A stretch of 63,321 bases of DNA, the filler included, from Folioceros fuciformis (Eukaryota): the NCBI GenBank assembly GCA_049999805.1. It is 7 parts of 7 records of this genome, joined end to end, with 100 filler letters (N's around TTAATTAATTAA, not from the genome) between each part and the next. Parts side by side here need not be neighbours in the genome. Positions count along the whole stretch, not along the records: positions 25,065 to 36,550 come from JBNGIO010004621.1; 6 more parts are not named here. One strand, 5' to 3'. How positions within the stretch are numbered: position 1 is the stretch's first letter; each line of letters opens with the position of its first letter. The position numbers were made by a program, and so were the translations under genes. The notes under the pieces are model-generated. The model made no database searches. It had not been told where the DNA came from and saw only the letters and a list, made by a program, of their open reading frames with translations. Below are positions 1 to 63,321 of this stretch, piece after piece.

Positions 1-433
1 GGTATAAGGAGATCACATTTAGAGAGGGTTGACTGTACAAATGACAGGGCGGTGCCGTGTTGCGCGTTCGACGGGTCAGTCACGTGAAGATTTCTCACTG
101 GCCGGCAAGTCCGGCCGTAGACTATTCGTCCTCCAAGGAATATGGTCCGATAGGCACTCACCCGTCCTGGAAAACATAGAAGCCGAACGATATTTCGGGA
201 GATACAGCTTCGGTGACAAAAGTTTGTATACTCCCTACCAAAGGGGAGTCGTCTCAGAACCACTACAAAACTGCCACGTGAAGTTTTCAAGTTCTTGTAT
301 AGAACTCGGCCTCCCATAGATTGGAAGTCGCGCATGAAACCACGATACTTTCAATTTTCCAAACACCAGAGACGAGGTTACGAAGTGTGTGAGTTTTCGA
401 ACAAGACAGACGTGAGAGGTAATCAGGCTGACG

Positions 434-3400
434 CTATGTTGTACTAATAAACCTCCGAGGATTTTGCCAACTACAACCTACTGCCCAATCCAACACACCT
501 TCGATTTTATCAACACTGGAACATGCATCCACCTGCACACGAGAGCCCAGTTAGTGGAGGAGCAACCGGATGGCGAGGTACGCGACCCATTGGCCTCCCA
601 CACACGTATTAAAACACAACGGCAGCCTCCGGGATTTGTCCTTACGACATTGACAGAAGTTGACTCACCAGATGTTCGTCAGTAGCTTCTATGTGGAACA
701 GCATGATTCCAATGCCACGCAGTCTATCGGTCTCCGCCTGCAACATGGAAAGCACAAACATGAGACGAATAACTGTGACCATGCCGATCCTTGCGAGGCC
801 AAACGTGGTCCAGACTTACTGCACAAGCACAAATCAGAATGCCGGCAGCTCCAAGCACAGCTGTCACTTCCGCCAACATGCCTGCAAAAGACCAAGAAAA
901 TCAATACGTGAAGTCGGGCTCCCGATTGTCAAGAACTTGTTGTGTCACCGACATGCGATGCAGCTTACTCTTGCGATCCATGCAGCAAATACTGAACCAG
1001 TGTACCGAAAAGAGAGTCCCGGACCCCTCCCACATCGCAATTCTCCCACTTCTCCAAAGATCTATGCTCGATTTTGCATTATCATCCACCTTAACCACAT
1101 TCTTTGTGGCATCATGAAATTCAGCCTTGCTTTGCAGCAATTTGCCTGGCCCTGAGCACAGCTTAACTGCCCGCTGTTCGGCAGCTTTGTTGCTACTGCC
1201 ATTCACATATGTAATAGGGTTCCCAGTCTCCGCACCCTGTGCTCCAGTGGCATTTGACCGATAATAGGTTGGGACGGGAAATTTCTTGTAGATCTCCTCG
1301 CCAAACAAAATGGCTGTTGACCTTAGCATAGGACTTGTCAACCAAACATTGGGAGCTTGCTGAGTAACTTCAGCGTCAGGAGGTCCCTGTTCTTCGATGT
1401 CAGATACAAAAGCTTTAACTGATTCCGCTGTTATCTCATCAGCAACCAGGGCCGCTTGCTCCCTCAAGAACTGCAAGATATTGAAAGTAGTGCAATTTCA
1501 GACAGCTGAAACATTTTCCGCATAAGGGTCGCTAAACGTTCGAAAGCTCAGTCTCGAACCTTCGTCAACTTATGCCGAGCACTTCTTGTCTTCGCAAATT
1601 CCAGCCACTGACGATGGAGCTGAAACATTCTCTTGGTAGAAACACCCTGCCCAACTCCAATCTCAGAAGAGAAAGTCCAAACAGATCACTCTAACTACCA
1701 AAGGATCTGCATGGCCTACTTCCTGATCATGCAAATTAAACTTGCCAAGATCTGCATGTGTAAACTCGTAGTAGAAGCTAATCCGTTAGTCCCTTACATC
1801 ATACGTTACGATCTCCACAACTTCAGCATTCGCTAGTGTATGAGTTGGAGAAACCAAATGGCCGTTGACCTGTAGGCACAAGAGAAATGTCACATGTGAA
1901 ACAAGGATACAGGGAGAAGCAGACAGAGGTAAACACTAAGTGACGAGAAGCTTATTAGCCACCTTTGCAGCTATCATGCGATTTCCAACATCTGTATGTA
2001 TTTGATAGGCATAGTCCACGACAGTCGCTCCCTTTGGAAGATTTTTCACCTGCCAAGATCATGGAGCTCAAGTCACCACAAACACCTCTGCGACCAGGCG
2101 TCGCAACTTCCGATTTCAAATTAATTCAAAAGGAAACAAGTAGAGCATACGTAAGGATGGCCCGCACCTCCCCTTTTGGAGTGAACACGAAGACCCGGCT
2201 CCCAAGGAGATCGCCAGTGATGGTGTCAACAAATTCACGTGAGGTCATGTTGCCGACAAACTCCTCTTGCCATTCTCGAATAGAGTTCAGCCAGCTCACC
2301 TGAACGATCACATAATTTATTCACAGTCAATTCAACACTATCCTGACTGATGGCCCCTGAAATTGACCGCAGAGACTTACACACACAGAACCGTCAAGGT
2401 AAACAATCAGGTGGCCATGCATTTAGGTGGTGTGTGGAACTCTGCCGCCAGGTTGCTTACCCTGCGAGCTATGTCAGCATCATTCAAAAAGCTGCTACTG
2501 CCTCTCCTTGTTGAAGGTCTGGCGGTTACAGTATTCCCGGTGGCAGGCCCATTGATTACAGACCCTGCATTCCTCTGGTACATGCCTGAATCACAAGGCT
2601 CCACCCACTTGCCACTATGCAGTGCCGCGATGCCCCATTCTGCAAGTTTATCCATTTCTTCAGTACGAATCTGCAGAATAATAACATAGTCAGTATACGA
2701 AAAACATGTACATCCAACCATTTCTTCAGCAGCAATAGAGTTACGTGTACCTGAATTTCTAATGGAAAGAATGTTTTTGAGCCAAAAGGTATGACAGTCG
2801 TGTGAAGACTCTGATATCCATTAGGCTTCGGTGTTGCTATGTAGTCCTTCATCTGTGGATGACAGATACTAAGGCATTTAAAAGAGGGTCTTCCTTCCAT
2901 GGAATTGTCTTTCAACAGTTCACAGAAGCTGCAACTGAGCTGTGTGTCCAGTTCTTTGTCCTTACAGTTTGAGGTACAGGCGGCCACATAGCATGTACCA
3001 ACCCCAGCAAGTGGTAACACACCTTCATCGTGGAAATTTTCACAAATTAGAGACAAGCAAAAGCTTCAACCCTGCTGTCAATTGGATCCGTGCAGACATG
3101 TATAACAAGATTGCTGCAGAAGAATTCAGGACCAGCCAAGTACCTGTTGAGAAGTACAGAGAGGACCCACCGCAGTTCCCGGTTTCATGATCAAAATCAT
3201 CCGTAGCTGATCAGGAGACAAACAACAAAGTCAACCTACCACCCGGGCAATAACTTTTAGAACTGGGCAACTTACTCAACGGGGAAAGACCTGCAGGAAG
3301 ACTCACCTGTGCAATATCTCGTATCTCATCCACCGAACACTTGCTTTCTTGCATCTTCTTGTAAATACTGCAAAAACAAAAAAGCCAGCAATCATGTATC

Positions 3401-5863
3401 CGACACGTACCTGACACACACTCTAAAAGCCTTTGCCAAATCACCCTCCATCCCATCCTTTACAGAGGTACCACCCCTTCACGCACAAACCTGTATAACT
3501 CTTTGCAGGATGAAATAATCTTCACTTCCGATGTCATGAAGCTTAGGAACTGATCTTTAGCAATTCTCCGCTGCAGTACCTTCTTAGCCTGCACGAATGA
3601 AAGTTCAGGGATACCAAATAGAAAAATATGCTGTCCTCACACCAACCACAAAAATGCTCCACACATAAAACCCAATGGGTTTTTTTGAATAACCTCAGAC
3701 ACAACTTCTTCTTGTTCTTTGCATAATGTATCCACACGCCATTTTAAATCACGATAGTCATCAGGGAATGCATACATGAAGGACAAATCCTCCAATTCAG
3801 ACTGCGCAAATGAAAGATACAGAAGATAAGTTCCAATAGGTAACAAATAGAACTACTTTGGAATGTACTCCACAGGTGTTAGAAGCATTTGCACACCTTG
3901 ATACGATGAATTCCTAACAGTCTGGCTAAAGGTGCGAAGACTTGCAGGGTCTCCATGGCAATATGGCGCTGCACAAGCACTGCGTTTGCTCAACAAACAG
4001 CAACCAATTAGACAACACTTGACATCAGACTGCTGCTAACCAGGATGAAATTCTATAGAACCTGTTTGTGTGGAGGCATGTGCTGTAATGTTCTCATATT
4101 ATGCAGCCTGTCGGCTAGTTTGACAATTATCACCCGAACCTGCATAATACAACGCAGGTCATTTCATCATGAGGAAATCACTTAGCTAAGTCCTGTGACT
4201 GCTTGCCTTACAAGTGATCGGTTAATGCAGCTGGAAGAGTTATGAAGTCTTGATTCCTACTGAGTAGGACCTACCTCTTCAGTCATCGCAAGAAACATCT
4301 GTCTCAAGTCATCAGCCTTGACGTCACGTGCTGCCGAGTCTGAATTTGGGCATTTCATCTTCCCAAGTTTAGACACCTGCAGCAAGACCATATCAAGAAA
4401 AGAACACAACTCACAATTCCCATGATCATCTTGGACCATACTTCACCACACACACCTTTGTTTCCCCCTCCACGATGCGTCGAACAACAGGTCCAAAGCG
4501 ATCTTCAATCATTTCAAAAGATACTAACGTTGTATCTTCTACAGTGTCGTGTAGAAGACCAGCAACTATAGTTTCCCAGTCCATTTCCTGAGAGCAAAGA
4601 AACATACATGTAAAGGCATATGCGGACAGGCTTTCTGATATTGGGAGACACAGGAAGGCCAGAGAGCGCATATACATAGCAAGCTTGAACATTTGAAGAG
4701 ATTTGAATAACGCAGATGATAACTGTGAAAGAACGATCCCAAAATGCATTCCTTTCTACTAGAGAAATTGCCAAATGTAAAAGTACATGCCCAACATCAT
4801 GAAGTTTGCCATCAACCCACGACCATCGCTTGGCCAACGGCATCCAGACTTCCTACCAGTTCCCCCAGTATTCGAGCAACTTCGACAGGGTGAATGATGT
4901 AAGGCTCCCCACTTTTACGCTTTTGACCATCATGAGCTTGAAATGCGAGCTGGAAGCACAAAGAAATTTCGTCAGTGCAGAACAGCCCCAGAAAACACAA
5001 ACAAATGCAGGTGACGCTGCTTGGACAAGAAAAACAGCAAACAGTGAGACGTGAGTCACTATTGAAGGTGGAGCTACCTTCAACGCATCCTTCACCATTC
5101 CAAGCTGAGCAAGAGAGAGATAACTGACTGCTGGATGCAGGTCCTGCACGATGAAAAGTACGATGGTCATAACAGTAGATTGAGTGGCGCGTCAGAAACG
5201 ACCGAGGACGGGCATGAAGACACATACAGCGTGTTGAGAAGAATTCTTGATACAAATTCTACTATGATTATTTGAGCACCCTTACCTTCCACAGGAAAGT
5301 GGGGGTAATGTGGCTATAATNNNNNNNNNNNNNNNNNNNNNNNNNNNNNNNNNNNNNNNNNNNNNNNNNNNNNNNNNNNNNNNNNNNNNNNNNNNNNNNN
5401 NNNNNNNNNNNNNNNNNNNNGCTATAATCCTCAGGTGCAGCTTGGCTACCTTGCACTCCACACCCCGCCCGACTGCCTCTCCTGCTCCTGGATCTCGTGC
5501 CCCCAATTTTTTTATAAGGAGAGGTGCGTGGGCAGAAACCGGAATTGCATCCTCCGAAAGGAACCTGTTTGAAAGCAGAAAGCCCAAGGCGTTGGTTACC
5601 ATGAGCCACCAGTGGCTTTCACAATGCGGCGCAATGGGCAGTGAGCTTACATCTTCATCCTGAAACATCTCACTGCTAGACGCCCTGTGGCTGTACTTCT
5701 GCCATCGCCTGGCCTTGGAGATGGCGGGCTGCGTTGTGCTGGCAAGAAATCCACTCAACACTCGTGGAGACTTCCAGGCACAAGTCGTGTGACTACACTC
5801 GCTGTTGGGCAAGAGGGGCTGGATGAATTTCCAACCCCCCAACGTCTCCATGCGCGCTGCCAA
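434..5863 (-). CDS. RSH1: RelA/SpoT homologue, RSH1 class ((p)ppGpp hydrolase/synthetase), multi-exon; extreme 5' end uncertain because of gaps
   Basis: Spliced exons give the HD domain ([27 protein letters not shown] / [46 protein letters not shown]), the SYNTH region ([23 protein letters not shown]), TGS ([32 protein letters not shown]) and ACT ([10 protein letters not shown]...[11 protein letters not shown]). Stop codon at 436-434; the introns checked are GT-AG. Confidence 0.93.
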
Positions 5864-8303
5864 GCACGCANNNNNNNNNNNNNNNNNNNNNNNNNNNNNN
5901 NNNNNNNNNNNNNNNNNNNNNNNNNNNNNNNNNNNNNNNNNNNNNNNNNNNNNNNNNNNNNNNNNNNNNNGATCCAGCTCAGCTCACGACTGACCTGGTG
6001 CTGCGGGCATAAGGTCCTGGTTTCAGGGTGCAGGCAGAGAGGCCAGGTCGGGGAGCGAGCTGCCCGTAGCTTCTAGCATCGTAGCTCCTCAGCTAGCCCA
6101 TCCCAGTTCCAGGCGAGGCGAGGAGGGCCGATGCGATGCGCACTGCAATTCAGGGCCCCCGTTCCCCGATGACAAGCGAACAATTTCGTCTAGCCCAAGC
6201 TGCTGCGCACTGGCCCGTGCCCGTGCCAGTACTCTTCCCCTTGCCCTTGCCCTGCTCCTGCCGCTACTGCAATGAGACCCCCGCCCCGCTGTGGCTGTAT
6301 GCAAATGATGGAAGGTAGAGTGAGTGAGATCCCAATTGTTGCTGTTGCTGTTGCTGTAGCTGAGGCTGCTGCTGTTGCTTCTGCTGCTGCACAAGTCGAG
6401 GTTGATGGGCCGGTACGGTAGGGAACATGCAGGAAATGAAAGTGAGCGTCAGCGTCATTCGAAGTCCAGGTGCCGGTGAAGACGATCGGACCATCCGTCT
6501 GCGGCAGCTCTGCCCAGTTGCAGCATTCGAAGATATTCCTCCGCCAGGCCAGGCCAGACCGGGTCGGGTCGGGCCCAAGGGAGACAAATCGGCACCGCGA
6601 TTTGGGCCACCCGTGGATAACGNNNNNNNNNNNNNNNNNNNNNNNNNNNNNNNNNNNNNNNNNNNNNNNNNNNNNNNNNNNNNNNNNNNNNNNNNNNNNN
6701 NNNNNNNNNNNNNNNNNNNNNNAGGTAGGAGCCGCAACGTTTTCTACGAGCCTGCCTAGTATCTCGACCTTCCACCGTGTCTTCTGATGAACTCTCGCCA
6801 ATCCTCCCTCATGCGCACAGGCAGTACATGTCTTCGTAGCTTAATAAAATGTACATATTACTAATATAGGTCCAAAAATATAACAATTAGATACATAAGT
6901 GAAGATTAGTACGATTATTGAGTCTGATTTTGGTTGTTCTTTTAGACGGCCGTATCTCAGCAGCTTTCAGCTTTCATTTTCAATATCCGTATACAAAAAC
7001 TGAGTTATTACACTTGCTGAATAATCGAAGTCAGATTGATATGTATAATATGTACATCAACCAACAAGGATATGTACCAAACCAAGACGAATTTCAATCC
7101 ATATCTGTTTTAGGAGTTTTGACATGAACAACCACTTAGTACCCTTGGCCTAGTGCTTTATCACATATCACTCCCCCTTATTATGGATGGATACAATTTC
7201 CTATGTTTTTTTTTTCAAAAGATTCTTGAGTTTGACATTGTCCTTCTACTAGAGGACATAGCCTCTTGATAATTAATAATTATCAAGATATATAAAAAAA
7301 AAATCCAAGAAGTATTCATGTTGAATAATTCAAAGTATTATGATCAAGGTTTTTGTAATGAGAAATATTTTTTATATTTTTTTAAATAAAAAATAATAAT
7401 AATTGAAGCTTGAGAGATAATTCGTTTTTTCTAGTGTTGTGAATATTTTTTTATTCATCACAATATAATTTTTAAGTCATGTCTCGTCACTTTTGAAGTG
7501 CATACCGTCTCACATAGTCAACTTATCTATGTCTAACCATTTTATTTCTTTCTATCATAATTTTTAACTCTCATTTAACATATAATATAAATTATCTTTC
7601 TCATCACAAAAAAAATTGCTTGGTGTTTCTTATGATCTTGAGAAAGAGCATACGTGAAAAAGAAGGAGGTGAAGCCACAAACATCTTGGTTGAGGTAGTT
7701 GCATTCCCTTGTCATGAAGGGTACTTCACCTAATGTTATTTTGTTTGTTTCCTCGAATCTAACAACCCACACATACATTAAGGTACAGGCAATAGGAAAG
7801 TTTTTCATCACAAGCACAATAGAGGTATGAGGAAAGCTTCACATGGATACTTTTAGAGATCAACTCCCTACATCCACTTTATTGTTGGGCAACTTCACCT
7901 CCAATGTTTTAAGACAATGTTGTCTTGATCCATCCTTGAGACAGTTTCATATGATATGGAGATTGTTGACACTACTTTCTCTCTATGAGATTGCCACTTG
8001 ATTTGGACCTTGCGTAGTTCTATGGTAAGCTTATGAGGCCTAGGGGAATTGAAGAAGAAAACAAAATGTATAGTCCTAGAGGAATATAAGAAGAAAAAGA
8101 AGGGTATAGCCCTAGGGAATAGAAAAAAAAGAAGGTCTAAACAATACTCTACGGATGGATTTCCATCGAGGACTCAATACTTAGCAACTTGTATTATGGT
8201 GAACCTAGCTACTTGCACCAAAGGCATCCTTCCCTTTAGACACTTCATCTAAGCTAATACAAGTGTAGGATGCTTATGAAAATATCTGATGAAGCCTCCG
8301 ATC

Positions 8304-8410
8304 ACTGTAACCTAAGAGACTAGGTAACACTACCTCCTATGACTGTAACCTAAGAGACTGGATACCACTACCTCACATCACTGTAATCTAAGAGACTGGG
8401 TAGCACTAAC
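8304..8410. repeat. 38-bp tandem repeat, about 3 diverged copies
   Basis: Unit ACTGTAACCTAAGAGACT(A/G)G...CACTAC starts at 8304, 8342 and 8380. Confidence 0.85.
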
Positions 8411-8724
8411 GTTTCTGCAGCTGGGATCATTGCACTCTACAATGTTGGAATGGAATTTTTTTTTTTTTTAAGTTGGACCGTTCTTGTCACCGTGGAGTGG
8501 AGAAAGTGGTAGACAGGGTCATGTGTAATAAGAAAAGCTCAGGGTAGCTGCAGCTGGTCAGGACGAACCTTGCTCGAAACGGAACGAAGGCCAAAATCTG
8601 ATATGATTTGGTCAATCTGATTGTCTGCCAGCAAAAAGTATGACAAGGGAATGTTCTTGTTCAGCTAACTATGCAGACCCGTCGGCAGAACGAAGCAACG
8701 CCTTCGCAGCAAGAGCATTTTATT

Positions 8725-8824
8725 NNNNNNNNNNNNNNNNNNNNNNNNNNNNNNNNNNNNNNNNNNNNTTAATTAATTAANNNNNNNNNNNNNNNNNNNN
8801 NNNNNNNNNNNNNNNNNNNNNNNN
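8725..8824. other. Assembly gap with artificial linker (same at 16861, 24965, 36551, 43714 and 55989; plain 100-N gaps at 5321, 5871 and 6623)
   Basis: N44-TTAATTAATTAA-N44. The linker puts stop codons in all six frames and is identical at every such gap. Confidence 0.95.
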
Positions 8825-9557
8825 GTATCACTTCATTCGAGAGGTGTTGGAAGACAAGAGGGTACAGCTTGTCAAAGTTCACACCAGTCAGAACCCTGCA
8901 GATGTTCTTACCAAGGGGCTCTCTATGGAGCAATTCGCACAAGCTCGGACACTCATGGGCATGAGCTAGACCACTCTCTTATGAAGGTAAATTGGCCTTT
9001 AAGTGGGAGGTTGTAGGGTTATTAAAGCCCAATGTGCTTAGGCTAATGTGTTTAGTCTAAGATTAGTGTCTAGTTAATGTGCTTAGACTAATGTGTTTAG
9101 TCTAAGATTAGTGTCTAGTTAAGTATCATTAGTTTAGATTAGCTTAAGCTAATCTGTAGGAAGCTTCTTGCGCAGCTTCCTGTGAGCTTCTTGTGAAGCT
9201 TCCTAGGGAGCTCTTCTAGAGGGTATAAATACCCCCTTGAGCTCCCTTGTCAACCACACTCTCAATATGACCTCTTTTTCTCCTCTCCTCTCTACCTCCT
9301 CTTCTCCTCTCCTCCACCATGCTCCTCTAGTAATCCTACATGAGGCGTCTTGCCAACTCTGCTCCTCTTTGATCGGATTCGCAGCAAAATTCGGCTATGA
9401 TAGCAAGTGTCACGCTCTCGATTCCTAGACCCAGCTAGATTTCTAGGGTCGGATCCAGAATTCGTGAAGGAGCCGTCTTAGATAGGCTGTCTTTAGGTTC
9501 AATGTCCAGGGCCTAAGAAGGCTGGTCTTGGTTCAGGCCAAGAAGGCCCAAACAACA
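8825..9557 (+). mobile_element. 3' end of a Ty1/Copia element: RNase H C-terminus, PPT and 3' LTR (9012-9557)
   Basis: YHFIREVLEDKRVQLVKVHTSQNPADVLTKGL...*. PPT AAGTGGGAGG at 9001-9010. LTR TGTAGGG...AACAACA with TATAAATA at ~9224 and an internal 45-bp tandem duplication at 9031-9120. Confidence 0.88.
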
Positions 9558-11871
9558 GACTCTAACTACTTCCTAAGGTAAATCGGCAAATATCCTAATT
9601 ATTCTAATTACCCTAGCTTAAGTAACGCTTTTAAATAGCTCATCTAAGTATACTTTATCTAACATGCCTTTTCTCATACCCGTTCAAGTTCACACCGTCA
9701 TAATTGGGAATTGGGATTTTTGTGGGTACCCTATCTGGTGCCTTAGACCTAGCAGGGTTCCAGCCGTCTATGCAGCGTCGTTCTACTTGCTGGTAATCGT
9801 CACGGGCGCTTCTGCTCTTGGCGATAGTAACAGGCGGGGAGTGCTTGTTGTGGTTTGCACTAGAGTTGCCTTGGACGTTCGATGGCAACCCCCCCCCCCC
9901 CTCACTTTAGAGTTGCCTTAGACATATGGTATGGTGGCACCTGATAGTAGATTGCTATTATGGTGGCCAAGAAGCTCACAAATTCACTAGTTAGCAATCT
10001 TAATAGATTTGTCCTTGGGGACGCTTAATTGTAGAGTTATGATGGCAACCAAGACAATGGATGGGGAGGGCAACTTTTGGGTAGGGGTAGGGTAGTGCCC
10101 ACCCCTAGGCTTTCCATACACCATGGTTCATGGAAAAAGAGGGCAAGAAGGCACCAACCCTCTTCTTAAGTAATGCATCTCATGTTAAAGGGCTCTTGTT
10201 CACAATTAACATGTAAAAGTTTGGAGTGCATGTAAAAGTTACCATCTATTGCTCTTAACATTGCGAGCATGGGATGTATCATAGATTCACAAGTTACAAC
10301 AAAAGGCTCTTTGCAGGCTTCTGCAATGATAGGCTAGTTGGTGCTCAATGTTCTTTAATTATATTTCAATCTGCAAAATGTTAAAAGACTTTCATTATTC
10401 TATGGCTCCATGGAATGGGTGACCATTGAACCATTTATTATGGGTGAGCCATGGAATATTGGCTTGAAGAACATTGGCAGTCTTCTTAGGGTGCTTCTTG
10501 CAACTTGAACTTTTGAGTAGTTTAGGCCTTTGCACCCTAGATGATTGAGGTTTTTGTGCCCTAGTTTTGATAGATATTCCCTACCACACTACAATGCTAC
10601 CTAATGTCTTCAGAAAGACATGTGATTAATCATCTCAAAGTATGTGGTTGCAAATGAGTATTGTTAATTATTTTATAGCACTATAATCTTCAAGACGTGA
10701 TTGAAGACTCCTAAGTTAAGATTTTTCTTTCATGATAAGTAGAGGTTTTCTAATGTTGCTTGGAGAGTGTGTGTTACCTTTCAAGCAGTTATGCAGAAAA
10801 GTGGTATACATTAATTTTAGTGAAACTTATTAATTAATATTTTTGTTTCCTTAGCAGAAAAGGATATGATTGGTACATCATGATTGATAGGACCTTTGAA
10901 TAGCCCATGATGATGGAATGTACTAGATGTTCTTGATTAACTAAATATATTTTTATTTAAAGTTAAAATTTTAATTTTTAATTGATATATATATATATAT
11001 ATACATGAATAGAGTATTATTATCACAATCCTGATTATTTTTCTCTCTATGAAGTACAATGATTTTCTAGCAGAAAAACTTATCATAAGTTCTTGTATGT
11101 GAGTTTGAATTACATACAGGTATATCTAACATATAAATGATCTTGCATCCAATTTATGACCTTGCATATAAACCAACATGTAACTTAAAAGTTATATATT
11201 GTTTATATTAAATTGAACCACCTTATTCTAAATGACTTTACATTGTGTTTGGTGAAACCACATTACTCCTCTTGAAAGCCTCATAGCTCTTTAACCTTAT
11301 CTTACAACTTCTATAAGTAAAAAATTACCACTGCAAAACCCTCTTATGTATCTTTGGTGTACAATATGTTTCTATATATCACTTCTATGGATATATGTAT
11401 AATGTTATGTATGTATATTCATAGTAAGGGAACTTCTTGAGTAAAATTAATTTCTAAATGAATCTTAATATGAGCACTACTTTTTATATTTGATTGGATT
11501 TAAAAATACTTTTTTTACATAAAAATATTGATATCACCAATTTATAGTCATCAAGTTTTGTTATAGGCACATACTAATTACAAAGCATAAACAATTGGCT
11601 CTGGATTCGGGTACGGGAGCACTCAGGAGGCTTACTTGTGAGCAGCTTGTAACTACGGACTGAGGTTTAGGTAGGAGCTATGGCGCGTATAGAGGGTGTA
11701 AACTATGTCTCTAATCTTGCTGGGTAAAACTTCGATGCGTTGCATTTAAGTTACAAACCACTGCATGCCAGGTACTCGGAAGCAACCTGAATAATTTGTC
11801 ATACCAACAAGCCTGTCTACTGGAAGACTAGTTATTAGTCTTATGGTAAGAAGTCCTGAAGGAACGAACTT

Positions 11872-14800
11872 CTACGACGTTTGAGGTGGTGGGGGAGCCA
11901 AGCCTAACCATGAGGCTTCAAATTGGCCCCCGAGTGTCTTGCTTAGCTCCACACCGTCAAGTGGGGAGGAGGTGCTGTCCCTGAACTTCCCAGCAACAAT
12001 ATGAGTACCTGCACCTGGAGACCGTAGCACTGGCATCTGCAACCTTCTTCCACACATGGTCATTGTTGACTTCGGGCTGCTAAGGTCAGCGGATGAAACA
12101 GGAAGTGTAACGAAGTTGGACGACTTCGCAGGAGGGCTCGAACAGGTGGCAGTCACGGATAAAGAAAGCTGCGTGGACAACTCTTTATCCTGCAAGATGA
12201 TTGTCCGCAGTTTTCCTGGACCTGAGCTCGTCTCACCAACTTTGCGCCTCTTCGCCGCAGGAAATACGTCGAGGCCCGGCGATGACAATGTATTTCCTTG
12301 TCTGCTGTTGTATGGATCATGGACCATGTTGCCATTGTGAATAGTTCCTGGGCTTTGTCCAGACTCGGCGTTGGATACTACCTGCAAATCCAATTGCAAG
12401 TTTCTTGCTAGTCTCTTCTCTAAGATGGCCGGATGAATTTCCACATCATTGCAATCCCGTTGTTTGGGCTCATTCGATGCAGATGCCATCCTTCTCGGCG
12501 TGAAATATAATTCAACCCTCCCTACGTCTGAACCTGTAACAGGAAACGCTTGACGGGGACCATCCACTAAAGGTTCTGAGTCCCCGAGAATGCTGACATC
12601 ATGCTCAGAGTTCTCTTGCTGGTGCTGGTGCTGATAGTCTGCCCGAAGAGTGGATCTCGCCTGTGATGGACTTAATTGGCTGTCTCCAAGCCCTTCATAA
12701 ATACTTGGCTGGTGTGACTCCAAGTGACTGTTATTCCCATTAGAGTATGTTTCCTGCAGGTTTACCTGATGCTGAAAGAGGTTACTCATATACTTTTTCG
12801 GGGGTAGTCTTAGCAGCATCTGAATACTCTCAGAACCAGGTGCCATAGAGGACCCAACAGCTGCTGGCAGCAGGGGCAACAGAAGATCTTGCATGTTAAA
12901 ACTTTCTGTCATGGCCACGGGTGCGCTAGAATTTGGCCAAGCAAAGCCACTCAAAGGTTTTTGGAGCTGTAACTCAACCTGCGCTTTCTGGACGACGTCC
13001 GAGTCCACCCGTACAAGTTCACCATGCGGGTCCGGGACAGACCTGCCATTCTTATCACAGGACGCTCTCGCTGTATCTGCACCCTCATTTCCGCTGCTCG
13101 TGCTTCCCGATCCAGAGCAGTATTTCGCTACGTTGGTTGGCTGGTTGAATGACGTCGAGATATAAAGTGCGTTAGCCGCCGGCACCTGGGGACAGGTGTC
13201 TTTCACCTGGCCGTACTTTTGATTCTGCTGCTTGAATCCCATAGCCTTCATGATGAATTGCATATCCTCCTATGTACACGAAATGGAGCTGTAAGATGCC
13301 AGAGAGAACATGCCAAGCAACTGAGCACGCGCATGCGTACGACATGTAGTTGCGGACGTACCTGTATTCGGTTCACGACCTTGCACATCAGTGATAGTTG
13401 AGCCTCCATATCGATCTTGGCTGCCTCCATTTGGTCAAACCGCATCTTCCACTCCTATTCCAACGGGAAAGCCGGATACTTCAGACAAGCATTGCGCGTC
13501 AGAGCGGAAGTGAGGCAACGTTGTTTTGAAGTGTGCTAGGTACCTCAGAAATGCTCTGGACTTGAGACCCAAATTTTTCTATATGCTCTTGGTCGCGTCT
13601 GTCTTGCTTACGAAATCTGTTTGCAGACACAGGAAACAACAGGATGAGATAAGTTGTCCAAGCATCAATACATAAAGTCGCTGCGGTGCAATTTTATCGA
13701 AAACACAGTCTCGTGTTTGGTTAAGGTGGTGGAGACTCCATATATACCCTCCCGTTTGACTTTGGCTCAAATCCTCATTCTGCTCCTCGAGCTGATCGAC
13801 TTCGTGCTGATCCGCATCCGCGTTCGACTGCAAGAAGTAGCCCCAATTAGAAACTTTCAGACAAAGCGGAGATTCGGTTAGTGACCTCTATGTGCTGCAG
13901 TGTCTGTAGACGCACAGAAACAGGTTACCAGGTATCTGGAGAACAAGATAGTGCAACAGTTCTGAGACAAACGAGTTTAGTTAGCGTATATATTGTATAC
14001 AGATTTCCTTCACAAATAACCAACCCCTTTAGACCTTTCAATATAGCAATGGGTAAGGGGTTCCAGCGAGCAGTTATTACTTTACGGAGGGAAGCAGACT
14101 GGTGACTCAGGATCCGGTTCTCAAATTCCCTGCGAATCAGCCTCATTTCTAATTCCATTTTCTGCAGAAGAGTTTTTGACAACATTTCGCTTTCATGAGA
14201 GGCTGAATTAAAGCTGAAGACTTCACAAAGACGTCGGATTCAAATCCATTCGCACAATACACTCAAACATGCACGACGAAGAATAAGTAGTTTATTACTA
14301 AGTGAGTAATAAACTAGTTACAGGTCTGTTTCACTGGATGTGGGATCTCCAATAAGGCTCTTCGAACCTAGCTAGTTTCGAGCGAAGTACGTTTTTCAGT
14401 GTGCAGGTATGTATTCTTACCTCGAACTTCTCCTTCATGTCCGGTTTAAACTCCGTTTGCGCACCTTCAACCGGGCCCTTCGTATATTCTGGTAGCTCTT
14501 GGGCGCTAGCAGTCTTTGCAGTCACCTTTTTGGTAAGGTCTTTCACTTGGACAGAGAGGGATTTCATCTCACTGTTCATGCCGTAGAACATAGGAATTAG
14601 ATATCCGAAGATTTGACGTCGTCTGCACTTTAAGACTCCCATGAAACATGAGATTCAAGTTTGCAGATGAAAGATTGCATGAAGTCACAGAGATGCACGA
14701 TGCACAAGTTAGGAATTCATCTGACCTCCGCATTTTGGAAACCATTTCTTGAAGGCGCTTCATCTCCGCAGCTTCCGTGGCAGACATCCCTTGGGTATAG

Positions 14801-16826
14801 ATGTACTCCCCCCTGGCAGGTACTCTGTCTCCAGGCTTCCAGCCAGGTGGTGGGATCCACGAGGGGTCATCTATTCCAGCTGCTTTTCTGATCTCCATTA
14901 GACTAGCATCTTCAAGCCAATATTCCATGGCTCCATCTGCGTTGTAAGTTCGCCTGAAACGTTCACCAGAATTGACGATAGTGTCCGTCATGTGTTTAAG
15001 AAGGTGATCGAGGAGCCCTGTGTCTCCAATGTGTTTCCTCGCCTCTTCCCTTAGAGCAGGTCGGAGAATAGGCTTTCCTGGTATAGCACCGCGTTGATGC
15101 ATGATCTCTATAAGTTTCAGCTGGGCTGATTTGTATCTGTTCAGAACAACATCCAAGTGAGCAGGTGGTCATCTCTTCTAATACAGTATCGCCTCGAAAG
15201 TATTGCGCCTTCAAAAACGACACAACAAACGATATTGGAAATTCAAGAGGATTTGTCTCCGTGTGCAGGTAAAATACCTTTCACTCGACCACCTTCCCTG
15301 CATTTCCTTCGGGAGTTTCAGGATACTGGCTACCGGAGCAGGTTTGGTACTCGGCTCCTTAGTAATCAAGCTCACATCGGTTGCCATCGACGAGGAAGGT
15401 CCATCGCTCTCCGGGTTTGGTTGACTTTTGTTTGTTTTGCCCGCTTTGGAAGATTTTCTTTTTCGAGAACCGGCTTCTAGCTTGTCCTGATCAGGATCAA
15501 CCGGAACAACGGTTCCACAGCTGGGATTTCCTCGAAACTTGACTTTTCTTCTCGAGCCCCAAGTGATTTCTTCGTCAAGTTCCACTCTCTTGAGCCTCTC
15601 CGCATCGACCGCTGCATGTCTGGCAATGACGTCTATCCCGGACAGCAATATTGACCCATCCATTCCACTTGTTACCCTTGAAGGCCTGTGGTCGTTCAGT
15701 CTGTCAATCATGTCGAGATTTCGCTGTGGATCGACATTTTCCTGTCCGCGCCGTTTTGCTGGTCCAACATGTGTTGCGTTACGGCTTTCTCTCAACTGCT
15801 CAAAATATGTAGCCTGTGGCGGTGCGGCTCCTTTACCAAGGGGACATGCGCTCTTTCCATCCATGGGGAAGTCGAGGAATTGAGCAAGCTGCAGCAGTTT
15901 TCCGTCAGTATGGGAGCACGGCAGCAGCTTCTGGCGTCGTGCTTGTAGGCCATGTGTTGCATGCTGAGTGGATGCCCCTTCCTGGCCTTGCAAAAGTGGA
16001 ATCCCCTGGCGGTGCTGCGGAGTGATGTGAGCCCTTGACGACACAAACTCCCTTGCAGCTGAAATGTGCCCTTGAGCATTTTGTGAGGGCGAACTAGTAG
16101 TTACAGTGGAGTCGTACTCAAAGCTCAAGCATGACTTCAGTGAGCCTGTGAATTCTGCTTTGCTTGCCTGGCTAGCTCCGCTGAGGTCTGCCACCCAAAA
16201 TGTGCGGAGGTGGCCCTGATGCAGACTTTCCGTGCAGGAAAGCTGCCGCACCAAGACAGCTTTGGCTCGCTCGATATTGAAGGTAAATTGTTCATCCATT
16301 TCCGGTTTGGTGCCCATCACAGTCAGGTCTGTTGTTGTTCTCGCCTGGTTGCCGACCACTGGTGCGCCTGACCTGTGGACACCAAAATACATGTCGAGAG
16401 AGGCCGCACTCGGATACTTCACGGTGACATTCATGCTCGTCGCCTCTGCAACCTGTACAGCAGCCATCCACAACAAATGCACCAGTTCAGAGAATTGTGC
16501 ACTCCCATGCCAAGGGACTTGACAATGTGAACATTGTGTATCCTGCGTAACAGCCGTAGTCTATCTGCTGTTGGGAAGGTCCTCATACCATCACAACCCG
16601 GACCAGCTTTATGCTGGACGGGGCCTCTGCAGGTAAGCTTCCATGGGCAATCTCAAAAATAGTTCCAGCTTGCCGGTATTCCTCATCACACGAATCGAAG
16701 AGTCCAGGATGCATAGTTTGCGAATCTGAGGCTCCAAGGTCCTCCTCCTTCAAGGTGAAGAAACCATCCTTGCTTTGCGCTGAATATGTGTATCCACAGA
16801 CGTAGACATCCAGAGGCCCTGACGCT
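11872..16826 (-). CDS. DYAD/SWITCH1/AMEIOTIC1-like meiotic cohesion regulator, multi-exon; first exon probably in or beyond the gap
   Basis: N-terminal GTIFEIAHGSLP...IKLVRVVMV...VTVKYPS. Core domain GRWSSERYKSAQLKLIEIM...PILRPALREEARKHIGDTGLLDHLLKHM...GERFRRTYNADGAMEYWLE..L..IRK.AGI.DP.WIPPPGWKPGD. Coiled-coil exons follow, then a long terminal exon (ORF 11872-13263) ending SWLGLAPPPPQTS. Confidence 0.88.
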
Positions 16827-16960
16827 CTGGACGAGACAAGAGAGTGCGTAAGCAGAAGAGNNNNNNNNNNNNNNNNNNNNNNNNNNNNNNNNNNNNNNNN
16901 NNNNTTAATTAATTAANNNNNNNNNNNNNNNNNNNNNNNNNNNNNNNNNNNNNNNNNNNN

Positions 16961-17267
16961 AGTGTGTGAGAGAAGTCGCAGATCTGAGATGTTAGGGTCG
17001 TTGTAGTGACTGGAGTGAGTTTGTGGGCACCGAGAGAGGTGCAACTGACCGCCGGACAGCGAGGCCTGTCCTACGCCTGATCGGAGCTGGAGGGGAGCCC
17101 TCGAATCCATCATCGAGTCGATCAAGTCCGACCCTTTATCCACAGCAGCAAGGAACCCCATCGCTCCTTCGTAGGAACGAAACCCAATGTCTCAACGACA
17201 GTGGGATAAGTGTGGCCACTAAAGGTGGAACCCGTTGGCAATCAGTGCCCGGGGTTTTGCCTCCACA
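16961..17267 (-). mobile_element. LTR (partial, runs into gap) nested in the RT region of the minus-strand Copia
   Basis: Begins TGTGGAGGCAAAACCCC at 17267 on the minus strand; near-identical to 24734-24964 (+). Confidence 0.8.
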
Positions 17268-20200
17268 ACCATGCTCAAGGTGACTGCTTAAGACCGTAAA
17301 TTGTGTTCAGCAGGTTGCACAATTTATTGGCATTCTCTGGACTAATGTTCCCTGGTGGTTGTTGCATATACAGGGTCTCCTGCAGCTCTCCATGCAAAAA
17401 GGCAGTACAAACGTCCATTTGCTGAATACTCTGCGGCCATCGCCAAGAGAATCCAAACAGAGGGAGGCTTTACCACTGGAGAGAACGTGTCACCAAAGGG
17501 TATGCCAGGAATTTGACTGAAACCACGAGCAACTAGACGAGACTTGTATCTGGCGATTGTCCCATCTGTTTTCAACTTTGTTTTGAACCCATTTGCAGCT
17601 AATGGGTTTCTGTCCTGCAGGCAAATCCACAATCTCCTAGGTGTTGTTTTCGATGAGAGAAGCATATTCATCGTCTATGGACGCACGCCAGTGTGAACCA
17701 TCAAAGCCATTAACAGCCTCGTCATAAGTTTGTGGATCCGGACAAACTTCAAGTACTGTGAAGTCTGCAACATGAGCTTGAGAACCTAGTCTAAAATCAA
17801 TTGCCTTATAAGGTGGTTATGTCCAATGTTCACGGGAACGTCTCTCCTGTGTAGGGTATGTAGGCTCGACGACTACGTACGGCTCGTCTACAGCTACTCC
17901 CACTGCTTGGTCAACCGGGAACTCACCATATGACAGTTCAACTAACTCATCAAGATCTTGGAGAGAACCAGTGGATTCTGAGTGTTCATCATTCAGATCG
18001 AAGGCACCCTGAGCAACATGTGGTGCAACTGCAGTCTCTTCACCAGTCTCATCTCCAATCAAGGTGGGTAGATCATTCTTGCCATTAGAATCAGGGTAAT
18101 GCATTGCTGGTTAGCGAACAACTTGTTGTAGGGAGCCTGTGTTATTTTCTTCATCACATATACATGACTCATAAGTCACTGGAACTGTGCACTTTGTCCC
18201 AAACTTCGTGGAAGCTTGCCTTCTAGGAGTAGTAAGTTCATCAAAGGTTACACTTCGTGCCACTATCACTTTATGGGTTGCAGGATCAAACAGCTTGTAA
18301 GCCTTTGAGACTTTTGAATAGCCAAGGAAAAGCAGGGGTCTAGCCCTATCATCTAACTTGCGCCTCTTCTGTTTAGGGACATAAGCATATGCTGTGGAGC
18401 CAAACGCCCGCCAGTGCAACAAGCTCGGCTTCTTCCTCCAGAACACCTCATATAGAGTTTTTCTAGGTACTGCATTATTCAGCACTCTATTAAGTATGTA
18501 GGTAGCAGTTGAGATAGCTTATGCCCAATAGTGTTTGGGCAAACCTGCCCATCCAAGCATACTCTTAGTCATACCCATTAGGGTTTGGTTTTTATGCTCA
18601 GCAACACCGTTTTGTTGTTGAGTATATGGAATGGCTAACTGACGGATGATCCCATGCTTTGAAAAGAGCTCATCATATCGATGTCCAATGAACTCCCCAC
18701 CATTGTCAGTGCAAAAACACTTCACAAAATTGCCAGTTTGTTTTTGTACTATAGGAATCCAGGTTGCTATACACTCAAAAGCATCAATCCTGAGATGAAG
18801 TGGAACCACCCAGGTGTAGCGTGAGTAATCATCAGTTAAAGTGAGGTAATACTATGCTCCACCTAGTGATTTAACCTGCAACTTGCCAGCAATATTTGCA
18901 TGTATAAGTTCCAGCATTGCCTGTTGGTAAGTCTTCTTCTCTTTCCCCCTTCCCTTCACAAACGGCTTGCCCTTAGCTGCAAAAAGAACCTTCTCACCTC
19001 TTACTCTTGAGCCCTGACCTGGCTTGTGTCTGCTGGCCTCCTCTTGCAGGAGAGCCCCAACCATAGTATTCAAGTTCAGAGTATAAGGTTGATTTGCAGC
19101 AGAGGCAACATATGCTGCAGAGAGCCAAATTCTGTCCAGAGATAAACGTATGATAGGAGGAGGGCAAGGCAGTAAACAACTGGGCAACCATTTCAACCTC
19201 AGTGATCTTGGCACCTAGCACAGCCAACTGTGCTTGCAACAACTTCAACTTGGTAATTCCTGGTCCCACAAGGTCTCCTTCCCTTATCCTAAACGAGTGA
19301 AAGTCACTTCGCAAATTCATTAAGGTACAAACATTTTGTACCTTATAGGTATCTCTGAGCTGAGTCCAAAATTCCTGTGCTGTGTCCAGGAACTCAACCT
19401 CAATAATAGTTGCGGCATCCAACCCATACAATAAAATGGCAAAGGCTACTTTGTTGCCTTTGTCCCATTTTGCCTTCTCATCTGCTGTTGGTTGATGTGT
19501 AGCTGTGGATGGGACCAAGTAAGGGTTTACAATGCTCCCATCAACATACTCCCAAACATCCCTTGCATTCAACATTGCTTGCATTCGAGCCCTCCAACTC
19601 TCATAGTTTATAGGTTTGCCATCAAACCGATCCTTCTCCTTAAATTCACCCGAATAAGTACTAGCTTGAGCAGGAGTACCCATGTTGAAAGGAGGTAGGA
19701 CTGTATATGGGAGAGAGGAGAAAGCAAGAAATTGTGACTGCAGGGATTGAAGGAAGGAGGCTTCTGGGGCTAGATCCTCATCTACGTCACTATCTGAGTC
19801 CCCAAACAGCCACTCAAGGTCATAAGACATAAAGAGAAACAAAATGACATTTATTGTAAGTAAACGATGTTTTTAATGTTTTAAGATGTTGTCTTTAGGG
19901 TTAGATACGAAAACCCACTAACTCAATTGAAACGTTGCAGATGAACATGAATCAATGACAGGTGGCAGAGTTCATCAACCGTCACCCTGGGCCAAGTCGC
20001 CGGTTGGAGTCTGGCTGAGTGCCCCTGGCACTGTACCTGCGCCCACTCGCGTGATCCCCCTTTGTCGAAGCTGGGATCCCGAGTTGAGTCGCGCCCCTAC
20101 AAATCTGGTCGCCCACACTGCAGCACCATGAGGAATCCTTGCGTGAAGGCACCAAGGTCGGCAGATAGGTGGCAACAAGAGGTGCGCGAGCATACTCAGA

Positions 20201-21001
20201 TCCAAATTCAGCGCGCTCCAATCTCAAGGTGAGAGCAGCTAGTGAACTCTGCACATTTTGAAGCAATTCATGCATCACTAGTAGACGTTCTCCCTGGTTT
20301 AACAGCAAGCAGCATCCGATGCTATCTCCTGAGAGAGGGATGTCCTCAGCGCTGAGAACTCTCTTGTGCAAAGCCTCCAGCCTGGAGTTAGATAACAATC
20401 CACCGTTTTTGAACCTATCTCTGAGATCCGTCCTTGAGTCTGGAAATTGAGTACCACTTGGAATTCTCCTATAAATATGGCAGGAACGTGGAGATAAAGC
20501 TGGCTCCTCCAAGGTGAACTTATGGGATCTTCTCCCTGGGGAGGAGACCATGTGACTACGCCCACCTTGATGATCAGCTTGATATAGACGATTCCAGGGC
20601 TACCTCCTCACTGATTGTGAGAAAGGATCACCCAGACATCGCCCACGCCTCCGCATCATTATACAGGATCAACAGTCTCCATTTCTTTTTATAGCATACA
20701 CTAAAACTATCTAGATGCAGACAAAAAAGTACTGAGCATCACAAAGTCACACATTTCGAAGAAGGAAATTTGTGCACTAAGTGATTAGATAAAGACGGTC
20801 TATGCTAGCATTCTATATATTGAATCGACAGAGCTGGTGCTATGATACCATGCTAATATATGCGGAAGCGTGCTCACAAAAAGAAAAAGAGCAATTAATT
20901 AGTTAAGGACCATGTGTCCTTAAATACAAAAAAGTTTGAGTGTCTTTTGAGTTAACTCCTTAAATGTAGTATAAGTCATGTTAGGGTTTCCATCCCTAAC
21001 A
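17268..21001 (-). mobile_element. Decayed Ty1/Copia element (copy 1): 151-bp 5' LTR, Met-tRNA PBS, extra 5' ORF, gag, internal deletion, integrase, partial RT
   Basis: LTR 20851-21001 (TGTTAGG...TAGCA). PBS TGGTATCATAGC at 20850-20839. Gag DRFDGKPINYESWRARM...LNARDVWEYV. Integrase TDNGGEF, PYTQQQNGVAE, KRRKLDDRA. RT RYKSRLVARGFSQ..DTFSPV. Confidence 0.93.
19982..20659 (-). pseudogene. Extra ORF between PBS and gag of Copia copy 1 (~225 codons, one internal TAG), unknown function
   Basis: ATG at 20659 (MMRRRGR...) is in frame with the 19982-20551 ORF; a single TAG lies at 20602-20600. It aligns in frame with 22085-22740 (+). Confidence 0.7.
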
Positions 21002-21701
21002 TGGAGGAGCATAATCCTCATCGGGCCTCACCTCACCGACACAGGTATCTCCCGCGAATTCCTCTCGTGGACTCACCCCGCTTACCCCACCGTTGGATCA
21101 TTAAGGTTTAGGTGATAATGATCTAGCTGTCGTTTGGCACAATTAGCTTGCCCAAGTCTTAAAATACCTTTTGCATTTATAGTTGTCCTTCGGGCTGCGG
21201 CCCCATTTTGGTTATAAAAATCGGACCTACTAACACAGCATGCGCCTTGGATCTTTCCATATTCGCACCCATCTCCGCTTCCCCCCCCTGTCTCCATCTA
21301 CCAGCTCTCCACTCTTGGTCGTGACCTTGAGCCTTCGTCACATCGAGGGGTTTGGCCCCTTTTCGACAGTAAGAGCAACCTTGTGATGGAAGACTAGGCG
21401 ATCTCCCTCTAGTTGATGGAGATTGCAGGAGCTATAGAATTACCACGACGTTTGAGGGTCGAACCCGATAAGCCTTGCTACGATGACTAGTTGAGAGCAG
21501 AGCCCTAAGGTAAGCTTAGGGCTCTGCTCTCAAACCGAAGTGTTCTTCAAGGCATTATTGTAAGGCAATCGATCGAGGCATGGAAGCTCTAATACCATGA
21601 ATAAAACGGAGAGCAAGTGCTTATTACATAAAACAAAACTTATCTATTTATCAATAATAACAAAACATTACTTTGTGTTTTTGTCCATGTACCCCTCAAC
21701 A
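21002..21701 (-). mobile_element. Fragment of a third LTR element: short putative LTR, PBS and non-coding leader
   Basis: PBS TGGTATTAGAGC at 21597-21586, directly after ...TTATTCA. Candidate LTR 21701-21598 (TGTTGAG...CA). Perfect 19-bp hairpin in the leader. No gag recognised. Confidence 0.55.
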
Positions 21702-21731
21702 TATGCGCCTCTTTGTATAACTAACTAAACT

Positions 21732-24700
21732 TGTTGGATATAAAACCCTAACATAACTTATGGCTTAGTCTAACCATAAGCTACTCAGTTAACCCAAAAG
21801 ACACACATACAATTTTTGTATTTAAGGATATTTTTCCTTTTATTTATTATTACAATGTTTTCGCTTCCACAATTAGTAGCATGGTATCAGAGCCTAGCTA
21901 TATATGTTTTCACTCTAGAATCGTGCTAGCATAGATAATTTTAGCTGCTCACATAATGCACAAATTTCCTCCTTGGAAAATGTGCGATTGTGTGACCAGA
22001 AATTTATCTCTGCCTGCACTATATATTTTGTTAGTTTAATCCAAAACTTAATGGGATTGTAAATGAGTCTATTGATTCTGCAGTATGACGCGGAGACGTG
22101 GGCGACGCCCTGATGATGTTCTCTCACAATTTGTGAGTATACATAATAGGAATCGTCCACAACAAGTTGAGCATTGTGCGACTTCACAAGATCAACGTCA
22201 TAGTTGGACAAATCCTCCTCCAGGCTGGATATCTCCTTTTCCAAAGAGAAGATCTCATCAACTCGACTTGGGAGAAAGGGCTCCCTCTCTACTTCCTGAG
22301 CGTGGATCCTAACAAACATTTTCTCTGCATCCTTGCAATACCTGCAGAAGTTATTCAAACAGGCTATTAGATCCTTCGACAAAGTTTGAGAGGATATCCA
22401 CTAATTAGAATGAGTTGGCTGAGCTTAGACTTGAAGCGCGGCGCAATAGAGTTACCAGTTCAGATGAGACTCTTTTCTCGCAAGTCTGCAGAGAACATTT
22501 ATTGCTGTTGCAATAGGGAGAATGACTGACAATGATGCATGATCTGCTTCAGAGTGTACAAAATTCCCTCTCAGCCCTCACCTTGAAATTGGAGCGTGCT
22601 GAAGTGGGACCTGTCTCTGTGAGATCTCCCCAGGTCGCGACCTACTTGCCAAGTCTGGTACCTACACGTGAAGAGCCTGCAATGGCGTCACCTTGTGGGC
22701 GATCAGATATGTAGGGGTGCCACGCGCCTTGACTCGGGATCTCTTCTTCATCCTTGGAGAAGGATCGCCAAGGTGGGTGAAGCACACACAGCGCTAGAGG
22801 TGTTTAGGGAGATCTCAACCACCGCCTTTGTATGGATTGACGGTTGAGAAGTCCTGACACCTATCGCGTGTTCATGTTCACCTGCATCGTTTCATGTTAT
22901 TTTATGATGTTTCATATCTAAACCTAAAACAGTTAACTTAGAAACTAGACATACCTTCTGTAAACGTCGTTTCGCATTAAGTCCATGTCTTTTGGTTTAA
23001 ATTGGTTATTTGAAGATTCAGATAGTGAAATCGACGAGGACTTTTCCACATAGTTCTCTTTCCTTCAATCCTTGCAAGCACAGTTCCCTTCCTTCATCCT
23101 CCCATCATACCTTGTTACTTCGGGAGTTGTCCCTGTACTCAACATGACTGTGTCCACAAATATAGGGTCATACTCTGGTGAGTTCAAGGAAAAAGACTGG
23201 TTTGACGGCAAGCCTGTAAATTATGAAAGCTGGAGGGCTCGAATGAAGGCAAACCTGAATGCTAGAGATGTGTGGGAGTATGTTGATGGCTCAGTGGTCA
23301 ATCCTCATAAGATACCTGCCACAGCAGCAATTCAACCGACAGCAAATGAGATTCTCAAGTGGGACAAAGGAAACAAAGTGGCATTTGTGATATTGTTGTC
23401 AGGACTAGATGCAACGACAGTTACTGAGGTCGAGTTCCTCCAAATAGCAGCTGATATATGGACTCAGCTCAAGGATACTTATCAGATGCAGAATGTTTGC
23501 ACCCTTATGCATGTCAGGAGTGATTTTCACTCTTTCAGGATGCGAGAAGGGGAACCAGTTGGCCCTGGCATCACCAAGCTGAGACTATTGCAAGCACAAC
23601 TTGCATCACTAGGGGTCAAGATTAGCGAGGTTGAGATGGTTGCCCAACAGTTTACTGCGCTTCCCTCATCTTACTAGACCTTCATTTTTGGACAAAATTC
23701 GGCACTTACTGCAGCATATGCTGCTGCTGCTGCTTCTAATTAGGCTTACTCCCTCAACCTGAATACTGTGGTCAGAGCTCTCTTGCAAGAGGAGGCTAGC
23801 AGACGCAGACCTGGTCAGGGAGTTCGCACTCAAAGTGAAAAAGTCCTGTTTGCAGCAAAAGGAAAGTCGTTTGTGAAGGGGAAGGGGAAGGACAAGAAAA
23901 CTCACCAAACAGGGCGTACCTTTGGTGGCTCGACTTCTTCAACTCCCTCCATCAAACGACAAGGCAACTACAATTGGTGTTAAATACCCGGCCATTGGGA
24001 GCGGGATTTTTGCAAGAAAAAGGCTGGTGAACGTAAGAAGGATCCTCGTTCGGAGGCACATGTTGCTGCAAAGGACAAAGGATCTACTCCACACAAGAGC
24101 AGCTCGACAGTGTTGACTATAACATCAGTTTGTTTGTCTTCTTCAGCAGATTCAGCTTTCTGGTTCATAGACTCTGGGGCCACTTCTCATGTGTGCAATA
24201 ACAAGGACCTGTTTGCCACACTTACAACAGAAGTCCCACCACAGTCAGTTTATGTGGGGGATTCTACAGGCATAGAGGTTTGTGGAGTAGGGTCAGTCGT
24301 GATTACCTTAGCCGATGAGTCAGACATCCTTCTAGATAATGTTCTGTACGTGCCCAAGATGTCAAAGAACTTGCTGTCAGTCCGTGCAGCCACCCAGTCT
24401 GGTAAATATGGCTTTACGTTTGAGCAAGGTCATTGTTGTCTCTATGATCTCTCCAGACCTGGTAGGTGCATAGCTAGAGGACAACTAGTTAACGAGTTGT
24501 ACCAGCTACATAATTCTGCTGAACCAGAAGCATGTGTTACCTCCACCATATCTGAAGCAAACTTGTGGCATGCAAGGCTTGGACATGTTAACATAGAGAA
24601 GCTGAATCTGATGGCTTCCTTAGATTGCTTTAGGGAAAAACTTCCCTCCTATTTTAAGCATCTCCCTGTTTGTCAGTCTTGTGTTATGTCGAAGCAGAAG

Positions 24701-24733
24701 GAACTTCCCTTCAAAAATAAACAGGCATAGAGG
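21732..24733 (+). mobile_element. Decayed Ty1/Copia element (copy 2, same family as copy 1): 150-bp LTR, PBS, extra 5' ORF, gag, zinc knuckle, protease, pre-integrase
   Basis: LTR 21732-21881 (TGTTGG...TAGCA) is similar to the copy 1 LTR. PBS TGGTATCAGAGC at 21882-21893. Gag FDGKPVNYESWRARM, protease WFIDSGATSHVC, then LWHARLGH...CQSC. Confidence 0.93.
22085..22740 (+). pseudogene. Extra ORF between PBS and gag of Copia copy 2 (several stops, one late frameshift)
   Basis: MTRRRGRR...RRSH...LRLEARRNRV...LLLLQ*GE*LTMMHDLLQSVQNSLSALTLKLERAE...ATYLPSLVP, then GDQICRGAT in a shifted frame. Homologous to 19982-20659. Confidence 0.7.
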
Positions 24734-24964
24734 TGTGGAGGCAAAACCCCGGGGATTGATTGCCAACGGGTTCCACCTTTAGTGGCCACACTTATCCCAC
24801 TGTCGTGGAGACATTGGGTTCCGTTCCCACGAAGGAGCGATGGGGTTCCTTGCTGCTGTGGACGGAGGGTTGGACTCAATCGACTCGATGATGGATTCGA
24901 GGGCTTCCCTCCACCTCCGATCAGGCGTAGGACAGGCCTCTCTGTCCAGCGGTCTGCTGCACCT
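24734..24964 (+). mobile_element. LTR (partial, runs into gap) nested at the start of the integrase region of Copia copy 2
   Basis: Starts TGTGGAGGCAAAACCCC immediately after pol ...PFKNKQA; same sequence family as 16961-17267. Confidence 0.8.
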
Positions 24965-25064
24965 NNNNNNNNNNNNNNNNNNNNNNNNNNNNNNNNNNNN
25001 NNNNNNNNTTAATTAATTAANNNNNNNNNNNNNNNNNNNNNNNNNNNNNNNNNNNNNNNNNNNN

Positions 25065-26983
25065 CTGGAAGCAGCGTTGCCCGCGCTCTACATCACCGTA
25101 GCTCTTGCAAGCAGTGAGCAGAGCTGTCCACCCCACCACGTCATCCACGCACGATGTGTTTCGCAACACATGTTCGGCCGCATCCAGATGCCCCGACCGC
25201 CCAAGAAGGTCGACCATGCAACTGTGGTGATGATCCGTGGGCACCATCCCGTGCCTTTCCACCATCATGCTGAAATACGACCGGCCATGGCACACCAGGC
25301 CTGCATGACTGCATGCCACCAGGAGGCAGGTGAAAGTGGTCTCGTTGGGTTGGACACCTCGCTGGAGCATTTCTTCGAAACAACGGATGGCCTCCTCACC
25401 ATCACCATGTTCCGCATAGCCGTTGAGGAGAGCATTCCATGTTACCACATCTTTTGAGGGCAGAGTGTCGAACAGCCTGCGAGCCCTCTCCAGCCTGCCG
25501 CATCTAGCGTACATGTTCACCAGGCTATTACCGACAATGGTAACAACTTCCACGCCCCTTTCACGAATTTGAGAATGCAGCTGCTTCCCCTGCTCCAACG
25601 CTCCCACACTGGCACATGCTTGAAGGAGGCACACAAAAGTTACATTGTCAGGAAGCACAGCGATGTTGGCACGCTGCATACTCGCATATAGAGCGAGGGC
25701 ATCCCGTCCCATCCCCTGCTGCGCATATCCTGCGATCATGGCATTCCAGGTCACCACATCTCGATTGAGCATAGCGTCGAACACGGTGCGGGCCTCCAGC
25801 AAGGCTCCGCATTTAGCATACATGTTCACCAGGCTGTTGCCCATCACTGCATCATGTGCTTCAAGGTCCAGCCCCTCTTGCCGGATTTGTGCGTGAAGCT
25901 GCTTCCCGTGGGGCAGGGCCGGAGCTCCCACAGCAGCACAGGCCTGCAGAAGACAAACATAGGTAACACGGTCGGCTGGAGCAACGCCCTCTTCCTCATA
26001 TGCATGCTGCATTTGCACATACAAAGCCAAAGCTTGGCGGCCATGGCCCTGCCCCTGCCGAGCATACCCTGCGATCATGGCAGTCCATGTCACCACATCC
26101 TTCATGTCCAAGCTGACGAACACTTTGCGAGCGTCGTCCACGCTGCCGCACTTTGCATACATATCCACCAGAGCGGCACCAAGGAAACAATCGGGCTTCC
26201 CAGCACAGGCCTGAATGTGGGCATGCACCTGTTTGCCCGACACCAGGTCGCGTGCGCAGGAACACGCCTTGAGAGCTGCCACGAAGATGTGGTTGTCCGG
26301 CTGTACACCTGATCGTTGCATCTGTTGATACCAGGTGATGGCTACCGTGGGCTGCCCGTGTCGGGAATGTGCAGCAATGATGGGAACCACATGTAGACAT
26401 CCGGAGCTGCGACTTGTCTGAATGCCTGCACTGCTTCCTCCAGCTTGCCATGAGATGCATGCATGGCAATGATGTGAGTGGCCAGAAATGCATCACACCC
26501 AAAGCCCTGTGCGACAGCCAAAGCATGAAGGCGCCTGCCCCATTCTAGAAGACTTTTGTGTGTCATGCGCCTCTTGAGGAGATGATACAGGTCCTTGCGG
26601 CTGATCTGACATCCCCGCTGCACAAGCCCATCCAATGCTTCCACAACCTCACCCAACTCTGCTGCTGTTGCAGCCGCTTCGTGATGACCACGTCTAGTAA
26701 ACTGCCGGGCCTGAGGCATTAGCTTGCGTTCGGGCTTGGGCTGCCACCCGCAATCGTAGGTGTTGTACTGCTGCTGCTGCGGCCCAGCCGGGCCTCCACA
26801 TCGGCTACCACCAGCGCAGAACCTTGGTTCCTGTGACCACGCCACCGTGTGCAGACTGAAGTAGGAGAGGGCATTCGGAATGGAGCACAGCAGCTGCATC
26901 GCCATTGTGTTACTTGTTGCAGGAGGCTGGCTCAAATGGCCTTGCTTGACGATGATCACATTTGCATATGCACGGATAACCAT
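25065..26983 (-). pseudogene. PLS-class PPR RNA-editing factor with a frameshift at ~26390; C-terminus lost in the gap
   Basis: Regular P-L-S triplets (DVVTWTAMIAGY, VTFVCLLQACA, GNSLVNMYAKCG), P2-L2-S2 (LLVACSHAGLV, HSCMVDLLGRSG) and E1 start (VVGWTALLTACKSYGDVERG). ORFs 26342-26983 and 25017-26390 join out of frame at DVYMW/IIAAHS; a sequencing error is possible. Confidence 0.88.
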
Positions 26984-27675
26984 TCACATCCAGACGGATA
27001 TGCCTGCTCCTGCCTCCCAGCCCAACTGGAGCTGTCAGGCCTCCTGTTGCTGTTGAAGTCGCTGGACAAATGATCATGAGCCTCCTCGCAGCAAGCTTGC
27101 CCTCCGGGACAGACCGAAAAGAGGTGGCGCAATGGCAGTCAAACCATGAGCGACATATGTGACGAGGGCACCATCACAACCAAGCATCATAGCAATCATC
27201 CACTACCGCTTCTTCAACCAGCTACAGCTTCTTGAGGTGGTACTTTGGAGGGTAGTGTCGAGTGTCTATGAAGCTCACTGCCAGAATGCACTCCGTACCT
27301 AGCGTACTAGGTGCATGCATACTATAGAGTCGCATCTGCACGCCCGATCCTGAACCTGTCTGTGCATTTGATCAGCATGTAGGACAGCATCGAACACCCG
27401 AAGTCTTTTCTGGTCGGTGGAATCATGCGCGCTTTGAGTACAAATGTAGGTGGCGTGGAGGTGTTGCGATCTGTAACACTTTGAAAAGTGAAAGAAAAGT
27501 TGCCAAGAAGGAAAGGATACAAAACAGCGAGGTTGGTACGTCCGTCCCTGCATCCCGTAGACCACCTGGTCTAAGCGGATGTTGAGAAGCAGGTTACGGC
27601 TCCTGCTCCTGCTGCTACCATAGCTACTTGTCCATGGTTTTCCATCTTTCTCCAACAGACAGCGTTTCCTGAACG

Positions 27676-29094
27676 ATGGTCACGGTATGGCAACCGGACC
27701 CGTTGTGGACCCCAACAGACGGGTGTGCGTACTGGGATGCTACTCCCAACAGTGAGGGAGCTCCCGCTCACCTCACTGTTGGGAGTCAAGGTGTGGCAAA
27801 CAAGCAAGCCCACTGGCGCGGCAGTGCAAGGAGCTCACCTCTTCCACTTCCACTTCCCACAGAATGTGCGGGTGGGGACGGCTTCCTCAATGATGCTCGT
27901 CGCCAGGGACAGCAAGAGGAGCACGTGTGGCAACACGTCTTTCCGGACCCTACTATGTGGTGGGACAACAGACGAAATAAGAGGAGCTCCCGTTCGCCTG
28001 ACTTCCGGCGGAAGGGGTCCGGCGAGGTGCTGTGGTTAAACAACAGGTTTAAGCCAGCTTGGGTTGATGAGCAGCTCGTCTCCTTGGATCTGCAGATGGG
28101 TCTCGGTTCCTCTACTTCCAACTTGAGCTCTCCAGATAATCCTGAACCTAGAAGGCGTACAGGAGGCGCTTGTTGTGTATGGACACATGGAGGAGGCAGG
28201 CCTCGTTTTGGCTAATGATGTTACTTTTGCTTGCCTTCTGAAGGCGTGTGGAAGCACTGGTGCCTTGCAGAAGGGCAGGGAGCTTCACTCACAGATTGTC
28301 AAGAGAGAACTGCTGGATAATGTAGTGGTGAGAAACTGTCTGGTGGACATGTATGCAAAATGTGGTGAGCTGGAAGGTGCACGCCAGGTTTTTGGCAGGA
28401 TGGCCACTAAAGATGTTGTTACATGGACAGCCCTGATCGCTGGGTATGGTGCTTGTGATGAAGGTCGTAAGGCGCTAGCTTGTTTTGAGGAGATGTTAGC
28501 TGCCGGTGTTCATCCTGACGATGCTACTTTTACTTGCCTTCTAGTAGCGTGCAGTCATGGGGGTCTGGTCCAGGAGGGTCGCAAGCTCTTTGATTCCATG
28601 GCTGAACAGCATGGTGTCATACCTACTGTTGAGCATGACACCTGCATGATTGATCTTCTTGGGCGTGCTGGCCAATTAGATGAGGCAGAGACGATGGTGT
28701 CATCATGTGAGGGCGAAAGTGAGGTGGTGTGTTTGACATTTTTGTTGAATGCCTGCAAAAGTCACGGACATCTAGAGAGGGCTGTGTGGTGTTTTGAAAG
28801 CATTGTTAGGCTGGACCCCAGAAGTCACCTGCCTACATTCTCATGGCCAATGCCTATGCAGATGCAGGTAGGTGGACCGATGTAGATAGGATTGAAACAC
28901 AGAGAACGGCAGCAGGAGCTAAGAAGAAGCCAACAGTGGCAAGCATTAAGGTGAATAAGGAGGTACACAGATTTCTGGTGGGAGAAAGGAGAAAGGATAT
29001 TGCACTTAAGGTAGAGAGCACGAATGCGCGTGTGAAGCAGGAAGGAGGCGTCGTACCTCACACAAAGTTGGTGTCTAAGTACATTGGGCTTTAA
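27676..29094 (+). pseudogene. PDF-motif + PLS-PPR + E1/E2 + truncated DYW:KP-type domain pseudogene
   Basis: ~27925-28077 VWQHVFPDPTMWWDNRRNKRSSRSPDFRRKGSGEVLWLN...PAWVDEQL. 28151-28820 PPR L-S-P2-L2-S2-E1. After a frameshift: AYILMANAYADAGRW...AGAKKKPTVASIKVNKEVHRFLVGERRKDI...KQEGGVVPHTKLV. No HxE/CxxC catalytic part remains. Confidence 0.85.
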
Positions 29095-29102
29095 TAACTC
29101 TA
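29075..29102 (-). mobile_element. 28-bp remnant of an LTR 5' terminus of the family at 9012
   Basis: CTAAGTACATTGGGCTTTAATAACTCTA matches the reverse complement of 9014-9041 at 26 of 28 positions. Confidence 0.7.
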
Positions 29103-29419
29103 TGGCCCGGTACCAGACCTAAACTTTCTCAGGTCTGGGACCAAACCTATGCCCACTCTTATAACCAAACCAACTATTTCCTGGTCAATTAACCTAATTA
29201 GCACAAAGAAAAATAGGAAAAATGACCAGAAAATCAAGGAAAATTAGAAAAAATAAGTAGAAAAAGAAAACAAAACCATACCACTATTAACCCTTTTTCA
29301 ACCAAAATAAACTACTACCCCAAACTTTGGAGGTTCACAGTTCTCAAGATATTGTGATACAGAGCTCACAGAGTGCTGAATATCAGGCCTAGTCTAGTAG
29401 GCTATATAATTTAGGCAAC

Positions 29420-31496
29420 CTACTACATGACGATAAGGGATCTAACTCATGACTGCCTTTTCCTCTTCATCTTGTGGGGATTGCTCAGCAGACAACTTCT
29501 GACCCACTGTGCCTGGTGTGCTTACAGGCTTGGCATCTGCTAGGTTGAAGCAGCGAAGTGTCTCATGAACATACTTGGTCTAATGAAGAATCAAGGTACA
29601 ATTTTCCCTATCACGCAGAAGCTGAACACCAAGGACAAATGTAAGCTGACCTATATCTTTCATGTCGTAGCGCTTGTGCAACATGCCCTTAACCTAGTCT
29701 AAAAGCTCTCGATTGTTGAAAGCTAAAAAGGCGTCGTCGACATAAAGAGCTAGGATCACAATGTGGCCTCCTTTGGTGTATATATATACATTGGCGTCTG
29801 CTAGATTCTGAACAAAGCCAATAGATTTGAGGTATTTATCAATACATTTATACCACTCCCTTACGCTCTATTTGAGCTCGTAGAGAGTCTTCTTGAGCTT
29901 GCAGATCCAGTCCGGGTGTTCAGGATCCACAAAACCCTCTGGCTAATCCATATAAATGTCCTCTTCTAACTCTTCATACAGAAATGCAGTTGAGAAGTCC
30001 ATCTATTCGAGATCCCAGTCACGGGCAGCAGCAAGTGCCAGCATCATTCTTATGGATTGCGTCTTCACGATAGGGCTGAATGTCTCGTTGAAGTCGACAC
30101 TTGCAACTTGGGAGAAACCACGTGCAACAAGATGTGACTTGTAACGTGCTATCTTTCCTTGTGCATTTAATTTGTGCTTGAATACCCACTTGCAACTCAC
30201 AGTTTTCCTTCCAACAGGTAAAGGACAAAGCTCCCAGGTTTCATTTTTCATCAAAGAATCGTATTCATCCTGGATTGATGGAACCCAGTGATGCTTATCC
30301 TTCCCTGTGATTGCCTCTCTGTATGTGCGAAGTTCTGCTGGGTGAGAAGTGCTGGATGAGAAGTCCTCATAGAGACGTGCAGAACGTGGTCGTCTAAAGT
30401 CCTCTGGCTCATAAGGTTTATACTGCCAGTTTTCTCTAGAGGGACGGGAACGAGTAGGGTATCTGCGTTCTTCCTCTGCGGCTGGTTGTGAGGGTATTGG
30501 GGCAGGTACTGAAACAACGGGTTCTACACTAGGAACGTCTTCATCATCAGCAGGCTGTGAATCAGGATTGTCCGAATCAGATTCTATAGCTACATCTGCT
30601 GGCTCTAAATCCTCATGATCTACTCCAAAATGTAAAGGAGCGAGGGCAGCAGGTGAGTCCGGTTGTACGTTACTTTGCTGTGATTGCTGTGGACTCTGTT
30701 GCTGAGACGGATGAGAAACGGACTGCTGAGATGATTGTGGCAATTGTGCAAGGCGTTGAGAAATCTGCTGACTCCGCTGTGAAATCTGTTGTGGCTGCTA
30801 TTGGGTCTAATTCTGGGAACCACTCTGCTGCTGTGATTGCTGTGATCCACCCCCTAAAGGGCTAGCAACTGAGACAGGTAGATAGACGGCAGCTGCTGGC
30901 AATTCATACACGGCATCTTGTGGGAAAACCGAAGGGGAATCATCAAAAACAAAGACACCGGGAGCATAACCAGAATTTGGAGGAGCTGCAGACTGAGAGC
31001 TGGTGATCTCCTTGAAGGTAACACTCAAGGAAAATAGAGAGGTGCGTGAAACCTTGTCATACAGCTTATATCCTTTGGTTTCTTCACCATAGCCGACAAA
31101 GATAAGGGGTTGTGCCCTGTCCTCAAGCTTTTTACGTTGTTCCTCATGTATGGAAGCATATGCAGGAGAACCGAAGACACGTAAGTGGTGCAAGCTAGAA
31201 TTTGACGGTTCAGTCAGAGTATTGCACACAATCCATATTTTTGAAATGTGGATAATGTACAAAATTCTGACTTGACCATCTTCCAGCAATTACATGTGCA
31301 ATTACATGCTCTAATACCATGTAAATAATAGCAAGAGTGGCTAGCTAGAGCAGTGAGCGAGAGCAAACACTTGCACAGAAAAAACTTGTCAATTAAAAGT
31401 AAAGTGTAGCTTAAATACAATGAATAAATAACTGTTCATATAAAGCTAACCTAATCCTAACTTAAGTAACCAGCAAATGTGGTTATATATTTAACA
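29420..31496 (-). mobile_element. Internally deleted, decayed Copia: LTR 31496-31320, PBS, integrase C-terminus, Q/S-rich linker, RT
   Basis: TGTTAAATA...TATTTACA followed by PBS TGGTATTAGAGC (31319-31308). About 100 bp later HLRVFGSPAY...RKKLEDRA. RT KNETWEL...CKWVFK...LVARGFSQ...ETFSP and LALYVDD. Confidence 0.85.
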
Positions 31497-34400
31497 AAAC
31501 CTAACTAGGACTATATATGCATGAGTGTGGGTTGCATTACGCTCTGTGAACTTTCCTAAGGTGGGAACAAAACGGAAGCATGAATTAGGAAAAGATTAAG
31601 GAAGTACATAGGTAGGGGGCCCTCTTATAGGGGACCCAGGGCACCCCTTCGTAGGGGTGCAACTATTCACTTGACGAGCTAGGTTAGTCTAACTCACGTG
31701 GCTAGTAGCTAGGGTTACGTAAACCTTACGAAACTTAACACTCCCTCTTGAGGGTGACGTAACCTAGGCTAGGGACTCCATCTGTCGAGAGAGCATCTTC
31801 TGGTCTTCAGCTCTTGGGGAGGTACGGGGTGAAGTCGATCAGGCCCATGCTCTCCATGTGCTGGTAGTGCCGGATCTTAGGCATGCCCTTCGTCAGGATG
31901 TCTGCCAAGTTGTCCTCCGTTGGTACATAGTTGGCATCTACCACCTTGCGCTGGACTACATCCGGATGTAGTGATGTTGGATCTCTATGTGCTTCGTTCT
32001 GGCGTGGAACTTGGAGTTGGAGATCAGGGCCAGAGCCGACATGTTGTCGCAGTAGAGTGGCGTCGGCTGGCCCTGCTTCTAGCCAACGTCGGCTAAGAGG
32101 GCTCGCTCCCACTCAGCTTCCTTGGAGGCATCTGTGAGTGACTTATACTCAGCCTCTGTGGAAGAGAGTGCTATGGAGGTCTGCTTCTTGCAGCTCCAGT
32201 TCACCACAGTAGAGGATAACAGGAAACAGTGGGCGCTCAAGCTCTTCCTTGAATCTGGGTCAGATGCCCAATCTGCATCTGTATAGCCGCTGAGGAGTAG
32301 CTTGCCGGTCCCTCCGTTCTGGTACATCAGTCCATAGGTCAAGGTGCCCTTCAGATAGCGAAATATTCTCTTGACCGCAGCCCAATGCGCCTTGCCAGGG
32401 TTCTCAAGGAACTGAGACATTGTGGAGACGGAGTAGTGGATGTCGGGCCTCGTCCAGCCGCTGGTGAAGAGGAGACTCCCTACGGCATGGCGGTAAGGGA
32501 TCCCGTGCATGTCCTTGGTCTCTTCTTCAGTCTGAGGGCATTGCTCAGCAGTGAGTTTTGTGCCCACAGCGTAGGGGGTGGTAACAGGCCTGGCTTGGTC
32601 CAGCTTGAATTTCCTCAGTATCTCATTGACATACTTGTACTGATGGATGATCAGCTTCTTTTCAGCTCTATTCCTCAAAATCTGAATTCCAAGGCAGAAT
32701 TGAAGCTCGCCAACATCTTTCATCTCAAAACGGGAGCTGAGAAGCTGTTTAACTTCCGCTAGCAAATCCAGGTTGTTAGCGGAAAGGATGAGATCGTCCA
32801 CATACAGAGCGAGGATGACAAAGTGTGCCCCTCGAGTCAGCGTGTATACGTTGCCGTCGGCCGCACTCTAGGTAAAGGAGATGCTGAGCAGGTAGGGGTG
32901 CATAGTGATATACCACACTCGCCCGCTCTGCTTGAGGCCATAGATGCACTTCCTCAGCCTGAGAACCTTGTTGGGAACTCCCTGCTGACGTAGCCTTCTG
33001 GCTGGTCCATGTAGAGCTCCTCGTCCAGGGTACCATAGAGGTAGGCAGTCTTGACGTCCATTTGGTGGAGCTCCAGGTCCAATTCAGCCGCGGGGGCAAG
33101 CAAGATCCGTATGGATTACGCACGTACCACCGGGGAGAAGGTCTCTTGATAGTCCAGGCCTTCGACTTGGGAGAACCCGCGTGCCACTAGCCGGGCCTTG
33201 AAGCGGTCCACCTGTCCTTGGGCGTTGAGCTTAAGCTTAAACGTCCACTTGCAGGAGATGGGCTTCCTTCCAGGGGGAGGGTCAACGAGTTCCCAGGTCT
33301 TGTTCTGAAGCAGACTCTGGTACTCGTCCTCCACTGCTATCCGCCACTGCGCGGACTCAGGTCCTGCAAGGGCTTGGGAAAGAGTGGTCGGTTCCTCTGG
33401 AAGGTCCGTTTGGGATAAGGCCGCAGATAGTGAACTGAAGGATGTCCTGAAGTCGATGGAGTGATAAGGTGGCTCTGTCCACTAGGGTGGTAGTGCTCGA
33501 TGACGAGTGCTGCGCCGAGGACCGGGGTGAGGTGCCGAAACGGCCGGCACAGCCTCAGCATCGGCCGATGCGGGCTCCGCAGGAGGAAGCTCCTCTGGAG
33601 CAGCCGGGGGCAGGTCCTAGTCGGAGTCAGCAGCAGCATCGTTAGCAGGGGGCTGGGCCACAGGGAAGGTACCATCAGGGGCTTCGGGAGGCACGTCGGG
33701 GGTGATCGGCACATCGTCCTCAAGGGCGGTGCCGTTGTCTGGATTCTCCACGTAGCCTTGGTCACCATCCTTGGTGGGGTAGGCACACGCAGTGTCGGGG
33801 TCAGCTACCACAGGACTGTCGGCGGACGCATTTCCCTCGGAAGCTGGCTTGACCGGCTCCAGAAAGGTAACTGTGCGCGCCAGGGTGATGTCGTGCGTCT
33901 CCGGGTCAAAGAGCTTGTAGGCCTTGGAGCTCTCGCTGTAGCCCACAAATGTAAGCTTCTTTGCCCTGTCATCCAGCTTGCGTCGCTTCTTGGCAGGGAT
34001 GAAAGCGAAAGCTGGCGAGCCGAATACCCATAGGTGCTGGATGCTAGGCTTGCACTGCCAGTATACCTCATAGAGGGTGCGGCCAGGAACCGATCTCGTG
34101 ATCACTCGGTTTAGGATATATGTGGCCGCCACGATCGCCTCTGCCCAGAAGCCTTGTGGAAGTCCAGACCATAGCAGCATGCTCCTGGTCATGGATAGGA
34201 GCGTCTCGTTCTTGCGCTCCGCAACTCTGTTCTGTTGTGGAGTGTAAGTTACCGTGAGTTGTCTCTGAATTCCTCGCTCCAGGAGGAAGGCATCAAACTC
34301 TTGGTCGACAAACTCTGTGCCGTTGTCGCTCCGCAGGGTCTTGAGCTGTTGTCCAGTCTGACGTTCAGCCACTGGGAGCCACTCCTTGAAGTATGTGAAA

Positions 34401-36550
34401 GTATCGCTCTTCAGATGTAGGGGGTAAGTCCAAGAATATCTGCTGAAGTCATCTGTGAGAGTGAGGTAGTAGGTGGCGCCGCCAAGGGAGGGGGTCTAAA
34501 TCTTCCCGGATATATCGGCGTGAACTAAGGCTAGCACGGCCTCAGCCCTATACGCCCCCTTCGGGAACGGAGACTCTTTCTGCTTGGCCAGGACACAAGA
34601 TTCACAGACTGACAAGTGCTGGAAGCATTTGGGGAGTGGCTCCTGGTAAAGACCGTGTGAGGACATGGATATGAGCTTGTGCTTGTTTATATGTCCCAAC
34701 CTGGCGTGCCACAGGGCAGCCAGGTCCTCGGGTGTCTGACCAATGACGTAGGCAAGGGGACCATATTTGCTTGGAAGAGTAAGTCTGTACAAACCATCTT
34801 GGGGGATGGCGCCCATTAGGCATAAGTCTGGACTGTCTGATCTGTAGAAGCAACAGGAGTCATGGGAGAAGTTGACTTCCAGTGAGCTATGCTTCAACAG
34901 CTGACTGAGGGAAACGAGGTTCTTGCCCATCTGTGGTACGTAAAGAACGGGTTCTAGGGGTAGGGTAGAACCGTCAGATAGGGGCAACTCGCAAGTCCCT
35001 TGGCCGAGGATGGGTAAGCTGGACTTATTCTGTTCGTCGCCGAGGAGGACCCTCTCTCTGATTGGACGTTGGTCTAGCCGGGAGAAGAGGGTTGCGTCGT
35101 TGCAGATGTGGGCGGTGGCACCGCTGTCCAAGTACCACCCTTGGTCCGACCGGGGCTGGGTGCTGAGGCAGACAGTGAGAATCTTCACGGTCTTGTTGTC
35201 TTCAGTCTTGCCCTTGACGGCCACATTCGCTGTCTGTCGGAGGCCGGGCTTCAGAGGTTCCCCAGCTTTCTTCTTTCGGCATTCCCGCGCCCAATGGCCG
35301 GGAGTACCGCACCAGTTACAATTACCCGTCCGGCGAGGTGGGGAAGAGGTCGAAGCACCCTTGGAGGTGTTGGCTTGTCTCTCATTCGCCTTTCCGGACC
35401 TGGGTCGAGCTGCGAGCGCCTTATCGGCCTTGAGCTTGGACCCGCCAGCTGAGGTAAGGCGGCTCTACTCGTGTTGATAGAGTGCTCCAATAATCTCCTC
35501 CACTGTAAGTGAGGAGGTGGAGCCAGGGGTACCACGTGTTGACATCAGCATCAAACTGGTGACGAAATGCTGATAGGAATGTGGTAGACTCATCAATAGC
35601 TGAGCCGCGGCATCCGTCTCTATCATGGTCGAGCCGAGGCTAGCCAGATGTCCGCGTAGCTGCCGGAATCTTGAGGTGTGGGCAGCCACTGTGTCGGCCT
35701 CCTTCATTTTTAGGGTGTTGAACTCTTGCCTGACGCTGTAAAGGGTCAGGATGTTGTTGACGTTGTAAGTGTTGGCCAGCTGGTCCCAAATGGCAGCAGC
35801 CGTCGTGAGGAACTCCACACTGGGTACCAGGCTGGAGGTGAGTCCGCTGATGAGGAGAGCGATGGCGATCCCGTTGAGATAATCCCAGCGCTCGACATCG
35901 GCGATAGGCTCGGTGGCCGCAGGCTTGGAGAGGCTACCGTCCACCACTTTCCAGATGCCTTTGCCGACCAAGAGGGACTTCATGCGGACCCGCCAGACCG
36001 GGTAGTGTTGCCCGTTGAAGCGGTCTTGCTCCTTTATCTGCTTGGTGAACATGGGGATGGCGGGGGGTGCTGGGGCCGAAGAGCTGCTTGTGCCGGTTGC
36101 CATCGTAGTTGTCGTGTGCAGAGAAAGTGGGTTGAGTTGCTGGATGATTTGGTCCAGAAGAGAGTTGGTGCCCGTGGTCATGAAAGCCGGGCTTCGGAGT
36201 CGAAGCTAATCGCTTCCTGAAAGTTGATATGCAGCGGAGAAAGGTATAGGCACGAGAGTTCGAGGGAACATTCTCGGGTTCGGTGGGTGAGCAGCCGAGT
36301 ATGTGCCGGGGTCTGGATCCGAAAAACGTCGGAAGACGAGGTCCACCAGCTCGTCGGCGGTCTGCTCCAGCTGGCCCGAAAGTTCCTGGGTCTGATGCCC
36401 TAAGGAGGTCGGCGATGGCGTCATCGGTGGCTTCGTCTTCACATAGTACTCAAGGGTAGGCGCCGGCGGAAAACCCTCGGGTGCTGAAGGCAGAGCATAG
36501 GCAGGCTGCGAGGGAGCAAGGCAGGTATTAAAGAAGGGATAATAATGTGG
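31497..36550 (-). mobile_element. Near-complete GC-rich Ty1/Copia element (gag-PR-INT-RT-RH, PPT, 3' LTR starting at 31740); 5' LTR lost in the gap; several stops and frameshifts
   Basis: Gag DRFNGQHYPVWRVRM; CNWC..GHWAREC knuckle; WYLDSGATAHIC; LRSDNGTEF; ARLVARGFSQ; YVDDLI; GYTDADWA, SSTEAEY, NLADILTK. PPT CAAGAGGGAG at 31750-31741, then TGTTAAG. The distal LTR boundary is uncertain. Confidence 0.95.
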
Positions 36551-36692
36551 NNNNNNNNNNNNNNNNNNNNNNNNNNNNNNNNNNNNNNNNNNNNTTAATT
36601 AATTAANNNNNNNNNNNNNNNNNNNNNNNNNNNNNNNNNNNNNNNNNNNNGATATCCCATGTGTGGGCTGAATTTCTTGTTTAATGCTTCAG

Positions 36693-39446
36693 GTTCCAGG
36701 TCAAGAAGAAGCAGTTCTTTGCCAATTTCGTGGCCATTATGCTGTATGGAATCGTAGGCGTGTTCATCTCATTTGCAGTTATAACTGCAGGTGTGCAGAT
36801 CTTGTTGTAAAATCCTTCAGCATATACTCTTGTTCACTGTGGACTGTGATCTGAATATTTGTGTGAACATTCTTGGATGCAGCTTCTAGCTTTGCATTTC
36901 CAAGGCTGGGCATCCCTGATCTCCAGATTAAAGATTATCTTGGTCGGTCTCCACCCCACACCCTTGAACTCGCTCATGGTTCAGTTGGTTCTTCTCTCCA
37001 TCTCAAGTGGCAGTCCTGAAAGCCAGGGACTGATTACATGTCTGATGTCCTATTGCAGCAATAGGAACAATCTTCTCGGCAACAGATTCAGTTTGCACTT
37101 TGCAGGTGAGCTTGTGGATGATGGCCGGTGAATGTGTCTGACTCAATTGATGCCATCTGTCTGGAGCTGCGTACTTTTCTGGGTAGTGATCATTGGGCAT
37201 GGGCGGTGTTCTTCAGGTCCTTAATCAGGAGGACACGCCTCTTCTCTACAGTCTTGTATTTGGCGAGGGTGTTGTGAACGACGCCACATCCGTGGTGCTT
37301 TTCCGAGCTGTTCAGAAGTTCGACTTTGATGACTTCAATGCTTTCACAGCGTTGCACATCGTAGCTGACTTCTTGTACCTCTTTATCACCAGCACTGCGC
37401 TTGGGATTCTGGTAAGCCTTATTTTTCCTTGTGCGTACAACCTTTTTCATTGATGCCTGGCCGATTGTGCATGTGCTTTCATAATCTTTGTCCACTCTCT
37501 GCATTGCACTCAATCTGAAACCTTTGTAATCCCTGCAGATTGGACTCCTGAGTGCATACATCATTAAGACTCTTTACTTTGGCAGGTGAAATTTGTTTTC
37601 CTTGGTGACTTTTGACTGCTTCGTTTCTTTGCGTTCTAAAAAGCATAAAGGAACTCTTTTGGTGGCTCCATAGTCTCCACATTATTGTTTTAACTACACT
37701 CCTGTTGACATCCCTGTATCAGGCACTCAACTGATCGTGAGATTGCTATCATGACTCTGATGGCCTATCTTTCCTACATTTTAGCCGAGGTAGGGAGGCT
37801 TTCATCGCTGCTTTTGGTTCAGTTGGGGCTGCAGAGTAGGCCTGTGATGATTAGACTGCATTATGAGTATGTTTGCAGACTCTCTATGGTATTCAGACGT
37901 TGGCATGCCTTGTTTCCATTTTGCAGCTGTTCTGGCTGAGCGGGATATTGACAGTATTCTTTTGTGGCATTGTCATGTCACACTACACGTGGCACAACGT
38001 CACAGAGAGCTCTCGAATCACAACCAAGTACTTCAGTTGCCTTCCAGTTGTTTGCATGTGTTTGCTATTGTCCTGGGTAGTTCAGATTATAGGTTATAGG
38101 TTCTGAACAGGTTTCATTCCGTAGCCATGGTATTATTGCTTTATGGTTTCTTTACGTCTCTAATTGGGGTGAGTATCTTCACCCTGGGTTGACGTTGCTT
38201 GTCTGGATGTACAGGCATACTTTTGCCACCTTCTCTTTCATAGCAGAGACGTTTATATTCCTTTATGTCGGCATGGATGCACTGGACATCAGTATGTGGA
38301 AGCAGACTGCCACCACGTAATGCCTTAACTTCTTGGGTTAACGCTTCTGAGCATGCTGTTTTCCTGCGCCAGGGTGGAGTTCAGCTTTTAAAGTGCTGAG
38401 TGGTTGCTGAGGCTGTTGCTGTCGGACTCTAAAACATTTCTCTTTCTTCCTTTTCTAGTGTGCCCCAATCCTTTGGAATTGTCAGCACGTTGGTAGCAGC
38501 AACTCTTATTGGAAGAGCAGCTTTTGTGTTCCCGCTGTCTGCGCTTGCCAATCTCCTTCGCAAATCACCAGGAGGAAAGATCAGTCTTCGTCATCAGGTT
38601 GGATTGCCGCACAGTTTCTGGTGTGGAAATGTTTCACCTTGTTAACTTAGCTGAGTGCTGTGGTGGTTGAAGGCTTAGTCATCGATAGCTCATTCTCTGT
38701 GATGTACTCTACAAGATTTTGAGCTCAGCGAGTGTTAATCTTGGTAGAAAAATCCATGTGCGCAGGTGATCATATGGTGGGCTGGTCTGATGCGAGGTGC
38801 TGTTTCAATAGCTTTGGCATTTAATCAGGTAACCCCCGTGGTTAATTCCTTTGGCATGTCTAGCACGGATATGTGCCACGCATTTCTGTTGTTGGGTACA
38901 TGAGCCTTTGCATTGATTGCTGCAGTTCACTCAAGCTGGTGATACCAAGAATCCAGAGCATGCGACAGTGATCACGAGCACCATTACTGTGGTGCTTTTC
39001 AGCACATGTGTAAGTGCAGAACGGCCTGAGTCCCTATCCCAAGAACTTCTTTGTGGGGCCTAGTACTTGGTGGAGTTGTTAACTTTTCGCGTGAACTGAA
39101 ACAGGTGTTCGGGTTGCTTACAAAGCCCATCATCAACTGGTTGATTCCTGAACATATGCGACACCTTCTTAGCGACACCTCCGACCCCCCTTCTCCAAAG
39201 GATGGCTCTTTAAGCTCAAGCTTGAACGCACCTTTGTTGCCCGGTATGTTCGGAAATGGGCAGAGAAGGAGTAGTCTTAGGATGTTACTGGCAGCACCGA
39301 CTTCGACCGTACATAATCTGTGGAGAAAATTCGACAATGCTTATATGAGGCCCGTCTTTGGGGGCCGCGGATTTGTGCAGTATGCTCCACACTCACCAAC
39401 AGTGGAGGAAGAAGGCTTTTTCTCCTCAAGACCCGAGCTGCAATGA
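36693..39446 (+). CDS. Vacuolar-type (NHX1-like) Na+,K+/H+ antiporter, multi-exon; N-terminal exons missing (gap)
   Basis: GFQVKKKQFF; AIGTIFSATDSVCTLQVLNQEDTPLLYSLVFGEGVVNDATSVVLF; HSTDREIA; LSGILTVFFCGIVMSHYTWHNVTESSRITTK; WWAGLMRGAVS; HNLWRKFDNAYMRPVFGGRGFV. Confidence 0.95.
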
Positions 39447-40434
39447 AAATTTAAAAATTAGCTGAGCACTACTGATCGCCCACCCGGCCTTGTTGAAATA
39501 GTTACAAGAACCATTTTTGAAGCAGAGTTTGGGCTGGAATCAGGCGGTGTGACGGCTAATATGGTCCGCAAGTATGGATGGAGACAGGCCCAATGCAGAC
39601 AGGGGCTGTCGTATATCAGACCTCGATTGATGTGAAGATCACAGTATCTGCTTACGCTGGATCGGCAGCTCCCTGCTTCGAATAAGGCCTTGCTGGACGT
39701 GCAGCGCGTTGCGTGGTTGTAGAAATTAGTCTTTCTTCGTGGATAGCTTTGGTTCGTCATCCTAGTACAGTCTCCTCTCTAGGTACCTTGCCCATCAGAG
39801 CTTCTAGCTGTTGGCGTTGCCACAGTTCCCCAATCAGGCTTATTAGAGGCAGGGTTGAGGATGTTGTGGATAAGTTGCGGCAGTTTCCAAGGATGCTGTG
39901 CCAGAGGTACAAGTTTGTATCGTGGAACGGCATCCAAGTACAGTTGCACTGTTTCGGGCAGCCGAAAGCGATCCATAGATACATAAAGAGCAATCTGGGT
40001 GCTTCCCTCCGCGAGTGATGCTGCAAACTTGTATCTTACATTTGTTAATGCACGCCAACTGTTGACGTGCGGGATGAAGGTAAGATTGTCAAATGGCATC
40101 GTGCTGGGGAGGTTAGGCAGGACGCGCTAATGTGTGTAGACCTGCGGGGCAGATCCACACCGAATAACGTTGCATATGGTGCGATTTGGGGAAGGAAGGA
40201 CAGGAACATGGCACGATTGCCGGCTGCGTGGTGGGGGCCGTGCGCAAGCATCACGTGACCAATCCGTTGCGCAAACATGTCCCCGACGGCCGGTTCCCTG
40301 CTGCTGCTGCAGCTGTTGCTGTTGCTGCTGCGGCACACCAGTAGGCAGCGGGAAGCGCAGCAGGTGCGTGACCAGACTAGAAGAGCCTGCTCCTGTGGTT
40401 CGCGGGAGAAAGAGGCGGGACGTGGGCCTTCCAG

Positions 40435-40515
40435 ACGGAGCGGGAGCGGGAGCGGGAGCCGGAACCGGAACCGGAACCGGAACCGAACCCGGACCCGCAC
40501 CCGGACCCAGACCCG
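40435..40515. repeat. Compound hexamer microsatellite (CGGAGC/CGGAAC/CGGACC variants); a (GCA)n/(GCAGCC)n block also lies at ~40786-40822
   Basis: Repeated 6-mers are directly visible. Confidence 0.85.
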
Positions 40516-41078
40516 GCCGTGCATGAAGACCCGACTTCGCGGACCAGGCTGACGCTGATGTGGAACTGTACGCCTATGGGCTCCATCTCGGCCGCCATGC
40601 TCACTGTTCACTCTTGTTTTGGATGCCTGTTGGCGAGGTAGCCCCGATTTGGAAAGGAAAGCCCACTGGGAATCTGGTCGGCAGGAGGGCGGGGCGTCAG
40701 GGGATGGCGTGGGACTCCATCTGAGCGTCTCAGGCCGATGCGCACTGGGTGTCTGCGAATCTCGTGCAGATTATCGAAACCAGGAAGCAGCAGCAGCAGC
40801 AGCAGCAGCCGCAGCCGCAGCCGGACGAGGAGCAGTAGCAGGAGCAGGAAGAGGAGCGGAGGCTGGCTCGCTGTGATACAAATGGGCGCACCGTGCAATC
40901 CTTCCGGGAGCGCAGGAGCTCGACGATGCCCTCAACGCCCGCCGTCGTACGACCATCGCTGTGCCTGCTCCGCCTGCCTACCGCGCCGCGTGTGATCTCG
41001 TGAAAGCTTGCCGTACAGCTACATGGCTTGAGTCCTCCGCCTTTCTCTCCTCTAGGCAGGTAGAATTCTAGGGTGGTG

Positions 41079-43118
41079 ATGGAGCAGCACGGGCCCTCCG
41101 TGAGTAAGGAGGAGAACCAAGCCGCCCAGGCTGAGGAGATGGAGGCCTTACATGCCATCTATGAGGACGACTACAAATTCTACCCCGACGGCCACTTCTG
41201 CGAGGTGGGCAGCGTCGGTGGCTGGGTGTGTTTGGACGGGAATTTGGTCGCTGTCCGATCTCTTGTCACATGCCCTTGCCGTGCAGATTCAAGTCTACCC
41301 CACGGCTGATGCCCGAGCTGTTGCCATCCGTCTCCGGGTCTACTTTGTGGATTCGTATCCTTCGGCCTGTGAGCCTGTGGCCGAGCTCAGGGCACCGTGG
41401 ATCTCCGAGCACACCAAGCACAAGATTCTGGCAGAATTCGGGGAAATCTATCGGCAGGGAGCCAGAGGTGTTGTCATCTTCCAGTGGGTGGACTGGTTGC
41501 AGGTGTGTCCCCGTCCTGGTCGCCAGCAGTGCACCATGGAAAAGGTCGGCGTTTAACTCCCGTGACTGTGTGTGCGTCACCAGGGGCAGGCGTGGGTTTG
41601 GGAGGAAGCAAAGAGCTGGGCGGAGAAAGTGGCAATCACCAACCAACACTTGAAGAAAGGTGCGCAGATTCCGTTCTGCCACTCCTTCGTACAAGAGGGA
41701 AGCCTGTGTGTGGGAGAGAGACGCATTTGTATTCAATAGTTCTCCTCAGCACTGTTCGGCTGCTGCACTGCACGGACAGGAGCATTGCTGATGGCGAGCC
41801 TAGCCAGATGCCACACTGCCTGTCCACAGCTGTTGGCTGTGCTGGTTGTGCTTGGTTGTTGGTGCTTCTAACCGAAGCTCCTATTCCATGCCGGCAGATA
41901 ACAAGCTCAAACCCAAGCACAAACCATCTCTTTCAGAGCAGTCTCACTTGTAGGTTTCAAACAATTCACATTTTGCTCCGCACAGTTGCTTTTGGTTCTG
42001 ATGCCAACGTCAGGAATGTTGAAAGCCCCTGTGCAGTGCAGTCTCTTGGACCAGTACATTGTGCAGCAGCTTACCACTCTTGTGTCTATTTTTTGTCGCC
42101 AGGAGTGAAGATGACAGCTTGCAAGATGGCCCATCCCCAGTCGAGAGCCCGGAGGATCTGGAGCGGAAGAACGTAGAAGAGCTGGACAGGGCCCTCGGCA
42201 TCGTTCATGGACCTCCTTTCACAGAGAAGAAAAGTATCACCTCAAACCTGTCAGTTTGACTCGTGGATAGAGGCAGCATCACAGTCTGTGACCTTTTTCT
42301 TTTCTCCTATTTTACCACTGTCGATGTTCTGATTTCAAATCTTGGTTGGATTGATTCTGAAGCAACGATATGTTGGCAGGTGTGTTTCAGGCACACTTGG
42401 CCTCCGTTCATGGGGTGGATGAGGTGGAAGTGGTGATGGATGCCCTCCTTCGGAACCGAAAAATTGCTGGAGCCACTCATAATATTATGGCCTACAGGAT
42501 TAATGTACCTGACAAAGGCACAGTAAGTCTAAAGCGCTGGATCCTCCGAACACCTGAAGAAGGAGAGGGGAGTGCGTAAGTGAAGCCTAACAATTCTGCC
42601 ACCACCTTTTGCGCGTTGCAGGTGCTGCAAGACTTCGATGATGATGGTGAAAATGCGGCTGGTGGACGGCTAATGCATCTTCTGCAAATTGTTGATGCTT
42701 CTGATGTTGTGGGTATCCTGTGCCAAGGATATGTATGTACTCACACCTGAGCTTGTACTCTAGCCAGCAGGTTTAACTTCTCGTGAGCAATGTCATGCAG
42801 GTGGTGGTTGTGTCACGTTGGTTTGGAGGTGTCCTGCTTGGCCCTGATAGATTCAGATTCATCAACAACGCTGCCCGGTCCATCCTGAGTACCTGCGGAT
42901 ACGTCGCTGGCAACGGGAATGGTGGCCATCACAAGAATCAGCCCAAACCAACTCCTGCTCGAACGACAGTCACCGTCCTGTCTCGTAGAGGTGGGCATCC
43001 TGTCTTATCATAGCAAATGCCAAATTTGGTAGGCGCAGTTGTAACCCGCTCAGGGTGGTCAGTGATGCTCCTTCTCACGTCACGAACTCATTTTGCTTTT
43101 ACAGGCAGAAAGAAGTGA
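41079..43118 (+). CDS. IMPACT/YIH1-family protein (RWD domain + UPF0029 domain), multi-exon
   Basis: RWD: QAEEMEALHAIYEDD...SYPS...VVIFQWVDWL. IMPACT domain: TEKKSVFQAHLA...KIAGATHNIMAYRI...QDFDDDGENAAGGRLMHLLQIVD...VVVVSRWFGGVLLGPDRFRFINNAAR. Stop at 43013 or, if a last small exon is used, 43118. Confidence 0.92.
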
Positions 43119-46100
43119 GGAGCTGTCAGACGAGATTCCCAGCCGTTTTTCCCCTAGGACTTCTTTGGAGGTTCTCCTCAGTTTGCTCCTGAACATGATT
43201 ATCACAAGGCTTAGATACTTAGCGAAGTGAGGGGCAATGGCCCATGTTTTGTGTCACGAGCAGTTTTGAATGTTGGGAGAATTTCAGGATCGCGAGTGAT
43301 GCACCGTTGTCCATATCTCATCAGAGAACACACTCCAACCCGAACACATCCTCGACATCGTCGTCGTGGTTAGTGCAGTAGGTTCTGGAATGTCGTGGTT
43401 AGTGCACTAGGTTCTGGAATCCGGGCTACAGATGAAGTACTTCAACTCTCAAACTGAAGTTAAGCCCGGACTGTTTGAAGAATTAGGTCTCGCCTGACTC
43501 CATACCTACTACGTGTTTCACGGAGGAGGTGAGCCTGAACGTGTCCACATACGGTATCTATAGAAACTGTTTTACTCACCCGCTTCGCACAAGTTATAGA
43601 TTTCTTTGGATTCCAATTTCCGCGTTTCTTTCACGGGACTTTGAAAGAGGCTAGCTTTTTCGAACGCACGAACGCTTGGAAAAAAAAAAAGGAACCCGCC
43701 CCCTGCACCTCCGNNNNNNNNNNNNNNNNNNNNNNNNNNNNNNNNNNNNNNNNNNNNTTAATTAATTAANNNNNNNNNNNNNNNNNNNNNNNNNNNNNNN
43801 NNNNNNNNNNNNNGTCCCCCTACCTTCTCATGTCCCCCTTGACTGACCTCTCTTGCTCCTCTCTGCAGCAGCATGTCAGTTAGAGCAGACGCCAGACGCC
43901 CGGCGCCCGGCGCGGACGGAATTGCGAACTTCCTTTCCTTTCCTTTCCTCTCCTCTCTCGACCTGTGCCTGTGCCTCATTAGTCTGACCTTGTGATGAGT
44001 GCCGGTACCCCCTTGAGCTGCGGAGCAAGGCAAACAAGACATAAAAAAGAGACAGGGAAAGCGGAAAGCAATCAGTGTACAGCATGCTCTCTCCCTCCTT
44101 ACTCCCATTCTCAGCCATCTTTGTACACCAAAAAGCTTAGGTCAGTGCAGCACATAACAGTCCATTCTGAGAGCCAGAAGATGAAGCAGCAAAGCAGCAC
44201 AAGCAGAAGCGGAATCAGGAAGAGCGGCAGCGGCAGCGGCAGCGCTTGAGAACGTTACAGTACTCCCCGACTCAGCGTAACGTAACGGCAGGGTGAAGAG
44301 CGGGAACGGGGTTACGGGACGGTTGGGAAGGCGCCACGTCCCGTTACGCCGCTGCCTCTGCCTCTGCCTGTGCCCGGGCCCCTGCTGCTACGTCTGCCCG
44401 GCGTCTGTCATAGCCGCGTGTCCTTAACAATCCTGTCATGCTTGAATGATGATCATCCGCCCGGCTCCGGCTGGGCCGCTGGGCCCCCACTTACGGGGGC
44501 CTCCGTGGGCCCCCACTTAACCTAAAGGAATCCCGGTTGCGCTCATGAGTTCGCAGCCACAGTGGCCCGAGGCAGCAGCAGGAGCAGGAGCGGGAGCGGA
44601 GGCAGATGCAGATGCGGGGCAGGCTTGTCGGAGCTGCAGGGACAGCACCGTGGCCACCTCCGATATCGAACTAGTCCCTTTTCACACGTCCGTGCCAGCG
44701 CAGACGCGCTTACGCCCCGATATTACGTAGAGATCTAGTCTCTTGGAGTCCAAGCCTGCCTGCCTGCCTGCCGAGGCCGCTGGAAGATTCCAGGCGTCTC
44801 CCGCCTTCCTTGCCCCTCGCTAACCCTCGCTGCCCATTAGTCAAATACTTTGTGCCCAACCAGAGCATTGCGTACTGTGTGTAGCTGGTGGCTGGCCATA
44901 CTCTCCAGTCAGACCCGGAGCCGGAGCCGGAGCCTCAGCCCGAGTCCACTCGGGCTCGGCTCGCCTTCGGAACAGTCCAAGTCCAATCCAAGTCCAGACC
45001 AGCCCAGCCAGGTTCGAACTGGACCCACCAGTCAGATTGTCCCGACAAGGGTTCACAGAGCAGGGCCTTCTTCCCCGCCACTGCCACTGTCGAGCGTTAT
45101 CCACGCCCTTTGCACTTGCCGCTTTTGTCACTCAATAATGCAACCCAGTCCCCGCTGCCTGGGTTGGATTTAGAATGGCGTTACCGGGTCGACGATCGTC
45201 TTCCTCCCGCCTCCGTCCATGATCCGAACGACCGCCGGCTTTGCCATGCCGGGGCTCCTGTTCCAGCTCAACTATGGCACAAGTTAGGGCAACGAACGAC
45301 GGGCCGGGCCGGGCCACGCCAACCCAACCCGGCCTCTCTTCCTGCCCGCTGCCCGCTGCCCGGCCCCGCCCTTCCTCTCCAGTAGCCTATCCCCGCACGG
45401 GACGGGACGGGACAGGACGGGACGGGATGGGAGCTGGCCTGCCAACCTTCCTACTTCAATGCCTGCTCCAGGTTGGTCCCAGGCGCACGCCTGCTGCCAT
45501 CCCCGACCTCCACCCTCAATTCTGGTCCAATCTCTCAACGCCGCCTCCACCGCGCCTGTGACGTTTGCGCCCCTCTTGCTGCTGCTGCTTGCTGCTCAAG
45601 AGCGTCTAGAGCTCACACACCTTCCTCTGCTTCCCGCGTCCTCCTCTCCGCCCGCGCGCCCTGCACCCTCCATCTTGCATGCGGATCTTCTGCTGTCGTA
45701 TCTCAGCTTTCCGATTTGGACCTGCTGCGCAAGTTTGGCCGCCTCTGCCTCCTTCGCTCATCGCCATCAGCGCCTTCTGGGCCGCTGCTCTTGGCGAGCT
45801 CTCCAGTCGCTGTGGTGGAAACGGGGAGGAGAGATAGCCCACACCACGCCAGGAGACGAGGCTGTGCTTGCAAACGCCTCCCACCACCTCCCGCGCTTCT
45901 TCTTCTTCTTGTGTCACCGCCCGTGTGTGTGCTTTCCGATTAAGACAATCTTGAGCCCAGCCCCGCATTCCTGCCATACCCCCCCGGGCCCTTGCCTGCT
46001 TGCCAAGCTCCCTCTCGTCGTCACCCCACCACCTGCTGCTGCACCTCTTCACTTCGTGTCTTGCCCGCACTGTCGCTGGCCCATTGCTTCCACCTGCGAT

Positions 46101-47422
46101 TTGACTGGCGATTGTCGCCACTGCTTCTGTTTCTGCGGCAGCACTTGCCTTGGATTCATTTCAGTCTCCTTTGCCTCAAAGACTGCCTGCTGCCGCTAGA
46201 TTCTCTTCAAATTCTCTCAACTCGTATCTTCTCTTGCCAGCGCCAGCCCTCAATGTGTGGATCCAGATCATCATCATCATGAGGCGGGCAGCAGCTGCGC
46301 TGTCGTAGCGTGATCACCACTCTCACTTGTACATACACATGTTACAGGACCCGCTCCGCCATAACTCAATTTGCTCAGGAAGGACTGGTCCAGGAGTGGA
46401 GTGGAGTGGAATGGAGTACTAGTGGCATCCTCCATCTCGCTGCTCTACGGGTATATAGCTCCAACCTGCTTCGGCACCTGCTCCAACGGCACCAGAGTCT
46501 GTTCTAGCGTGCCAAATCTGGAATGCCCCGCGTCAACTCAACACAAGGCTTTGCCTGTGCACTGTGCGTGCATTCATCTCTGCATGTGCCGTATCTCTCT
46601 TGTCAGAGCGTCTCAGAATGAGTATCTAGATATGTATCCGCTGCTCCTGCTGCTGCTCCCTCTGCTCACTGTTGCCACACTTTCGACCAGTTAGAGGACG
46701 TCCGCAGCTTCTTCGGCTCACAGCTCTTCAAAGGATTACGCCAACTCGCGGCGCTGCTACCGTACACTGTGCAAGCAGTGCCTCTGGACAGTAGAATTGC
46801 GACTCCTTTCCCTTGCCTTCGCAGGATCGGAGCTGCTGCAGGCAGAGCGCTAGCCTTCAGGTTCCGACTCATTATAGTATGCAAACGGGAACCAGCCGCA
46901 TCCCCTAGCCTGCTACTGCTTGAAGTTCGTCTTCTACACCTCTGCTCTCCTCTCCTCTGCTCTCCTCCCCTCTGCTCTCCGCTCCTCTCCTCAGTCTGTG
47001 CATTCAACTATTCCTCGTCATCACCTTCGTCCTTCCGCGCGCGGCCGCTGCGTCAATGCTTTCACCCTAGCCCCCGTCTGCCTGCCTGCCTGCCTGCCTG
47101 CCTCCGCTCCACTCCAGCCTGGCGGGTTATACGAGATGTAGCAATTCGTCACAACATTTCTTCACGAGGTACCGCCTTCTGCGAGCTGTGTGGTGTGCGC
47201 TTTCAAGACTGAGAGCGGAGTCTTGGCTATCTGGCAACAGCGGGAGGCTCCATCCAGGAAACGGGTCGGGAGTTTATTTCAAGCAAGGCTGCAGCAGGCG
47301 CCGGGCCTTCATGACGCTCCATCTCATACCTCAGTTGATCCAGCGGTGACACCAAAATAGGACGGACGCTAACGTTGCCGGCCCGTGCATGCGCAACGGG
47401 CGTCTCCCAACACACCGCTGCC

Positions 47423-50166
47423 ATGGGCCGCCATTCCTGCTGTCACAAGCAAAAGCTCAAGAAAGGCCTTTGGTCACCCGAGGAAGACGACAAGCTGGTG
47501 CGATACATCACCAAGCATGGTCACGGCTGCTGGAGTGCTGTCCCCAAGCAAGCAGGTGAGTGTGTGGATTGACTGATGACTCACTTCAGGAGCTTTCAAT
47601 CACTTTAACTGCACCCATTCAAAGATGGTGCTCTGGACAACATTCTTGTGACCTTGCTTCTGCACTCTTCATTGAATGCTGACTAGCTCAGATTCATCTT
47701 TGTCACCTGCGCCATTTCGCAAGCCACTAATTGCTAGCCACCTGCTACTGCACTTCTCCCTCTCCCTCCATGCGCAGCTAGCTACCCTTACCCGATCACC
47801 AAACCTTCTCACTGCACATGCTGCTGCTGCACACCATCCGCCTGCAGGACTTTTGCGCTGCGGGAAAAGCTGCCGGCTCAGGTGGATCAACTACCTCAGG
47901 CCCGATCTCAAGCGAGGCGTCTTCTCTGCATCGGAGGAGAAGCTCATCATCGACCTCCACGCAGTCCTCGGTAACAGGTCCTTGCCAGATTCATTACAAC
48001 CCCCCTCGTTCGCTTCTCATTCAATTCCAGCTCAGACGTCTCAAGTTCGCACCATCGCAGCTACCTGTTCCACAGCACAGGATTGCAGCGCAAACTAAGT
48101 CTCTTCTTCTTCTTCTTCTTCTTTTTTTTTTTTTTTCCTGCTGTAGAACATCTTGAACGCTTGCAAGTGCCAGGATCTAACACTCTCCGGCTGCAAATCT
48201 GTGCAGATGGTCTCAAATCGCGACTCAGCTACCTGGCAGGACCGACAACGAGATCAAGAACTTCTGGAACTCGTGCATCAAGAAAAAGCTGAAGCAGGTC
48301 GGCATCGACCCCAACACTCACAAGCTTGCCGGCACTGACCAAGCTCTTCAACAATTTCACCACTATGATCACACCAAGCCAGGCCTTCCGCCCTTCTTCA
48401 ACCACAGGGACAATATGCAGGTGAACTTGTCGACACCAGCTGGTACTGGCGCGCTTGGCATGACTGCCTCTCAGCTGCCTGGATCGTCTTCCGGGGCATC
48501 CCGCTTATATGACAGCTTCAAGCACATGCCCAGCCTGTTCGGGCCATTTGGTTGTGCCTCCTCGGCGCCACAGGAGCCCTTTAAGACTCTGCCGTCACTG
48601 CTGGACAGGAAAATGGGGTCTGATTTCCGGCCACCCGGCAGGCCATCAGCGTTTGCGCCGACTGCAGGCGCCACTGACTTGCAGCCCGCTCCAGACCTGC
48701 ACCACCTTTCCGGATCCGGAGATGCTCAGCTGGGGGTGTATGAGAGAGCGCTGTGGACGCCCAAGCATCCCAGCGTCAGGACGGCGGTTCTCAACAATCA
48801 CCTTCCCGGTTCTTGTTCCTCCATGGAGTCCATGACCAACGTGATGCATTCCGGGATGAAGATCTTCTCCGACGCATCTGCAGTGAGTGAAATGAACCAC
48901 CAGTACCCCTTGTCGGACATGGATACGGATGGAGCCGACGACTCCCTGGTGCCAGCCGCTTACAACCCCGTCTTCTGGCTCCTTGGGAATTCCAATTCCC
49001 CCTCTGTCCATGGCGGGGGTCCTGCTACCGGTATTCCCCCCTGCACCAGTACTGCCGCTGGGACCAGCTCCGGAATCGAAGCTCGCTGCTCTTCTCCTCT
49101 CTCCCTCTTCAATGTCTCAGGCATGCATCATGACGGCAATTGCCAGCACCACGGGAGCAGCACCTCGGATATGGCAAGCATGGAGCTCCAGCTCGGCGGT
49201 GCTAACAGCTTCAGGTTCAATATGGGAGACTCGACAGGGGACCTGAGTAGCATCACTGCCAACATCGGCTCTCTCAATGCACCCAGCTCCATGAAGCCAC
49301 GAGCATTCTTCTCCGACAATAATGCCGCTCCAGCCATCGAGTCTTCCGACATCTCCACCTCTTCTAACCAGCATTTGCAGCAGGCCGAGAGTCTTGTTCT
49401 GAGGACCACGGAGGGGGGACACAGTGGGTCTACTGAAATGTGCACTTCCCTGTCCTCGGTGTCGGTGGATTCTGCCTCCAGCAGCGGGAATGTCAACTTC
49501 TGGGCGGACAGTGCCTGCACGAGCAATGCCACGGCAGTGGACAGGCACAGCAGCAATGCCGCAGCAATCAGCCCGAATCTTTATCAGCAGAACTGCAGCT
49601 CTGGCTTCTGGGGCTCCCAGAATTTTTCCGACACTCGGTTGCCATTGTGCCAGACTGACCGTCTGGGATTTTGCGCGGACAACGGCACTGGCCACAGTGA
49701 GACTACCTTCGACTCCCAAGCTCCCAATTTCGGCCACCTCATGGCTCTGGACCACAGTGGCCAGACTACTCGTCAAGGCGACCTCGGGAACTGCTCTTCC
49801 ACTAGGCCGTATGGAGGAGAATCCGACAGGTCGATAACGAGGAATGTCACGAAATGGTGCGACCTCCTGCCAGTGGGCTCCACTATGAATCCTCAAACAC
49901 CAGCTCTGGACGACTCAAGGGTTATCAGCCTAATCAACGACTTCAACGAAGATTCCAGTCTGAGGTCCAAGGTTGTAGCAGGCGCCGCAGTCCAAGATGC
50001 CTTTCCAGACAGGAGTCACAACGGCAGCGGCGCAGCAGCTACCAGCCTCACCACCGGCAGCCCTGGCATGAGTAACTGGGAGCCCGAACTTTACCAGCGT
50101 TCAGGGCTCGTGGCCCCCATGTCCCCCGAGTTGCAACGTATTGCGGCTGTTCTTGACACGATTTAG
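47423..50166 (+). CDS. R2R3-MYB transcription factor, MYB61/55/86-like, 740 aa; exons 47423-47555, 47848-47977, 48207-50166
   Basis: [25 protein letters not shown]...[24 protein letters not shown]...[31 protein letters not shown]...GIDPNTHK. The first two exons have the canonical 133/130-nt sizes, and exon 3 is in frame with ORF 48415-50166. Confidence 0.95.
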
Positions 50167-52603
50167 AGGTGGCCTGTCGAGCTCTCTGCTTCTACATTGC
50201 GCAGGATCTCAAGAATTCCCCACTTCAGCCGCGGCCCAGAATCTTTGACCTCGAATCATGGATCCATGATCATCCACGTCCTAAACGGCATGTGGCGCAG
50301 CGACAGTCGAGTGATTTACAGGTCTACCTCCTCGACTCTCAACTGTGTTTTCCTCTATGCTCATCACATATGTTCTCTATTCTAGAAGCAATTTCCAGGC
50401 CTCCACTCTGGTCAGTTGCTCTATTTGCACTCTCCACTGCTCAAATCGAAGGGAGTCATCTTCAAGAAGAGGCTTCCACTCCAGACTGCACTGGAGAGCC
50501 ACAGTTATTTCGATTCTGTGAGCGCTAGCTTAGCTAGCGCATATATATAGTAGATGGACACTGTGGTCCGTCTTCTGGGAGTGACATCCATTTGCCCATG
50601 GATATAGCGCTCCCCTCAAACAAATTGGTATGTACCCATAACCACATACGAGTTGCAAGCAGTTGAGCAGATGCATGAATTCCTTATGTTGGCAGTCGGG
50701 ATTTGGTGCTCAATCTGTCAGTGTCAGTGTCAGTGTGAGGCAATTGCTGGAGGCGGGCCAAGTTATTAGTCTAAGAGCTCCAGCGCACTCCTTGCAGTAC
50801 CTGCTGTCGTGTTGGCCCATGAGTGTCTCAGATAATGTTTAGGTGCAGGCCTAGGCTGGTGAAGGTATCTAAGATCTTAACCTTCCTCATTAGGACGCGC
50901 TCAAGTTTGAAGGGGTTACAATTCTTGTTCTTGTTTTACACCATAGCTGGGTAGCTAGCTAGCTATAGCTGCCGCCAGGTGAAGCGTTCGGGGTTGAACC
51001 TGCATGACGGATAAACTGTACAGTGAGAACTCCTGTGATTGCTTCTATGTTACAAGACATAACTTGTCCCGGAATAACTGGGCCTGCGCCACTGCACTTG
51101 CAGTACAGGTCTGGGACTGTACATATTTGAATCGGTGTGACGGATATCGGGTATGGTGAAGAATTTTGGCAGGAGGCAGATGGGCTTAACCGATCATGCT
51201 GTTGACATCAGCGCACTCGCACTCGCAGGCCAGGCCTCTCCACCCAGTCCTGTCTCGTACGATTTGTGTAGACTACTTACTACCCAGTCCCTTGCTCCCC
51301 TCCCCCGTGGCACCTGGCAATGGTTCCGCTGAAAGGATTCCTTTCAGTTCTGTTGTCATGCCAAGGAACATCACATGCAGCGTGGGCAAAAGCGAGGAAT
51401 CTGCATGGGAGGAATCGGATGAACAAATGGGGTGTTACTTGTGTGCCCGCCACCATGTGCACCATTATAACGGTGCATAATACATCAAGTCGTTTACGTT
51501 AAAACTTAAAATGTGCAACTTCGTGGGTGAGCTGGAGGGGGGGTAGGCCAGCGCCCTTATCCCAAGGGCCTGACATCAGGGCAACGTACAATCAGTCCCC
51601 ACCTCGGTCCCAGCAGCACTACATGATCTTGTGTCGTGAACATTCCTCACATGCCGCATCTCACGATCGTGGCCCGACTATGCATGAGTCTTGCTTGCCT
51701 TGCCTTGCCCATATTATTCTTTGGTCAAACGTCACTTCTTTTCAACTCGCCAACTCATTATGTACTCCACCACGTCATTTAATATTCTTTCTCAATTATT
51801 CATTATTTTCCTACACTTACACTTCTCATATGTTTATGTTTATGTTGGCCCCTTTTCTAGGTTAGCATGGCACGATCTTCTCTACCCACTTCAAAACTCA
51901 AAAATACTAGTTTGGATTAACTTCTCCAGTCCTTGAGCCACAAGACCCATGCAGTGCTTCTCTTCTCACACCTACAAGACCCACTTATCATAAGTTCTAA
52001 CATGTCACTCAAACCTTCCTTCTCTTGTACAATCAAAATCCAAGGACGGCATTATGCTAACGTAAGAAACATGTTCATGTTAACAATTCCATTTCTTTTA
52101 CCATACTTTTTTTTAGAAGTTTTGACAAATTGTGATTTTCAAGAAGAGCATATTGAATGTCCTTTTTCTACATATCAGCAGGGGTCTCTAGGCTCCCCTC
52201 CTAGAAAAGCAATATGGCCAAGCACTAAGAGCCCTTCTTTCGAGCTCATCCATCCCTAGGTCTTCTCAAGCTCATATTCGCTCTTGTTCAGGTAAAGGAG
52301 CGGGCTCTTGGCTTTTGGCTCGACCTTGCATCCTTGCTAGTCCACCCTTTGGCTTTTTCTCTCTCTACATGCAGTTCTAGGGTTGCCATAGTTGAAGAGC
52401 AGCACGATAGAGTAGCATAGTTAGTTAAGCATAAACGATACGAGATTTGAAGCGTTAAGTCATTACCTATCTGCCGACCTAACCACCACGAGGTCAGCAG
52501 GCACCAAGGACGTGTCTGTCAGAGTCTGCATACACAAGAGACTGCTGGCAGAGCGCTAATGTACAATCCATTCTAATCTGATGCGATTCCCTACTATTTG
52601 TCT

Positions 52604-55600
52604 TGGTATCAAAGCAGCGCGTGCAGATGCTGAAGCGCACGAGATCAGGGCGCCGATGGAGGCGGAGATGCGACAGCAATCGGGTGTTTTCTTGCTCTTG
52701 CGGGAGTTGGTTTGAATGGAGCCCTGCATCGATCGTTTGAGTCACAATCTACAATTCAGACGAAGAGAGCCCAGGAGGAACCAATCCAGTCGCAACCTGC
52801 AGACCATCAACTTCGGTGTCACCAATCAGAACAGGGAGGTTGCACATTTTGAGGGTTCAGGTGCGACAAGCAAGAAATATACCCAACTGCTGTCTCTTTC
52901 TTCGTGTCCAGTCCTGTGCGAGCATTGCAGAGTCTGTGAGCATCCACCACCTGTTCAGGTCAGGTACGGCAGACGTCATTCAAGATCTTTTGTCCAAAAT
53001 CAACACAAGGGTCTACAATACTCAAAAGAGCACAGAGCGAAACACAAGAGAGAAAATATTGTTGTGAGCAAACTTCAGGTCTTAATTCACTGTGTCTAAG
53101 ATTGCAACACAGCTGATGAGTTTAGATACTCACCTTCAAGCACTCGATACAAAGTTCCTCTTGATCCTTAAACCGCACCTACTTGCAAACAAATTAGCAT
53201 TGTCAGCACTTTCTGTCCCACCTGTAGGTCAGATTTATGAGCAACCCACAAACTGTCTGGAGTGCATTGTTCATCGACACGGGCAGCAGACCAAAACAGC
53301 TAAGATGGCAGAACACGTGAAATTGAAAATGCTAACAATGTTGGGCATATGAGTTAATGTGGTCACCCAATTTTACCTCCTTCCTTGGGAGTCCCAGGCC
53401 TGAAATTCCAGTGAGACTAGATGTCAAAGAGACAATTGCAGCCTTAAGGACCCATGGACTTTGGATGAGGGGGTTAGATTGCCAAGTAGTCTTAATAGTC
53501 CGGCTAGTGCATCACTGAGCCCGGTCTATCCTTCAGATCACGATGCCTCGACCCCAACTACTCCTAATTTGAGGACAACATCTGGGTATCCTGCTTTTAC
53601 ATTTGGAACACATGAAGAGGATATTTTATTAGTCTTGGAAGATGCTGAAAATGCAACAAGTTCAAATACACAATTTGTGTCGGAACAAAATCAGACTGTG
53701 CAGGTAGTTGCAAATTCAGGAGTACCTGCTACCACATCAAGTTGGTTGGCAGCCTCAGGAGGGTCAGGTGGGTCAGGAGGACCAGGTGGACCTGGTGGAC
53801 CTGGAGTCCCTAGCGGACCTGGAGGTCCAAGACAACCTGTTGGTGGTGTAGGCTTACCTGCTGCAGTCCCAATGGCAGGCCCATCCTCAGTTAGCTATTC
53901 AGACTTCAAGGAGAAGGACCGATTTGACGGCAGGAACTTTGATGTCTGGTCCATGCGGATGGAGATATCCCTCAAAAGTAAAGAACTGTGGGATGTAGTA
54001 GCTGGAGTATTAGTGATGCCGCCTGACCCTGTAGCAGATCCAGTGGGAGCTGCTGCATACACAAAGGCCAACAATCAGGCCTTGAATGTCATCCTAGGGG
54101 GCATATCATCGGACTAGATGAAGAATGTTGAAAGAAATCTTTCAGCAAAAGCGTTGTGGGACTCATTTGTGCTTCAATATTCGAAGGCAAACATGATCTC
54201 ACAAGTTGCTGCAGATTACAAGCTGAGGTCTCTCCGCATGCGGGAAGGAGACTCAGCAGAAAAGTACATCAGTACATTCAAAGCAGCTAGAAGTATGTTA
54301 CATGCTGCAGGCGATGTGATATATGATTTTCGGGCTAGTGCTATTTTTCTGAACTCCCTTTCACCAGTATACCGCTCCTTTGTATCAACTCAAAACCAAG
54401 TGGTGAGAGAGGCTGAGACTAGGGTAAGGGGCACTAGAAATCCACCTGTGTTGGACTTGAGTGAAATCTTCGGAGCATTCATGCAAGAGGAAGCACAGAT
54501 GGAGGGCCTGCAACAAAGTCGTGGAAGAGATAAAGCTCATGCTTTGTATGCTGAAAAGGGGAAATTTAAGAAGAAGTGGGAAGGAAAACCGTACTCACCT
54601 GCAAAACCTGGAGGAGCTGAATCCTCAAAGAAACGGCCTGGAAACTGCATATGGTGTGGTCTTCCAAATCACTGGGAGCGGGAATGCAGGAAAAAGGCTA
54701 ATGGAGAACCTAGAAAGGAGTTGGCACCAAGCTCTCATGTAGCTGTGAAGAAGACTACAAAAGGCACACATGTGATACTTACAGTGTGTCTTGCCAGCTC
54801 ATCATCAGCGAAGCAGAACTTTTGGTTTTTGGACTCGCGTGCCACAGCGCACATTTGTCACAACAAGCTATTTTTCTCATCCTATGAGGAGTCTCAACCT
54901 GGACAGCTTGTCCTGCTGGGCGATGAGAGTGGACTAGCTATAAAAGGACAGGGTAGTGTTCCTGTTGAAATGGCTGATGGAAGCATTGTTGTGCTAGAGG
55001 ATGTTCTTCATGTCCCTGCCATGACAAAACACCTTTTATCAGTTAGGCAGCTCTGCAAAGAAGGTGTGCACACAGTTCAATTCACTGACAATGACTGCGA
55101 AATTCGCATGAAGGACTCTGATCTTGTAGTGACAAGGGGCACCGAGCAAAGTGAGTTGTACAAGCTAGATCTGCGACCTCTTCATCCCTTGAAGAAGTCT
55201 ATTCATACAGTTGATGCGACGACTGCGGAATTTCCTCCTGTGGAAGCACATCAAGGATCATTTGAGGGCCAGACTAGTTCTCAAGCAAAGAACACAAAGT
55301 TGTGGCATTTACGTCTAGGGCATCCTCATGCACAGAGACTATATAAGCTTCCTTCTAGTAACCTGTACAGAGATGGGATTAAGGAGACTTTATCAGATCT
55401 ACCTCTGTGCGAAGCATGCATTTTTGGCAAGCAACATGAGCTTCCTTTTAAGAACAAGGCTCCTGAACGTGCCCTGGAAGTGCTGGAGCTTGTACATGCT
55501 GATATCTGTGGGCCCATTTCAGGGAAATCTTTCAGTGGTGCAGAATATTTCATATCATTCATTGATGACTTCTCGAGATATACACACACATACATACTCT

Positions 55601-55988
55601 GGAAGAAGTCCGATGTTTATGATGTCTTTGTGGAATATCTTGCATTGGTGGAACGTCAAACTGGAAAGAAGTTGAAGAAGCTGCGCACAGACAACGGTGG
55701 AGAGTTTACTTCATCAAGGTTTACCCAATACTGTAGTGAGGCTGGTATTCAACAGCAGTTTACAGTTGTTTACACTTCCCAGCAAAATGGAGTTGTGGAA
55801 AGAAGTCATAGAAGTAAGCAGGACGCAGCCAAAAGCATGCTCTACGCAGCAGGCCTGCTTATTCAATTTTGGGCTGAGGCAATTTGTGCTACTTATCTCC
55901 AAAACAGACTGCCTACCTCTGCTATTGAAGGCAAGACACCGTTTGAGGTCTTTACGGGCAGGAAACCTTCAGTTGCTCACCTACGCAC
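52604..55988 (+). mobile_element. Ty1/Copia element, 5' half (PBS, long leader, gag with G/P-rich extension, knuckle, protease, integrase), runs into gap
   Basis: PBS-like TGGTATCAAAGC at 52604-52615. EKDRFDGRNFDVWSMRM; CIWCGLPNHWEREC; WFLDSRATAHIC; LWHLRLGH; LRTDNGGEF; QQNGVVER. One TAG at 54115. The LTR upstream was not delimited. Confidence 0.92.
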
Positions 55989-57034
55989 NNNNNNNNNNNN
56001 NNNNNNNNNNNNNNNNNNNNNNNNNNNNNNNNTTAATTAATTAANNNNNNNNNNNNNNNNNNNNNNNNNNNNNNNNNNNNNNNNNNNNGATAGGGTGCAC
56101 ATTATACATGCACTATATATGCAGTAGACTGCGCCACATCATTCCGCGGGCTGGTTCCGCTCTCCGTACAGTACAAACATATTGACCGTGTGGGAAGACC
56201 GGCCGCGTATCTGGGGACCCATGTGGGAAAAGCCTTTGTACAAGCACCTGGACAATGAAGCGTGGGCCCCGTCACCTTTTCGTCGCCTTTTTTGGCGACA
56301 ACCAACACTGTTGCAACCGGGGCCGGGGCCGGCGCCGGGGCCGGAAGGGGCCAAGTTGCTTTTTATACTTGTCACCACGCTTCCGACTTCATGTTCTCGA
56401 ATTGCACAGAGCGAAGGCTGTGATGGCGGCCCTACGAACCAAACAAAGGGTGCACTCACTGCACTGCGACCTGAGGGACCAAGCAAAGTGAGCACCGTGG
56501 GACCGCCATTATTGCCCCCCGCCGTGTTTTGGGGCAGTGAGGCCTTGAGGCCATGTCGCCATGTTCCTTCAAGCCGGGGCCCTTGGCGCGGCGCCACCAC
56601 GATTCACCGGGCTTCCGTCTCTTGGACCTGGAAATTGGAAGGCGGATGCCGTGAAATTCTTGTCCCCTACACCCTACATCTGGGTGTGGGTGTCCTCTTC
56701 CAGCAAGACACGGACCTCAGTACACTCCTCCCGATGCTGCTACCCTCGCGGTGGGCCACCATCGACAGGAATGAACTGGCTCTGGACACATCCGCTCTTA
56801 CCCACACGCTCTCTAGGCACTTCATTTGGAACCAACAGCCAGCTGCCGGTCCGCTACGCTGGCATCCGCAAACCGAGGTACATACATAAGCCAGACGGAG
56901 AGACGCCGGCTACCAGCGCCCTCCGCAGCAAACCCTGCACGGTCACTGGAGCATCCAGCATCTCATCGACTAAATTTGCACCTCGCTAGAAGTTTGACGA
57001 CCAAAACGAAGGCCCCGGCAAGGCTGGCAACGCC

Positions 57035-60000
57035 TTAGGCGGGGGCTGCAATTAGTCTCCACAACGTGCGTTTCACCATCAGAGCCTCCAACCTCCTCAG
57101 CATGTGCAGCAGAGATGCATACAACGCAGCCGTCCTGTGCGTCAGCCGCATCGTCAACTCCATCGCCTCTGACAATCCACACCAGGACAAGGCTCATGAG
57201 CCACACACACGTCCGTCTTACAGCATCGTACTGTCAATCCGAACGTTGGGTCTGAAGGAATGCAAGCGCTGTCTCACTCCACTCACCCACTCGCAGCCGC
57301 AGATGAGCGTAAGCCAATCGACCCTTCAAGTACGCCCATACTCCTTGCTTCTGCCAGCCTGTGATCATGACAGAATTTCGGTCATTACCTTGTAACGCTC
57401 GTCACACGCACTGGAACCTCCATCTGACCCGACAATGAAACGAGTCCAACTGTACCAGGTTCTCCCCGATGCTCCAGAGCTAGACCAGTTACAGCGTACT
57501 TGGCATTCACAAACAGCCGCAGGCGTGGTTGAGCACCTAATTTAGTAGTTATACTTCGCAGAAGACCGCTGTCAGAGGCACAATCACAGCAATTCAGCTA
57601 ACAAACGTAAGAGCCTCGCATTGGCTTTTGTTTTCAACTCCATTCGGAGCATGTCACACGGTTTCCGCATTGCAACAAAACAAAGAAATCTTCTCAGGCA
57701 AATGCGACTGACAACTACTTACTCTGTCCGTAGAACCATCAAAAAGTCCCGGGGAAGAGCCTCCATGAACTGAGAAATGTCTCCCATTGTAAACCGCCTA
57801 ACCTCTTCTCTTAACTCCTGCTTTTCCTCCTTAGACATACCTTGACCGAATCCAGATTTACTAATACACAAGGTTCACAACAACAGAATGACCAGTAACA
57901 AGTTGTGGCACCAAGAATATGAAGGCACAAATGATCTCTACCTGCCCCACCATACACCAGGCATACTGTGACCACCTCATGACACTAGTTTGTTTGACCC
58001 AGTTACATCTTCCCTTCTGCCTATGCTTCAAGCTATCACCCACTTCACTACCTTGAAACCAGTCACAACAAGATGCTGATGGGAGGCCAGTTGCTCAATT
58101 CATACCTGTCAACAGTTCGCCCTGTAAAAATGACAGGCAGATATCTTGCAAACTTCCCAGCACCTAAACGTTCACCACTTCGCTGCATTTCAAGTGGGTC
58201 GAGCAGAATCAGAGCCTTCCAGAGGCGACAATAGTCTGACCTGAATCTTTCATCCAACTCCCTATAGAGTCCATGATCGAGTAGAACTGTGAAGCCATTC
58301 ACCACAACAGGTCAGTACAACATGCAGCCCAGTCTACAAATAAGATGTACACTGATGTTCGACAGTCAAGGAAGGGCAGCTACGGAGAGAAATTATTTAG
58401 GATGAATCGTACTCAAGCGGAATGCTTTTCCTCCACCCCAGATATGGGCCCTTTCTGGTGCAACAAGGATGTTGCCGGGATGTGGGTCTCCATGAACGTA
58501 ACCATGGCAAAAAACCATTTCTGCAAAAACTTCTACTAATACTCGGGAAACCTGAGATATCCAAGGAAACACGGGTCCAACTCATGAAAATCCAGCGATC
58601 AGAATTGTCCATAACACGAGCTGCTTCTTGACAAGACGAAAACCCATGCTGTTACCCGACTTGGTTCCAGACCAGCTTTCTCTAATGCAACCACGTCATC
58701 AACCTACATGGTTACAACCAGTTTATCAGAAGACGATTCCCTAAGACCATCGTGGACTTGGCAGCCAGTTCAACAGGCAACTAACAGCCGACCTTGCATC
58801 CCCGGACAAACTCCATTGTCAAAATTCGCTTTGTTGTGAGGCCCTGGGGATTCAATTTCACAGGGACAAACGTGAAACGGACTCACAGCGGCACGTCTGA
58901 CTTTCGTCCACGGATGTGTCAATAACGCACTGCCCTACCCAGTGTATGGAAGGTATCTTGATGTCGTTTCTGCCACTGAAATCACTAGCAGTACGCTCCG
59001 CGTTCTTTCCTTCATGTACAAAATCTTCACACAAACCACAATAGAGAGTTAAGCTAAACTGCCAACAACAGAACTACAGCACAAAGTTCTTCAAATCCTT
59101 GGTTAAGATTCAAAAGTTACCAAGCTCTTTGGACAGATTCTCCCGGAACTCAGGTACAATCCACTCAAATTGATAGTCTGGAAACAACTGTACAAACAAA
59201 TGAGATGGTTGTGGTGGATTTGAAAAAAGAATCAGCAGTTAGAACCCTCAGAAAACCCAAGGAAAATTGGATAAGTGTGACACGCTCTCACCCATGCAAC
59301 AGCCTTTGAAAGGAAAGCCATTGTTGCAATGTCAAGTTCAAATTGCTGCTGTAGACCTGGGTATTGAACCTGCTCATAAAGGAATTGGTCAGCAGAGCAA
59401 AAGGAGCACACTTCTATAAAATCTTTGAAGTACCAGTGACAGCAACGAGGAAGGTCACTTGGAAGTCCAATTTGGCAGCCAACCCTCTATCAACCAGATC
59501 ACTCGAGTCCCAACTGAAGCATGCAACAGAGGGGCATCACCTTCACTGCAACTTCTTCCCCATCCGCTAGCTGTGCATGATGTACTTGTGCCAAAGAAGC
59601 AGCAGCAATTGGTTGCTCATCAAATTCTTTAAATCTGATGGGGTAGCCAGTCAAAGGAGGTAGAGATAGAGACTTCCACACTCCACTCTACAGACCTAAC
59701 ACACAAGCTGTACCGCTCCTTAAAGTGCATAAAAAGCTGTGATCACGATCCAGAGATTCTAACTCGTCCCCCTACATTTCATGTGCACTTCTGCCGAATT
59801 CTTCAAGAAAAACTCTTTGCATGGTCTTGAACGGCCAGAAACTAGCCTGCAACCATGGGTGACATCTCAAGCACGTGACTGTTCGCACGAATGCCAAATT
59901 CAGGAACTTAGGTTCGGAAAAAAATAATGGGTATGTGAAGCTTGCTGTGTTCTCTTCAATACCTTATCCTGCAGAACAGAAAGTGTAGCAACATATTCCT

Positions 60001-60630
60001 TGGGCATGTGTTGCATTGAAGCCAGGAATTGACCGGCCTTGATATAGAACCCTCTGTTGGTTTCACAAAGCCACAGAATACGCTTTGCTGCTCGCAAGTG
60101 CACCTGCCCGCAGCATTGAAGTTGGCTGTGAATGGCATAGCAGACGTGATCAACTCGTCTATCGTAAATAACCGACCCTCAAACTGACCAACCTGATCGC
60201 GTACAACATAAAATTCCTTAGATGTCTTGTCATGAGGACTTAAAGAAATCTTGTAGTCCATCGTGTTGATAGCAAACTGCACATTGGCAATTGCACACCC
60301 TGCCATCACGATCTTGCACTTCTGAGCAGACCTCAGGCATTAAACTTTAAACCTTAAACCCTGCAATACCGCATAGACAGCGCGAGAAGACCGCAGAAGG
60401 CCCTGCCCCGCAGTCACGATAGCTGCCTGGACTGGATGCTCCATCCAGCTTCCCAAGATAGAAGTCGAATCCTCCAGCCACGTGGGGGCTGGAGACGAAA
60501 GATCAAGTGGAAACCCAGCCAGTGCGGCTCTTGACTGGCTGAGAGTGGAGCTGTCCGTGGCAGCCACAATTGACCCACTTGCCATAGCCGCAGCCGCAAG
60601 GCGCCATCGCTGGCGCAACAGCGCTGCCAT
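57035..60630 (-). CDS. ABC1/aarF-domain atypical kinase (ADCK1/5-like), multi-exon
   Basis: [25 protein letters not shown]...[29 protein letters not shown]...[51 protein letters not shown] at 60630, inferred stop at 57037-57035. Confidence 0.92.
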
Positions 60631-61541
60631 GACCGAAGCTCGCGAGAAATGTTGTTCACACCGGTGTGGACTGTTGGGTCCGCACTACAGAGACATGAAA
60701 TGCTTCCCGCTCAATTTCCGAAAACCTTACTGAAGGGATGGCTTGTGCTGGTTGCCATGCTTGTTGTGTTCGACGGCTTCGGCTGGTTGCTGGAACTGCG
60801 ATGCGTATTCTCATTCAGCCGAGCTGCGTGTATAGCGCAGGGGCCTTGCATGAGGACTGTGAGATACACAAAGACATGCAGGGCCTTTTATAATTGCTGA
60901 CAATGTTGTCGGATGGCTTGGCTCAGGCTGATGAGATGCTCATCTGTCTTCGAGCGGGGTGACTCCTGGCTGAGATGCTAGATGCGTCCAAGGTCTGTGG
61001 GAAGCTGGGGAAGGTGATTCGTGTCCTAAGACTCGGTTTCGAGGAGTGATTTCCCAATTCGACACAAATGCGGGTGGGATCACTTCCAGGATTACGTGAG
61101 ACTAAATGCTCTTCCCCATGTCGCCCGTAGAGTCATTGAGGGTGACCATGGTCCTTCACGGCGTTTAGAGCTGAGGAACCGAAAACCCAGCACCATCATC
61201 CGATCACGAATTGAGTGATTCCGACTTCATGAGGCTGCTGGAAAACCGTTTGCCTGGCCTGGACACAGCATTCAAGAAACATCTCTTCCAACAACTGCTC
61301 GTCCAGAAATAAGCCTCAATTAAGATTTCATCCGGGCGTGAGCTGATGGTGAGCGAGAATGCTTGGAGACGTGGATAACAAAAAAAAACCTAGTCGTGCC
61401 AGCTCTAGCACGAAGTCACGCAACTTGCCAACACAGCAAGAAAGAACAGACTCTACAAAACTTGGAGTAGCGCAACACACAGCACAGAATACCCTAGCCA
61501 ATCACAGCTTCCTCATAGCTCCTGGTGCGCAAACCAATTCC

Positions 61542-61916
61542 CTAGTCAAACAGAGAGAAGCCCATATCATCGTCACTTTCCTCCTCTTTCTCAGCAGGTT
61601 TCTCCGGTTCCTTCTCCGCAACAGCAGCACCTGAGCCCCCTCCAGCTGCGGCCGGTGCCGCACCGGAACTAAGAATAGCACCGCCGCCGCCGCCTCCTCC
61701 ACCTATGATCACCTGGGCCACGGCAGAAGTGGGAGTGATGATGGAGAAGGACGAGGAGACACCTCCAGAGGCCCCTGATGCTAGGGCCAAGCTGTTGAGC
61801 TTGCGTTGCAATTCATATGGCGTGGCCGCACTGCTCTCCAAACCCTCGTCCCCGCAGGCCTGCTTCGCGGTCCAAGTGCCTCCAGACAAGCGACAAACAA
61901 ACGTGAACACCGCCAT
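61542..61916 (-). CDS. RPP3: 60S acidic ribosomal protein P3 (plant-specific stalk protein), single coding exon
   Basis: MAVFTFVCRLSGGTWTAKQ...YELQRKL...GGVSSSFS..TPTSAVAQVIIGG, an Ala/Gly hinge and the C-terminal EEESDDDMGFSLFD. Confidence 0.95.
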   Translation of the reverse strand: MAVFTFVCRLSGGTWTAKQACGDEGLESSAATPYELQRKLNSLALASGASGGVSSSFSIITPTSAVAQVIIGGGGGGGGAILSSGAAPAAAGGGSGAAVAEKEPEKPAEKEEESDDDMGFSLFD

Positions 61917-62016
61917 CGCCGATAGTAAAGGATGCAGCGCCCCGTCCGCAATTACCTATACACACTGGGCCAGAAGTGAAGACCAAGTAAAGCACCATAG
62001 GATGGAGTGGCTTGAA

Positions 62017-62024
62017 AAACCCTA
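62017..62024 (+). promoter_or_regulatory. Telo-box (AAACCCTA) upstream of RPP3
   Basis: The motif lies about 100 bp upstream of the RPP3 ATG; telo-boxes are typical of plant ribosomal-protein genes. Confidence 0.5.
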
Positions 62025-63321
62025 GAGCGCGCCGTAACAAGCCTCCTAGGGATTTCGCCTCGTATCAAAGTGGACTCGAGCCCGAGTGTTGTCTTAGTTC
62101 TCTCAAACCACTAATTCACTTCTTACATTGGTTTTGGCTCTTTTAAACTCCTGACTTGGCCTACTCCCTTTTGGCTTCTCCTCTAGCTAGATGGAGGGTC
62201 TAATGAGCTTAAGAGACTTTTGAATAAAATGTCCTCGTAGGGAGCACTCATAGATATAGATTATGAAGTGGAAGTGGAGATCTTTGTTATGAAACAAGAC
62301 ATAGGAGGAACCCATATAACCTAGGACCAGGAAGAACAACTCTCATTAGGACATTACACCATGGTCTGATAATCTTGTTGCTGCGTATCACAGAGGATAT
62401 CATAGCAAGGGATAAGAAGAGTATGAGTAATATATGTTAGGCCAATGCCCACTGCAAGGAAGGCCTACCGTACTTGCAGGAGCTGAATATTGAAAGCATG
62501 TGCCTAGGACGTGCGGAGGGCGGTTAGTCGCGCTGGGGTGGAATTAGTTATGAAGCAATGTGTGTACAGGGAATACGTGGTGGGAGATGGATGAGGATAG
62601 AATGACACGGTGAGTGCGCGATCAGATGTGGCAGCCGAAAGTTGCGACAAGTGTACTGCAAGGAATTGTGGTGGAGGTGACAGGCCACGGTACACTAAAC
62701 TAGGTTGTTAACCAATGGGAGTGGAGAGAAGATGAAACATTTTCTCGGGGGCCCCGATACGCCATTCCATTGTGAGGCTGGCAGATGCGGCTGCTGGGCT
62801 GAGGGCTTGCTCGGCTCCAGCTGCTGTCTTCCTTCCTGGACAGGGGGCCTTCACCGGGAGTCTCGGAATCAGGCTGCCAGCCATCCTGCGGATTACAGAG
62901 AGAGAGAGAGAGCGGCGATCTCTCCCTCGGGTTGCGGCAGCAAGCGAGCAATCGAGGGGCAGGCGGATCCGGGTCCGGGAAGCAGCTCACACCGAAAGCA
63001 GGATTGTGAGCCGTGGCGGCGAGGCAGGCCGCAGACATGCTGGCAGTGAGCGGCGTTGCAGCGTCTGTGACTCACCGCCAGGTCGGCCAAGCCTGCTGCA
63101 GCGGCAGCAGGTGCGATGGCGGTCGAGCGAGAGCTGCGGGACTGCTGCCGGGCCTCTGGCTGCCTCCCCGGAGACTCGAGGGCAAGGGCTGTGATGCAGG
63201 TGCAGGGGCAGGGGCTGGAGCAGACTCGAATGCCAGTGTGAACGTGCATCTGAATGCGGCCTCCTCCGCTGCGTGGCAGCTGCTGCTGGCGGTGGCGTCG
63301 GGGCTGGTGTCCGTGCAGGGG

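Follow-up and report, generated by a model that had tools for sequence, protein, structure and literature searches.

Positions 27676 to 29094 of the Folioceros fuciformis DNA studied here, a stretch of 63,321 nucleotides that we refer to as the window, hold what we judge, with a probability of roughly three in four, to be a dead remnant of a widespread family of PLS-class PPR editing factors whose N-terminus bears at least one OSB-type PDF motif. Site-specific editing of RNA in plant organelles is the work of PPR-DYW proteins. In the copy described here a PDF motif and its linker (27913-28162) would have become joined out of frame to the last six or so PPR-like motifs of such an editor, followed by the E1 and E2 motifs and by ∼50 residues from the start of a KP-type DYW domain, with a frameshift at 28816-28819 and a cut at 29074 beside copia-type sequence.

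Results and Discussion

Translation of the locus agrees with an earlier description made from the sequence alone (the sequence-only reading in what follows). A plus-strand ORF in frame 1 (27673-28215) contains HVWQHVFPDPTMWWDNRRNKRSSRSPDFRRKGSGEVLWLNNRFKPAWVDEQL at 27913-28086 (+), the PDF motif, with 58 residues, 5 Trp and a net charge of +2; the upstream part of this ORF (27676-27912, +), which opens with an ATG at 27676 and is in frame with the motif, has no domain recognisable by Pfam, and contigs of paralogues already cover 27675-27964. The linker after the motif (28087-28162, +, still frame 1) ends at a breakpoint, 28162/28163, beyond which the remnant of a PLS-class PPR array (28163-28818, +) is read in frame 2 and comprises, on inspection of the translation by eye, about six PPR-like motifs running into E1; the ORF of this tract (28127-28885, +) matches PF01535 at 9.3e-31 and PF13041 at 6.6e-28. 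At a run of four C (28816-28819, +) a 1-nt frameshift, read from the sequence and from paralogue contigs, moves the coding sequence from frame 2 to frame 1, and the 3' ORF in that frame (28810-29094, +) holds the end of E1 together with E2 (28822-28947, +; PF20431, 3.2e-10, residues 5-46 of the ORF) and then KKKPTVASIKVNKEVHRFLVGERRKD... ahead of a stop codon at 29092-29094. The KP-type DYW start, ∼50 residues located by tblastn with the C-termini of KP-type proteins, occupies 28921-29073 (+), and the 29074-29094 segment (+) is an unrelated tail that includes the stop codon. The P2-L2-S2-E1-E2 layout of PLS-class PPR-E-DYW editing factors is present, as judged from Pfam and end-to-end alignment; the deaminase centre HxE(x)nCxxC and the single reading frame of such factors are not, the coding parts are split over two frames and homology ends at 29073. 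On the plus strand 76 bp lie between the PDF motif, which ends at 28086, and the PPR homology, which begins at 28163, in line with the ∼75 bp on one strand given in the sequence-only reading, which had also correctly placed the two parts out of frame (frame 1 and frame 2, junction at 28162/28163).

The PDF motif is described as an element of ∼50 residues with a conserved Pro-Asp-Phe signature and flanking Trp and basic positions (PMC6963530). A phmmer search with the 58-residue stretch against 1.84 billion representatives returned 590 proteins at E ≤ 1e-3, 128 at ≤ 1e-10 and 17 at ≤ 1e-30, similarity to OSB proteins reaching E 1e-10 to 1e-71. Pfam places an SSB domain upstream of the motif in 32 of 130 scanned matches (E ≤ 1e-5) and in 2 of 20 (E ≤ 1e-3); these SSB-domain proteins carry C-terminal PDF repeats, and some go under source names such as 'OSB1, mitochondrial-like' and 'protein OSB3'. 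The window motif keeps every consensus position, as well as the invariant columns of our alignment (A1), W10, D22, R24, K27, P33, D34, L44, W45, P52 and W54. When the window is translated in all six frames, a 58-position profile made from the phmmer matches picks out this one site only (E 4e-25; the runner-up has 0.91). At the level of sequence similarity it is confirmed that 27913-28086 is an OSB PDF motif and not a chance match, as the sequence-only reading had it. The absence of an SSB domain, noticed there as well, is borne out: PF00436 was found neither in window ORFs of at least 100 aa nor, with the limit lowered to 33 aa, in those of 26980-28039 (+), and since this domain belongs to the definition of the OSB family the locus is not an OSB gene. 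AtOSB1-4 have all conserved positions of the ∼50-residue motif in common with the locus but are built differently, with 1-3 or more PDFs placed C-terminal to an SSB-like OB fold, whereas the PDF of the locus is N-terminal, without SSB, and has a PPR array after it.

The PDF motifs linked to PPR also differ from those of OSB proteins in being more basic (mean net charge +2.1, against +0.4) and in clustering apart; per 58 residues they have on average 5 Trp and 8.9 aromatic residues. In the tree the window motif belongs to a group of 12 rows that is well supported and in which 10-11 are PPR-linked, so that it groups with PPR-linked and not with SSB-linked PDFs, its nearest relatives being fern and other PPR-linked motifs and not those of the PG-type proteins of Diphasiastrum. 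The PPR label requires 4 changes on the tree as compared with 32.6 when shuffled, and a single clade of PPR-linked PDFs is not rejected (p-AU 0.43).

An AF2 model of the window PDF is a compact helix-strands-helix unit, predicted with confidence (pLDDT 89.5), and this model, taken with the composition, is compatible with ssDNA binding. In AtOSB1 the PDF motif reportedly suffices for binding of ssDNA (PMC6963530, PMC4166229); OSB1 and OSB2 are reported to favour ssDNA over RNA (PMC4166229), so that binding of RNA by the motif is not a given. Searches of the PDB returned a chlorophyll-binding protein as the best sequence hit (E 0.17), PPR structures alone when the A1 profile was used, a best E of 6.5 with Foldseek and, over 48,161 chains, a best Z of 4.3 with VIA-align, so the model has no meaningful structural match in these searches, which does not in itself imply a novel fold. 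Word-index searches with the PDF and E2-KP stretches, a weak test, gave no matches.

Intact proteins in which PDF and PPR share one reading frame do occur, and the objection raised in the sequence-only reading itself, that no such protein might exist, does not hold. Counting PDF matches with PPR in the same ORF, as had been suggested there, we find 8 among the best 150 in which the PDF is followed by PPR: P0007, P0145, P0101 (Selaginella XP_024517303.1), P0113 and P0149 (Ceratopteris), P0126 and P0062 (Adiantum) and P0096 (a Pteridium transcript). From the other side, N-terminal PDF motifs are carried by 27 of the best 120 homologues of the window PPR part (16 Diphasiastrum, 3 Sphagnum, 2 Calypogeia, 2 Adiantum and 4 others), which brings the predicted relatives with PDF and PPR in one frame to 35. 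Predicted intact fusions are thus known from mosses, liverworts, lycophytes and ferns; the PDF-PLS-PPR-DYW architecture is absent from the seed-plant proteins of our sample. The order in intact relatives is leader, PDF (1-3 copies), short linker, PLS array, E1/E2 and DYW, and the succession of PDF, linker and PLS array is the same at the locus, as illustrated by Diphasiastrum complanatum O6H91_15G000800 (P0182), Selaginella P0101, Calypogeia fissa P0224 and Sphagnum jensenii P0209. Many of these proteins are automatic gene models, in at least one of which (P0166, PDFs at 142-196 and 680-734) two genes seem to have been merged, and their source annotation is hypothetical or PPR protein only. 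Over its whole length the 218-residue PPR remnant of the window can be aligned with P0251 (926 aa, residues 539-756) and P0190 (1090 aa, residues 706-921), and it is 44-49% identical to the Diphasiastrum PDF-PPR members.

No paper joining a PDF motif or OSB with PPR or DYW was found in the literature searched. The accessory PPR domains named in the portion of PMC9459714 drawn on here are RRM, SMR, NYN and LAGLIDADG, with PDF not among them. Maize PPR4 (RRM-PPR; PMC9459714) likewise has a second nucleic-acid-binding module N-terminal to its PPR tract, but is a P-class splicing factor with an RRM, whereas the locus derives from a PLS-class editing factor with a PDF motif.

A transposon nest could bring unrelated pieces together, and the frame difference between the PDF and PPR parts might likewise suggest that a fragment of an OSB gene has simply come to lie next to a PPR fragment. 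We give this almost no weight, because there is no SSB domain upstream, the motif clusters with PPR-linked PDFs, the same architecture recurs in the 35 predicted proteins, and the order, strand and spacing of the two parts are colinear in tblastn with intact P0101, P0113 and P0007.

The 3' end of the locus is of the KP type. The 28816-29079 region matches the C-terminal regions of seven KP-type proteins (41-52% identity, E 1e-14 to 5e-25, tblastn), with active sites that read HAE in six cases and HVE in one, while the C-terminus of a DYW:PG protein (P0182) gives no tblastn match to this region at E ≤ 10. KKKPTVASIKV replaces the PG box and xHP is missing (KKKPTVASIKV...GERRKD), two of the features by which PMC9478123 delimits DYW:KP. 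KP-type PPR-DYW proteins are described there as the only known candidates for U-to-C editing and as under development for use as programmable tools. As compared with members of this subgroup, which occur in hornworts, lycophytes and ferns and have the same P2-L2-S2-E1-E2 layout, the locus has an N-terminal PDF added and lacks most of the array and the catalytic HxE..CxxC part, the stretch of the domain in which the HAE active site and the C-terminal triplet of the subgroup would lie being absent. The remaining DYW domain was not found anywhere in the window, where only weak matches appear (921-1085, +, E 0.08-0.76).

The pairing of PDF with a KP-type deaminase in a single working protein is a separate matter. 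Intact PDF-PPR fusions differ from the locus in having unbroken ORFs that end in a canonical DYW:PG domain or are without DYW; a DYW:PG deaminase with HSE...CxxCH is found in 8 of the 27 PDF-bearing homologues, the six complete ones ending in DYW or DSW. None of eight KP-type proteins examined has a PDF, and no intact ORF with both PDF and KP-type deaminase was seen. A putative vestigial PDF near the N-terminus of the KP-type protein P0300 ('EFLVDPSQW') was rejected (profile E 0.31 among 8 sequences). The support for a working PDF-PPR-DYW:KP protein is therefore indirect. Of the PDF-PPR-DYW:KP architecture put forward in the sequence-only reading, the PDF-PPR fusion stands, on the 35 relatives, and so does the KP start, on the tblastn matches; an intact ORF that unites PDF and KP has not emerged.

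Contigs of paralogues part from the window at 28163, runs X1, X2, X4 and X5 showing such loose ends on either side of this position, and contigs that match the linker (28087-28162) continue with different sequence beyond 28163. In tblastn residues 5-86 of P0101 map to 27916-28161 and residues 87-301 to 28163-28762, with the switch of frame at 28161/28163. From these alignments the 28162/28163 position is read as a deletion or recombination junction. An internal deletion, as proposed from the sequence alone, fits the two-sided divergence and the fact that the remnant corresponds to the last part of the arrays of its relatives; the start of the array in mid-repeat, which had been taken as a sign of that deletion, does not argue for one on its own, since the intact Selaginella protein P0101 also starts with half a motif.

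The two-sided break in homology at 28163, in a heavily rearranged and retrotransposon-rich region, could alternatively mean that illegitimate recombination has fused a PDF-bearing 5' end, for example from a PG-type or DYW-less gene, to a KP-type 3' end, in which case PDF and KP deaminase never functioned together in one protein. The lack of PDF in all eight KP-type proteins examined is in keeping with such a chimera, as is the finding that the PDF-PPR proteins with a full deaminase are DYW:PG in 8 of 8 cases. We nevertheless consider it unlikely, if not to be dismissed lightly. In the P0145 ORF an intact PDF precedes the beginning of a PPR part, for which the 7 best matches among 300 proteins are all KP-type (50.5-39.7% identity), the window PDF groups with fern and other PPR-linked motifs rather than with those of Diphasiastrum PG-type proteins, and a deletion inside one gene is the simpler event. 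We thus retain the remnant of a single PDF-PPR gene as the preferred reading.

At the C-run paralogue contigs are one base longer, with an extra C behind 28815, and the consensus sequences of loose ends agree, so the missing base at 28816-28819 could be a homopolymer assembly error. Loose ends behind 29074 share a consensus reading LKPLCEKEKE in all four runs, and the paralogues read on past this point into deaminase coding sequence. With an out-of-frame junction, a 1-nt frameshift and a cut at 29074 ahead of the deaminase centre the locus cannot encode an editor. Only the assembly of the window shows the breakpoint at 28163 and the cut at 29074; among the X1 and X2 contigs listed none bridges 28163, 28816 or 29074 at single-copy depth. 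In four runs the PDF and PPR bins are orders of magnitude deeper than the single-copy flank, which cannot be taken as copy number but does point to a very large number of related contigs. No RNA dataset containing the locus is among those listed.

Downstream of the truncated gene lie copia-type retrotransposon sequences on the minus strand (29400-36449), two elements or fragments, whose ORFs carry the Pfam domains RVT_2, rve, SH3_retrovirus, Pol_BBD, gag_pre-integrs and Retrotran_gag_2; an ungapped search found no LTR pair around them, and DNA run X2 covers 29125-29400 to great depth. A second PLS-class PPR gene lies head to head with the locus (25065-26983, −, from tblastn and translation); it reaches the masked N-run at 25021-25064 and gives no match to the PDF profile. 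A single frameshift interrupts it, near 26383, but the X1 and X2 contigs carry one A more and contradict this frameshift; the assembly being one base off these two runs here, small indels in it may be errors. By extension the frameshifts of the locus might be assembly errors too, the second of them sitting in a C homopolymer, and a short PDF-PPR-E protein might be encoded by a live gene. This we regard as very improbable: the frame change at 28163 coincides with the two-sided homology breakpoint and with no homopolymer, only about six PPR-like motifs are left, the deaminase is cut at 29074 with repeat sequence following, and no canonical in-phase GT..AG intron that would bridge frames 1 and 2 was found when the sequence was read by eye.

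Concluding Remarks

PPR tracts bind RNA with their N-terminal repeats toward the 5' side of the target, so that a PDF module would sit 5' of the PPR footprint. The most likely mechanism, in our view, is that the module would add sequence-independent affinity for single-stranded nucleic acid, possibly nascent or unfolded RNA or the ssDNA of the nucleoid, and would in this way raise the local concentration of the editor at its substrate. More tentatively, and with the odds against it at present, PDF-PLS-PPR-DYW may be an old accessory-domain architecture of editors in mosses, liverworts, lycophytes and ferns that probably reaches to the KP-type U-to-C editors, with the PDF anchoring the editor to ssDNA of the nucleoid or to the nascent transcript and editing coupled to transcription. 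Seed plants rely on MORF/RIP helper proteins for editing, helpers which to our knowledge are lacking in early land plants; the PDF module could be a helper function built into the editor itself.

The window copy, being a pseudogene, would itself have no such value. If functional in its intact relatives, however, an N-terminal PDF on many editors of seedless plants would be a new part of the editosome and would suggest that editing is physically tied to the organelle nucleoid or to nascent RNA. It would also provide a module of 58 residues, unmatched among solved structures, whose effect on the activity of designer editors can be tested directly.

Results and Discussion

The locus lies on the plus strand at 27676-29094, and translation and Pfam searches bear out its description in the sequence-only reading. 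A frame-1 ORF (27673-28215, ATG at 27676) carries a 58-residue PDF motif at 27913-28086, with the pattern W..F.DP..WWDNR..K.....PDF..K..GE.LWL.....P.WV, and is followed on the same strand by a PPR tract in frame 2 at 28127-28885 (PF01535, 9.3e-31; PF13041, 6.6e-28) and by another frame-1 ORF, 28810-29094, with an E motif (PF20431, 3.2e-10), after which comes a segment starting KKKPTVASIKVNKEVHRFLVGERRKD and a stop codon at 29092-29094. As had been stated, no SSB domain is visible, whether among window ORFs of 100 aa or more or among shorter ones lying upstream of the locus on the plus strand.

In order to place the motif, the 58-residue stretch was compared by phmmer with 1.84 billion representative proteins, yielding 590 matches at E<=1e-3, 128 at <=1e-10 and 17 at <=1e-30, many with several motif copies per protein. 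Pfam domains were then sought in the 150 best (130 at E<=1e-5 and 20 at E<=1e-3). An SSB domain lies upstream of the motif, the OSB layout, in 32 of the 130 and 2 of the 20, and most of the remainder have no Pfam domain. Source names such as 'OSB1, mitochondrial-like protein' (Drosera) and 'protein OSB3, chloroplastic/mitochondrial-like' (Lupinus) confirm the family as OSB. When 413 PDF domains of the phmmer matches were made into a profile and the window, translated in six frames, was searched with it, this site alone was retrieved (E 4e-25, against 0.91 for the runner-up), and by these comparisons the motif is an OSB PDF motif well above chance, as originally proposed. According to two reviews (PMC6963530, PMC4166229), the motif has ∼50 residues and occurs in one to three copies behind an OB-like domain in OSBs, that of AtOSB1 is reported to be sufficient for ssDNA binding, and OSB1 and OSB2 favor ssDNA over dsDNA or RNA. 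Among the other proteins retrieved, P0104 (162 aa) is an apparently stand-alone PDF protein with a transit-peptide-like leader, and P0043 (Coptis chinensis, 1526 aa) is a gene model with PDF motifs, in three stretches, that precede a kinesin motor domain, an arrangement that may be a gene-model fusion.

PDF-PPR Proteins with Intact Reading Frames

Our main result is the fusion of PDF and PPR in intact proteins. An N-terminal PDF and PPR repeats share one ORF in 8 of the 150 best PDF matches: P0101 from Selaginella moellendorffii (XP_024517303.1, 910 aa), P0113 and P0149 from Ceratopteris richardii (791 and 977 aa), P0126 and P0062 from Adiantum capillus-veneris (801 aa, and 512 aa with two PDFs), the Pteridium transcript P0096 (406 aa), P0007 (1371 aa, three PDFs) and the fragment P0145 (401 aa). 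A motif-independent line of evidence comes from the 120 best homologues of the window PPR part, 27 of which have N-terminal PDFs when scanned with the PDF profile (16 from Diphasiastrum complanatum, 3 Sphagnum, 2 Calypogeia fissa, 2 Adiantum and 4 others); none was found in the seed-plant members of the 120 (Cryptomeria, Ginkgo, Centaurea, Phalaenopsis). Eight of the 27 have a DYW:PG-type deaminase core, consisting of a PG-type box (mostly KKxPGxSWIEV) and HSE...CxxCH; six of these deaminases are complete and end in DYW or DSW, the latter in two (P0168 and P0209). Both samples hold proteins with the two parts in one ORF, the count that the sequence-only reading had proposed as a check, and, with the caution that the proteins are mostly automatic gene models, the predicted architecture is real and widespread. 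One such model, P0166 (Diphasiastrum complanatum, 1362 aa), has PDF motifs at 142-196 and 680-734, which suggests two tandem PDF-PPR genes joined in one gene model.

Phylogenetic comparison places the window PDF with PPR-linked PDFs. In a tree of 296 PDF domains it groups, with an SH-like support of 97, into a set of 12 rows of which 10 are PPR-linked, and in a 105-row maximum-likelihood tree into a 12-row set with 11 PPR-labelled rows, its own included (support 96). The latter tree requires 4 changes of the PPR label vs 32.6 when labels are shuffled (none of 500 shuffles reached so low a value), and the AU test does not reject a tree that unites all 41 PPR-linked rows in one clade (p-AU 0.43); with only 58 columns the tree is compatible with, and not proof of, one origin of PPR-linked PDFs. 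Their basic character exceeds that of SSB-linked PDFs (mean net charge +2.1 vs +0.4), and they contain ∼5 Trp and ∼9 aromatic residues per 58.

The architecture is apparently undescribed: our literature search found no paper joining the PDF motif or OSB with PPR or DYW, an earlier mention being possible. The available text of a 2022 review of PPR architectures (PMC9459714) lists RRM, SMR, NYN and LAGLIDADG as accessory domains, a list that does not contain PDF. Pfam has no PDF model, and domain surveys would therefore miss the motif.

Decay of the Window Copy

The window copy is surrounded by a nest of transposons and is an ordinary pseudogene with three breaks. At 28162/28163 paralogue contigs from four public runs leave the window exactly, on both sides; in those matching right of 28163 a full PPR helix precedes this point (consensus AGYAQQGLGQ), and those matching the PDF-linker side continue with different sequence. 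The reading frame switches from 1 to 2 at the same point, in agreement with the earlier remark that the PDF and PPR parts are out of frame. Over their whole length the next 218 residues align with just the last part of the arrays of full-length relatives (residues 539-756 of 926 in P0251 and 706-921 of 1090 in P0190), and therefore some 450-650 array residues are missing; together with the two-sided divergence this is in keeping with the suggested internal deletion. The second break is a frameshift at 28816-28819, where paralogues have one base more than the window's four consecutive C; a fifth C would mend the frame, and the shift may be an assembly error, the contradicted frameshift of the neighboring PPR gene (see below) being a reason to suspect one. 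The third is a truncation at 29074, beyond which paralogues run on with the consensus LKPLCEKEKE, the normal path toward the active site, and the window has unrelated, highly repeated sequence and then minus-strand copia-type retrotransposon ORFs. The rest of the deaminase was not found within the window, nor, among the matches listed, any contig bridging 28162/28163 or 29074 at single-copy depth.

At 25065-26983 (-), also inside the transposon nest, the locus has a head-to-head neighbor, another PPR gene of the PLS class. This gene lacks a PDF motif and stays open for ∼445 codons until it reaches a masked N-run, beyond which the search gave no E2 or DYW sequence; contigs with an extra A from X1 and X2, two sequencing runs under the same organism label, contradict its single frameshift, near 26383. 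At least four copia-type ORF stretches (gag, integrase, RVT_2) occupy 17345-19872 (-), 23054-24727 (+), 30006-36205 (-) and 53404-54114 (+). Elsewhere, minus-strand ORFs at 2559-3065 and 4429-4755 with RelA_SpoT (2.5e-7) and HD_4 (9.5e-9) are likely RSH (RelA/SpoT homologue) exons; 47676-50163 (+) has Myb DNA-binding matches in two ORFs, one a 661-residue open frame, 41104-41553 (+) an ORF with an RWD domain (4.1e-9), and 61545-61955 (-) a 60S acidic ribosomal protein ORF (2.4e-11). N-runs, by their look masked sequence and not gaps of the assembly, comprise three of 100 bases at 5321-6722 and six pairs of 44 bases with 12 bases between, at the joins 8725-8824, 16861-16960, 24965-25064, 36551-36650, 43714-43813 and 55989-56088.

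The KP-Type Terminus

Judged from its sequence, the C-terminal end of the locus is KP-type. Positions 28816-29079 match the corresponding part of seven KP-type proteins (active site HAE in six, HVE in one) with 41-52% identity and E of 1e-14 to 5e-25, and gave no match to the DYW:PG C-terminus of one protein. This stretch has other sequence in place of the PG box and lacks the xHP residues, two features ascribed to DYW:KP in PMC9478123; the part with the HAE centre and the final triplet is absent from the locus. Of the claim that the locus is a decayed PDF-PPR-DYW:KP gene, the PDF-PPR fusion and the KP-type end have held, but a PDF together with a KP deaminase was found in 0 of 8 KP-type proteins scanned with the PDF profile. 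In one of these proteins, P0300, a short PDF-like resemblance was rejected as not significant. Arguing for the link are the order PDF, PPR, KP-type start of the locus itself; the fragment P0145, in which an intact PDF is followed in the same ORF by a PPR-array start with KP-type proteins in all seven top places among 300 compared (50.5-39.7% identity); the window PPR remnant, whose top three matches are KP-type; and very many contigs, from three organism labels, on the PDF part at >=88% identity, an abundance far above a handful of OSB genes, depth not being copy number. On balance we place the probability that working PDF-PPR-DYW:KP proteins exist at roughly 0.6. At 921-1085 (+), an ORF with no Pfam domain weakly resembles the C-terminal ∼50 residues of four KP-type DYW proteins (tblastn E 0.08-0.76, 24-26% identity), matches that may be due to chance.

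Possible Role of the PDF Module

The AF2 model of the window motif is compact and confident (pLDDT 89.5, pTM 0.72), with helix 2-13, short strands and helix 54-66; no meaningful match was obtained among solved structures. Intact relatives have the order leader, PDF(s), linker, PLS array, E1/E2 and DYW. In such proteins the PDF module would most likely serve as an auxiliary, sequence-independent grip on single-stranded nucleic acid, a role we propose because of the ssDNA binding reported for the OSB1 motif, the aromatic and basic make-up of the module and its place at that end of the PPR tract which faces 5'. Possible substrates are RNA upstream of the PPR footprint, whether nascent or unfolded, and nucleoid ssDNA, and such a grip, if true, would place editors where transcription occurs.
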